DNA of 64,000 nucleotides from NCBI GenBank assembly GCA_036867785.1, contig CP145412.1:1550001-1614000 (forward strand), in the 5' to 3' direction. This document shows, in pieces, positions 1-64,000 of the stretch. Under the pieces are notes generated by a model. The model was given only the letters and a program-made list of their open reading frames with translations. It was not told where the DNA came from and did no database searches. The DNA is from Plasmodiophora brassicae. Its lineage: Eukaryota. The stretch's first letter is position 1. Each line of letters opens with the position of its first letter. Made by a program: the position numbers and the translations under genes.

Positions 1-42
1 TCGCTTGTCGGCAAGTACATGACACGTGCAACTGCCTGAAGT

Positions 43-240
43 TTGAACGCCTGTGGCACTGCCATCTCGACTGATCGAGCCCTTTATAAACAAGCGCTCT
101 CGATGAGTCTTGCAGTAATTACGCCATTGTGTCACCACATCGAAGTCGATCACAGTCCTGGTGAGGAACACGTTTGGGCTGACCTCGGAACGCGATGGGG
201 ATCCATTGATGAACCCGAACCTTTGCAACAGACCACAGAT
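43..240 (+). pseudogene. Possible degenerate Ty3/Gypsy pol fragment (RNase H C-terminal end)
   Basis: HIEVDHSPGEEHVWADLGTRWG resembles YVIEHIAGEDNVWSDLMTRWG in the intact Gypsy pol at 13381-18048; no other pol domains are visible at this window edge. Confidence 0.45.
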
Positions 241-358
241 GAAGTCAAGATCCCAGACGGCGTGCTGCCTGCTGCTGCTGCCGTGCGGTGCTGGCACAGT
301 TGGCCAGCGACACGGCTGATTTTGGTGGGCCGACCTCGGGCGTTCCCCGCATGGGCCG

Positions 359-2708
359 ATGCTGCCCGTCCGGATACGCGGCGTGCGACGACGCGAACCC
401 GGACGCTCCTGGCGCCGCTGGGCGATTCCGGCGGCGTTCGCGCTCGTTGCCGCTGCGTCCGCCGCCGTCCTGCTCGTCTATGAGCCCGTGCAGCGCCTTC
501 CGGTGCGGACCGGCGCCAGCCCGCTGCCGCCGGGCCGCAACCTGTTCTGGGTGGTCCAGGTACTTTGACCTGCGGGCGGCGTGTACAACAGCGTCCTCCC
601 GGATAAGTGATCGACTGAATAGGTCAGCGACGTCCATATCAGCGCCCTGGTGCCGGAGCGTACCGAACGATTCAGACGGTTCTGCAACGATGTTGTCCGG
701 TCGTCAATCCGGCCCAGCGCTGTCCTCGTGACTGGTAATCGGCGGGTGGTGTCCTGTGTCATGCGCCTCCTTGTCAACGTGAGCGCGCAGGTGATTTGGT
801 GGACGGGCAGACCCAGGATGGCGTGTCGAGGCAGAACGTAGTGGAGTGGGAGACGTACCGGGACATTGTCGATTCGGCTGGCATTGCCGGCCTGATCGTG
901 GACGTCCCGGGCAACCACGATCAGCGCGACGAGCCGTTCGAAGCTGGGCAAATGGCGCATTTCGACCGCTATTCCGTGTCGGGATCGCGCTTATACGAGC
1001 AGGGCCTAACGTTCGACTTTGGTCGGTACCGTGTCGTTGCAGCCGATCTGAATCCCAGGCCGGGCGTTCGGCAACTGTTCAGCTTCTTCGGGGGCATATC
1101 CCGTGCCGACAACGTCGGTATCGTCCCTGCGCTTGCCGAGTACGTGTGCTGATGCCGTCCTGACTGTGCAGGGGGACCTGGAGCAGCGGCTTTCGCTTAA
1201 CAAGGAGTACAACCTGTCGATTGTGATGGGACATTATCCGCTGTCGCTGGTGGATGACTACGAGACGCGGTCGTCCGGGCGCGGGTTTCGACAGGTGTTC
1301 GAGATGTACCCACCCGCGTTGTACGTCTGTGGGCACCTTCACGATGCGTTCGGCAAGGCCTTGTACCGCCGGCATAGCGATGGCATCCACGAGGCCGAGC
1401 TGGCCGACTTCAAGTACAATTCCCGATACAGGTTACGGAATCGTGCACTGGATCACGCTTGCTAGTCAGTGCTAATCGTTCCATAGGATCATTGCTGTCG
1501 ACAATGATGTCTTCTCCTATGCCGACACGGACATCGACGAACATGTCGTCGTCTTGATCACCAACCCGAAACCGTCGTACCAGTTGTCCCCGTTGGAACC
1601 ATGGCACAGGCAGAAGTCATCTAGTATTCGTGTGCTGCTTTTCGTCGTGCCGCCTTGCAGCGCAACGAGGTTCGCCACACATCGTTCTGTCGGCAGCCTT
1701 GCTTGGTACTGATGGGCTCGCAGGTCGGATGTTACCATGCGCGTCCAAATCGATGGCGAGTATCTGCCCTGTACGTAACGTACTGTCCGATCAAGCGCAT
1801 TTCAGTCTAACGCGTCTGGGTTTAGCTAGCGCTCAGCGTCCTCCAAGCGGGCCAGCGGACAGTCCGGTATACGAGTTCAGCTGGTATCCGACATCCTACG
1901 ACAATGGTCTACACGAGATATTCGTTCAAGTCAGGTGTGTGTGTTGGTGTACCGTACCGTGTCCCCCTGCGTCCCGGTTACTGACTGACATCGAAGCACG
2001 TCTGGCGGCCCTTCATGCCAGGGCGTATCCAGACGCCAGTCTTTCAGCCTGGATGGGACTGTTGAACCTCTCTTGAGCTTCCCGCTGATGTCGACATTGG
2101 TCCTGCGCTGGCCCTTCCGTTGGACGCTTCGGCTCGTCGTGGTCGGCGTCTGGGCTGTCGTCCTCGGCTTGTCGTTCCTGCTGTATTCACGGGACAGGCT
2201 ATCAGCGGTCACCATTGCCACCTGGCTGGCGTATACTATGTTCCTGCCGTGGTTCGTGGGGTCGTGCTCCGGACCTCATACGTGCACCGTCTCCCTGTCG
2301 GGAGCCGCTGTTAAGGAATCCGTTGTCGGCTCGCTGGACGCATGGTATCGCGCCCTGTGGATCAGCGTTACCATCTGGGTCCCATGCGCTCTCCACCTCC
2401 TTGTCTTTTCGTTCGGGCCGGCGCGCCCCGGATACAAGCCTATCCGTCGATCGTACGTCACGCGGCGCTCTTTGGTCGCTGACGCTGCCTGGGCGCTGGT
2501 CGAGTATGTCGTCCCCGTCATCCTGTTCATTCGTCAACAGATCCCCATTCTGACCACGTTGTACCGGAACTATGGCGTGTGGTCCATTGTGGTCAGCCCG
2601 GGTATGGCGTGGATCCCACTGGGTGCCTGCCTGCTTCTCGCCCGGCAGCAGCTGTTCAAGTTCCAGTCCCTGTGCGCCGATGCCGACGCATCCACTCGCA
2701 TGGCATGA
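359..2708 (+). CDS. TMEM62-like calcineurin-like metallophosphoesterase membrane protein (multi-exon)
   Basis: N-terminal TM helix; spliced motifs VSDVH, VTG/DLVD, PGNHD, MGHYP, CGHLH; hydrophobic C-terminal exon 2073-2708; short GT-AG introns. Confidence 0.8.
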
Positions 2709-2869
2709 CGAGGTTCACCCAGGATGCGAATACACCCATGATGCAGATCGAGCAGGGATGTCGATTGATTGGTTTCGACCGGCACCGTAACGTTGCTACC
2801 CGGTCTACATAGCGTTTCACGACCAGCCCATGGGTGAAGAGACGGATAGAAGGACAGGGTGACGCGTTG

Positions 2870-4568
2870 TTAAGCAGGGGTGGCGGCTGAACGACGATGA
2901 AGGTCGGCAACCTCGGCCAGGTACCTGACATGCGGTCGCATATCCTTGTGCAGGCGCCGGCGGTTGAATTCATCCTGGTCCAGACCGGGGTCGACGACCG
3001 TCAGCAGGTCGTCCAGCATCTTCATCGCCGCCAGCAGCACCCGCTTCTCGCCCAGTCGCGTCAGGACAACGTTACGCTGGTTCTGCGTCAGGCCAACTTT
3101 GAGCAGGGCCTCGTCGACCTCGACGGACTGCCTCGTCTGGAAGTAGCTCGCGTCCATCGCCATAGCCAGGTACCGCAACGCGGCGCGTTCGTTCCGCAAC
3201 GAGACGGGCGTGTCCCCATCCAGCAGCACCTGCCGCAATCGACATCAGACAACGCGCGAGACGCGATCGCCCAGATCGTCAGCGTACGTCGAGTTCCTCG
3301 GGGGTGGCCACCGCCACGCGGCTGAGGCTGAGGGCGCGCTGGAACGCGTCGTCGTCGGACCGGGGCGTGATCGTGAACCGAATCCTGTAGAATTCCGTGT
3401 CCGGGTTGTTCGACTTGGCGACACGTTTCGCCAGCATGCCCGACGCCGCCTCGCCGTCGGGCAGCTGGACATGGATCGTGGCGGTGTCGAACGGGTTGTC
3501 GGGCAGCGCGAACCCGTAGCTGGACAGCAGGCGCCGGTTGCTCTTCGCGCCGTACGTGATGGTGATCGGGGCCCCTTTGGGGACGGGCTGGCGGGAGTAG
3601 ATCTGTCCACGACGGGCATCGTGCTGGAACCGCCACGACGCCACACTGTCGAAATCGTGGTTGACCATGTCCGCATACGGCATCAAGGCGGTTTGCTCCA
3701 CGCCGTCGATCGTTAACGAGAACGCGCGCGACTTGACGGTCAGGCGCGCCCACTTGTACGTCTCCAGGGTGTGCTGGTCGCAGAACGATGCCAGCGCGCC
3801 ACTGTTGCCATTCGCGGTCAGCAGCGCACACGATGGGGCGCCCGACGCAACGAGTACGTACCAGAGCGCGTTGTAGTCGTGGACGATGCGTTCGAGTTCC
3901 CAGGTGTGGAGCGTGTCCATGTTGTTGCCGGATTCGGCGAGCATGGCCACCTCGTCCGCATCGTAGTTAACGGGCAGGTTGGCGTAGCTGGTCGGCAGCG
4001 TCTGCAGGTACGGGAACCACCAGGAGCGCCGGCCCAGGTCGCGCTCGACGGTCAGGAACAGGGCAATGAGGTTGTGCGATGCGTCCAGGCCGGCGTAATC
4101 GTCTGGCAGCGCGGCCCGGGCCGCCTGGCCGATCTCCGCGTTCATCGCCAGGGAACCCGTGATGATGAAGCGCTCCGGGATGTCCATGATGGCCTCACCG
4201 GGGCCGATATCGCGCGCCGCATGGACGCCGCGGTACTCGTCGTCATAGGTGACGATGTCCACGTTCGGGAACGACGCACCTTGGCTCGTCATCCACGTAA
4301 CGATATCCGCGAAGTCGCTCCCGCCAGAGGGTCGCGACGATGCCGGGTCGACGTAGGACGCGTACAAGTCTTGCAGTACCTTCGCCGTCGAACTGGAGCT
4401 GATTGCAACGTGATTGACGTGGACGACATCGGCAACAGTGTCCGCAGGCGGCGCGTGACATACGAACCCGATCGCGAAGCTCGCTGCCGCGATCGTGATG
4501 TGCTTCAGCAGCGGGCGCCACGCCAGCGGCGATGCATGTACACCCTTTGGCTGTGCCCTATTGCCCAT
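2870..4568 (-). CDS. SET-domain protein lysine methyltransferase, Rubisco LSMT/SETD3-like (2 exons)
   Basis: RGVHAARDI, LMPYADMVNH and ITITYG..SNRRLLSSYGF SET motifs; LSMT substrate-binding-like C-terminal exon 2870-3238. Confidence 0.88.
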
Positions 4569-5216
4569 CTACCTAGTGTTGTTTTAAGTTACGTCCAGCG
4601 GATCACCTCTGATGGACGAACAGCTCCTGGGCCACAGGAATACTCGTGGTCACCCGCAGCGCTGGGTGAATCACGTGCGCTGATAGAATTGAGTCACTCT
4701 GTTTGCAGGCAGCACTGTTGATGTGTGGGCCAGGCCCGGAGGCAACGCACGTCAGAATATGATATACAGCGGGCGCATGGCTCCGGTGGCATTCCGGTCT
4801 CCATAGTATACCTTCTGTGCGTAAACACAATCGGTTCGCCCCTCCCTCGTGTTTGCTTCCGGGGACAGCTCGATTCGTCCGCGGTTGACGTCCAAGGAGC
4901 TGGCCGCGAAATAGGGAGCCACTGAAGGAAGGTCGATGGCCACGAAGTGCCTCCTGAGGACACCGAACGCAACGGGGACTTTACGCCGTCTCGTATGGTT
5001 GGCATTGTTTCTTGCAGCGCCTCATGGTTTGCTTAACGCCATGTTTAGCCTCTAAGCGCCTATCAGGTCGGCAGCCAAACATGAATGGCGTGTATAATCA
5101 CACGACCGAGACGTGGAAATGAGCTGGTGCTTAGGGATCCAATCGAATCACGCGGGACACACGCAATGTATCAAACGATGGTGGTATGAGCAAGGCACAT
5201 GTGCTGGTTGCCGTGA

Positions 5217-6041
5217 TCAGTAACGGCGGCGTTGCCTGGGGCAACCGCCGTCCAGGTGCGACCAACTTCCACAGAGATTGCAACCAGTGTTGGATCTGGG
5301 TCGTTTCGCGTTTGACCTCTGGCTATTGCCGTCACCGTCCATCATGCCGAGAACAGCGGCACCGGCACCCAGGGCGAGCATTGTTGCCGAACGAGTTGGG
5401 AGGAACGCGCCGGTAACGCACGTGACAAGTCCTGCTATAACGGCTTTCATGAGGAATCCGCTCGAGAAGATGCTCCCGGATCCGCTTCCGCTGTCGTGCT
5501 TGACGACATTGACGTCGCCAGACGGGTGCGGACGAACGTCGTAGACAGGTCCGTTCCTTCGGCCATGGCGGGCGTGCATGGCGACGTTGTCGCTCTCAGA
5601 CGGGTGGGGACGAACGTCGTAGACAGGTACGTTCCCTCGGCCATGGCGGGCGCCAGCGACATATGGGACCAAACGAACTTCGTCTACTCTTGGTAACCTA
5701 GGTGCAGCGGGTACTGGGATGCGGTGGGCTTCGTTTGCTTCCAGTAGTCGGGTGATCTCGTGGGTCGTTGATTTAGCCAGGATCACCTCGGGCCAGCGAC
5801 CACCTCGCACGTTACAGATGCCGTACATTTCCATGTACTTCAGCGTGGTCGACGTCTCATCAGCCGGATCCGCCCGTTCGGTGATCTCAATGACCTGAAC
5901 TGGGCAGAACAGCCTGGTCCATTCGGAACCGCGCCCCTTGGCGTGCAACTGACAGCGTCGCCAGACATTCCTCGTTGTTCTTCCAACGTAGTACTTGTCC
6001 GACTCGCAGCGCAGCACGTACACGGTCACGAGGTCGCCCAT
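5217..6041 (-). CDS. GIY-YIG nuclease with internal 26-aa duplication, hydrophobic hairpin and C-terminal CCHC-like knuckle
   Basis: VYVLRCESDKYYVGRT..R...H..GRGSEWT, YGICNVRGG; CNLCGSWSHLDGGC; intronless; start placed at MGDLVT (ATG 6041) by alignment with the neighbouring paralog. Confidence 0.8.
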   Translation of the reverse strand: MGDLVTVYVLRCESDKYYVGRTTRNVWRRCQLHAKGRGSEWTRLFCPVQVIEITERADPADETSTTLKYMEMYGICNVRGGRWPEVILAKSTTHEITRLLEANEAHRIPVPAAPRLPRVDEVRLVPYVAGARHGRGNVPVYDVRPHPSESDNVAMHARHGRRNGPVYDVRPHPSGDVNVVKHDSGSGSGSIFSSGFLMKAVIAGLVTCVTGAFLPTRSATMLALGAGAAVLGMMDGDGNSQRSNAKRPRSNTGCNLCGSWSHLDGGCPRQRRRY

Positions 6042-6984
6042 TGCAAGGAACGTCAATGGAGTGTGTTCCGAGTTCCGACAGGAAACCGCGAATCTATTCT
6101 TGGCGGCAACAATTGTCGAGTTCTCTCGGGGGTCATGAAAATTCCGGACACCCCTGACCTGGACTTCGAACTTCAGAACTACCATCACATCTGGCGCGTC
6201 GCCCAGATATAACTGCATATATTGGTACTAAGAGGCACAAGCATTCCAATGTTCAGTTCGACAAGCTGCTTACGTACACTGCCAAGCTGCTTCACAACAC
6301 TGACATATCGGTCTGGGCGCTGTCGACGACGTCTACAGCCATCCTCCCGACGTACGTACCATGCCCTGGCTAGATGCCAGTATGGTATCCATTCCGTGAT
6401 GTCTCTAAGAACAGTTTGCGACCTAGGGTCCATCCCAAACGTTATCGATACCGTTCACCTGCATGTCTTACGTCAGGGCGGTGGATGCCTGTACTACGGA
6501 AGTAAATCGCGATGAGAGCATTGGGCCGGAGGCAGTACAACGCCGCGTTGAGCGGGTTCGTCGTATCGCTTACCTCTATTGATGACCTCGACTGGCCGAT
6601 GAGGGCGCCTAGCCATATTCCGAGGCGCGTCCGTCGACGTGCTGCTGATAACGCTGACAGGTTGGTCCGCTGGTGCTGCCAACAGACCGTGGTATGAGGC
6701 ACCCGTCCCTCTGGGCGTATAACCGACGAAAGTAATACAACGACCTGATACGGTTTCAAGTACGCCTACTAATAGCCGTTTTGATTTCCGACTTGTGCTT
6801 ATCGTAGTGTTACCAGTAACCATGCGATATGGCCGATTCGCTGCCCAATCCGACCTGTCTCCGCATCGATGGCAACTTTGGTTGGGGTTGCTGGTGCCAT
6901 CGGAAGCATCGGGGCCGGGGACATGAATTGGTACAGAATGACCTGGCAAACTGACGGGTAGACGAAACATAACTGCGAATGATT

Positions 6985-7731
6985 TCATTGATGAAATTCA
7001 ACGACGTTTGTGACGATCGCAGTCGGCCGCCCAGTGGGATTCGCTTCCGCAACGAAAACATCGGGAATTTGACCGGTGCCGCTTCCGCGACGACCTGGGG
7101 GTGTCGAATCTGAAAACTCACCTTCGCACGAAAAGCCGTCTCCAAACCAGAAGGCGAGGCCCGCGAAGACAGCACTTCGTAATGCGTACGAATGTCCTGG
7201 CAGGTACTTGGCCGCTAGGTAGGTCAAGCCGACTTTCGCGGCGCACTTGAAAAATCGTTCGAGATGAGGGTTCCTGAAAGCTTGCCAAAAACTTTGACCT
7301 TCGTCGTTGTCGTCATCGGAACCGGCGGATGGGGGTTCACCAGATGACGATGAACCCCGGTTGGGGCACGACCGGTGGAAATGTCCCCCATCTTTGCAGC
7401 GGAAGCACCTGTCTTGAATAGCGGCAAGGATGTTCTCGATCTGATGAATCGTTGGCTCATCGAGGGTCACCCGGGAAAATGGCCCACCTCGCACGTTACC
7501 AATGCCATGTTCCTGCATGCAAAACAACGTCGCGCCCGTCTCCTCGAACGGGTTCGTCGTTTCCTTGACCTGGATGATCTCGATTGGGCGGTACCGTTTC
7601 GTCCATTCGGCACCACGGCCATCACGGTGCTCCAGGAACCGATGCCAGACTGGTTTCGACGTCTTCCCTACGTAGTACTTGCCCATCTCGCAACGTAACA
7701 CGTACACCGTCGCAGGCACAACGGGATCCAT
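6985..7731 (-). CDS. GIY-YIG nuclease with CCHC zinc knuckle and hydrophobic hairpin (paralog of 5217-6041)
   Basis: VYVLRCEMGKYYVGKT..RFLEH..GRGAEWT, HGIGNVRGG, CFRCKDGGHFHRSC; intronless. Confidence 0.85.
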   Translation of the reverse strand: MDPVVPATVYVLRCEMGKYYVGKTSKPVWHRFLEHRDGRGAEWTKRYRPIEIIQVKETTNPFEETGATLFCMQEHGIGNVRGGPFSRVTLDEPTIHQIENILAAIQDRCFRCKDGGHFHRSCPNRGSSSSGEPPSAGSDDDNDEGQSFWQAFRNPHLERFFKCAAKVGLTYLAAKYLPGHSYALRSAVFAGLAFWFGDGFSCEGEFSDSTPPGRRGSGTGQIPDVFVAEANPTGRPTAIVTNVVEFHQ

Positions 7732-7987
7732 TGCACTTCCTGCTGTGGAATGCGCAGTCCCTGCCGACACTGCGCTATTTCTGCCGGTATACCCCTGGTT
7801 ATCGAAAACTGCGAAAATAGGGCCCTTCGCTAACTGGCAGGCCTAAATCCTATGAAACAAGCTGGGGTGGCAACTACCTATGTTTGATAGACTGATAACC
7901 CCAGCTTACACCCGGCCTTGTCTTCACGACATAATAGAAACTTAATTTTGCCCTGATTGTGGGGTCACTTTCGGTGTCGTTTTTAAG

Positions 7988-8149
7988 GGGTGTATGGAAA
8001 AAAGTTCGTACGAACTTACGAACTTCGGTACAAAAAAAATGACCTTTACGAACTTCGGTACAAAAAAATGACCTTTACGAACTTCGGTACAAAAAAATGA
8101 CCTTTACGAACTTCGGCATAAAAAATATACCTTTATGAACTTCGGTGTA
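7988..8149 (+). repeat. Left TIR, built from ~29-30-bp subrepeats (TGACCTTTACGAACTTCGGTACAAAAAAA)
   Basis: Near-identical reverse complement of 20705-20867; five GAACTTCGG cores. Confidence 0.92.
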
Positions 8150-8608
8150 AAACAGTTGAGTTTACAACGGCATGTACACGCGAACACTGCTTCTACGCAG
8201 GCTAACAAAAATCATGTAATCTACAGGAGATTGAGCATACAGAGTACATAACCCAGCTTCTCTATGCATGGAATCGTCCCACCGTACTAAGGAGCTGGTC
8301 TCGATCTATTCTTGCAGGCGTGCCTGTCGGCAGCAAGGGCTGATGGCGTCGAAGACAGACGAATTTACGAAGTTTCTTGTATGCCGTCTGGCTTTGGATC
8401 TGCTCTTGGCAAATGACGTCAACGGTGAGTGGAACGCTCGGGTGGATTCTTTTCTGCGAAGCCACTTGCTGTCAGACTCGCGACGTGCAGTGGCTGGTGT
8501 AGCTGAGCGGCATAACGGTACTGCCAGGACACACGATCGTGATTTGACGCCAGCTGACGACGGCCATACTTTGGCGGCCGAACACGACTCGCGGGACCGG
8601 CACTTGGC

Positions 8609-8702
8609 TGTGAGGACTGTCCGGAATAAACCGAGAACCCCGCGACGGACTTCGCCAGTCCGTCAAAGCGTTCGTTGCATCAGCTTGCCTGATCGTGACA
8701 TT
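8609..8702 (+). repeat. 94-bp direct repeat, copy 1 (copy 2 at 10625-10718)
   Basis: TGTGAGGACTGTCCGG...GATCGTGACATT occurs identically at both positions. Confidence 0.9.
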
Positions 8703-8734
8703 TTGACGGACTACCTATCCCACCACCCTCCTGT

Positions 8735-10280
8735 CGATCCCGCCTCGGCATCTCCTGCAGAACGTCAAGGCCTCGGTGGTACCTGGTCGAAGTCCCAGAG
8801 TACGTGTCCCGCCGTGCTGTATGCCTCTCAGGCCACCGGTGTTCCCCTGACCGCTTGCTGTCTCTTCCCGTCCGTCCGTGCCGATCTCGCCTCGGCATCT
8901 CCCGCAGAACGTCAAGGCCTCGGTCGTACCTGGTCCAAGTCCCAGAGTGCGTGTCCCGCCGTGCTGTATGCCTCTCAGGCCACCGGTGTTCCCCTGACCG
9001 CTTGCTGTCTCTTCCCGTCCGTCCGTGCCGATCTCGCCTCGGCATCCCCCGCAGAACGTCAAGGCCTCGGTCGTACCTGGTCCAAGTCCCAGAGTGCGTG
9101 TCCCGCCGTGCTGTATGCCTCTCAGGCCACCGGTGTTCCCCTGACCGCTTGCTGTCTCTTCCCGTCCGTCCGTGCCGATCTCGCCTCGGCATCCCCCGCA
9201 GAACGTCAAGGCCTCGGTCGTACCTGGTCCAAGTCCCAGAGTGCGTGTCCCGCCGTGCTGTATGCCTCTCAGGCCACAGGTGTTCCCCTGACCGCTTGCT
9301 GTCTCTTCCCGCCCGTCCGTCCGTCCGTGCCGATCTCGCCTCGGCATCCCCCGCAGAACGTCAAGGCCTCGGTCGTACCTGGTCCAAGTCCCAGAGTGCG
9401 TGTCCCGCCGTGCTGTATGCCTCTCAGGCCACCGGTGTTCCCCTGACCGCTTGCTGTCTCTTCCCGTCCGTCCGTGCCGATCTCGCCTCGGCATCCCCCG
9501 CAGAACGTCAAGGCCTCGGTCGTACCTGGTCCAAGTCCCAGAGTGCGTGTCCCGCCGTGCTGTATGCCTCTCAGGCCACCGGTGTTCCCCTGACCGCTTG
9601 CTGTCTCTTCCCGTCCGTCCGTGCCGATCTCGCCTCGGCATCCCCCGCAGAACGTCAAGGCCTCGGTCGTACCTGGTCCAAGTCCCAGAGTGCGTGTCCC
9701 GCCGTGCTGTATGCCTCTCAGGCCACAGGTGTTCCCCTGACCGCTTGCTGTCTCTTCCCGCCCGTCCGTCCGTCCGTGCCGATCTCGCCTCGGCATCCCC
9801 CGCAGAACGTCAAGGCCTCGGTCGTACCTGGTCCAAGTCCCAGAGTGCGTGTCCCGCCGTGCTGTATGCCTCTCAGGCCACCGGTGTTCCCCTGACCGCT
9901 TGCTGTCTCTTCCCGCCCGTCCGTCCGTCCGTGCCGATCTCGCCTCGGCATCCCCCGCAGAACGTCAAGGCCTTGGTCGTACCTGGTCCAAGTCCCAGAG
10001 TACGTGTCCCGCCGTGCTGTATGCCTCTCAGGCCACCGGTGTTCCCCTGACCACTTGCTGTCTCTTCCCGTCCGTCCGTGCCGATCCCGCCTCGGCATCT
10101 CCTGCACAACGTCAAGGCCTCGGTCGCAGCTGGTCCAAGTTCCAGAGTGCGCGTGTCCCGCCGTGCTGTTTGCCTCCCAGGCCGCCGGTGTTTCCCTGAC
10201 CGCTTGCTGTCTCTACCCGTCCGTCCGTCCGCCAGTGTCGATCCCGCCTCGGCATCTCCTGCACAACGTCAAGGCCTCGG
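8735..10280. repeat. Tandem array of ~10.5 units of 147 bp (some 155 bp)
   Basis: Marker AACGTCAAGG recurs at about 8761, 8908, 9055, 9202, 9357, 9504, 9651, 9806, 9961, 10108, 10265; translations show 49-aa repeats. Confidence 0.95.
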
Positions 10281-10304
10281 TTGCGACGTGCTGTCACTAA
10301 CCAA

Positions 10305-10580
10305 ACCTGTTCGTCCGTCTGCCCGCCCGCCCGTCTCTCCGTCCGTCTGCTAATCCGTCCGTCTGCCCGTTCGTCCGTCTGTCCGTCCGTCTGCCCGTTC
10401 GTCCGTCTGTCCGTCCGTCTGCCCGCCCGTCTGCCTGCTCATCGTTCGTCTGTCCGTCCGTCTGCCCGCCCGTCTCATCCGCCTGTCCGTTCGTCTGTCC
10501 GTCCGTCTGCCCGCCCGTCTGCCTGCTCATCCGCCTGTCCGTTCGTCTGCGACCCATCAGAGGCCATCCGTCTGCCCTTC
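10305..10580. repeat. Degenerate (CCGT/CTGC)n low-complexity tract
   Basis: Runs of ccgt/ccgc/ctgc tetramers following the 147-bp array. Confidence 0.85.
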
Positions 10581-10624
10581 TATCCCGGACCCGTCAGAGG
10601 CCCATCGCTAGAAGGGGACTATTA

Positions 10625-10718
10625 TGTGAGGACTGTCCGGAATAAACCGAGAACCCCGCGACGGACTTCGCCAGTCCGTCAAAGCGTTCGTTGCATCAGC
10701 TTGCCTGATCGTGACATT
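10625..10718 (+). repeat. 94-bp direct repeat, copy 2
   Basis: Identical to 8609-8702; overlaps the start of the long transposase ORF. Confidence 0.9.
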
Positions 10719-13006
10719 GGCCGTTCCTCTACATACATTGCGGGGTACCAGCGCGAACGACGACGTCCATACTTCAGCGGCCGAGCAGGATTCGCGAGAC
10801 CCCCACTTGCCCCTTCCTGCTGGGCGAACCCATCATCTGCGACAGCATCCCGTGCACGAGGTTGCTACGCCAGCCGAGATCAATCCAGAGTGGCCGGATG
10901 GAAACATTTCGTACACCATATCTGTACCCACTGACGAATCGAAGGTTTCATACCTGAACACATCTTGGTCCATGGCGCGGTTCAGTACCTCCTCTGTACG
11001 AGTGAAGAAGTCATGTCTGGGGGTGTTTGTCTGCCCAGTGGACGGATGCGGGTTCACCGTTCGTCCCCAACTGCCCAAGCGGCGCTCAAAACACTGTCGT
11101 CCTGCGCCTTGTCCTGCGACATGCTCTGTGCACAATCGTCCAGTTTCTCATATTGCATGTCGGGCAATTTTAATCATCGAGAAAACTAGCGACAACCCCC
11201 ATATCATTACGTTCATTCATCAGGGATACCATCGTCATCGCAAACCGGAAGCCATACGACCAAGTGCCCAAGCAATGGATGAACTCGCTCATATCATTCA
11301 TACGGCGCCCGAACTCACTCCCAAGCAGCTACAGATGGGTACAATGACTCGACCAGCATCAGGTGAGATTCATCACAGCCTGGCGAACATTGACCGCCTC
11401 AGGTACATCAAGACCAAACTCATTAAGCCGCCCACTTCATCCTTGTCTGAAGTACTAGCGTTTGAAAAGGAAATCGGTGAAAAGTTGTTCGTATGTATCG
11501 GTTCCGATGCGCTTTGTCTGCAGACAGCGTTCATGCAGGAGAGGGCAAGGGCTTGCGAATCTCCGATGCAGTCCGATTCCATCGAAGGCATCCTTGTCGA
11601 TCCCATACTTCCTGACGCAAACGTAACGATGACGACTGCATACTGTCCAATGCTTTCGCGTCACGTCCCGTTATTGATATCGATCCTGACTGGCAAGAGT
11701 GCTGCACATTACCGCCGGCACTTCCTGACTCTCTTCAGCACAATGGAAATGCCGGTAGATGTGGACGCATGGGAACACCAATTCCCGGGCAACACCAGCG
11801 ACTTTTCAGACGCTGAACGTGCTGGGTTTGAGGCAGCTCTCAGGGCGCACTGTCATTTGGATGATAATGCCGTTCTGGCGCTCGATCATTTCTACCGCTA
11901 TTGCGACGTGCATTTTAAGCGGACCCTAAGCCGTGTATCTCGAAACGCTGGTGTCATCCACCCTGATGACAAGGCATTATTTTACGAAACAGTTTTGTCG
12001 CTCACGATTGTAGTCGACCCGATTGATTTCGCGAACCGGCTACAGTTTCTGTATCAGCGATTTCCGAAAGCACGGCGATGGCTCGATTGGCATCTCCACG
12101 AGCTGAGAGGTCGACACATCTTTCCGGCTCTGGCAACAGGGGACATCTCGCTGTTGCCAAATAACACGAACGCGCAGGAAAGCGTTGGCGGCAGTCTAAA
12201 ACGCTGCTGCAACGGAAAACAATCCATCGTCACCGTCATTCCCCCCATATACTTGTTCGTCAAACAAATCGCGCAGGCATACACCAATGCTTGTCTTGGC
12301 ATTCAGGAGCGGTACAATCCTAGTAGATCTAGATCTACAAAGAAGACTCGGTCTGATGGCAGGCCCCCGGATACAACGAAAGACCTTCTTCGAAAGCGGA
12401 GCGAACGTCAAAAGGAATCGGTTCATCGATCTGCATCGGTCAACGCCATCAAGAAACTACGAGGGCGCCCACCTGGGAGCACGAATACGATACCCAAACT
12501 TGGATCATTAGTGGATTGGAAAACATTCGGTATCCCATGGGGGTTCACCTCGAACGGTGTCCGGTTTACCAATACGTGCCCGATGGACACGGGCCTCATG
12601 ACTCTCTACCTGCTCTTCGAGTACGGGAAGCTTCGGTTGCCGTCAGGTGACAACGACAGTCCTGTGCTCGGTCAGGTCATGGATCTTATTTCACAGGAGA
12701 GGTATAATGAGGCGCGTCTGCTGTGGCTCGCAGGCAATCACGTGCCGACGATACCGAAGTCCAATATTGTGGACCTGTTTGGCACTGTGGAAGATATTGT
12801 GCATCGCTTCGTCCCGAATTTGTTCTTTTTTACCGTTGTGCAAAAGTCTGATTGCACATCCGAGCACTGTCCAGAGCGATCGAATCGCGTTGAGATGCGC
12901 CGACCAGGTTTCGAAGTAATTCCAGAGGACCTTGACGTCGACGATTCTTCCATGACTGTTCAACAATCTATGGTGGATTCATTGATTGGCGACAGGGTCA
13001 CGCGCT

Positions 13007-13182
13007 TGTGACGTCCCAACGGTGATGGTATATCAGCCGTGTAGTATAATCGTCTGTGTCCCCGACCTGCAGCTCCCACGGACGCCGTGCGGACTCCGTG
13101 CGCACTCCGTGCATGTCCGTCATTCTTAGGGCGGCCTAGCCGGATCACAGCTATTCTTGTCTTATAGCTTGGAGCCGGCACA
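13007..13182 (-). repeat. 3' LTR (176 bp)
   Basis: Identical to 18096-18271; preceded on the minus strand by the polypurine tract. Confidence 0.96.
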
Positions 13183-13380
13183 TTCCCCTCCTTCAACGAA
13201 ATGCTCCTCCTTGCAGGTGTCTTCAGTGGTGGTGTATCCTAATCATGTCTTCTCCTTAATATAGTCTAATTAACATAATTAAGTCTCAATCTTCGTAGAA
13301 CACAGTTTTGGCTTCTGTCGTCACATGGCCGTCGGCATTAAAATAACCCAGCGCGCATCCGGGAAAAAAGCATGACTAGC

Positions 13381-16300
13381 CTACTGGACTCCTTCCGCCT
13401 TAAGTAACTCCTTAACCTCATCAGCAAGGTGATGTTTCTCCTTCCTCATCCTGGCGGCATGTGCCTTCACCAGCTTCGGTACATCCATCGCCAACCTGCA
13501 GATTGGCTCCCATGAATCCTCCGCTTCAGAGAAACCCTTCCATCCGATCAACAATTCCAATTCCCCTGTCTCCGGACTGTGCCTGCAGTCCTTGAAGACT
13601 TCAATGGCGAAACGCTCATTGTCATAATCCATCTGTCGCTTCAGTTCCTCAGTGGCATTCACTTTGCCATGTTCATAGAGGCGAACGCGGTCCCCGTGAA
13701 CGGTTCGAGTGTCCGTCTCATTGAACATATTCCTCACCTCGTAGGTGTAGTTCTCGTGGCTATCAGTTATTTGATATAGGCCCCGCCACTTCATAAAGAG
13801 CTTCTTGCCCGGAACCTTACCCGGTTCAGGCAATCCGATGAGTACATAGTCACCGATCTGAAAGTTCGGTGCAGTTGCTCGTCGGTACGCGTCGCTCCTC
13901 TTCCTGTGTACGGCTCGGATTTTCTTCCATTGCTGCACTGCTCCCTTGTGCATTTCATTCAGCGACGTCTGCAATTGCATGACTAGCTCCTGAATATGCT
14001 CCTTTGAGAGTGTAGCTTCCCCATACTTCTCATCCCCTGGCCTCTTGAACACTTGCTTCAGCGGGTTGTCTGGTTGACGTCCCATCATCACTGTCACTGG
14101 CGCATTCCCGTTGGTACGCGCCTGCGACCTGTGATTGATCGTGTGTTCAATGTTGTGGTTCAACCATGGCCAATCGTATTTGTCCCACTGCAATTCAGAC
14201 AGAAGTGCTCTGACTAGTTGCAAGTAGTTCCTGTTGATCACCTCAATTGATCCATTACTGTAATGCCCATAGGCAACAGTCGGGTGATGAGCAAATCCAC
14301 ATCGACGCGCCAGTTCCTTCACAACGTTTGCCAGAAAGCAAGACGCCATGTCTGACACCATCAACTCAAACGTTCCGAAGATAGCCCTCCATTCGAGCAG
14401 TGCCTCTACAGTGGTTTCCGCATTGGGTGTATGGTCAGGAGTAATCCTGACCATGCCAGACAGATCATCCCTGATTATCAGGTTCCATTGCAGATCATGT
14501 CTTCCGCCCTTCTGAGCCGCCATCATGTATAGCCAATCCAAGTGAATCACCTGATTCGGCCTAACACCATGAACAGCTGTTCCCAATGGCCTGGGAATCC
14601 TAACCCCGCCCCTTGTCGGTAGACAGTTCAAACACGCGTTGCAGAACGTCCTCATGTCCTCATCGCAGTGTGCCCAATGGCAGAACTCCCCCAACTTCCT
14701 CAACGAGGCCTTCAGTCCTAGATGCCCACTGTTTCCGCCCGCATGAGCAATAGCGCATAGCTGCAGCTTCAGCTCGTTGCATTCGTCTGGTATGATCACC
14801 TGTCCCTTCCCTGTGACGAAGAGATCATCACCATTCTTCGGTCGTTTCGTTCCTCTGAGCCATTTCCTCTGAGCCTTACGGATTTCGTCCACGGTCGGCC
14901 ATTGGAATTCCTTCCTTTGTAACGGCCGTACCCGATATCCGTCCTCAATTTGAAGCGTTATCCTCCTGATCGTGCGTACCTCTAGGTGCTGGTCATCAGG
15001 CCCACCGTCCGGTGCACCCCACCGCGTCATAAGATCCGACCACACATTGTCCTCCCCCGCAATGTGTTCAATGACGTAGTGGACCCTCTGTATGTCCAGT
15101 GCCCATCGTTGCAGTTTCTGCGCCGTTGGCTTTGACACGTCCGTTGGTGAGAATATCCTCACGAGATTCCTATGATCGGTAAACAAACGAAACTGCTCGT
15201 TGGTTGTAACGAGATAGTCCAGTTTGTCAATCCCATCCTTGATCGCGAACCCTTCCTTCTCCACCGTGGACCAGTTCCGCTCTGGGCCCGCGAACTTGTG
15301 TCCGACGAAACCCAGCGGTTCATGTCGCTGCCCATGCACTGGTTTACCCAAGTCCTCAGGCGGAATCTGTGTGACTACCGCCGCGCTGTTAACCTCATTT
15401 GCATCTGAGAATAGGCATTGGATCCGGTCCTTTCGCGGGTACGCTAGTTGGACCGTGTCCGCCACTGCCATCTTCAGTTTCTCGAATGCCAGCGCATGTT
15501 CGGGTGACCATCCATATTTGCACAATCGCACCCTCCTGGCAATGGCTTTCGTCCTGCCAGGTTGGTCCTTCATTGCATCCTCGTATATCCTCTGTAACAG
15601 GTGTACCTTCCTGTTGTACTCAGGGATGGACCTACTCATCCACTGAGTTGCCATAAGGAATTGTTGCAAGTCCCTTGCCGTCCTCGGCTGTGGTATCGCC
15701 ATTAAAGCCTCAATCCTAGCAGGATCGTGCCTTACCCCTTCTGGCGTGAATATCCTTCCACAGAACCGAACCTCTGTTGTGAAGAGCTCACACTTCTCCA
15801 CGTTGAACTTGATGCTGTGCCGTTCGGCTAGCATCAGAGTCCGTTCCAACGTTCGGAACCAATCATCCTCCCTTTGGGCATGCCCCATTAGATCATCGAT
15901 CCATATGATTAGTTTGTGGAACATAAGTTCCCCGAACACCTCAAACATCCTCCCTTGATACTGAGGGGCGGAGTTCATTCCCCCCTGCATCGACCTCGTT
16001 GGCTTATACACCCCCTTATCTGTCATGAAGGAGAAGATCTCCTGACACGCTTCATCCAGCGGCATCATCCAGAAGCCTTTGAACGCGTCTAGCTTAAACC
16101 AGAACCTCGAGCCTGCCAGGTTCCTCAGTATCGCCTCCTGATGTGGCATAGGCCACGCCACGGCGACACATTTGGCATTAACAGCTCTGAGATCAACACA
16201 GAACCGCTTTCCGCCCCCTGGCTTCGTCACCACCACCACCGGTGAAGCCCACTTCGCGTTGTAGTTTTCAACGACTAGGCCATACTTCTTCAATTGGGCG

Positions 16301-18048
16301 ACGAATTCCTCCATGAAAGCACTGTCCTCCATACTGTACTTTCTGGCTCGGCACCTGTAAGGTTCCGCATCCGGTTTCAGCTCCGTGACAAATGGTGTAA
16401 CCCTGGCTGGACCATCAGGTCCAATGCTCATACGCCAAACGTCCCTATATCTTCTGACGAGTTTCCGAAGCGATTTCCCCATCGCTTGCGGTAGGCCATT
16501 CCTCAATGCGCGCTCGACCATCCCGTCCATCTCCCTTTCCAGGGAGTCTGTGGAATCGGTTCCGATCCTCACATCCTCTGTTTCCTCTTCCTCCCCTTCC
16601 CAGAGAGGTGGCATCTCGTTTGCCATATTGTGCACTTCATCCATGACGTCATTCCCCTTCTTCGGCGTGCTCATAATGAGTACGTCCAGGGCCTTCTTTG
16701 GGTGGATACCCAAGTCGTCCAACAGCCTCTCCCCTAGGATTATTTCCTTTTCAGGAATGTCCCATACAAGGCATCGGCGCCGGCGAGTGATCAGTTCGCC
16801 TGCCGTCGTCGTCAGTCCCAGATCCAGTATCATCACATGGTAGGCTGTGTGCTTCGTTTCTCTGTCTACCAGACAGAACGTTTCCGGCTTCTGGAGGTTC
16901 TCCATTGTTAACAATGGGTCCCGCTCCATTAGCTCGCGCGCTATGGTCAATGGCATCAGAACGTCAACCGATGTCGCTCCACTGTCCAGAACCCCAACGT
17001 AGTCTTCCTCATGTCCGTTTACACGAACGACTACTTGGTCCCCTGTCCTCTGCGCCCCCTCCGACACTCTTCCTACCACTGGAAGCCATGGGTACTCTGA
17101 CAAGTCGTCATCTTTATCAGATTTGGCCTTACGGGGTCCATCCCTTCCCGTTGGCCCCTTGCGGCGATCCTTCAGCAGGTCTGCGACCTGCTTCTTGGTA
17201 GGCTTCTTCGGGCAACGAAACGCTGGATGTCCAACCTCGTCACAGTTGAAACATCGCAGGTCCTTCCGGTGTCGTTTCGTGTCCCGGCCTCCATCGCCTC
17301 CTTCATCCGTCTGCGCCCCTCGCTTCTTTGGGGTGGGTTTGACCTTTCCCTTCCCCTTGCCATCCTCACGTCCCGGCTCCATGTACAACATCGTCTCCTC
17401 ATACGATGCAGCCCGTTCCTTCAGCACCCGATAGAATTCCAAAGGGTCCTTCTGGAGATCGGTCTGGCGCTTCATGACGAGGGTCCGCATGAGCGCTTGT
17501 AAACCGGATGGGCGCACAGCACCCAGTAGGTACTTGACCAGGTTCTTCCGTCCCTCGCGGGACGTGAAGAGGTCCTGCCACCCGTTGCGCGCGACCAATT
17601 CCTCGTACTGCTGCACGAGGTTCACGACCCTTGCCGCTGGTGTGGTGATGGTCAGCTTCATCGCCAGCTTCCGCATCTCCCGGTCGATGTTCGCGTCCGT
17701 CGAGCGATCCTGCTCGAGATGCCTCTTCATCCAGTCTATCAGGTCGCTCTCCGTCACCCCCTCGGCGTCCGTGCCGAGTTCCCACTTGCAGATCGCCCTG
17801 AGCAGACCGGGGTCGATCATACTCCTCACTGACCGTGGGATCTGGCCCTTGGCATTCGGATCGTCCCGGAAGTGATTCCGATACGTCTTCAGCTCGGCCA
17901 TGAACGTCGTGACGGCCTTGCGGTCCATGCTCTTCAAGGTCGGCGCCTTGTTCATCTGCAGGACGATCGTTGAGCCTTGCACGCTCTGTCCTTGTTGTCG
18001 ATCATCGACGTCATCTTCCAGCAGCATCTCCTGCGCGGTGGCCACCAT
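13381..18048 (-). CDS. Gag-Pol polyprotein (CCHC knuckle, aspartic protease, RT, RNase H, integrase, chromodomain), 1555 aa
   Basis: CFNCDEVGHPAFRC; LDSGA; KLDAFKGF and WIDD; FSDAN, TDHRNL; H..H..CNAC with DDE integrase; LIGWKGFSEAEDSWEP; start taken at first ATG after the 5' LTR. Confidence 0.95.
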   Translation of the reverse strand: MVATAQEMLLEDDVDDRQQGQSVQGSTIVLQMNKAPTLKSMDRKAVTTFMAELKTYRNHFRDDPNAKGQIPRSVRSMIDPGLLRAICKWELGTDAEGVTESDLIDWMKRHLEQDRSTDANIDREMRKLAMKLTITTPAARVVNLVQQYEELVARNGWQDLFTSREGRKNLVKYLLGAVRPSGLQALMRTLVMKRQTDLQKDPLEFYRVLKERAASYEETMLYMEPGREDGKGKGKVKPTPKKRGAQTDEGGDGGRDTKRHRKDLRCFNCDEVGHPAFRCPKKPTKKQVADLLKDRRKGPTGRDGPRKAKSDKDDDLSEYPWLPVVGRVSEGAQRTGDQVVVRVNGHEEDYVGVLDSGATSVDVLMPLTIARELMERDPLLTMENLQKPETFCLVDRETKHTAYHVMILDLGLTTTAGELITRRRRCLVWDIPEKEIILGERLLDDLGIHPKKALDVLIMSTPKKGNDVMDEVHNMANEMPPLWEGEEEETEDVRIGTDSTDSLEREMDGMVERALRNGLPQAMGKSLRKLVRRYRDVWRMSIGPDGPARVTPFVTELKPDAEPYRCRARKYSMEDSAFMEEFVAQLKKYGLVVENYNAKWASPVVVVTKPGGGKRFCVDLRAVNAKCVAVAWPMPHQEAILRNLAGSRFWFKLDAFKGFWMMPLDEACQEIFSFMTDKGVYKPTRSMQGGMNSAPQYQGRMFEVFGELMFHKLIIWIDDLMGHAQREDDWFRTLERTLMLAERHSIKFNVEKCELFTTEVRFCGRIFTPEGVRHDPARIEALMAIPQPRTARDLQQFLMATQWMSRSIPEYNRKVHLLQRIYEDAMKDQPGRTKAIARRVRLCKYGWSPEHALAFEKLKMAVADTVQLAYPRKDRIQCLFSDANEVNSAAVVTQIPPEDLGKPVHGQRHEPLGFVGHKFAGPERNWSTVEKEGFAIKDGIDKLDYLVTTNEQFRLFTDHRNLVRIFSPTDVSKPTAQKLQRWALDIQRVHYVIEHIAGEDNVWSDLMTRWGAPDGGPDDQHLEVRTIRRITLQIEDGYRVRPLQRKEFQWPTVDEIRKAQRKWLRGTKRPKNGDDLFVTGKGQVIIPDECNELKLQLCAIAHAGGNSGHLGLKASLRKLGEFCHWAHCDEDMRTFCNACLNCLPTRGGVRIPRPLGTAVHGVRPNQVIHLDWLYMMAAQKGGRHDLQWNLIIRDDLSGMVRITPDHTPNAETTVEALLEWRAIFGTFELMVSDMASCFLANVVKELARRCGFAHHPTVAYGHYSNGSIEVINRNYLQLVRALLSELQWDKYDWPWLNHNIEHTINHRSQARTNGNAPVTVMMGRQPDNPLKQVFKRPGDEKYGEATLSKEHIQELVMQLQTSLNEMHKGAVQQWKKIRAVHRKRSDAYRRATAPNFQIGDYVLIGLPEPGKVPGKKLFMKWRGLYQITDSHENYTYEVRNMFNETDTRTVHGDRVRLYEHGKVNATEELKRQMDYDNERFAIEVFKDCRHSPETGELELLIGWKGFSEAEDSWEPICRLAMDVPKLVKAHAARMRKEKHHLADEVKELLKAEGVQ

Positions 18049-18095
18049 CGCGTCCTTCTTTGAAACCTTCCCCGAAAGGATGTTCAAGAGATCTC

Positions 18096-18271
18096 TGTGA
18101 CGTCCCAACGGTGATGGTATATCAGCCGTGTAGTATAATCGTCTGTGTCCCCGACCTGCAGCTCCCACGGACGCCGTGCGGACTCCGTGCGCACTCCGTG
18201 CATGTCCGTCATTCTTAGGGCGGCCTAGCCGGATCACAGCTATTCTTGTCTTATAGCTTGGAGCCGGCACA
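18096..18271 (-). repeat. 5' LTR (176 bp)
   Basis: Identical to 13007-13182. Confidence 0.96.
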
Positions 18272-20704
18272 CGCTGCACGCAGAGTGTGGACGAAGCATT
18301 TAGGCTTTCGAAGCCTGATAGTGCATTTCGCGTGCTGGACGATAACCAGGGGGGCGCATACATGTGTTCGGGGGTGCGCACGCTCTCCCGCTGGAAGTTC
18401 GTGATTGGGCCACCTTTGATACTTGAATTCGAGTACGTGCCTCGCGCTTGCATAGCTAAGCCATCCTGTACCATCACGTTGAACGGCACGACATTCCGGT
18501 TAGCAGCAGTCATATTCGGTTCGGGAGGACATTTCACGTCCATTATCTACATTGGGGGTGCCTGCTTGTTCTATGATGGTATGTCGAAAACAAAACTAGT
18601 GTGGCTTAAGACGCGGCCCGAAAAGGAGAAGTTCCGCCACTCCAAAGTGTGCCGCGTTTGGTATCAACCCGATCAGACTGTGCCGCCATCAAGTCCGATT
18701 CCGTCTAGGCGCGACGAAGGTGCAGATCTGCTGCTGCCGACGATAGTGCCTAAAGGCCCTCGTTCTCCTCCAGCAGAAAAGGTCATGTCGCCTGTTGAGG
18801 CATTGGATGATCCGCCTCCTGTGCATCATGACGCGTTGTCACGACACAGTCTTCCTTGGGGATTCCGTTACGGGTAAGCAGTTAGCAGTTAACACAGAAG
18901 CGAACGGCAGTTGATGTTTCATGTCCAGAGCCTTTGACGCAGTCAACACCTGCGCGGTGGACACAGGCCTAATGACGGTGTTCATCTTACATGTACGTTT
19001 TCACTCGTGCTGCGACTGCGCCTCGCTGACCGTCGATGGATACCGATATTTTAATAGAAATACTGGGGTCTACATATACCTGCAAGCCACCCCCAATTGC
19101 TGGAAGCAGTTACACTTATTGGGCAAGGCTCTCATGAGGAAGCCCGATTCCTGTGGGCAACGCGGTGCCTAGGCTATCCGTCAACCGGCCACCACGACAT
19201 GTGGAACAACTTTGGAGACAATTTCTCCAATGTTGTTCCAGACTTGTTCAGGATGGTTATCGCGGATCGGCTACTGTGTTCGAATTCTTCGTGCCACAAC
19301 CGAGTTGCACTAAGGACTCGGGAGTGCGCTCTACTGGACTTTGATTCCCGGAACATCATGCAGCTGAGCTCTTCGGCTGTAACCCAGGCGATGGTTGATG
19401 CATACCTCGGCAGGGATTTCGATTCCCAAAATGGGTTCCTGACATGCAGCGCAATCGACATGACCTGTGTCGATCCGCAGGAATCTCACGTTGCTGCCTG
19501 CTCAGGGTCTTTGTCGCTGCAATCTTACGTCATCCAGCACTATCCGCCACTGGTAGAAATTATTCTTCACTCCGACTTACCACAACGCAGCGCCGCGTGG
19601 AATACTCCACAACCGGTGACACTGACCTTCGGAGCATGGCAATATGACCTTGCCGCCATGGTCGTGCGCAATTGTCGCCGAAACCACTTCGCATCGCTCG
19701 TCCTCCTGAGAGGGGAATTTGTGTATTACGACGGCATGATGAGTCCCTGTGTGCGCAAGGCGGATAGTAGAACGCTGAATGGACACGTGCTCGGGCGCTT
19801 ATGGTATCTTAAGACTGATCGACCGGCTCGAAATGCGGATACGAGTTCAGAGCAAACCCCCCGTCCTGCTACCCGCGTTGTGCCCCCCGACAGTCGAAAT
19901 GATCCGCCTACACCCTCGGAAACGTTGCCGTCAGTTTTCCCCACCATGTCTGATCAGGGGCGGTCACCTGGGACCAGCGATCACAGAAGCGAGCAACGTG
20001 GTCAACAGAGGCGCAAACGTTATCCGCTGGGGATGTCTGTTCAACAGGTTTCGGTCAGAGGCCCTAAGCCGCTTTGCCAAACCTGCGGGAACGCCATAGA
20101 GCGGGACCAGCGCCGGTTGGTTATTGTAACCCGAAACGAGCTGCGTCAATGGAATAAGCAGCTGTCGTACCATTTGGCGGACGAATGCCTGACGACGGGA
20201 CTGACAGCTGCTCAGAAGGTAGAGCTGACGACATTGCTGGAAGCAGACGATATTTTGCGCACCCAGCTGGCCGGGACTGGGTACCTCGGAATGACATTGT
20301 GGGTGACAGTTGATGGACCTATGACTGTCCAGGCATGAGGAGCGCGATCGGCGCGAAACACGAACCCCCTGTCCTCCCTTCGATCCCGCCAGCGCGCCGT
20401 TAATGGCGAACAAGAAACAGCGTGTTGAACGAACGTAAGTGATCGTGTCTTGTCGGATGTTTCCTGCGGTTTCGGCCTGTTCAATACAGACCTTATAGTG
20501 CTGTGAATACGTTTGCGCTACGCGGTTAATCTTTCAAAGCTGTTCTTTTCGCCGAACGAATCCGTCCGTTATCTGTCTGCGCCGAGACGGGCACAATTCC
20601 GTCGCTGGCATTGACGGTACGATTGCATGTGGTTCATTGTAGGCACCCTCCCGAAGCCCGCCAAACTACATACCTTAAGTACGTCAGTGTTCGCCAAGGT
20701 TTTA

Positions 20705-20867
20705 TACACCGAAGTTCATAAAGGTATATTTTTTATGCCGAAGTTCGTAAAGGTCATTTTTTTTGTACCGAAGTTCGTAAAGGTCATTTTTTTGTACCGA
20801 AGTTCGTAAAGGTCATTTTTTTTGTACCGAAGTTCGTAAGTTCGTACGAACTTTTTTCGCAACACTC
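20705..20867 (-). repeat. Right TIR of the MULE
   Basis: Reverse complement of 7988-8149 with the same subrepeats. Confidence 0.92.
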
Positions 20868-20937
20868 GTTTTTAAGTGCGCGAAGTCCGACGTCCCTCAC
20901 CAGCTGGTGATCGTCGTCGATAGGTGGCAGCGTCGTC

Positions 20938-21785
20938 ATGTGGCGGTATGTCGCGCGGCAGCGCATGCGAATGTCAAGGCCGTCCCGATGCGTGTCGTCA
21001 ACGCCCGTCAAACTGGACTACCCGTGGTCGCTGGCGTCCGGCGACGCCGATCGAGAGGTACCTGCGCGTCCACGATGGGGCAGAGTACCATTTGGTGGGT
21101 GATGATGACATACCTCGTCGTCGGCAGGAGCTGGCCCTGCCTAGCCCGGTTCGATCGCCGTACATGGATTTCATGGCCTGGTGGCAGTTCCATGCCATGA
21201 GACTGATGGTCAACGCGAACGTCGACCAGGCCGATTTCCTGCGAGGATGCCGACAAGGCAGGTGAACCACTCGTTGACCATCCGGCATCCCCCCTTCGTT
21301 GTTGACGAACCAACCGTGCCCGGTAGTGTTCCACCGGATCAACGACATCATCGGGAACGAGCAAGCGGATGACGCTGACGGGCTGTGCAAACCTGCCCTG
21401 GTCCAGGCCCTGAGGACGACGTTCGAGAGCAACGCCGCCAAGTCGTCCCTGCGGCCGTCGCTGGAGATCTCGAACCTGACGGCCTGGGTCGGCGGCCTGT
21501 ACATGGACCCCAACGAGGAAGGCAACGAGCTATGGGCGACCATCGACGGTACACAACCGCATTGCACTGGCGCCATTGCAGGCTGTCCGCCGATTCACCG
21601 CCCCCTGCACAGTCCTGTACTCCTACACGGCGCGCATCCTGTACCAGGATCGCGAGACGTCGCGCCCGGTCGACGTCGACGACGACGCCAACGCGCAGCC
21701 GCAAGCCAGGCTGTCCATGTACCGCCTGCAAGGGTGCGTCATGGGCAAGGCGCGCACCGAATGGGTCGTCAGCGCCATTGTCTAG
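20938..21785 (+). CDS. Probable mitochondrial protein, Tim44/MAIP1-like domain (multi-exon)
   Basis: Arg/Ser-rich presequence-like start MWRYVARQRMRMSRPSR; exons join via short introns; DQADFLRGCRQ-VFHRINDII resembles a Tim44-like helix. Confidence 0.5.
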
Positions 21786-21897
21786 TCCAGCACGATCGTA
21801 CCGCTGCAGCACCCTGCCCTCGTCCTTCTAAAGAGTACATCGCCGTTGGGTCCAACGCGGCCGGCACCCACTGCTATTATTAGTCACGCGCGACACG

Positions 21898-22491
21898 ATG
21901 GGCGGCAGCAGCGTGGCAGACCCGGACGCGATCGTCGAGCAGGTGACCCGGCAGCTGGCCGACCTGCTGCAGGCGTACAGGAGCGTCGTGCAGGAGAACG
22001 CCGAGCTGCGCGAGGAGAATGCGGGCCTGCGCCCGTCCCACCTCATGAGCCAGCGCTCGACGGGCGTCCGCATCGTGCCGCGACCGGTGGCCCCTCTCGA
22101 CGAGCGCCAGGGTCGGGATCTGGTCACGCGCGCCACCGCCCTAGCCGCCGCCGGCGACCAGGAGGGCGCTGTCCGGTTCCTGAGCAGCGTCGTCGACGAT
22201 TGCGGGTCGGTCGCGGTTCGCGACCAGGCCCTGGGGCAGCGCGCGCTTCTCCTCCTGCGCCTCGGGCGACACGCCCACGCCCTGCACGACGGCCACGAAC
22301 TCACGGCTGCCCACCCGGACGACCAGCGCGGGTACGCCGTCATTGGCGCCGCCTACCTGGCCATGCGCCTGTACCCGGCCGCCGTCGCCATGTTCGAACG
22401 CGCCCGGCGACTGGCGACGCGTCGCGAACACCTGGCCGTCATCGACGAACGCCTGCGCCAGGCACGGCAAGGCGCCGGCGCGCAGCGATAG
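21898..22491 (+). CDS. Small coiled-coil plus TPR-repeat protein
   Basis: 197-aa ORF with TPR-like helices (ALGQRALLLLRLG..ALHD; GYAVIGAAYLAM..YPAAVAMFERA). Confidence 0.7.
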   Translation: MGGSSVADPDAIVEQVTRQLADLLQAYRSVVQENAELREENAGLRPSHLMSQRSTGVRIVPRPVAPLDERQGRDLVTRATALAAAGDQEGAVRFLSSVVDDCGSVAVRDQALGQRALLLLRLGRHAHALHDGHELTAAHPDDQRGYAVIGAAYLAMRLYPAAVAMFERARRLATRREHLAVIDERLRQARQGAGAQR

Positions 22492-22584
22492 TACACGTTG
22501 CGATGTGGTCGTCTGCCGGTCGGGCATGTGTTGTATTCCCGGTGGACGTCGTCGTCGTCGTCGCGGGCCCTCTGCCGTTGAGCC

Positions 22585-23833
22585 TCACCCGGTGGTGCCG
22601 CAGGTGTTGTTGGTGTCGTGGGGGTCCCCCTGGCCGTCGTTGCCGCCTTCCTTGCTGCTGGCGGTGGCCACGTGTCCGGCCAACACCCTATAGTCGATGA
22701 TGGCGGGGGCGTACGGCGGGTAGGCGGCGCCGGCGCCCGGGACGTCGAACCAGCCCGGCTGGTACGGGTACCCGCGCGCCTTGCCCGTCGCCGGTCGCCC
22801 GTGTCGCCTGGACGACATCATTCGTTTCAGCAGGGCGCGTGCCGAATGCTGCCGGTGGCCATAGTTGCAGATGACGACGCCGCCGTTCAGCGTGCCGCCG
22901 TTCATGGCCTTGATGGCGGCGGCGGCGGAGCGCTCGCCGTCGTCGCCGAACGGGTAGTAGACGAAGCCGAACCCCTTCGTGCTGCCGTTCCTGTGGCGCG
23001 GCAGGACGACCTTCTCGACCGGCCCGAACTTGCTGAACACGTCGCGAAGGTCGGCGTCGGTGACGGCGCGGTCCTTGCCGAAGTGGACGTGCACGTTGTT
23101 CAGGTTCGTGTACGACCAGTCGACGACGCAGGGCGGGCACCCTTCGTGCAGGACGACGCCCTGGCATTGCTCGCGGACGCGTTCGGCGATGGCGCGCGTC
23201 GCGAACTTCACCGAGCACTGCGACTGGCCCGGCAGGATCTCCTCGATCTCGAACGGCCCGAACCGTCCGAGCATCGCCTCCAGGCTCGACGCCGTCGGCG
23301 CTGGGCCCACGTTCCTCAGCACCAGCGTGTGGTTCTTACGTGCCCACCCGATCCGGATCCGCTGCGAGCACAACTCTGCAGGCGGCGTCAGAGGCGGGGC
23401 GCCGTCGGCGCTGGGGGGACACGTGTCGCGTACCCTGGTGCGAGAAGGCGTTCTCGGCGGCCGCCCTGGTCGAGAACGTGACGAACCCGTAGCCGAGCGG
23501 CTTCTTCGTGATCCGGTCCACTTTGATCTGGACCTGGTCGACGTCGCCGTACGGGCAGAACGCCATCAGGACGTCCATCTGCACGTACGCCAACGTCTGG
23601 TGAGGCGGCGAACGAACGCGGTTCGCGGGCGGCATCGGGCTGACCTCGGTGGCCTCAGCGGGAACGTCGCCGAGGAAGAGCGTGCGGTTCTCGGCGTCGT
23701 CGATGTCGGCGCCGCCGCCGCCTTCTCGTAATAGATGGTGCTCGGCCTGGACGGCGTCGCCGGCCTGCTGCTCGTAACTGGATCGTTTGTCGGGCTCGCC
23801 GTTGTCCGCCATGGCCCCTGTCAGGATCGCCAT
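22585..23833 (-). CDS. Multi-RRM RNA-binding protein (multi-exon)
   Basis: RNP motifs TLFLGDV, LGYGFVTF, LVLRNV, KGFGFVYY. Confidence 0.85.
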
Positions 23834-24983
23834 GCTGTCAGTGGGGAACGTCACGTCGTGCGTATATGCAGGGAAGTCGGTGCTGGGGGTTGGGTACGTA
23901 CGACCCGGCGACTACTGTCCAAGCGCCTGCCGGCACAGACGTACCGTTTGCTTTGTCGCAGGTGTGTGTGACTGATCAGGTTGTGGGCGCGAGGCGTTCC
24001 CGTTGTCCGCGAGCTGAACGCGCTGTGGGCAGAGCACGAATCGCCCACTGCAATGATCGAATGACGTGGCACTGGCAACGGCCGCTTCGGCAGCACTTGC
24101 AAGGTTCGGATGGTGGTTGGCAGCCAGCGCGATCAGGTCTCGGGCCACGAGATTCTTACCGCCGACCTCGTACGCCCGATCGTCATCCATATCATGCATT
24201 GCTGGGGGCTCCTGCTTTTCTGCCCGAATCTGATCACCGAATATTTCCTTCGCCACAAGCGTCATGGTACGCTCGAAGTATTCGAGTTTACTCGTCATGT
24301 CTCGCTGCGCGTGTCACGTGAGCGGTGAGACATCCGCGCCTGAGGCCGTGCTGTGGCTCCCAAGGCATCTGCGCCTGATGCCGAAAAGCCTTCAATGTGC
24401 GTCGTTAGAGGCAAGCGCGCGTTCCTATCAGATTGTGGCGCTACTGATAATGACAAAGAAGCAAATTTGCGGCAACGACGACGATGAAAGCCACACAAAT
24501 CACCCATTCGAAACAGCGTCTCCATGCCACCCTGGTTGGCCGAACCCCGCGATCTTCGACCAGCATTAGCACAAGTTATGCATTACTTGTTGGGCGGCAT
24601 CGTGCGCGATGAAACAATCCGGGACAGCCGGCACCAGCAGGCTCTCGACGGTGTGGGAGTTTGTGCTTCGATTGGTACTCGATCAGGCGTGGGGTTAACT
24701 GGTGTTCGTCAAGGCGGCATAACAGGCTCGACTGCCCTAATTGGCGCTAACTGGTCGTCTACGTTTGACCTGCTAACCACCACCAGCCACAGGAGTAACC
24801 ACGCCAATTGTCATGGGTGCCCTAGGTGATATTTGCATTGAATCGGGCGACCGCCCATCGCGTACGGCCGGTCGTCGACCGCCATCACGATCGTTCATGC
24901 TGGAACAAAGGGTCCACTGCCCATCATTGGTCTGCGTATGTACCGTATAATATAACAGTGAGAGCGGCAACGTCACGCAGGCC

Positions 24984-25787
24984 TTATGTGGCGGCCAGCG
25001 CCTTGACCCACAACTTGTAGAAGCCGCACGAGGCGGACAGGAGGCCGAGTACGGCGATGGCACCCTTCGACGTGCTCAGGTGAAGGGCGTACGATGTTGC
25101 GACGCCCAGGTCACCGGCCATCTTCCAAAGGCCGACCCAGAGCATGGCGCGCTTCGCTTCCAGCTTCCTCAGCGTGCCGTCGGTGTCGTCCGGGCTGGCG
25201 CCCGTGTCGACCTGCTGCTGGCGGGTGGCGCGCAGGACGGTGATCTGTTCGTTGACGTGGTGGAGCTGGACGAGAAGGACGAATATGTCAAAGAAGCAGG
25301 ACGAGAACCAGACACGATCCGCCCATTGCTCGAAGAACGACGTCGCCGGGGCCGAGAAGAACCCGAGGCTGCCGAAGAAGGCCAGATCGTCCAGCATGTC
25401 ATTGACGTTCCCGATCCAGTTGTTGACCGCACTGGCGATGTTATCGGCCGGCGGCTTCCAGGACGTGTCGCGAATCGCCGGCCAGGAATACATGCACTTG
25501 AGCAGGCGAAGCACCTTACGCGACTGGGACATATGCTTAATGGCGCCCTGCAGGCGCTTGTCGACGTCGGTCGTCACCCGTCCAGTCGCCCAGTAGTGGG
25601 CATATCGCAGCGAGTACTGCAGAATCTGAACACGACGTCAGTCGGTGCGCGGTCGGCGACGACGAACGGGGCGGGACAACGACGCAACCTTGGCGCCCTT
25701 GTCGGTGCCATCGGTCTGCAGGAGAGCGTAGGCCAGGGGGCGCGTCCACCACGGCACAAGTCGTGCCTTCGGCGCCGCAGGAGCCAT
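24984..25787 (-). CDS. PEX11: Peroxisomal biogenesis factor 11 family (2 exons)
   Basis: TDGTDKGAK/ILQYSLR, MSQSRKVLRLLK amphipathic helix, C-terminal LGLLSASCGFYKLW. Confidence 0.85.
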
Positions 25788-26058
25788 CGTCACCCCGTCC
25801 CGCCTCACCTACACGCCACCATCACACTGGAGATGGATGCCCGGCGATAGACGCGACGCACTGGACACCGCCACAGCCTGCCACGGTCAACCCCCAAAAT
25901 ATAAAAAGAACAGCACACTGCAAAACTGCAAACACCCGGCGACTGCAAAACTACAAACACACGGCGAGTGCGACTGCAAAACTGCAAACACACGGCGACT
26001 GATTCCGCCGAAGGTGCGCCAGTGAAGTCCGTGGCGCGCGCGCGCACCAAACGGCGCC

Positions 26059-26880
26059 ATGCAGCCGCTGCGTCATCACGCCAGCCTGCCGTTGCCGGCG
26101 TTCAGTCGGCCGCGGCCGCCGACGGTCGCGCCTGGGCAGGCGGCGCGGACGACCCGGGACTATAGGCACGGTGCGGATTTCACGGGACAGGAACCGATGC
26201 CCGAGGACCCGTCGCTGCGGATGGGCGTGCTGGCGCGGCGCTACTACGGAATGTACTGTCAGTTCGTTGCAGGCGCCGTCGATAAGCATAAATGCCAACG
26301 ATGCTGGTTCTTGGCACAGAATTGCGCATGCGAGGCTATGGAACGCGTCTCTGGCAGCGTGTTTGCCCCGCATCGGGTCCTGCTGCTGATGCACTTCCGG
26401 GAGCTCTGTCGTGCGTCCAACTCCGGTCGCATTCTTCTCGCGCCGCCCTCGAACCGCTGCTTCGTCTTCGGGATGCAAGCGCAGGAGTCCGCATTGATCG
26501 GGGAGATCAACGCTTTCAAGGGCAGGAGCGTGATCCTGTGGCCCGGTCCGGGGTCGATCACGTTCGAGGAGCTGCGGCGTGAGCCCGGCGAACAACTTCA
26601 AATCATTGTTCTGGATGGCACCTGGAACAATTCCCGTGCCATGGACCGCGTCCTCCCTCGGGACATTCCCCGCGTGCGCCTGAGCGGGAGCACGAGAACG
26701 GAGTTCGGCGGGACCCGGAAGCATAAGGATAAGGAGCGCGTCTGCACGGCTGGCGCCTGCCTGCATGCGCTGCGAGAACTCGGCGCCCCGCCGGGACAGC
26801 TGCAGCCGCTGGCCGACGCCATCAACGTGTTCTTCGACACGCATTCCAACCAGCGGCGCATCGACAGGCTACGAGAATAA
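26059..26880 (+). CDS. DTW-domain tRNA-uridine aminocarboxypropyltransferase (DTWD2/TapT-like)
   Basis: CQRC....NCAC, LLMHFRE..ASNSG, IIVLDGTW, VCTAGA. Confidence 0.88.
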   Translation: MQPLRHHASLPLPAFSRPRPPTVAPGQAARTTRDYRHGADFTGQEPMPEDPSLRMGVLARRYYGMYCQFVAGAVDKHKCQRCWFLAQNCACEAMERVSGSVFAPHRVLLLMHFRELCRASNSGRILLAPPSNRCFVFGMQAQESALIGEINAFKGRSVILWPGPGSITFEELRREPGEQLQIIVLDGTWNNSRAMDRVLPRDIPRVRLSGSTRTEFGGTRKHKDKERVCTAGACLHALRELGAPPGQLQPLADAINVFFDTHSNQRRIDRLRE

Positions 26881-27216
26881 CGTATCGCCGACGGGCATAC
26901 CCATACTGATACACGCTACGCGTTGCATGTCGAGTGTTCTTGACGTATCGCTCCACGCCAGGGGATTTCCGAAGTTCCAGAAGCCGTTTAGAAGGGCAGT
27001 TCGACCCGGATCCAAGGCCGACCCTGATCTGCCATACGCTCACCCAATCGGTGGTGCGCGCGAGCAGTCACATTGGAACGATGGCGATGGCACTCGCCCG
27101 TCTGGTCTAGTCGGCTACACCGGCGTTCGTGCTAGCGCATGCATGGGTCCAATAATCAGACGGACGCGTCCGTATTAGGAGCGAGATGGCGCAACGACCG
27201 CACGAGTTCCAGGCCA

Positions 27217-29078
27217 TCACGCGTGAGAGACTTGTGCAAATAGTGGACAAACCTGCCAGGCACACAGATTCAGCGCCCAGTTCCGCAAACCGAATGCGAC
27301 GACGGCCTGGTACCTTCGCCTGGACGACCTCCCGTGGCCCACCTCGACTTGCCGTCGCTGTTCAACTTCCTGGATCTGGCGAATTGCCGAGCCATGATCG
27401 ACAAGGAACGCGCGTGACGATGGGGAGTGCGTCGGGCGAGGCCACGCTTTGCGGTGCTCGAACCAGATGGCCTTCGCTTGGTCCACGCCGGGAGACACGC
27501 TTGGGCAATGTCTCAGTTCCGTTGCAGAGCCCACACTGCCTCCACGACGGTGCCGCAAAGCAATGCCGATGACGGACGCTGTCGTCGTCTTGACCAGGTT
27601 GCCCACCTGCCCGGACAGGTCCGGGATGTGCCCAGTGGCAGACTGCCACACGTCGGACAGACTGAACGCGTCGGACAGCGACGCCAGCAGCGGGCAGTCG
27701 TCGTCCAGCAGCGACAGGTAGTTCAGGTGAGCGACATCGGGCCCAACGTCGGCGTCGAGATCGCCCAGAATGGACCGGTCCGCCCGATCCGACCCTAGAG
27801 CGGGCGCATCGACCGCCCCCGTCACTCGCCGATACAGATCGATCGAGCCCATTGCTGACAGATGGTTCTCGTCCAGCTTGCGCCGACGATGGACCGGGAT
27901 CCAGAACTGCATCGCATTGAGGAGACGTCGCCAGTCGTGGTGGAAGTAGTCGATCACGCTGCTCAGGTTGTCCACCGACGGGAGCTGACGAGCGCCCATC
28001 GCAATCGCCACCGATGTCGCGTATTCGACCATCGTCGAGCCATCCGGTTCCGATAGGTCAAACACGTATGCGTCCGGCAGGCGCACAGAAAGGTCGTCGG
28101 GGAGGTCGGCACAGGTCAGAACGATCGGGCGCCGCGTGTTCACGGCCAGGTCCTGGACGCCCTTCACGAACGCGGTGTCGCCGTCGAGAACAACGTCGAC
28201 GTCGTCAATGAGAAGCGCACAGTGACGACGACGACGACGAAGAGCACGGACACCCTCGCCATTCCGCCTTCGTTTGGCGTCCCTCTTCGAAGGTTTCGCT
28301 GACGATGGCCCGTCGGTGACCCATGACGACTGCGTCGCTTCCTGATCGCAGCGGGTGAAGATTAGACGCAGGCGGCGACCGGGAGCCGAAGGAGCCCTAT
28401 TACCTTGAAACGCGACTCCAGGTCCGATTTGGAGCGCCGATCGGACGTGTTGATTTCGATCACGCCATGGGAGTCGCTGTTGAGCTTGGCGAGACAGGCG
28501 TGGATGGCGGACGTCTTCCCGGATCCGACCGGCCCACGAAGCACAACGACACGGCACAGCGCCGGCGTGTCGTCCACGTCGTCGTCGCTGTCGTCCACCA
28601 GCCAGTTGTCGTCGTGCCTGGCCCTGTCGCGTGCCTCGACCCGATGCCGTTCCAAACCGACAATAACGTCGTCCTCGTCGTCGTACGGCTTCTTGTCCAG
28701 GAACGCCTCCAGCCAGGCCGTTACCATTGCGTCGACGTCTGCGGTCGCGCATCGCGACGCCTGGAACAGCCGGGTCCACAGTCGACTACCCGACATCGGG
28801 TCGCCCATCCGCGTCGCAATCAGTCCTCGCAGCAACGCCTCATCGCGGCACCGCCCATCCCGGACGGCCCTCTGCACGAACGCGTCGACGTCGCCGACGT
28901 CGTCTGCATCGCCCCCGCCGGCAGCGTCCTCATCACCGCCGGTCAGGTCGATCACGTCCGCCGACGACAGCGACTTGCGCGCGGCATCCGGCGGTGACGG
29001 TGCTGCCGCCGCCGACGACGACGACGGCCCCCTGAAGAACGACCGGATCGACGATTGCTTCCTGGCGGCGGCGGACAT
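27217..29078 (-). CDS. ELG1/ATAD5-like RFC-family AAA+ ATPase (2 exons)
   Basis: N-terminal PIP-like QSSIRSFF; Walker A GPVGSGKT; IEINTSDRRS; LLIDDVD; TRRPIVLTC; DWRRLLNAMQFW. Confidence 0.8.
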
Positions 29079-29427
29079 GCGAATGCGGTGCGTTGCCAAA
29101 ACGCCCCCTCACACTGCTGACCAACGCCGCGGGTCAGGCGGGCCCCCCGACCACGCGCCGTCGACCGGACACGCACACGCGTGCAGTTGCCTGCGAGCTG
29201 CAGCCAGCACGCCGCCGCCAATCATGTTCGTGCGGCGCCATTTGTCTGCATCCGACCCGCGTGCCGGCCGACCGACTGACGCTGTTGGGAGGCAGCCCGG
29301 CGTGTGTGTGCGTGTTGAGGGGGGCGGCGGCGGGGGGTATTTTTACGCGGGAACGATTTTGTCGTCGTCGGCGTTTTGCGTGACGCCGGCGACACGTTGA
29401 CGTACCGCTGGTGTTAACCCCGTCATC

Positions 29428-30693
29428 ATGGCGTCGACGGCAGGGGCGTCCCCCGACCCCGGGACGACGGCGATGGTCGTCGACGACGTGGCCAACGGGA
29501 GCGAGGCGGAGCGCACGCAGGCCGCCCGTGCGGACGTGCAGCGGTTCCGCGACGTCACGCTCGACATCCTGCGGAGGTCGACCTGCCTCGATATCATACC
29601 GGACAGCGGGAAAGTCGTCGTGTTTGACTCCGAGCTCCCCATCAAGCACGCCTTTTTCGGTCTCGTCGAGCACGGTTGGCCCCATTCGGGATCGTGGCTG
29701 GGCGCCGCTGACGACGTGCACGCCCTGTGGATGCAGATATCAAGTGCGCCCCCGTGTGGGATTCCAGGACGTGCGACTATTCTGGCATGATCACCGTCAC
29801 CGATTTCGTATGCCTGCTGCCGTGCGATATGCGGGGAACGCCTTGGTGCTCAGCTCTGCCTGTTCACGTGTAGAACGCCATCCTGCTGCACTTCTACGAC
29901 TCGGCCGAGTTTCGGCAATCGACCGACAAGTTCGCCCTGAAGCTGGGCGAGTATACCGTTCGACAGTGGAACGAACTGAAGCGCGGCGACACCCCGCTGC
30001 CCCGGCCGAAGCTGTTCTTCACGCTTCCCGAGGACTCGCTGCTGGACGGCGTGCGCGTCCTCGTCGTGCGGAACATTCACCGCCTCCCCGTCATGCAGCT
30101 TAGCCCGGAGAACGTCATCCTCTGCATCAACAACCTGCAGCGAATCCTCAGGTTCATCCTGCACCACATCGAGGCGCGTGGGCAGTCGTCGCTGCTGGAG
30201 CGGATCCGGGTCGGCGACCTGCCGGTGGGGTCGTTCGGCGACGGCTGCGCCAGGATCAGCGGATCGATGACGCTGATCGAGGTTCTGAAACTGCTGAAAC
30301 GTAGCAGGACGCCTGCGGTCGCGATCGTCGACCAACAGGGCAGGTATGTGGACGCGTACAGCAGGAGCGACGTGCGGTACCTCGCCGTCGACATGACGCA
30401 TGACAAGTTCGAGAAGCCGATCATTGACATTGTGTCGATGCGCGAAGTAAGTGTGCCGGCGGGCCCGCGTCTGACGCGGTCTACGATTTGGCTAACCGCG
30501 CGTGCTGTCCCAGAACCGCATGCTGACCGTGACCAGGCGGACAACGCTGGACCGCATGTTCTCGAGCCTTCTGTCGAGCAGGAAGCACGCCTGCATTGTC
30601 CTGGACGACGACAGGGTCGTCCTGGGGATCCTGTCCCTCAGCGACGTGTTCCAGTTCTTCCTCGAGAATGACCTACAGCCGCCCAATACATAG
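29428..30693 (+). CDS. CBS-domain AMPK/SNF1 gamma subunit-like (multi-exon)
   Basis: TCLDIIPDSGKVVVFDSELPIKHAFFGLVEH, IHRLPV, YSRSDV, LGILSLSDVFQF. Confidence 0.88.
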
Positions 30694-30855
30694 CATCTAT
30701 TTCGACATTGCTGCTGGGTCGCACGTGCAACGATTCACACGCGGTCGCAGAGCGACGACGACCGACGACGATGACGAGCAAAGGAGGAGGGTACCCGGGA
30801 TTCTATACGGCCGCGGTCGGCACACGGGCAGGCGCGCGCCACGACGACGACGCCG

Positions 30856-32094
30856 TCACTGTACCGTGTCGACGCGGGGCGGCGTCTGCGGCAACGAGTT
30901 CGACAGGACCAGCGTGATTTCGTCGTGCTCCTCCTCGGACTCCTCGACGTCGTGGTCGACCTGCATGCGCTCGTCGAAATACCCGTTGGCGTCCCGTTTC
31001 GGGTGCGCGAACGCGCACGTGATCTTGGTGCACTTCGGGTCGAACCGGCAGGGTTTCGCGGGGCCATCAGCTCCGGCGCCGGCCGCCGCCCGGGACGGGT
31101 GCGAGAACCGGCAGGTCGGGCGCTTACACGCGGCGCCGAACTTGCACGGCACCTGCGTCGTCGTGGCCGTCGTCGTCCCTGGCGGCAGCGGTTGATTGTG
31201 CAGGTACAGGCACGACTTGCCGAACGAGCAGCGCGGCCAGAACTTGCACTACGAGGAGCGCCTCAGGAACATTAGGGGAGGGGGCGGCAGCCAGGTGCTT
31301 ACCGGTTCGCTTGGATGTGTAAACGGGCAGGCCTCGCCCTTCTCGCAGGCTGGCCAGAACGCGCAGCGAATCGGCTTCTTGGTCGATCTGGCCGCCGGCC
31401 TGGACGCGTTGGACGGCGCCGGTCCCGTGGGCGGGCCCGAAGCAGGCCCATTACCAGACACCGTCTCCGGTTCCCTGGCGGGCGTGGTCGTCGTTGCGCC
31501 CCCCGCCTGCATCACCCGGTCGTTCTTGATGGTGACGACGAAGGATTCGGAGCGCGTGTCAATCCGGCGGGGCCCGGCGCCTCGTTTCGGGGACGGCGAT
31601 CGCGCCCGTTTCGCCGTTCGTCGATGATGGGCTGGTTCTGGCGAGGCCTTGCGCTTCGAGACGGGAGCCCTCCTGCTGCTGCTGGTCGGCTTCAGCGCGT
31701 CCGCGAGAAGACGCGCGGGAGCAGGTCGCCTCGTGGCGGCCGTCGTCGTCGCCTTTGGCGGGTCGGCAGCGACCGGCGCAACAACAACGGACGACAGCTT
31801 TCGTTTCAGCGCCGGCGCCGTCTCGTTATCATTGTCAACGGCGGAGCGAAGCTCGTCGAACAACCATACGACGAGGGTCCGCGCCGCACCGCCGACGAAC
31901 GGCGCCATCTCCTTCTCGATCTGCGCCCGCGTGCGCCCGTTCGTGACGAGCAGCATGATGAACTCGATGAAGCTGTTCTGGTCGAACGACGACGGCGGCA
32001 GCTGGTCGCGGAACCCGTCCATGACCCGGCGCCGGATCGCGTCCGTCAGCTGGCCGGGCGCGAAACTCGACCCGTCCGCGTCGTCGCCGTCCAT
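30856..32094 (-). CDS. Nab2/ZC3H14-like CCCH zinc-finger RNA-binding protein with PWI-like N-terminus
   Basis: FIEFIMLLVTNGRT..I..EM..F..LVVWLF; multiple CCCH fingers (CAFWPACEKGEACPFTHP, CKFGAACKRPTCRFSHP, CRFDPKCTKITCAFAHP). Confidence 0.8.
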
Positions 32095-32337
32095 CGAAGC
32101 GAATGCGTTGCGCACCGCCACGGACTTGCCACAAACGCTGACAGTGACAGTGACACACACACACCGCTGCTGCTGGCCGTGAAGACGGGAACGTCGCCGA
32201 ATGTGATCAACATGTACCCGCCGCAGCCCTATGTCCCATTTGCTATGTCTCGGCAGCAGGGCCTGCAGATATCCGGGTACGGGTCACGCCCCGGGCGTCG
32301 CTATAGGGCGAATCGCGTGCGACGATCGACCCGTCGT

Positions 32338-32718
32338 ATGGCGCGCTTCTTCGCCATCGGGAAGAAGGGCGACTCGACGGATGCGGCTGGGCGGACGGCC
32401 CGGCTGCAGGCGGCGTTCGAGCTCTGCGATCGGAACAAGAGCGGGTTCCTGGAGGTGTCCGATATCGGCGCCGTCTGCAAGGCGTTCGACCCGAACGCCG
32501 ACGTCGCGTCGGGGACGGCGCAGGTGCTGGCCGAGTTCGGCGTCAGGCCGGGCGTGAAAGACCAGCGCATCACGCCCGACATGTGGACGTCCACGCTGAT
32601 GAAGACCCTGGGCAGCAGGGACAGCAAGGTGTTCGACGACCACATCGACTACCTGGAGAGGGCCCTTCGGGGTCCTGTCGACCACCCTGCACCCTCTGCT
32701 AAAGCCGCGTCTCCCTGA
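32338..32718 (+). CDS. Small EF-hand protein
   Basis: AFELCDRNKSGFLEVSDI EF-hand loop; 126-aa ORF from ATG 32338. Confidence 0.7.
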   Translation: MARFFAIGKKGDSTDAAGRTARLQAAFELCDRNKSGFLEVSDIGAVCKAFDPNADVASGTAQVLAEFGVRPGVKDQRITPDMWTSTLMKTLGSRDSKVFDDHIDYLERALRGPVDHPAPSAKAASP

Positions 32719-32785
32719 CCTGAGGGAACCCCTCCTTCCGTCCGATCTGTTGCCCGCTTTATAATTAGGGGGACCTCGTCAGCGA

Positions 32786-35700
32786 CTAGAAGTGCAGCAG
32801 GCGAACGGAGGCGGACCCTGTCGGCGGCGACGGCGCCCTGGCCGCGTCGTCGCAAGGACGGGACGCGAAACAGGGGACAGGTGTCCACGCCCGTAGCCGA
32901 CAGATGGCCCGACCTCGGTCGTCGATCTGGCAATCGAGGGACGCCTGCGACCCGGGGTCGGTCAGCAGGGCCTCCGGGCCGGACGCCTGGCCGGGGGGCG
33001 CCCAGTGCCGCCCCCCGGCCAGCGATCGGTCGCGATGCGCCCGAACGTGCGACCTGGCCGACACCGGCCTGCAACTGTGCGACCCCTTGCCCAGGGCTCG
33101 CCGCAGGATCTGTACGAGATGCGGGTCCCTGGCGGAACCGCTGGGCGACGCGGGCGGCAGCGGCGTCCTGATCCGCTCGCCTTCCGGCCGGTGCACGGGC
33201 AGGTACAACGGTGCGCCCTTGATGGCGCCCGGCCCGGGTGGCGCCGCGCCCAGCACCGTCGTTACCGTCAGGCACGACGCCAACCGGTCGATGTCGGCGT
33301 CGTCGTCGTCGTCGCCGCCCTCCTGTTCGGGCAGACGATGAAGGTCCTCGTCCTGCACGGGCGCTGGGACCGACCGCGCCGGTGCCGAGGACGGGCGCCG
33401 ACGACACCACCCTGGCAGGGCGGGCGTGATTGTCAACGAGGTCTCCAGCGACGCCGCCGCCGGGGCGTTGTGACAGTGCTGTGCCACAACCGTCACCGGA
33501 TGAGGGACAGCCCCGTCGGGGCACGCGGCAACGTGGCCGGGGCCGACGACGCCGGTGATCGCGATCCCGGGGCCAATGGCCTCGTCCGGCGGTGAAGAGT
33601 CGCCGACGTGCGACGAGGCGCCGACAGCGATGGCGTGCACTGGACGCGGCGGCTCCAGGCGGCGCGCGGGCGACGACGACCGCTCCCGTTTGTGGGCAAC
33701 GTCGAGGACGGGCGTCGGGCGCATCGCCTGCGCGGACGACGGCCGCTGCCGATAGGTCTTGGGGCTGGACAGGAAGCCGAGGGATCCGCTGACGACGGAC
33801 AGGTGGTCGCAGGATCGCGACTGGGGCAGCGTCGTCAGCGACTTGCGCGACGCCAGCAACGGGCGCAGGAGCGCGTCCAGGACGGCCTTGCGCGGCTGGC
33901 CGACATCCAGCGACAGCGGCGCCAGCGACGACGACGACAGCTGTTCGGCGAGCTCCGTCATCAGGACGTCCTCGGGCACGTTGCTGGCGGCCGCACCCGG
34001 CTGGGCCGTGTCGGCGTCGGGGCGTCGCGCACGCCGGTCGCGTTGCTGTTCGCGATGCACGGCCCACAGGTCGTCGATCGTGGCCTCGTCGTCGTCGTCG
34101 TGTTCGAACGTCGCGCCTTGTGCGCGTTGTGCCACGGCGGGCGTCACGGCGAGCGCTGTCGACAACGATGGGTGCGACACGGCGCGATGGCGTTGCCGCT
34201 CATATCGCGGGGATGCATTGGGACGGGTCGGCGGGCGCGGAGTGATCCGAAGGGGTCCCGCTGGGTGACCGGTGCCCAGGCGAACGCCTTGCGCTCGGAA
34301 CCAGCTGCTGGACGGTACGCCTTCGTCAGCGGCGGACGCGGCCCCGGTTGTGGATGGGTGCTGAAGGAGGTCGACGGACGGGTGCGAACGTCGCAGACCC
34401 GGCACGATGGAGATGCGCATGGGCGATACGGCGGCGTTGCTGACGGCACGAGGCCGACGGGTCGCAGGACGGCGCTGCCTACGTCGCGGTGACGGCGGCG
34501 ACGGTGGCGGTTGCGGCTCATCTGGCCGGCTGGGGGTCGGCTGCTGCTGGGTCGACGCAGAACCGGGTCGTGACCGCCCGTCGGGAGCGGCACTGGCGGG
34601 AGGCGCGGGGACAGGGTCGCGTGGAGCCCAGTGTCCACGTCCTGCCCGCTGAGACTGAGGTCGCTCCTCGGCAGGCGGTACGGGCCGGTCGAGCGCAACG
34701 GGTTCCTCCGAGGGCGCTGGGCGAACGGGCTCGACGGTTGCTGCGAATGTGGCTGGCGGGTTCGCAGACGTTGACGATGCAGCTGGTGCCGTAGCGGTGG
34801 ATGCCGTCGGCACAGGCGAAGCAGAAGACGACGGGGCCGGCGGCGCCACCGTCGTCGTGACGAGGACGTTGATGGCGGGCGCCCTGACAGTGACGGCGCC
34901 ACCATCTGCCCAGTCAGCGGCGGCGCCGGGCGCGTACGACGTCGCTGAGTCTGCCAACGAGTCCACAGGCACGGACGGGTGCCATTGCTGGTTCGCCTGC
35001 GCGGGACGCCGCGTCAGCGACCCTGGTCGATCACGTTGCTCCCAGAGGCGGTAACAGCCACAACGTACCATTCGCTTGTAGAGCTCGTTGACCAGATCGG
35101 TGGCCGTGCGGGCAGACGACGTCGGCGCCGGCGTCTCTGGGACGGCGCGTTCCGGCAGAATCTGCTCCTAACGCGGGAACCGTCAGCACACCGTACGTAA
35201 GATGGGGGGACACCGTTTGGGCGCCGACCATTCGGGAGAACAGGGCGTCGACCAGGGCGGGCCCGGTCAGGTCCGGCAGGAACTGGGCGGATAACGTGAC
35301 GGCGCGTTCGCATAGCGCGCGAACACGGTCGCCGCTCACCGGGCCGTCCAGCCTTGGCGACGTCGCCAACCGCATCGCCAAGGCGTCGACGACGGCCGCC
35401 GACTCTGCCGATGCCTCCGCGGCGATCGCGTCATCCACCCGCTGCTGCGCATCGACGACGACGCCGACGTCTTCGTCGTTCTCGTCGGTGGTGGCCTGCG
35501 GCGGCGCCTGCGATCCCGCGGGGCGTGCCCCAACTGGCGGGGGACCGAGCGGATCCGTCGTCGGCACGTGGCGGTGCGGCGCCTCTGTTGCCCAGCGTTG
35601 CGACCGCGCTGCCGCCGACGATACTGACCCTGCCGCTTGCTCGTCGTCGTTGCCAGCCACGTCCCGTACACGCCTGTCCTCGTCGACGCTCTCGACGATG

Positions 35701-38001
35701 CGGTCGGGTTGCTTCACAACATGGCCGTAATCGTCCACGTTGGCAACGGCCGCCGCCACTGGGTCCTTCTTGTAGACGGGTTTGAACTCGCTGCCGTCCG
35801 ACGACGGCGCCACCATCTGCTGTCGACGACGTTCGCTGGCCTGCGTGCGTCGCGAAGAGGCGCCCGCCCCGAGCGACGCGCCGTCGTCGTCGCCGCTCGC
35901 CGCCGACATCGACGGGCGCCGCCGCCGCCACTCGGGCGCCTCCCTCATGGCGCGTTTGTGTCGCTCGTCCAGCGTCAGCGAGCGGGTTCCAGCAGGCCCA
36001 GCTGCCGCTCCGTCCTCCTCGTCGTCGCTGTCCCGCTCGTCGTCGCTGAGCGCGGGCGCCCCGCGCCGTCTGAACTCGTCGATCGCCGCGCCGTGCCTGG
36101 ACCGGCGCGTCGCCTCGGGGGCGGTCGTCGTCGTCTCCGTCAGCGTTCGACTGACCCAGGTCGTCGTGCTCGACATCGACGACGTCCGCTCGTTCGTCGG
36201 GTACCGTCCCGCGATGCTGTCCTCGAACGGGGCGGGCGACGTCGTGGCGGCCGGGCCTGCGCCAGACGCCGCCCAGCCGCCCACGTCTCTGACGATGCTG
36301 TCCAGCATGGCCGACAGGCTCCGGTCGGTTCGTCGTCGTCGTCGTTGCCGTCGCGCGGGCGACGTCGACACCGTCCGCTTCGACGGCGGCCGTTTCCCTC
36401 TTGGCGTCGTCGTCGTCGTCGTCGTCGTCGTTGGCGTGTCCGACGCCGCCTCGTCGTCCTCGAACACGGGCGGCGGCAACGGGGCCGCTTTCACACGCTG
36501 CTTGGGCGGTGCCATGAACGACAGGACCTTGGGTGGCCGTTTCGGCGCCGCTGGTCGTGCACGCGTCGACGTCGGCGGCGACGGCGACCGGGCGGGGGGC
36601 GACGGCGGTCCCTACGCGTCGCTCACAATCAGAAACCAGCAGCAGGACGACGGGCGCCGGCCCCTGGACTCGAACCGTATAGGCGGGGCGATCGACGGGC
36701 CGCTTCAAGATGGACCCTCGGCGTCGTTTCGCGTCGGCAGCAGGAGGAGGGGACGGAGCGGCGCCCCTGTCCTACAACGCACACACGAGTCATCGTTGGA
36801 CGCGTCCATGATGGGGTGCGGGCGACGCCAGTTACGATAAGCGAGTTGCGCTTCGAGTCGGATCGCGTCGACGCCCCGTCGAGCGACTCGACGTCAAAGT
36901 AGTCCTCGAACGGGGTCGCGTTGCTGACCTGCGGCAGCGGCTTCCATTGGAACCGGGTGTCCGGCCGCCGGAGCAGGCCGTTGACGCGGGCCACCTGCGA
37001 CCGGAACGCCATCCGGCAGAACAGGACCTTGAGGAAGTAGACGTAATCGCTGGCGTCCAGCGACGGCGTCCACAGGTCGGCGATCTCGTACAGGGCGGCC
37101 CTGAACTCTTTGAAGTTCATCCGGGTGGCGCCCCGGGAGTCGCTGGCCCAGTCGTCGACGGCCAGGCGCCGCGACGCCTCGTCCGTCAGGGCGTCCGGGG
37201 GGTACAGCGCCCGCACCAGGCGCATGTGGAAGTCGACGTAGGTCAGCCGGTTCAGCAGGCGCTGGTCGTCGTCGCGCGACTCGCTGAACGCCTTCCCGAA
37301 CGTGGACCAGAACTCGCGGGCCACGCGCACAACGACCGGGTCGTGTCGCAGGCGCTCGCGAACGGCCAGCGCCTCCGTCGTGTACATGTTCGGGTCGACC
37401 TGGGTGCAGTACTCGTGGATGACCTCCTGGCCTGCGGATCCACGTGTGTCGTTGGTTCAGCCCGACGCGACCAGGATGGCGTGTGCGCATACGCACCGTC
37501 GACGATGACGGAGAGGTCGGTGGCCGCCTCGAAGATGAACTTGTTCAGCTTGCGGCGCGTCGGCGCCAGCGTCGGCTTGATGTCCCAGAAGTCGGCGAAC
37601 GCGGGGGCGGACGTCGCGCGCGGCGCGTTACGCGCCGACCTGATGAACCGCAAGCCCAGCTGCCACGCAGGTACGCTCAGCAACGCGCCCCTTCAACAAC
37701 AACAACGAGACACGCGAACCCGTATGGCTCTGCCGATCCTGGCCAGGCGGGTGATCTGGGCGGCCGGCTCGCCGTGCACGACGATGGGTTCCGGGGGAGC
37801 GGGCGCGATGACGGGCTGGACGGGCGGCGGCGGCGGCGGCGCGGCGGGTTCGGGTTCGGGTGCCGGCGCCGGCCTCGCAGCGCTCACCGACTTGGTCGTG
37901 AATTGCAGCAGGTCGGGGACGCCGCCGACGACATCCTTGGGCGGCGCCTGCGACGACCGGCGCCCGATGAGGGCGGACGACTTCCGCTTCGGATGATGCA
38001 T
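32786..38001 (-). CDS. Large multi-exon hypothetical protein, EF-hand-like N-terminal region and long Pro/Ser/Arg-rich disordered tail
   Basis: Consecutive minus-strand ORFs (37693-38031, 37252-37683, 36629-37387, 35031-36515, 32786-35071) separated by plausible short introns; WASDSRGATRMNFKEFRAALYEIADLW; could be more than one gene. Confidence 0.55.
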
Positions 38002-38206
38002 GTTGCCCGCGCGGCCGTCATGCACGGCCACCGCCGTCGACCATGATTAACAATCGCCGCCCCGTTCGACCGTACACCGCCAGGGCGGCTATTTGCCAGC
38101 AGCCCAGCCAGGGGGGTCGTCGTCGCCCCGCCCGTATCCACTCCGTCGTACGTACGTCAATACTGCGAAACGCGCGGGGGGCTCTGGTCGGCGGCGCGCG
38201 CAACCG

Positions 38207-38547
38207 ATGACGTCGTGCCATGAGGCGTAAGTGTGCGGCGTTTGTCGGGCGCGGCGCGGCACGGCGCACTGAGCTGCAGGCCCGGGGGTAGGTACCTCGC
38301 ACTGGTCGACTGCGTGCTGCACACGCCCTGCGTGGCCGACGGGCGCCCGCTCCAGGAATGCATGATGGACCGGGACGCCGTCCAGCGCTGCAAGGACCTG
38401 CGCCAGGCGTTCACGCATTGCCAGCGCGGACAGGTACGCTGCGCGCGCATTGCCCGTTGCCACCCCCTCCCCCACACGCCCAATGACCGTCGTGCAACGC
38501 AGCTCGACGCCCGGTACCGTATCCGCGGCAATCGATACGGGAGGTGA
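38207..38547 (+). CDS. COA5: Cytochrome c oxidase assembly factor 5 (Pet191 family), 3 exons
   Basis: Spliced MTSCHE..LALVDCVLHTPCV...ECM...CKDLRQAFTHCQRGQ-LDARYRIRGN matches the twin-CX9C Pet191 pattern. Confidence 0.85.
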
Positions 38548-38807
38548 CGGCGCCGTCCAGCCAACGATGTGGGCGCGGACAAACACGCGATTCGTAATGA
38601 AACGCAAATGATCGTATACGTCGACCTGAACGGGGTTGGACGTCGCGGCAGTGACGATGTCGTGTCGGGGGATGCCGCGCTCGCCTCTCTCTGGCGCCCG
38701 AAATAAGGTCAGCGCTGTGCGACGGTGCGTGCGCCGCCCGCAACAACAGAGACCGTTGGCGGCTGGGCGCCAGGGACCCCCCAGCGCACGCAGCACCCAC
38801 CGCCGCC

Positions 38808-40091
38808 ATGTTGAAGGCGTGTGCCGACCGGGCCCTTGCCTGCCTGTGCACGCTCGTTGCCGTCGTCGTCGTCATGGCCAGCTCGCTGCCGATCAACGCG
38901 GCGCAGGCGGTCGCCGGCGCGCTCGGCCGGATGCGTTGGTCGCGGGCGCTCGCCTCGCACTGGTGGTCGCTGCTCCAGTTCATGGCCGAGGTGTGGTCCG
39001 ACGTGCGCATCTCGTTCACCGGGGACAGCATCGCCGGGTCCAACGAGTGCGCCATCTGCATATCGAACCATTCGCCGGGCATCGACATGCTGCCGGGCAT
39101 CTGCCTGGCCGGGCGAGCCGTCGGCGCCGGGTCCGTCATCGCCACCATCAAGCAGTCGCTGCGATACGTGCCGGGGATCGGGTGGACCAACTACCTGCAG
39201 GGGTCCCTGTTCCTGAAACGGAGCTGGACGCAGGATCGACCGGCACTGGGACGCCGCCTGGACTCGGTGCCCAGGCCGTTCTGGCTCGGGGTGCGTCCCT
39301 CGACCGTTTCGCCCCGCCTGTCGACAGTGTTCGCTAATCGCCGAATGTGTGTGTTCGTATGCAAAGATCTTCCCGGAAGGGACGCGGATCACGCCGGCGA
39401 AGCGCGCCGAATCGCAGGCGTTCGCCGAGGCACGCGGCCTGCCCAGGCTGGCGAACGTGCTCGTCCCGCGCACCAAGGGCTTCACCTTCACCGTCCAACG
39501 GCTGCGCGCGTCCCTCGACGCCGTCTACGACATCACGGCCGCCTACGAAGGATCGCCCTTCTACCTGTCGGACGTCCTGCTCAGGGGCCGGTTTCGAACG
39601 GTGAGAGCGACGAACCCGTGCGGCCCGCCACCGATTGCACCCACCACGACTGACAGTGTGTCGCCCAACAGCGTGCATTGCACTTCCACGTGCGTCGCGT
39701 CCCCACGTCGCAGCTGCCGTCGTCCGACGCCGACCTGGAGCAGTGGCTGTACGACGCGTTCGCCCAGAAGGACGCCCTGCTGGCACATTTCCGCATGCAC
39801 GGGTACTACCCGGGCGCGGCCGTCGACTGCCCCGCACCCGCCCTGCACCTCCTGATCCGATTCAATGCCTGGGTGCTGGCGTTCGCCGTCGGCCTGCTGG
39901 CCCTGGGCGGCTGGTCGCCGGCGTCGATCGTCTGGGCGGCGCTGTCGGTCGCGACGATCGCGCTGGCCTGTCGTCGCACGTACGCCCACGTCAACCGGCG
40001 GTCGGTCCTCGAGGAACAGCACGGCGACCGGGCGCTGGCCGAGGCCATCCCCGCGTCGGGTCGCGCCGATCCCACCAAGAAGCACGTATGA
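38808..40091 (+). CDS. Lysophospholipid acyltransferase (AGPAT/LCLAT1-like), 3 exons
   Basis: SNHSPGID, FLKRSW, IFPEGT, VLVPRTKGF, YDITAAY; C-terminal TM helices. Confidence 0.9.
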
Positions 40092-40220
40092 ATGTCAGAC
40101 AGATGTGTGTGTGAATAAGTTACGTGTGTCGTCACTGTACAACCCGGCCATCGACCTGGCCCGCGCAGACCGGCGAACGTTCGCAGAGAGGGGGGCCCTG
40201 TCCTGCTGCATCGTGAAGCG

Positions 40221-43200
40221 TCACGCGCGCAGCTGTCGCGTGATGTTCCTGACGAGCGCCCTGGCCTGGGCCACGATGCGGGCGCCCGGCAGGTTGAAGT
40301 CGGCGGCGTTGCTGGCGATCAGGTCGAGGTCGGCGACGACGGCATCGACGCGGCGATAGTACCGATTGGACAGGCGCCGCTCGATCAGGCCCAGGTCCAT
40401 GGGCAGCGCGATCATCCGGTCGTACACCGGGAACTCGTCCAAGGGGACCGGATCGCGGAAGTGGCGCGCCGACGCGTACGACCGCCACCGGGCAATCACC
40501 TGCCCGGCTCGGTCCAGGCGGTCCGCGTCGTCGCCTGCGATGCCGTCGTCGTCCTGCGCGGCGCTGGATTCGGCGACGCGATGCAACTCCCAGGGCGACA
40601 CGCGTTGCAGGACGGCGTGGCGCTGATGGCGCGATACGCGCCGGTCGTCGTCGTCGAACCGAACGACGACGCAGTTCCATGGCGACGTGCGGCAGTTGCC
40701 GATCTCGACGATGGACCCGCTGTACCACGACGACACGTCGGCGTACCACATGCGGAACCGGTCGCCGACCTGCCACCGGGCGCGCACAGCGCCCTCGACG
40801 ACCCATTCGGGGACAACAAAGTCGGGCTCGTCGATCGGGTAGAACGGTATCAGGACCGTCGGCGACGACGCGTTGCCGGGCCTGGCCTCGTCATCATCCG
40901 CGGGTTCATCGGCGCCGGCCTGGTCGTCGAACTGGACGGACAGGTCGGCGACAACGGGCTGGCGCGCCCCACGAAACCGCATGCGGTACGCGATGGCGAC
41001 AACGACGCCGAACAGGACCGGCGGCGGCGTGGCGTCGGCCGGCCAGGGCCAATCGGGCAGTTGCCGGGCGACGGTCGGCTCGAGCTGCGACAGGAACGAC
41101 CAGTGCCCTTCGCCGAAGTAGGCGACACGATCGCCGACCTGCGGGACGTACCCGCCGACGGGCGTGCCGGGCGCCTCCCGCTGGAGCCAGCGACGATCCG
41201 GGCCAGTGGCGCCCGCCTGGTCGCTGGGCGACGCCTGCGCGCGACGGCACCGCTTGCTGACACGGACGATGATCGGCTCGTCATCGGCGTCGTTGCCCGA
41301 CTCGGACGCCTGCGCCGCATCGTCGTCGCTGGCACGTCGCCGCAGGCGAGTGAACGACGGCCGATCGGGGGCGGGCGAGCTCGCCGGACTGGCCACACGA
41401 TGGCGAGCAGCGGCACCGGGTGGACGACGACGAACGCGAGGAAGGACGCGGTCGTCGGCAGAGTCGCTCTGGCTCGAACCCGACAGTGACCGACGAGGCG
41501 ACGGCCGACCACCACTGGCCCTACTTTCGCTCAGGCGCGGACGAATAACGACGTCGTCGTCCAGGTCGGTGTCGTCGGGCAGATCGTCGTCCGACGACGT
41601 CGCCTGGACGGAGTCGTCGTGCGACGACTCCGACGCCGTCGTGCTGAAGTCGTCGCTGGCCAGGGTGTCGGTGCCGGAGCGCCACGGGTCGTCGTCGTCG
41701 TCGTCGTCGACGGCGGCGGCTGCCTCAGCGACGAGCGCCTGGATGAACGCGGACGGCGGCGAGGCAGCGGGAGGCGCAGGCGGAGAGCTGGCGACCAGGT
41801 CGACGAGCTCCTCGACGCGAGGCGCCGTCCGGTGGCGGGTCTCCTCGCCGTCCTCGTCCGCATCGCTGCCCGCCTCGGGGAGCCACTCACGTTGCCGGCC
41901 CTGTTCGAGGTCGTCGGCGCGCGCCATACGTATTACATGACGGAGGCGTGCGACGCGGCCATACCAGCAGGTGCGCGGGCTGGATCACGTACGCCTCGAA
42001 GTCGGCATTGCAGAGCGTTCGCGACTGGAACGGCGCCGCGTGCATCGACGCGTCCGCCTGCGCGCGCGCACGTCAGCAATGGACGGCGTCGCGGAAGCGC
42101 CCCGCGTCACCGATTCGCTCAGGAAGAACTGGGCGGCCGGCACAACGGCGTAGCGTCGGCGGGAACCCGTCCCGAAGAGCACGAGGCGGCCCATGTCGCT
42201 CGTGGCACCTGCACCAGACGGCAACGTCAGCGGGTGCGCACAACGACGCCCCCCCCCCCCCCCCCCCCAACGCGGGCGCGCCTACACAGCCATTCGCCAC
42301 CGCTGGACACAGCACAGTCCACGAACCGATCTGTGGGCCACCTTGTTCAGCACAGGGGGAGGCACAACCGAGGGCAGGCAGCGCAACCCCAAACCCGACA
42401 TTGATCTGTGGCCGGGAACCGTGATACGATGGCGCCCGTGCGCGCGTCGACAACGAACGCCTGCCCGTCGGCCCCGACCGTCAGCAGGATGTCGCCGAGC
42501 GCGGGCTGGAGCGACACCGCCAGGACGTCGTCGTGGTGCAGGTGCTGGCGCCAGACGAGGGCGAACGGCTGCGCCGTCAGCGCATCCCACGCCTCGACGA
42601 ACGCGCCGTACGTGGTCACCAGGAGCCGGCCCCGGTCCGCCCAGATCAGCGTTGTCGCCCGGTCCGCCCGGCCATCCCGGCTGTCCACGACCGTGTGGCA
42701 AACGGCGAAGTCGCCGACGTCCAGCACGAAGACGTGGCCGAAGGCGGTGGCGACGGCCAGCTGCCCGGCGTCGTCGTTGAACACAGTGCAGACGATCTCG
42801 CCGGACGGGCTCAGGTCGACGTCGGCGCACGGCTCCGTCCAGCCCTGCTCGACGATCAGCGGCACCGAGTGCACGACGACATGGCCCGTGTTGAGGCCGA
42901 CGGCGATGAACGCGTTCGGCGCCCGCCCCACAGCGAGGGCGTTCGCCTCGCACGCGCCCGACGACAACCTCGGGTACAGGCCCGCGTCCACGTCGAAGTC
43001 GTCGCCCATCGAGCAGATCCGGCACGACCCGTTGTGCGTGATCGCCACGACGCGGTCGTCGTCGGGCAGGAACTGGACGCGCATGACCTCGCCGACCAGG
43101 TTGAAGACGCGCAGGCGCGTCCCGTGCCACAGCGACCAGATCGCGCAGGTCATGTCGCTGGACGCCGACGCGACCTGCTGATTGCACCGGGAGACGGACA

Positions 43201-43816
43201 GGTCGTTGACGTTCTTCGTGTGGCCGCACAGCGTCCACTCCAGGGCGCCGTCGCACGTTCGCCACACCTTGACCATCGTGTCGTCGCCGCCCGTGATGAC
43301 GCGTCGCCCCGTACGATCGAACGTGACACAGTAGATCGCCGCCATGCCGCCGTGGATCGTCGCCAGGCGCCGGTACGTGCCAGGATGGCGACGCGGACGA
43401 ACGCCCTGCGTCTCGTAACGACGCATGGGGGATGGGCGATGCCGGCGCTGTTGCCGGGCCAGGGCCATCCAGGCTGGACGACGGGCGTCCGTCCCGGACG
43501 GCAGCAGCCGGAGAAGTGGATCGGCGGCGCACGACGACGGGAACCGGCGCGCGACATCTGCGAACGCCCGGTTACGGGTGGCGCCGTCCCAGTGGACGGC
43601 GCGCCCGAGGAGGCCGGCACCGACGGCGGCGCGCTCGAGGCCGGCGACCGCCTCGGCGAGGGCGCCGTCCGCCCCGCGCAGATGCGCCAGCACCAGGTAC
43701 AGCAGCTCGGCATTGACCGGGCGGACGTCCGGCCACGTCGCACGAGGCGGCGCCCGCCTACGTCCCCCCGACCCGAGGACGCCGCCTGGACCTGCATCAG
43801 CTGCCGATGATGGCAT
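40221..43816 (-). CDS. Bromodomain and WD40 protein (BRWD/PHIP-like), multi-exon
   Basis: ELLYLVLAHL N-terminus, WD repeats (IYCVTFDRTGRRVITGGDD..VKVW), YVPQVGDRVAYF..GH, bromodomain PMDLGLIERRL.N.YY..DLDLI..NA..FN. Confidence 0.9.
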
Positions 43817-43879
43817 CGGGCGACGGACTGCGCGGACGTCTTCCCCGCTGGGAGCGCCGCCGCCGCCGCCACACCCGGT

Positions 43880-44829
43880 CATGCCCAGGGTGCCGAGGAA
43901 GGCGAGGACGCCCAACCCGGCGCTCCTGTACAAGAACTACCCGTACGCGATGCTGCCGAGGATGCGCCGGCTGGACGGGGAGGCGGCCGAGGAGCGCGCC
44001 AGGTACGATCGCGGCGCCACGACTTGGTCGCGCCTGTCTGAAACTGGCCCGCAGGTTGCAGGAGCGGCGCGAGCGGCGGGTGCACTTTGGGTTTCGGGAC
44101 GGCGAGGTCTTCAAACTGTTCCGGGACAGCACCCGGGCCGAGAAACGATGGTTCCTGGAGTTCAGCAGCGAACCCGAGTACGCGGGTCTGCCGGCGGGCA
44201 CGTTCGTCGCCGTCCACCAGTCCGGCAGCGTTCTGCACCCGTTCGCCACCTACAACGAGGCAGCCGCTGCCGTACGCGCCGATCATGAAGCGGGCGGCCC
44301 GGCGCCCCTCTCGTTCTACATCGTGGACGTCGGCCGGCAGGCGCCGCATTACCTTCGCATCCCCGACCAGGACGGCCCGTTCCATCAGTTCGTCTTCAAT
44401 CCGGACATGAGCTTCTACAAGGTTAACTGGGGCCGGGGCAAGGACCACGATCCGGTCGTGCCCTGCGTCCTCCGGGACACGTCCGTGTCGCCGGATGCCA
44501 TTGCGACGACCGCCGGGACCGATGACGCCTGTGACGATTGTGTCATCCTAACCGAGGACGTGACCGCGATGACGACTCGATCCGGGACGCGGTCGTTAAC
44601 CAGCCGACGCGGCAACCCGATCGATTACCCTGTCGTCCGGAAGCTGGTCGAGATCAACGGGTTGCAGACCGTGTCCGACTGTATCGTGCGCATGGATTTC
44701 ATCCCGAAGCGGTTCGTCGGCCTGAACGTCATCCGACGGTACCTGAACGTGTCAAGCGTCGCGTACCGGATGAACCCGACAGGGCAATGGCGCCCGCGTC
44801 CAGGCCTGCAGAACGAAGTCCTGCTATGA
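43880..44829 (+). CDS. Hypothetical protein (2 exons)
   Basis: ATG 43880 exon spliced (GT ~44003, AG ~44054) into the long frame ending at 44829; coding-like codon bias; AT-rich 3' flank. Confidence 0.6.
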
Positions 44830-44990
44830 CCATAATATTAATAACGTTGTTCGCGATTCGCTGAGCGGGTAGTGCTTCTATGGGTTTTATTGACGACGAT
44901 CATCTAAGGCTCGGCGCCAACGGGGACGTGTAAGAAACGATGATGATGGGCACTTGGGATGGGCATCCGAGGTGGTGCTGCGCGTCGGCA

Positions 44991-45908
<918 letters not shown>

Positions 45909-46277
45909 CTATGTTTCAGTCCGGTACAACCGCCAATCGATGACAAACGGTATAAGACCGTAGGTACGTACGATGTGCACAGCAGCGGGCTCGCCAGGAT
46001 CCTGATTGCATATGCATGCGCGGGTAGGCGCCGCCTACAAGCAATTGCAGAGATTTTAACCCAGGCGATGTCCTCCTCCAGCACGGAATCACGACTGCGC
46101 AGGAATGCCGTTGGGCAGTCCACCCGCAACACCTACGGACGCACGTACAGACGCCGATGATCGAAACCATCCACCAAGGAGCAGGGCCCATTCGTCAAAT
46201 GGTTGCCTGGGGATTTACATTACGACAGAATACAAAAATCGTCACAGTCCAGGTGCCCGTTTGCTCGGCTGTCGGCG

Positions 46278-46844
46278 ATGGATGCACTTGGGACGATGGA
46301 ACTGCGCCCAGATGTGGTGGAACGCGTCCGGAGACGCGTGCCCCCTGCCCAGTCGTTCCGTTGTTTCCCGTGCTGCTGCTGCGCCATGCGCCTCGAGCTG
46401 GGCATGCAGGTGCTCAGCGGCATCATTGTCATCGTGTCCGTTCTGCAGGTCGCCGAAGGCGCCGTCACGATCCAGAGACGGTACGCGTTCGCGCACGCCT
46501 CGGACGACATTGCCGACTCCCTGGGCATGCCATCCCTGCATCACCCGCCCGAGTACTACGTCTACCGAGGCGTGCTCATGGTCGTCAGCGGCGTGATGGG
46601 CGTGCCCATTGGCGTCCTCCTCATGGTGGCCGTTGGCATGAAACGGGCGCGCTACGCGTGGATCTCGGTCGTGTCCTTCGCCGCCCTTCTGGTCGCCGAA
46701 ACCATCCTGGCCGTCGTCTACCTGTCGCCGTACTTCGCCTTCGGCATCATCGTCCCCCTGTACTTCCTGTACTGCATGTGGTCGTACGCCATCCAGCTCG
46801 AGGCACCCTGCGCACACATGCCGGTGGCCGTCCACGCCGTGTAA
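46278..46844 (+). CDS. Four-TM membrane protein with Cys-rich N-terminal motif
   Basis: CFPCCCCAMRLELG followed by four hydrophobic segments. Confidence 0.65.
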   Translation: MDALGTMELRPDVVERVRRRVPPAQSFRCFPCCCCAMRLELGMQVLSGIIVIVSVLQVAEGAVTIQRRYAFAHASDDIADSLGMPSLHHPPEYYVYRGVLMVVSGVMGVPIGVLLMVAVGMKRARYAWISVVSFAALLVAETILAVVYLSPYFAFGIIVPLYFLYCMWSYAIQLEAPCAHMPVAVHAV

Positions 46845-47029
46845 TATATACACGAGGCGTACGGCCGCAACAACAGGCACCTCGCGATTGGCAACGGGTT
46901 GCAGTACCTGGTGTTGGTTTGCGACGCGGACCGGGCAGCCGCTTGGTCGGGGTTTTCCCTTTGGGCGGTGGGTGCCGCGCGCCGCCCCCGGCCCGTCACG
47001 GTGCGGGGTCGCCAACCCTAAATCCCGCC

Positions 47030-48316
47030 ATGTTCGCCTGGTACCGCCCCTACAACTGCAACGGGGCGATCACGGCGGCGGTTGTCGCCGTCGCATCCAG
47101 CCTGGTCGCAGCCTTCCCGTTCGTCGCGCGCCCGTCCGTGTAGCACAGGACGTCGTGGGCGCTGACCCGCGTGTATACAGGGTGCACAATGTCCTGCTCG
47201 GGACCGGACATACGGCACCCGTCGTCGTGTTCGGCGTGCTCCTGCTCGTCGCGTCAGTGTCGCTGTTCGGCACGATTCTATCCGACCCGGGTATCATTCC
47301 TCGACGGCCACCGTTGCGCCCCGGTACCTGGCAGCACCGTCACACGCGCGCCGTCCCTACCAACCTGGTGGCTGCCGCCTGTAGGCGAGTGCAAACCGAA
47401 CAGGGTGCAGGATGTGCTTGTGGCCGGCCAGCTGACTCGCCTGCGATGGTGCGAGACCTGCTGCATCTTTCGGCCGCCCCGATCCGCGCACTGCTGGATC
47501 GTCGACGCCTGCATCGAGAAGTACGCGTCGCGATGCGCGCGCTCGTCGTGGACATTGCCCCCCTCTGACTGGTTCTGTGTGCAACGTCAGTTACGACCAC
47601 TACTGCCCCTTCCTCGGCAATGCCATCGGCAAGGGCAACTACAGGTTCTACCTCGCCTTCATCGCCTCGACGTCACTGTTAACGGTACGTCGATCCTTCA
47701 AGGGGTTCGCGCTCACCACCACCGCCCGCACCGCCACCTGAATACGCAGCACGTAGCTGTTCTCCATTGCCGTCTGCGTTGTTGACATGGCGCTGGTCGT
47801 TCAGCGAGGCCGACCCAGGTCGCCGACGGGTTCGGAAGTCCATCGCGTTTACGATATCGGCGAGTGCCCTGATTCGGTTTCTGCAGATTCCGCGCCGACC
47901 TGGACAATAATCTTCACGGACGCGCCTGTCACCCTGGCGCTTACCGTCTTCCTGTTCCTCGCCATGTGCTTCGTGGTCGGTCTGACCGTGTTCCACACCT
48001 ACCTGATCGCTCTCGGCATGTCCACCAACGAAAGGGTACGCGTCAGCGCCCCCCACCCTGTTTCTCCATTCGGCCAACTCCAATGGTTCAGCTGCGCGAT
48101 GCATTCCCGGACGGGAACCCGTACTCGAAAGGCGTCCTCCGCAACCTGACCTCGATCTGCTGTGCCTGGCCGCGCAGGGGCCGCCGTCGCCATCGCCGCA
48201 TGGTGCCATCCGAAACAGCCGCTGTCGCCAGTGCCAACGGGAGCAGGCAGTCGGCCGACGACAACGGCGATTCCCTGGTCCTCGAAGTCCGGCACACAAT
48301 ACACGGCCAGGTATGA
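47030..48316 (+). CDS. DHHC-family palmitoyltransferase with DHYC variant motif (multi-exon)
   Basis: SDPGIIPR, WCETCCIFRPPRSAHC, YDHYCPFLGNAIGKGNYRFY, MSTNE, NPYSKG. Confidence 0.9.
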
Positions 48317-48472
48317 TCATTGTCTGGCAGCCGGTTGCTGTCGCCTGGGGGACGGGCCGGGGCATTGCCCTCCGCTCGCGGTACCGCCAGATCTTTGCCC
48401 AGGCGGCCATCGTACCGGTCGGATCGAACGGGAGGGTTGCCGAATCCCACATCGGTGTGTCCTGGGCGAACA

Positions 48473-49171
48473 ATGGCAGATGTGCTCGTGCACGACATTG
48501 ACGTGGGCGTTGGCGACGGGCGGGACAGCATGTACCATCTGTTGGAAGGCGACCCAATCGACGTGCTGACGTCGGGTCCCAAGGCCGTCCTCACCGAGGA
48601 CGTTCCCGTGGTTGTCGCCCTCCTCGCCAGCGTCGTCTTTGTCGCCCTGCAGTGCCGAGCCACTGTCGTCGCAAGCGATTGCGTTGCAACGAGTGGCACC
48701 GACCTGGTCAAGTCGGCCGTCGTCCTGCTCGCGTGGGTCGCTGTGGCGGGCGCCTTGCTGTCGTCCGTCACCTCCGTCGTTCTGTCCATCCTGCGGAACG
48801 CTGTCGCCATGCTGATGGTCGTCCCCGTGCTGGCCGGGTCGGTGGCAACCACCGCCGGCCTTGTCGCCGTCCTCGACCCGTCGTCGTTCGGGAATGCGTC
48901 CGCGTCGTGCCCGTCGGGCTTGGTGGCGACCTGGACGGCCGGGTCTGTTGGCATCGTCGTCACGCAGCTGCTGTCGATCCTGGTCGTCCTGTACCGTCGG
49001 CATCGCCTGCTTCGCGCGCCCTACGACCGATTCGGCCAGCGCCGACGCGACGTCGCCGGCGCGAAACGCGACCTGAAGCGCATGGCGCTCTTCGTCGTCG
49101 GCACCGGGTTCTTCATCGGCATCCCGATCGCTATCGAATCCGCCGTCGTCGCCTTCGTCGCCCTCGCATGA
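48473..49171 (+). CDS. Multi-pass membrane protein, unknown function
   Basis: 232-aa ORF with about five hydrophobic segments. Confidence 0.6.
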   Translation: MADVLVHDIDVGVGDGRDSMYHLLEGDPIDVLTSGPKAVLTEDVPVVVALLASVVFVALQCRATVVASDCVATSGTDLVKSAVVLLAWVAVAGALLSSVTSVVLSILRNAVAMLMVVPVLAGSVATTAGLVAVLDPSSFGNASASCPSGLVATWTAGSVGIVVTQLLSILVVLYRRHRLLRAPYDRFGQRRRDVAGAKRDLKRMALFVVGTGFFIGIPIAIESAVVAFVALA

Positions 49172-49404
49172 CCCTGGCGCGGCGTCGACCCAATGGGGAC
49201 AGGGCTTAACCGCGAGGCGTGTATGATGGAAGAACATACAGAGCAATGGCTATGGGCAGCGCGTCGTGTGTGTCTGTTTGTTGTGTGCGCGTCTCCAGCA
49301 GCAAGGTACACACCAAGGAGGAGCGAGATGAGGGCGCGACATGGAGCCGTTGGGAGATATTTCGCTGGCCGTGTGGGCGAATATCTGTGAAGACGTCGGG
49401 CGGG

Positions 49405-50913
49405 ATGGGGTCGACGTTGTCCTGTTCGCGGTCCAGCGACGTGGTCGTGACGTCGACCTTCGAGTCGATGTACGAGATCGGCGCCGAGCTCGGCAAGGGC
49501 CACTTCGCCGTGGTGCACGCCTGCGTGCACGTCGGGACGGGCGTGAAGTACGCGGTGAAGGTGATCAACAAGCGGCGGGTGACGAACCCGATGTCGATGC
49601 GGGAGGAGGTGACCGTCCTGCGGAAAGTGGGCCGCCATCCGTATTGCATCGAGCTGGTCGACGTGTTCGAGGACGACTCGAACTTCTACCTGGTCATGGA
49701 GCTGTGCACGGGCGGCGACCTGTTCTCCAGGATCGTCGACTATGGCAGCTACTCGGAGATGGACGCCAGCAGGACGCTGTTCCAGCTGGCGACGGCCCTC
49801 GACCACATCCACCAGCAGGGCATCACGCACCGCGACCTGAAACCCGAGAACATCCTGTTGCTGAACAGCACGCCCGACTCCGACCTCAAGGTCGGCGACT
49901 TTGGCCTGTCCAAGATCGTCGAGGGCGGCCCGTCCGTCGTCATGAAGACGATCTGCGGCACGTGGGCCTACTGCGGTTCGTACCAGGAACGCCCCCCGTG
50001 TCCCTGGCCGCTGAATAACGCACGCCTGACACAGCGCCCGAGGTCATCGAGCAGAAGCCGTACACCAGCCTGGTCGACAACTGGACGCTCGGCGTCCTCA
50101 TGTTCATTCTGTAAGTCCGTTCGCTGTCAGCGGGGACACTGTGGCACCTGACGCGCGTCGATGCTGACAGGTTGAGCGGGGTAAGGCGTTGCCCGAGGCA
50201 CCACTGCCTGGCCATGTGCCTGCGCTGACGACCGATTCGTGACAGTACCATCCGTTCGACGATTTCGGCGACCTTCCTGAACCGGAACTGCTTGAGCGGA
50301 TCGTGTCGTGCGATTACAGTTTCAATGACCCGGTCTGGAGCGACATCAGCGAACAACGTCGGGCCACACGTGTGCTGCCAGTGTAACGCCCCCTGACTAT
50401 TTCGGTTTGACATACGCAGCGAAGCAGATGATTCGGGCGCTGTTGAAGATCGTCCCCGAGGAGCGCATGTCGCTGGCCGATTTCCTGGCGTCGCCCTGGA
50501 TCCGGGGCAAGCAGGCGAAGTCGGCGCCGCTGACGAGCACGCTGAACCGGATGCAGTCGTTCAACAGCGGCCGGAAGAGCAAGGTCTGGCGCGTGTGTGT
50601 GGTGGCTCGCCCTCGTAGGGCTCTCACCTGGCCCATGGTGTCACAGGGCGGGTTGATGTCGCAGACGAGCAACCTAGACCTAAGCTATAGCCAGTCGGAG
50701 ACGCGGGACCGCGAGCGTATCGCAACGAACGCCATCCAGCAGCGTATCGTGGAGGCCACCGAGGACGACGACTCGGACGTCGACGCCGGCGCCGCCGCCA
50801 AGGCGAGCGCAGTGACGACGCCAACGACCAGCAAACCGCCCATATCCAACAGCGGCGCCGGCGAGAAGCACACTGTCCAGTTCGCCGCCGTCGTTGAGTC
50901 CATCAAAGATTAA
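49405..50913 (+). CDS. CaMK-group Ser/Thr protein kinase (multi-exon)
   Basis: MGSTLSC start, LGKGHFAVV, AVKVI, HRDLKPEN, DFG, ICGTWAYC-APE. Confidence 0.93.
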
Positions 50914-51006
50914 AACGCTCGCCCAAATGTGTACACCGCCGAAGCGATTATCAAAGGAACGGACATCGTGGTCTGTGTGAACGTGTGTGTGCGTGTGTGT
51001 GTGTGT

Positions 51007-51717
51007 TTAACAGCCGACTTCAGAGCAGGGCTTCCCGTCCTGGACCGTGTCGCTGGCCCAGATCGCCCTGTCGGGGTCGTACGTGACCAGGTTGCCATCG
51101 CTCTGCATGTCGAGGCGGAACGGGTTCCTGCCACCCTGGCTGTATCCCTCGCTCTCCCACAGCGGCAGATTGTCGCGGTCGTACAGGACCAGGTTGCCAT
51201 CGGCCTGCTGCATGAAGTAGCAGGGGCCACGACTGGCCTGCTCGCCCTTGTTCGTCGCCCAGATCGCGACGTCCTGCCCAGCGCGGTACACGACCGCATT
51301 GCAATCCTCCTGCATGATCAGCGTGAAGCGCCCGTCCTTGCTGCGAATGAACTGGTTTGGCGTCAGGCGCTGCCCTTCCTGCAGGGCACTTGGGATCGGT
51401 GCAGGGGTGGGCGCGGGCGTCGGCGCTGGTGTCGGCGCAGCGGTCGGCGCAGGTGTCGGAGCGGGTGTCGGAGCGGGTGTTGGCGCTGGGGAAGGCGCAA
51501 CGGTTGGCGCTGGGGCAGGCGCAACAGTTGACGTCAGCGTCTTCGCCTCGTTGTTCCCCATCGCGTTCGCGCCCGCCGACAGCGGCAGCGATTCAGGGCG
51601 GGCCGTCGACGGAAGCGGCGGGGACAGCGAGGCCAACGGGCAGTCCTGTCCACGAACGGTAGGCGCAGCAGCGGCCAGGGCGAGGACAGCGACAGTGACC
51701 AGGCGCGCGAGCGACAT
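51007..51717 (-). CDS. Secreted bulb-type (GNA/B-type) mannose-binding lectin with Pro/Thr/Ala linker
   Basis: Signal peptide MSLARLVTVAVLALAAAA; (PAPT)n; three QxDxNxVxY motifs (QEDCNAVVY, QADGNLVLY, QSDGNLVTY). Confidence 0.88.
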   Translation of the reverse strand: MSLARLVTVAVLALAAAAPTVRGQDCPLASLSPPLPSTARPESLPLSAGANAMGNNEAKTLTSTVAPAPAPTVAPSPAPTPAPTPAPTPAPTAAPTPAPTPAPTPAPIPSALQEGQRLTPNQFIRSKDGRFTLIMQEDCNAVVYRAGQDVAIWATNKGEQASRGPCYFMQQADGNLVLYDRDNLPLWESEGYSQGGRNPFRLDMQSDGNLVTYDPDRAIWASDTVQDGKPCSEVGC

Positions 51718-52094
51718 GGTTGCCGGAATTGGGGGTACGACGGGTAACGTCGGTGTTTGAGGTTGAACGGCGGATTTCGAATCTGGCTCGCCGTCACAAC
51801 GCCGGAACCTGCCTGTCACGACGAACATGACATCATGGCGTTCCCGTTTCGTCGTGAGTCACTCCCCCGGTCCGGAATGATGACCCATCCGACGGAAGCG
51901 GAGGGACTCGCCGGTCTCGCGAGCGCGCTTCATCGACGGTGCCGGGCTGTCTCGAGAGGTAACCGTGCGTCGCCCCTCCCGGCCCCTCGACGGGTACTTC
52001 TCGACCCTGCCGGTCGGCCAGGCGCGCCATGGCGTGTATTCGGTCGGGTTGACGGCGTGCGCGCGTCGCCGCTTCCGGCACAGGCGCTGGACTG

Positions 52095-55000
52095 ATGACG
52101 TCGCCCGGGAGGCGCGCCCGTGCCACCGCCGCTCAGCTCCAGCGCTTACCACCGCATGCTGCGACCGGGTGGTGGCATCGTGCGACGTGGGCGCGACGTC
52201 GACTCGTCTCGAGCAGGCCTGGTCCGCGCCATCAGGCGCCGTTGTCAGCGTACCAGGCGTTCCTCAGGTCGCCGTCTGTGCCGCTGGCGGTTCGCGCGCT
52301 GAAGCACGACGCCGACCCGCAGGCTGGGTGGGACGTGTTCCAGCACGTCGTGTCGTCGCCGGCGTTGGCGCCGCGCATCCCGTTCTTCCAGACGATGCTG
52401 ATGTTCTGCCGGCACCGCCTGCCCGGCAAGGCGCCCGACGTCCTGCGCGCTGCCCTCGACCGGGGCGTCGCTGTCAACGACACCCTGTTCTGCACGTTCG
52501 TCGGCGCGTGCCGGGCGGCCGACCCGCCCCTATGCCAGGACGTCGTCGACCTGTACGCGCGATGCGGGCCGCGATCGCACAACGTGATCGCCAGCGTCGC
52601 CAACGTCTGCCGCCTGGCCAAGCAACCGGGCCCTGCGCTGGGCCTGCTGCAGGACGCCGTCGATGGCGACGTCGAGTTCGGCGAGGTCCTGACGTCGGTC
52701 CTGTCGGCCTGCTGCGCCGACGCCCGGAGCGCGGCCGGCGCCGACGTTGCCCAGCGTCTCGTCGACCTGGTGCGCTCGGGGCGTATCCCGGCGTACGCCC
52801 ACAACCAGGCGATCTTCGGCAACCTGATCAAGGCGCTGCTGTCGCAGGCGCGGTTCGACGCCGCCGTCGACGTCACGTCCGTCATGGAGGGCGTCGGCGT
52901 GGCCCCGTCGTCGGTGACCTATACGCTCCTGCTGTCGTCGCTGATCAGGGCGGCCCAGCTGTCGTTGGCGATGTCGGTGTTCGAGCGCATGGCGGGTCGT
53001 CGGGTCGCCGTCGGCGTCCCCGTTTTCGCGTCGCTCGTGGCCGCGTGCAAACGCGCCGACGACGCCCGGCGCCACCTCGCCGTGCTCTACGATCACGCGC
53101 TCGCCAACCCGGCCCTGCTGCTGCACGACGACTTCGCCGCGTGCTCGTTGATATCCGCGTTCGACGCCGTTGGCCATCTTGCCACGGCAGAAGCCGTGTT
53201 CGCGCGCCGCTGTGCCGCGTCCGTCCCCGACGCGCCCGTCTTCATGGCCATGATGACCGCGTACGTTCGTCACAGCCGCAGTGGCGGGCGCCCCGCCGGC
53301 GACGTCGTCGGCAAGGCCCTGTCGGTGTTCGCCTCCATGGTCGAACACGGCGTCCCGGTGGACGGGCGCGCGTTCACCGCCCTGGTCTCGGCCTGCCGAG
53401 GGTACTCGCTGCCCGCCGTCCAGCGCCTGCACGACTACGCCACCGGGTCGCCGGCGCTGCTGGACGACGACTTTGTCGTCAGCGCGTTCATATCCGCCTA
53501 TGCCGACTGCGACGCGATTGTCGCCGCCGAACAGACGTTCCAGGCCCGGTGCGCTTCTGGACGTCCCGCCCCTGGCGAATGCGTGTTCAGCGCGATGGTC
53601 GCCGCCTACACGCGCCATGGCATGTTCGACGAGGGCATGCGCGCGTTCGAGGCGTTCCGGGCGTCGTCGTCGTCGTCGTCGCTGTCTGTCGAGGCGCACA
53701 CGACGGCGCTGTCGCTGTTCAGCAAGGCGGGCCGCATCGCCCAGGCCATGTCCGTCTTCGAGACGGCCCTGCGGCAGGGCGTCCGCGTTGACGGGCGCGT
53801 CGTCGCCGAGCTGGTCACCGCCTGCAGACGGGGCTCCTGCCGGGCGTCGCTGGACCAGGTCCACAGGCACGCGTCCGACCGCTCGTACCTCATGCAGGAC
53901 GACCGGGTCGTCAGCGCGCTCATCGCCGCCTACTCCTGTACGGTCGAGTCGCTCGCCGTCGCCGAGGAGGTCTTCGCGCGACGACGAGCCGTCGGCGCGC
54001 CCGGCGTCGTCGTGTTCAATGCGATGATATCGGCCTATGGCGGGCACGGGCGCCTGACGAACGCGACGGCGGTCTTCGACGACCTGAAAGGCGTCGGCGT
54101 GCCACCCAACGACGTGACGCTCTGTAGCCTGCTGTCGGCGTGCAATCAGGTCGGCGCCGTTCGCCTGGCGATGTCGATCGTCGACGAGTTCGAGCGCGCC
54201 TGGCGGATCCCGCCCCGGTCGCTGGAGACATGCACGACGCTGCTGTCGCTGTACTCCAGGGGGGACTGCCTGGCGGAGGCGTTCGCCCTGCTCGACGCCA
54301 TGGTGCAATCGGGGACGCCGATCGAGACGCTGGTCTTCTGCGGCCTGGTCGGCGCCTGCAGGCGCGGCGCCGACGTGGCCGGCCTGGCCCGCCTGCACCG
54401 GTACGCGGCGTCGACCGACCTGCTCGAGCACGACAACGTCGTCGCGTCGTTCATCACGGCGTACGGCGAGTGCCGCCGCGTGCCCGACGCCGAGGCCGTC
54501 TACCGCGACGCTCGCCGCCCGGGCGTTCACGCGACGACGGCCATGATTGGGGCGTACGGCCAGAACGGCCTGCCCGACAAGGCCGAGCGGTTGCTGGACG
54601 ACGTGCAGGCGGACGCGGCACCGCCCGCCTTGGCCTGCGTCGTCGCCGCCTACGGGCGCCTGTCGCTGGCCGCCGATCTGCGACGCCTGCACCGCGTCGC
54701 TGAATCGAAGGCGTTCCTGTCGGACGCGTTCGTCGTCAGCGCGTTGGCGGCCTCGTACGGTCGCTGCGCCGACTGGGCGTCGGTGCGGGCGATGCACGAC
54801 GTCGCCCGTCGCCATGGCCTTATGGGCGACGGCGGCGTCGTCAACGCGCTGATCTCCGCCTATGGGCAATGCGGGGACCCGGGCACCTCCGAGCGCCTGT
54901 TCGTCGCGTGCAGGTCGACCGCCGACCCGTCCGCCCTGTCCACGGTCGTCGCCGCCTACGGGCGCCTGTCCCAGCTGGCCGACCTGCGCCGCCTGCACCA

Positions 55001-56062
55001 GGTCGCCGCCGACGAATCGCTCCTGGCGCACGTCGCCGTCGTCAGCGCGTTCATCTCGTCGTACGCGCAGTGTGGCCAGCTGGCCGAATCCGAGCGCCTG
55101 TTCCGGGACCTGGTGGCGACGCCCGACACGACCACGTTCAACGCGATGATCGCCGCGTACAGCCATCACGCCCGGCTGACGAGCGCCCTGGACACGTACG
55201 AACGCCTCCAGCGGGCCGGCCTGAAGCCGAACGACGTGACGCTCGTGTCGCTGCTGACGGCCTGCAGCCACGTCGGCGACCTGCAGCGGGCGCTGGCGAT
55301 CACGGCCGAGTTCGCGACGGCATGGGGGATCCGGGTCGACGCCCGCCACACGAATTGCCTCGTCGACCTGCACGCCCGCATAGGCAACCTGGACGAAGCG
55401 GAGCGGTTCATCGGCGACGCGTCCGACGTGACGTCCTGGATGACGGTCCTGGGCGCCTGCCGCAAGCACGACGACCTGGCCCGGTCCGAGCGCGTCTTCG
55501 CGACGATCTGTCGCTGCCCGACAGCCCCGATGTCCTGTCGCACCTGCCGGCCGCCTACGTGCTCATGTCGAACGTGTACGCTGCGAACGGGCGCCTGGCG
55601 GACGTGCAGCGTCTACGTTGGGCCATGCGGGCCAGGGGCCTGACCAAGGTCCCCGGGCAGACGTCGCTGCTGCTGCCCGACCGCACCGTCCGCTTCGTGT
55701 GCGACGACGACAGGTACCGGTCGGATGCGGGCCTGCGCGACGCCCATGGTCGCATGCTGGAGGACCTGCGAGCGTCAGGGTACACCCCTGACTTGGGCGT
55801 CGTGACGAGGCGTACGTCGTCGGCCGACGAGGCGCGCGCGTCCGTCTGCCGTCACAGCGAGAAACTGGCGATCGCCTACGCCCTGGCAGCGCTGGCGCCC
55901 GGGGAGCCCATCTACGCGACGAGCAACCTGCGCGTGTGCCCCGACTGCCACGAGGTCACCAAACGCCTGTCGGCCCTGTACGCTCGCGACATTTACATTC
56001 GCGATGCGAACCGTCACCATCACTTCCGGGACGGGCACTGCTCCTGTGGCGACTATTGGTGA
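52095..56062 (+). CDS. Pentatricopeptide-repeat protein with E and DYW cytidine-deaminase domains; frame break near 55510
   Basis: Many PPR motifs (e.g. TTFNAMIAAYSHH, PNDVTLVSLLTACSHVG); E domain SWMTVLGACRKH / AAYVLMSNVYA; PG box, HSEKLA, NLRVCPDCH, HHFRDGHCSCGDYW*; split over two frames (52095-55643, 54869-56062). Confidence 0.92.
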
Positions 56063-56629
56063 ATACGAACGTAATAATATGGTATTCATATCGGACGCGG
56101 GGCGCGACACTGCTGCAACACGTCGACGATGGTAGCTATAGCTAGTTGTCGTTCAGTTTAGGGCACGACTCTGCCTCCTGTGCGCCGACTAGCTGGCGAA
56201 CGATATTGACCCTATCGAACGATCCAGTACCGCATGCATGTGGGGAACATGGGCCGGTGCCCGGGTTCACGGCCATCAATCGAGCTGTGTGGGCGTCCGT
56301 AATTCGTCGCTTCACATCTTACCGGTCGCTCGTAACCGCTGTCCAGATCGTGTTGTGTTTCTGCAGATGGTACACGAGCCGTCGCACGGAAACGACCAGA
56401 CGGCCACCCGTGGATCGTCAGTCCGTCACACAAGGCGACGATAAGTGGGCGGCGTCGGTCGACGGGACCTGCGTCATTTGGTGCTCACCCTACGGTCCGC
56501 AGTCGCAGAGATCGCTGTCTTCTATGACTGGGTGGGGGATCACCACCAACGTACCGTACCTCTGGACTGGCCACACAGCGCACCTGGGAGTGGATGCCAA
56601 AGAGAGGAGCACTTTGGCGCCGGCCAACG

Positions 56630-59296
56630 ATGACAACTATCCGTCCTGCCCTGTTCGTTTCGCTCCTGTTCGCCCCGCTGGCCAGCGCGTTCCAGAACCT
56701 GTCGCAGTGTGCGATCTGCGACGGCTCCAATGCCGGCAACGTCGTCATCCAGATCAGCCCCGACGGCTGTACGTGTCCCGGGCGCGTTTGTCTCGACCAT
56801 GTCGATGTGCTGACACTGTCCCACTCCCCACAGCCGTCCTGACAGCGCTGCCCACGCCGGCGTACGTACCGCCTGCCTGCGTGCCTGCCTGCGCACGTGC
56901 TGGGCGTTAACGGTGGGCGCTCGTGCATGACAGGACGTCCGACGAGCAGTTCGTCATGATCATGAACCTGCTGAAGACGCAAAGTCCAACGGCGGCCGTC
57001 CTATACATGGACGTGATCTGGGCGGGCGACATGGCCGGGTACCTGTCCGACCTGGGCACGCTGCTGACCCCGCAGCAGCTGGATGCGCCGATCCCGTTCG
57101 AGCAGGACTACGCCACCGTCAAGGGCGTCCGGGTCGGCGCGCCCTACTTCATCGACACGGGCTTCCTGTACTATCGCAAGGACCTGCTCGCCAAGTACGG
57201 GTACTCGGGGCCGCCGACGACCTGGGACGAGATGGAGGCGATGGCGGCCACGATCCAGGCCGGCGAGCAGGCGCACAACCCGAACTTCTGGGGCTACGTC
57301 TGGCCGGGCGCCGCCACCGAGGGCCTGTCCTGCATCCTGCTGGAGGTGTTCGCGACGCACGGCGCCGGGACGATCGTCGAGGAGGATGGGACCGTGTCGT
57401 TGAACAACCCGCTGGGCCTGGCCGCCCTGACGCGCATGGTCAACTGGATCGGGACGATATCGCCGCCCAGCGTCACCAGCATGAACAACCCGACGTCGCT
57501 GGCCGCGTTCACGGCCGGCAACGCGGCGTTCCATCGCGACTGGCCCGGGGCGCTGTCCACGATCAAGGGGACCTTCGTCGAGCACGTCACCGGGATCACA
57601 CTGGTGCCCAGCAACGGCGGATCGACCAGGCACCACGGGACGCTCGGCGGGTGGATGGTCGGCGTGAACAAGCACGCGGTGGCGCAGGCCCGCGCCGGCC
57701 AGCTGGTCGCCGAGCTAATCAGCGACGCGCACCAGATCGCCGAGTTCTACTCGCACACCAAGATGCCGGTCAGCAGGGACATCTACATGGGCCAGGGGCT
57801 GTGCGCCCCGTCCAACCCGAACGTGACGCAGATCTGCGACGTGGGCACGATCCCGAGCGACTACCTCGTGGCCAGGTGGTCCAAGGTGGCCTCGCCCAAC
57901 TACCAGGCGACGTCGGCGATGGTGTACAGCGCGGTCAACAAGGCCCTGCTCGGGGCCGTATCGCCCAGCGAGACCCTGGCCTTGCTGGAGTGCCAGATCA
58001 CCCTCCGGCTGCATGGTGAAGGCGCCCTGCCGATGCAGTGCCTGACCGAGATCGCGATCAGCACCTGGGCGCTGACCACGAACCTCGTCCTGACCGCCAT
58101 CGCCCTGGTCGTCGTGACGGCGGCCGCCGTCGGCATCGCGGTCCACAGGAACCATCCCGTGATGAAGGCCGCCGCGCCCCTGTTCTGCCTGACGATTTGT
58201 ATCGGCGGCATCGTCCTGCTGGTGTCCAACATCGCGGCGGGCCTGCACCCGGCTCGGTACCCGGGCGCGTGCTGGGCCACGGCCTGGCTGACCTGTATCG
58301 GGTACGTACGTCCGACGACGACAACAACGGTGCCCCCCGTCTGGTGTGTTGTCGATGATGCCGACGGGGCGACGTGCACAGGTTCATGGTCATGATGGGT
58401 GCCCTGTTCGTCAAGCACTGGCGCGTCGGGCAGATCTTCCAGCAGGTGAAGTCGGGCCGGGCCATGGGCGTCGTCAAGATCACCAATGGCGACGTCGCCA
58501 AGCGCGTCGCCCTGCTCGTTGCCCTCGACGTCGTCGTCATCGGCATCTGGATGGGTGCTGACGCGCGCGACCGCCGACGCGGGCAGACCTGGTCTGACAG
58601 GGAACGCTGTACTGTGCAGGCGCCCAAGGGTCCAGCCCGTCCTACGCGCGCGTCATGCAAGCGTCGACCTGCCCGTGCCAGAACGCGGATCTGCATCAGT
58701 TCGTGACGGCGTGCACGCTGAACGCCGGCGGGCTGTGGACCGTCGTCGTCCTGCACGGCATCGTCGTCGTCTGGGGCACTGTCATGGCCATCCACACGCG
58801 TAGCATCCCCATGCTTCTCTTCAACGAATCGGTACGTGGAGGGTGCCGGCGCGGGAGGCAGTACTGCTCGCTGACAGGCAACGCGGGCGTGTCCCCCAGA
58901 AATTCATGGGCCTCACAACGTACAACATCGCGCTGATCATGGTCCTGACCGTGCCCGTGATGGTCATCGCGGAGGCGAACCCGTCCATGCAACTCATGGT
59001 CCGGTCGGTGGCCTGCGTCCTCGTCGTCACCCTGACGATCGTCGTCCTGTTCGGCTACAAATTCTACCTGATCTTCTCCATGACGCCCGACCAGATCACG
59101 TCGCTCACCGTACGTGACGCGCTCGTGGTGCCGGGTCGGTTCGCTTGCTGAGCGCGCCCCGCCCGCGTAGAAACGCACCGTGATGGACGCTGGCACCGCC
59201 GGCAAAGGCGACGACCCCGACGTTGCCGGCGTGTCGGTGGCCGCCTCAGGGCGTCCAACGGCGGCTGGTACGACCAGGCCAAACAACCACCTCTGA
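56630..59296 (+). CDS. Class C (7tm_3/GABA-B-like) GPCR with N-terminal bacterial-type ABC sugar-binding domain (multi-exon)
   Basis: Signal peptide; DVIWAG, APYFIDTGFLYYRKDLLAKYG, PPTTWDEM, EGLSC, TLGGW; then RNHPVMKAAAPLF, ALFVKHWRV..IF, FNES-KFMGLTTYN. Confidence 0.82.
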
Positions 59297-59533
59297 TGCC
59301 CACGTCTACGTTCTCCGGCGACGGACCATTGAGTGACATCCCGGCAACGTCTCGGGACGCCTCCCATCCAGCGCTATCAATAAACAGGACAAGCTGGCTG
59401 TGTGTGCAGCAGCAGGGCCCATGGCCATCACCGTCACGCGACGGGGGGCGATCGATCGAAGCGCGCAGCGTGGTGGCGGGCGACAGAGCTGTTTCGAGCA
59501 GCGCGGAGCGGTGTCGCGCGGGGCCGTCGGCCA

Positions 59534-59860
59534 ATGGCGTCGTCGTGGTCGCCCCCGTCGGACTATGTCGAGGTTGGTCACGCCCGCGCAAGGCAGTGCT
59601 TGTGGCCTGACGTCCCGCCCCAGCAAATGATGGAGTGCAAGCGGAAGCGCGCGCTGACGATCGACAACTGGAAGGGGCTGGCGCTCGGGTTCACGGTCGG
59701 CAACCTGCTGACGGCGCGGGCCGTCCCCCGACACCTGCCGCTGTACGTCCGCCTCCTGCCCATGTTCGCGATGACCTGCGCCGGCATCTACTACGACGAC
59801 AGCTGCGTTCGGCAAGCCTGCCACCACGACATCGTCTGCCGTACGACAACGTCGACCTAG
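59534..59860 (+). CDS. Small hypothetical membrane protein (probable intron)
   Basis: MASSWSPPSDYVE exon plus QMMECKRKR..GLALGFTVGNLL..LLPMFAMTCAGIYY exon. Confidence 0.5.
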   Translation: MASSWSPPSDYVEVGHARARQCLWPDVPPQQMMECKRKRALTIDNWKGLALGFTVGNLLTARAVPRHLPLYVRLLPMFAMTCAGIYYDDSCVRQACHHDIVCRTTTST

Positions 59861-59974
59861 TCAGCAACGTCGACCCACAGGGCCGTCGTGTTTCAATTAA
59901 CGATTCAGCAGCCCCTCCTGTGCGCGCTGGGTCCACCAGTACGGGCGGGGGGCGGCTGTGGAGACACAGCAACG

Positions 59975-62234
59975 CTACCTGCTCGTCGTGTCGAACAGCG
60001 CCGACAGGTCCTTGTCGTATGGCGACCCACGAACGGCGAACACGATGTCGGGCTCGCTGACGGCCAGCTCGATGCCCGGCCGGGGCCTGCCTCTCCTGTC
60101 GACCAGGCGGATGACGTTGGCGTCGGCGAGGCCGTCGATGATCCGGTGCAGGTCGGCGCGCGCCGGCTCCTGACGCCCCTGCTGGGTCGCGATTCGCCCG
60201 TGCCGCCGCACAACGCTGTCGTAGTCGGCGACGTACAGGCCCGTTTGGTGGAGGTCCTGGACGACGGCGCACAGGACGACGAGTTCATGGTAGGACGCCA
60301 TGCGGATCAGCTGGACGGCGACGGTGTCCTCCAGGAGCTTCCTGGCGGCCACGACATGGCTGAACGTCAGCGTCGTGCCCGTGCCGTCCGCCTGTGCCAG
60401 CTCGACGGCCGACTCCATCAGCCGGAGCGCTTGCCGGACGTCGCCGCACGTGCCGGCGACGGTGGCGGCACACAACGAGACGGCGTCGTTGGTGACGTCC
60501 AGGTCGGAGACGCTCCGCAACCTCGACACGATGATCTCCATGATCTGGTCCTTCGTGTACGCCTCGAAGTTGAGGCGCTGGAACCCGAGGCGGCTGAACA
60601 CGCGCGACTCGAGGCGCTCGGGCAGGTCGATCCGGTTGGCAATGGCGATGATGACCAGGCCCGCCGACGGCGTCGACGGCAACCCGAACAGGTTGTACAC
60701 GACGCGGTTCTGCTTGCCCTGGATCAGGTAGTCGAACTCGTCCAGGACGACGACCACAACGGGGGCCTTCTTCTTGCGTCGCCCCTTCACCGACGCCGGC
60801 GAGAAGTACTCCTGTCGGACGCGTCAGCATGTCGTGCGCCACAGGGCGCGGTCGTCGCAGGCGCGGCCAGACCTGCAGGTTCAGCAGCGCCCGCCCGGGC
60901 GACACGTTCCGTTTGGAGGCGCCGATCGCGCTCCACAACGCCGAGTAGACGTGGACGGGCGACTGGAGCTTGAGGGCGTTGATCTCGACGGGCCTGAACG
61001 GGAGCGTCCTGCTCAGCGTGTCGATGACGCGGCGCACCGTGGCCGTCTTGCCCGTGCCCGGCTGCCCGCTGACGTACAGGCCGGCCCCGTACCCGCCCAC
61101 CCGAACCGCATCGGTGATGAACTGTTGGATCTCGGCGAACTCCAGGTCGCGACACGGGAGCGACGTCGGCGCCGACGACAGTTGCATGCGCCCGATCGCG
61201 TCCGACACGTCCGCCTCGGCGCGTTGCACGTCGACGACCTCCATGGCATGATCCGCGCCCGCGTCGCTTTCGAGCAGCGGGCGCCGTACCCGGTGGACGA
61301 TGTCGTAGCGATGCCGAAGCAGGTACGCGCTGAAGGCCTTGTTCGTCCTCCGGCCCTTCTTCGTGGCCTTCCTGCGCTCCCCCTCGGCACCGACGCGGAT
61401 CGGGATCGGCGCGCGCCCCACGATCGCATGCAGCGGGACGTCGTACCTCGTCGTCGTCAGCAGCAGCTCGTTGTCGAACATCGCCGTCGGATCGCATCGC
61501 GTCTGGCGCGGTCGCACGAAGAAGTGCACCTGGGCGAGGCTGCCCTTGGCGACGAACAGGACGACGCGGGCCAGGAACGGCCCGTCCTCGTCCGTGGTCG
61601 ACGGCGGCGTGCCCCATAACCTCGTCCGGATCGGTCCGGGAACGGCAGACGGACGCACGACGACGTCGTCGCCGACGCGAAGGTGCAGGGTGCCGATCTT
61701 GGCCGACGACCCGGATTTGGCGATCGACATCGAACGCCGCCGATCGTCGCTGACGGCCGACCCGTCATCATCACCAGCGTCGTCGGCGTCGGCGTCGGCG
61801 ACGGTGAGCTTCGCGATGCGATCGGAGCAGGTCAGCCCTGAATCCGGACAGTGCCACTGGTCGACGGCATCGCCGATGGCCGCCCGATCGGGGACGCAGT
61901 CGGCACAGATGGCCTGCAGGCAGGACCCGCACGGGTACAGGACGCCCGGTTCGTGGCACACGACGCAGACGTCGTCGTTCTCGATCGAGGTCGACGGCAG
62001 CCCAGGCGCTGCGCCCGCATGGGCGTACGTCGACGCCAATAAGGACGCCCACGCGGAGTCGATCGCGTTCGCAGGGGTGGCCGGCGGCGTCGACGGGTCG
62101 CGCCTGGCGCGCTTCGTCGGCGATTCGTCGTCGTCGCGACGTGTCGAGCGCCGCGACGGCGTCTGGCAACGGCGTCCGTCCGAGTGCACGGCCGGGACGG
62201 CACGCAGCGACGACGTCTTCTTGGACCGCGCCAT
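59975..62234 (-). CDS. ORC1: Origin recognition complex subunit 1 (PHD-like finger, BAH, AAA+, winged helix), 2 exons
   Basis: SLPCRDLEF, LYVSGQPGTGKTATV, VEINALKL, VVLDEFDYL..KQ.VVYNLF, IANRIDLPE, SRLG, GDVRQAL. Confidence 0.92.
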
Positions 62235-62847
62235 TTAGGCGTCGATGCGATTCCCCAGGCGATGGGTTTGGGGACCCGGACCCCCCACAGTCCGCGCCAA
62301 CACCGCCGCGGAGGACGGACAGTACACTCTAGATACAAATGCACGCGATAAAGCCATACAATAGTACTCGTGCACGCGGTAAAGTCATACTATGAATAGT
62401 GTCAGCTTGTCTGTTGACACTCTTTTATGGAATTCGTCACGTTTAGCTTACAGTTCAGGAATTATTTTGAAGTTTTCTGCATCCACGGCTTCCAGTATAT
62501 CCAGAGCGACTCCCGATAGAGACACTGCAGTGCCGAAGGCCGCAACCGCCAGACCCATTGTCCGCAGCCGCGAATCGGGCCACCTGGTTGTCATCCCCAC
62601 GGTGCAGAAACCGGCGACAGTTACTGCCCATCCTGCCAGCACATGCCCCAAATAGTCGCACCGTTACAGCCTTGTCGCATAATACCGAGTACCTATAGTG
62701 GCAAAGTGGATGCTCCGAGGTTCGGTCTTTCGGACGCCTGCGGCACTCGTTTACCACCGTACCCTGTCAGCCGTTCGAAAGGTTCATGCACCCAACTCCC
62801 AAATGAGACGAACAGAAAAGAAGGGCGCCCATTATAAGCAAAACGGA

Positions 62848-63511
62848 TCCGCTGACAGCGCACGGCACATAAAGCCTGCCAAGCAGTTGCCGGCCAGCTG
62901 TTGTTCCCCACAGTCAGTATGGGGGTGTTACACCCCACGCGCGTTACATGGGTGTGGTAGTCGTGCAATGGGGATCCGGTTGATGTCATTTGGGTTTGGG
63001 CGGTGGGCGCGATGACGTCGGGGGACGAGATGAAGACGTCGTCCGAGTGCCGACTCTGTTGGCAGAAGCTGTTCCGCAACGACGAGCGGTGGAAGACGGA
63101 GCTCGCTCGCCGTTCACCGTCCTTGACGGTAGGGACCCACTGAAACGCCTCAAACTGACGTATAATATCATTTGACTTCCAGGCATGCCAGTGGTATTAT
63201 ACGTCACTTGATGCGTTTCAGTGGGTCCCTTCCGTCAGGTTTGGTGAACGGCTCGCGAGCTCGGTCGTCAACCGCTCGCCGTTGCGGAACAGCGTCTGCC
63301 AACATATTGGACACTCGGACGACGTCGTCATCTCGTTCCCCGACGTCATCGCGCCCACTGCCCGAAACCAAATGACATCAACCGGGTTCCCATTGTACGA
63401 CTACCACAGACATGTAACGCCCGTCGGGTGTAACACCCCACTCACTGTGGGGAATTACAGCGGGCCGGCAACTGCACGGCAGGCTATGAGCCGTTTTGCG
63501 CTGTCAGCGGA
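62848..63511. repeat. Long imperfect inverted repeat (foldback, ~325-bp arms, ~20-nt loop)
   Basis: 62848-~63172 is the diverged reverse complement of ~63191-63511 (e.g. TCCGCTGACAGCGCA/TGCGCTGTCAGCGGA; GGGACCCACTGAAACGC/GCGTTTCAGTGGGTCCC). Confidence 0.92.
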
Positions 63512-64000
63512 ATCGCCGCCCCCAGCACCTACGGCGCCGTGACGGCGTTCGTAACTCTGATCGCAGTTGCTCATGCGGCATACCCGACCAGCCGCGACGA
63601 TGCGCCTCATCGGTTATGCGGCACGTCGTCCTCGTGCGTCTGCCCGCTGCCGCCTCCGGACGCTGGCCGGGAATCTCGTGCGGGTGGCGGCCATACGCGA
63701 CAGAAACGGGCCACAACCCTTTGCCGCATATGCGCGATACCGGTCATTGTCATGGTGGGATGCATTTCTCAAGCCGACAGCAGTAGTCTTCCGTGATGGA
63801 ATGTGCCGCGAGGCGCAGCTCCGTGGGCAACATATGGGCGGCGCTCTATTATCGATATTGCGTCGTGTCCAGGACAAGGGCCGGCGCCAGCAACGGTCAA
63901 CCGAGTGTACAACGCTGACAAACAGGACACGTAGATTCAAATCGCATGTGGCGCCCAGGAGGGCCTCGGGTTGCGACGCGGAGCGTGCACAGCCAGGCTG

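Follow-up and report, generated by a model that had tools for sequence, protein, structure and literature searches.

PPR proteins that carry E and DYW domains accompany C-to-U editing in plants and in Naegleria; outside plants, PPR proteins of the DYW type are rare and mark organellar C-to-U editing as well as gene flow from plants. Land-plant PLS-class PPR-DYW factors, represented here by OTP86 (7o4e and 7o4f), DYW1 (7w86), and a synthetic protein with RNA (9kfx), are built in the order (P-L-S)n-P2-L2-S2-E1-E2-DYW. Plant-type DYW domains likewise occur in nonplant organisms, namely, Naegleria and Acrasis, Physarum, Acanthamoeba, Balamuthia, and bdelloid rotifers, and are usually interpreted there as horizontal transfers (PMC13386178, PMC4202320). 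Within Rhizaria, the paradinids (Ascetosporea, Endomyxa) combine PPR-DYW proteins with mitochondrial C-to-U and A-to-I editing, according to the report by Yabuki et al. from 2025 (PMC11946409). A 2026 survey counted 31 DYW domains in Rhizaria, and its main text never names Plasmodiophora (PMC13386178). DYW domains have been reported from Rhizaria before, and the gene described below adds a new member.

We examined a window of 64 kb, by which we mean the whole stretch of DNA analyzed, that contains a single DYW match. The source organism is Plasmodiophora brassicae (Rhizaria, Phytomyxea), a nonplant parasite of Brassicaceae. The closest protein match of the gene is PBRA_008312 (P0001) at 98% identity, which identifies the organism as no land plant, and by sequence the locus is the P. 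brassicae orthologue of PBRA_008312. An initial sequence-only reading had seen a plant-style PPR-E-DYW gene in an apparently nonplant protist; its PLS-class motif order, its matches to Pfam and PDB entries, and the identity of the organism all agree with that description. The GC3 of the gene (0.91) lies within the range of neighboring genes (0.75 to 0.93). An Rfam search of the window returned no matches.

As it stands in the window, the gene is divided between two reading frames. The list of open reading frames gives one of 1,182 codons whose end is out of frame (frame A) and a second, from 54869 to 56062, that closes in GDYW (frame B). Base 55508 is common to both, and one base is missing there relative to sequencing run X20 and to PBRA_008312. 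The earlier description of a protein of about 1,300 residues fits the intact allele, which encodes about 1,322 residues; to read such a length in the window one has to step over a one-base gap, and the description had silently joined two frames there. The features of the locus are collected in Table 1.

Table 1. Features of the PPR-E-DYW locus, in window coordinates
Feature	Position	Strand	Evidence
Frame-A open reading frame as in the window, 1,182 aa	52095..55643	+	ORF list; Pfam PPR families
Presequence-like N-terminus, aa 1-49	52095..52241	+	Composition count (heuristic)
Family-specific N-terminal PPR module, aa 50-345	52242..53129	+	phmmer; pairwise alignments; Pfam PPR_long
GT..AG stretch, 55 nt, skipped in one X7 contig only	52268..52322	+	Joint table (depth 7.4, side 26); sequence
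PLS-type PPR array, aa 308-1111	53016..55427	+	Iterative motif HMM
In-frame GT..AG stretch, 261 nt, aa 752-838, PPR motifs L745, S780, P811	54348..54608	+	87-column gap versus P0001; sequence
E1 motif, interrupted by the frame break	55428..55546	+	E1 HMM from P0124, 21.9 bits; motif table
Frame break	55507..55508	+	Sequence; P0001 reads through; run X20 versus X7, X10, X14
E2 motif, frame B	55547..55648	+	E2 HMM, 23.9 bits; Pfam E_motif, 1.2e-9; alignment to 9kfx
DYW deaminase domain with stop codon, frame B	55649..56062	+	Pfam PF14432; PDB matches; invariant columns; AF2; Foldseek
HSE	55853-55861	+	Sequence
CPDCH	55937-55951	+	Sequence

The E and DYW domains that had been read directly from the translation were both recovered by profile searches. 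On frame B (55508 to 56059, 184 aa), the Pfam E_motif reached 38.7 bits against a cutoff of 27.3, and DYW_deaminase (PF14432) matched over its entire length (profile positions 1 to 93 of 93) with an E value of 4.8e-31 and a score of 106.9 bits against a curated cutoff of 24. HSE, CPDCH, and CSC are present, followed by a terminal DYW and the stop codon; the HxE(x)nCxxC pattern of zinc-binding and catalytic residues and the C-terminal CSC and DYW are complete. Residues H116, S117, E118, C144, D146, C147, H148, H171, C178, C180, and W184 are invariant across a 46-sequence alignment, and D182 and Y183, which complete the terminal DYW, are likewise present. The PG box resembles the plant one only in part, with P49 and G50 kept and the next residues different; P and G themselves vary within the P. 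brassicae family described below.

Among sequences of known structure, the region matched 9kfx (2.2e-40), 7w86 (4.1e-25), and 7o4e (3.7e-21), and E2-DYW aligned colinearly with the synthetic PPR-DYW protein, DYW1, and OTP86. An AF2 model of the DYW region (pLDDT 90.7, pTM 0.83) retrieved 9kfx (2.6e-17), 7o4e (4.6e-11), 7o4f (1.5e-10), and 7w86 (1.2e-8) in Foldseek; the best six hits were all DYW structures, with target-normalized TM scores of 0.79 to 0.86 for isolated domains. The predicted fold is thus like that of solved plant DYW structures. The P. brassicae protein shares with the land-plant factors the domain order, the HxE, CxDCH, HxF..CSC, and terminal DYW motifs, a colinear alignment that spans 171 residues with a single gap, and this predicted fold. 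It differs from them in that its DYW domain is only 37 to 45% identical to plant DYW parts, a family-specific module of about 300 residues precedes the array, S2 is 29 instead of 32 residues long, E1 is about 6 residues longer, the residues after PG depart from the plant pattern of 9kfx, P0001 has no listed match to Pfam E+ (PF20430), and the gene is frameshifted in the window.

Frame A encodes, in order, a presequence-like N-terminus, the N-terminal module, the PLS array, and the first part of E1, followed by 45 out-of-frame codons and a stop. Its in-frame part (52095 to 55508, 1,138 aa) matched Pfam PPR_2 (2.1e-53) and PPR (2.7e-53). The Arg-rich, acid-free N-terminus described in the sequence-only reading was borne out by a composition count, a heuristic, which found 11 Arg but neither Asp nor Glu in residues 1 to 60 and the first acidic residue at position 72. 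The module that follows is common to short paralogues (pairwise alignments to P0003-P0006 and P0238), and Pfam PPR_long spans residues 176 to 331.

Small HMMs made from a synthetic PPR-DYW protein (P0124) picked up the C-terminal motifs only, and we therefore used an iterative family HMM seeded on the register of P0124. This model resolved 28 PPR-like motifs in L-S-P order, with block lengths of 29 to 44 residues, closing with P2 (aa 1012), L2 (aa 1047), and S2 (aa 1083). With the E1 and E2 motifs that follow, the alternating P, L, and S motifs give the arrangement by which plant-type PLS editing factors are recognized. In the S and P motifs near the DYW end, the pairs formed by position 5 and the last position are canonical (N/D, N/N, S/D, N/D, and S/D). 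Read with the plant PPR code, these motifs would predict a target of roughly 5'-G-U-n-G-Y-n-U-(3 nt)-C. The array is roughly double the length of those of the paralogues. Residues 346 to 944 have no counterpart in the short paralogues and contain an internal repeat (41% identity across 160 aa; score of 236 versus 32 ± 5.5 for shuffled sequences), and from this repeat we read the unusually long array as lengthened through internal duplication.

The gene belongs to a large family in P. brassicae, which we defined by an N-terminal module of about 300 residues, located near the N-terminus and homologous to residues 50 to 345 of the window protein, and which we counted through protein databases. 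A word-indexed search with the module had returned 2 proteins and was replaced by an exhaustive phmmer search of 1.84 billion representatives, which returned, at E ≤ 1e-30, 67 proteins whose matches lie near the N-terminus. The module is thus carried by at least 67 protein clusters, and 29 of the 30 clusters that were looked up are named P. brassicae. E2-DYW was found in 40 of 71 family proteins examined and is absent as a domain reaching the protein end in at least 31 of them. HxE..CxxC is intact in only 21 of the 40 DYW domains, the other 19 missing at least one of the residues H, E, C, and C; not every member can therefore be a deaminase, and other roles are possible within the family. The DYW domain of the window gene is 49 to 61% identical to those of its paralogues. 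We infer that dozens of such genes in one genome point to a multisite editing system rather than to a stray gene.

The most likely function of the intact protein, by analogy with plant DYW-PPR factors, is that of a mitochondrial site-specific C-to-U editing factor. The protein would be imported into the mitochondrion, its PPR array would read the RNA stretch immediately 5' of one target cytidine, and its DYW domain would convert that C to U by means of the zinc site formed by HxE and CxxC. By a crude composition rule, a heuristic rather than a trained predictor, 25 of 65 family N-termini have at least 5 Arg or Lys and no more than 1 acidic residue among their first 40 positions. We consider it probable that the intact allele encodes such a factor, one of dozens; the window holds a frameshifted allele whose deaminase is cut off.

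An alternative hypothesis is that this protein and its family are not editing factors at all, the PPR arrays acting in RNA stabilization, processing, or translation and the DYW domain serving as an RNA-binding or structural module. The missing catalytic or zinc residues in nearly half of the family DYW domains, the family proteins in which no E2-DYW reaches the end, and the tolerance of a DYW-less allele by the window strain are all consistent with this idea. The literature searched contained no report of C-to-U editing in P. brassicae mitochondria, and in a paper on the P. brassicae mitogenome a term search found no mention of PPR and found "RNA editing" in one reference title only (PMC6823432). 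Against the hypothesis, the window gene retains the terminal DYW and all of the invariant residues for catalysis and zinc binding, and among the differences listed between the alleles, E2-DYW has 4 nonsynonymous and 7 synonymous changes, versus 16 and 9 upstream of the break. In plants and Naegleria, moreover, this architecture goes with C-to-U editing. The same pairing is described in the paradinid study (PMC11946409). On balance, we regard a nonediting role as unlikely.

With editing as the preferred function, we tentatively postulate, at somewhat less than even odds, that P. brassicae has plant-like multisite mitochondrial C-to-U editing in which about 40 or more PPR genes of the DYW type take part. 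Roughly half of the DYW domains, in which the catalytic Glu or a zinc Cys is gone, would have to depend on an active deaminase supplied in trans, as is the case for plant factors that have no DYW domain. Strains would differ in their factors, the frameshift described here being one instance, and hence in their edited sites. To our knowledge, a set of about 40 or more DYW genes would rank among the largest outside plants and bdelloid rotifers. P. brassicae resembles the paradinids in being a rhizarian (endomyxan) parasite with plant-type DYW-PPR proteins predicted to be mitochondrial; paradinids have one and three sequences with a deletion common to fungal DYW domains and editing seen by RNA-seq, whereas P. 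brassicae has dozens of genes that are known from sequence (PMC11946409). With a family of dozens, mitochondrial editing in Phytomyxea can be put to a direct test on public RNA and DNA data. If multisite editing occurs, the mitochondrial gene models published for this crop pathogen may misstate the proteins and would need RNA-level correction.

The frame break is a real allele. Contigs from three different studies, X7 (52320 to 56097), X10 (55257 to 56038), and X14 (55257 to 56070), match the window across 55508 with 0 differences and 0 gaps, whereas run X20 has one base inserted behind 55507 and PBRA_008312 reads straight across the site; since the extra base in X20 is accompanied by about 50 further differences, X20 represents a different allele. 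It is true that a one-base length change within a short C run is a typical sequencing or assembly error, and the comparison was made with X7, X10, X14, and X20, while the best-matching DNA runs (X1-X6) are possibly the source of the window itself. Even so, exact agreement among three studies and the divergence of X20 make it very unlikely that the gene is intact in the window strain.

Because the deletion lies inside E1, E2-DYW is out of frame in the window strain, and the PPR array and DYW domain share one reading frame in the P0001 and X20 alleles. The window allele can make only the 1,182-residue PPR protein, which has no deaminase, and would most likely be a null or weakened allele. The few changes past the break, given above, show no clear decay, so that the deletion would be of recent date or the DYW part would remain under constraint; polarizing the four amino acid differences in E2-DYW against relatives gave no clear direction. 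We suggest that the frameshift is a natural knockout separating isolate lineages, a possible lineage marker and a built-in control for finding target sites.

The sequence-only reading had also found the gene compatible with lateral acquisition, and here the data point elsewhere: a large family defined by an N-terminal module of its own, native-like GC3, and a single DYW clade argue against a lone gene or a recent acquisition. In our trees, which left out Naegleria, Acanthamoeba, Physarum, fungal, and paradinid DYW sequences, all 36 family DYW rows fell on one side of a branch and formed one clade with a long stem (1.27 changes per column). The family did not group with Balamuthia or Adineta; the DYW parts of Balamuthia, at 49 to 60% identity to plant ones, are much more plant-like than those of P. 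brassicae. Grouping the family with four Brassicaceae DYW domains gave a topology that the AU test did not reject (lnL difference 3.52, p-AU 0.383), and the tree therefore neither names nor rules out a donor.

That result, together with the parasite's life inside host cells, might suggest a recent horizontal transfer from the Brassicaceae host. We consider this highly improbable, given the lower identity to plant DYW parts than to paralogues, the long family stem, the nested position of the four Brassicaceae rows in a 12-row angiosperm group (support 91/88), the native-like GC3, and the existence of dozens of paralogues with an N-terminal module that no plant match among those listed covers over its length. 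The family may instead descend from an old transfer from some plant lineage. As a second rhizarian case beside the paradinids, it raises the question of whether these genes came from plants once or several times. Least probable of all is that the family consists of effectors that are delivered to the host cell and target mitochondrial or plastid transcripts of the host, an idea that plant-like editing factors in an intracellular plant parasite and the strong regulation of host PLS-PPR genes during clubroot (PMC13247141) might invite, but a signal-peptide-like hydrophobic core was found in 0 of 65 family N-termini, compared with the 25 presequence-like ones, and that study deals with host genes only.

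The gene seems to be free of introns over 52320 to 56097, in line with the sequence-only reading, to which it looked nearly intron-free, and this rests on one colinear contig from a run (X7) whose RNA type, like those of X10 and X14, is a guess. No run classed as RNA was listed for the stretch. The public model PBRA_008312 omits the 261-nt in-frame GT..AG stretch as an intron, whereas contigs of X7, X10, and X14 continue across it with no joint; the public model is probably short of 87 residues. The 55-nt GT..AG stretch lies inside conserved coding sequence, its removal breaks the frame, and unspliced contigs exist in X7, X10, and X14. Joints with short sides and cross-matches of 90 to 95% were rejected as introns and taken as paralogous loci. 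Coverage by X7, X10, and X14 ends at about 56038 to 56097, while DNA run X20 continues, a weak hint of a transcript end.

The gene encoding the PPR-E-DYW protein (52095 to 56062, + strand) occupies two long open reading frames, not a single one; their useful parts join at base 55508, which is read in both. Pfam searches identified dense PPR repeats in the first frame up to 55508 (PPR_2, 2.1e-53; PPR, 2.7e-53). In the second frame, the final 184 residues contain an E motif (1.2e-9; 38.7 bits versus a cutoff of 27.3) and a DYW deaminase domain that is complete (4.8e-31; profile positions 1 to 93 of 93). The sequence-only reading had described a PPR array of about 1,300 aa with E and DYW domains; the domains are real, but a single open frame of that length is absent. 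The Arg-rich, acid-free N terminus that it reported was borne out: the first 60 residues include 11 Arg and no acidic residue, and the first Asp/Glu is residue 72.

The best database match, the Plasmodiophora brassicae protein PBRA_008312 (1,235 aa; 98% identity over the E2-DYW part), is continuous in frame through the 55508 point, indicating that the window is one base short of what an intact gene needs. We compared Logan contigs from four public sequencing runs with the window over positions 51900 to 56300. Contigs from X7, X10, and X14, runs from three different studies whose kind is only guessed to be RNA, matched the window across the break with no other letters and no gaps. X20 is a DNA run of a divergent isolate (about 50 differences from the window); it has one additional base behind 55507 that restores a single frame, as in PBRA_008312. 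Two natural alleles therefore exist: the frame break is genuine, and the window's strain carries the frameshifted version. As predicted from its sequence, that allele can only yield a 1,182-aa PPR protein with 45 out-of-frame terminal codons and no E2-DYW part. Among the 36 coding-region differences listed between X20 and the window (12 others on the compared stretch are not among them), 16 nonsynonymous and 9 synonymous changes lie upstream of the break, versus 4 and 7 downstream. The DYW part shows no obvious decay, and its four amino acid differences, polarized against relatives, had no clear direction. Coverage by X7, X10, and X14 ends at 56038 to 56097 and that of X20 continues beyond, a weak hint of a transcript end.

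The read-through protein differs from PBRA_008312 at 21 residues and contains 87 residues (aa 752 to 838; nt 54348 to 54608, + strand) that the latter lacks. This segment has GT at its start and AG at its end, keeps the reading frame, and codes for regular PPR motifs; no contig joint across it was seen in X7, X10, X14, or X20. The intron excised in the public model is therefore most likely false, and the protein of an intact allele would have about 1,322 residues. One X7 contig (depth 7.4) skips a 55-nt GT..AG stretch at 52268 to 52322 (+ strand). That stretch is coding sequence conserved with paralogues, its excision breaks the frame, and unspliced contigs in X7, X10, and X14 retain it.

Setting the PPR motif register from a synthetic PLS protein (P0124) and then applying an iterative family hidden Markov model, we found 28 PPR-like motifs in the read-through protein. 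L-S-P blocks lie between a family-specific N-terminal module (N-module) and a P2-L2-S2-E1-E2-DYW ending. Short paralogues (641 to 848 aa) align to the N-module and to residues 945 to the end; residues 346 to 944 are additional relative to them and internally repeated. Between residues 567 to 744 and 945 to 1111, 160 aa align at 41% identity (score, 236; shuffled, 32 ± 5.5). The S and P motifs nearest the DYW end carry the pairs N/D, N/N, S/D, N/D, and S/D, which we take to be base specifying in the plant PPR code.

Features of the read-through protein (aa), open reading frames in the window, and run contigs spanning the frame break (nt)
Feature	Position	Strand	Remarks
N-terminal module	aa ~50-345		directly after presequence-like start
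P2	aa 1012		near end of L-S-P blocks
L2	aa 1047
S2	aa 1083		29 aa long
E1	aa 1112-1151
E2	aa 1152-1185
DYW	aa 1186-1322
First ORF	52095-55643	+	1182 aa
Second ORF	54869-56062	+	C-terminal end ...CSCGDYW*
X7 record 23	52320-56097		identical to window across break
X10 record 6	55257-56038		identical to window across break
X14 record 14	55257-56070		identical to window across break
GCM-motif ORF	10630-13008	+	793 aa; 6.1e-8, 33.1 bits (cutoff 25)
Ty3/Gypsy-type pol ORF	13384-18546	-	1721 aa; reverse transcriptase, RNase H, integrase zinc-binding domains
Bromodomain ORF	40224-41984	-	bromodomain 2.3e-16; ARF_AD 9.6e-7, 29 bits (cutoff 27)
Secreted-looking repeat protein	51010-51858	-	hydrophobic N terminus; Ala/Pro/Thr repeat; repeat at 51396-51530
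Receptor-like ORF	56911-58392	+	bacterial-type extracellular SBP_bac_1 9.6e-22 joined to start of 7tm_3 (class-C 7TM; profile 12-84 of 251)

The E2-DYW part is colinear with 9kfx, a synthetic PPR-DYW protein crystallized with RNA (2.2e-40), with DYW1 (7w86; 4.1e-25), and with OTP86 (7o4e; 3.7e-21). Invariant columns in a 46-sequence alignment include H116, S117, E118, C144, D146, C147, H148, H171, C178, S179, C180, and W184, all retained here. The PG dipeptide is also kept; the residues after it are unlike the plant pattern. When an AlphaFold2 model (pLDDT, 90.7; pTM, 0.83) was compared with the PDB, these DYW structures again took the top six places, with other cytidine deaminases far behind.

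P. brassicae, the clubroot agent, is a rhizarian (Phytomyxea) that lives as an obligate parasite inside the cells of Brassicaceae; with PBRA_008312 as the best match, the window is assigned to its nuclear DNA. The sequence-only reading was right to see a plant-type editing factor gene in a non-plant. Rather than a stray acquisition, however, the gene belongs to a large native family, and it is broken in this strain. At E ≤ 1e-30, exhaustive phmmer searching with the N-module alone returned 67 representatives of 50%-identity clusters, and in nearly all of them the match lay near the protein's own N terminus. We inspected 71 proteins: the 65 best new matches, PBRA_008312, and the relatives P0003 to P0006 and P0238. 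An E2-DYW part extends to the C terminus in 40 of them. A member named Plasmodiophora brassicae occurs in 29 of the 30 clusters looked up, and many P. brassicae members are annotated "DYW domain-containing protein" and spread over many different large contigs. The exception, P0005 (662 aa), shares the N-module and has a DYW domain that is intact. Its amino acid makeup is very different (GARP, 0.18; FYMINK, 0.30), so the family is probably present in at least one other, AT-richer organism.

The H, E, C, and C residues are all kept in 21 of the 40 DYW parts; the other 19 (among family proteins P0239 to P0302) depart from this pattern at the catalytic His or Glu or at a zinc Cys. The catalytic Glu alone is replaced (by V, D, T, C, P, or A) in 12, and others also lack zinc ligands, which suggests that many family members are catalytically dead. 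We checked the N termini of 65 family proteins that begin with Met: in 25, the first 40 residues contain five or more Arg/Lys and no more than one acidic residue, a purely heuristic rule applied to models several of which are N-terminally truncated; a signal-peptide-like hydrophobic core was found in none of the 65.

We built a careful maximum likelihood tree from 55 E2-DYW parts. In it, the six closest rows of the family grouped as a single clade (100/100) with a stem length of 1.27 changes per column, and the backbone lacked resolution. A FastTree analysis with 36 family rows put all of them on one side of a branch. The trees were built without Naegleria, Physarum, Acanthamoeba, fungi, or paradinids. 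Four Brassicaceae rows fell inside a 12-row angiosperm group (91/88), and joining the family to them was not rejected by the AU test (P = 0.383); by itself, the tree rules out no donor. Several lines of evidence count against a recent transfer from the host: identity to plants is low (37 to 45%), the stem is long, the N-module is family specific, paralogues are dispersed and number in the dozens, and codon bias is native (GC3 of 0.91 versus 0.75 to 0.93 in neighboring genes).

The architecture, retained residues, fold, and N termini, with the paradinid precedent, suggest that the intact allele most likely performs site-specific mitochondrial C-to-U editing. Yabuki et al. (2025; PMC11946409) described PPR-DYW proteins and mitochondrial C-to-U editing in paradinids; the text available states that such editing had never before been reported in rhizarians and does not mention Plasmodiophora. 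A full-text literature search found no paper on the DYW/PPR genes or mitochondrial editing of P. brassicae itself. By term search of the 2019 nuclear and mitochondrial genome paper (PMC6823432), "PPR" and "pentatricopeptide" do not occur and "RNA editing" appears solely in a reference title; PMC13247141 concerns host PPR genes. A 2026 survey (PMC13386178) gives "31 DYW in Rhizaria" with species unnamed in the main text, and its supplement may include these genes. Protists, Rhizaria among them, were already known to have DYW-PPR proteins, and the family proteins already carry annotations. We predict that the clubroot parasite edits its own mitochondrial RNA, a prediction made easy to test by the size of the family, the catalytic loss in about half of it, and the natural frameshift polymorphism.

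The neighbors of the gene fit a protist nuclear genome. The Ty3/Gypsy-type pol ORF sits where the window is low in GC (GC, 0.54; GC3, 0.64 versus 0.75 to 0.93 in neighboring genes) and is adjoined by the ORF with a GCM motif, a DNA-binding domain known mainly from animals. The match of the bromodomain ORF to ARF_AD, the auxin-response-factor ancillary domain, places a domain of plant type in a plant parasite that induces galls. A 12/24/36-nt tandem repeat underlies the Ala/Pro/Thr repeat of the secreted-looking protein, and the B_lectin match of this protein is weak (1.4e-5; 26 bits, under the cutoff of 32.4). The remainder of the 7tm_3 domain of the receptor-like ORF presumably lies in further exons.
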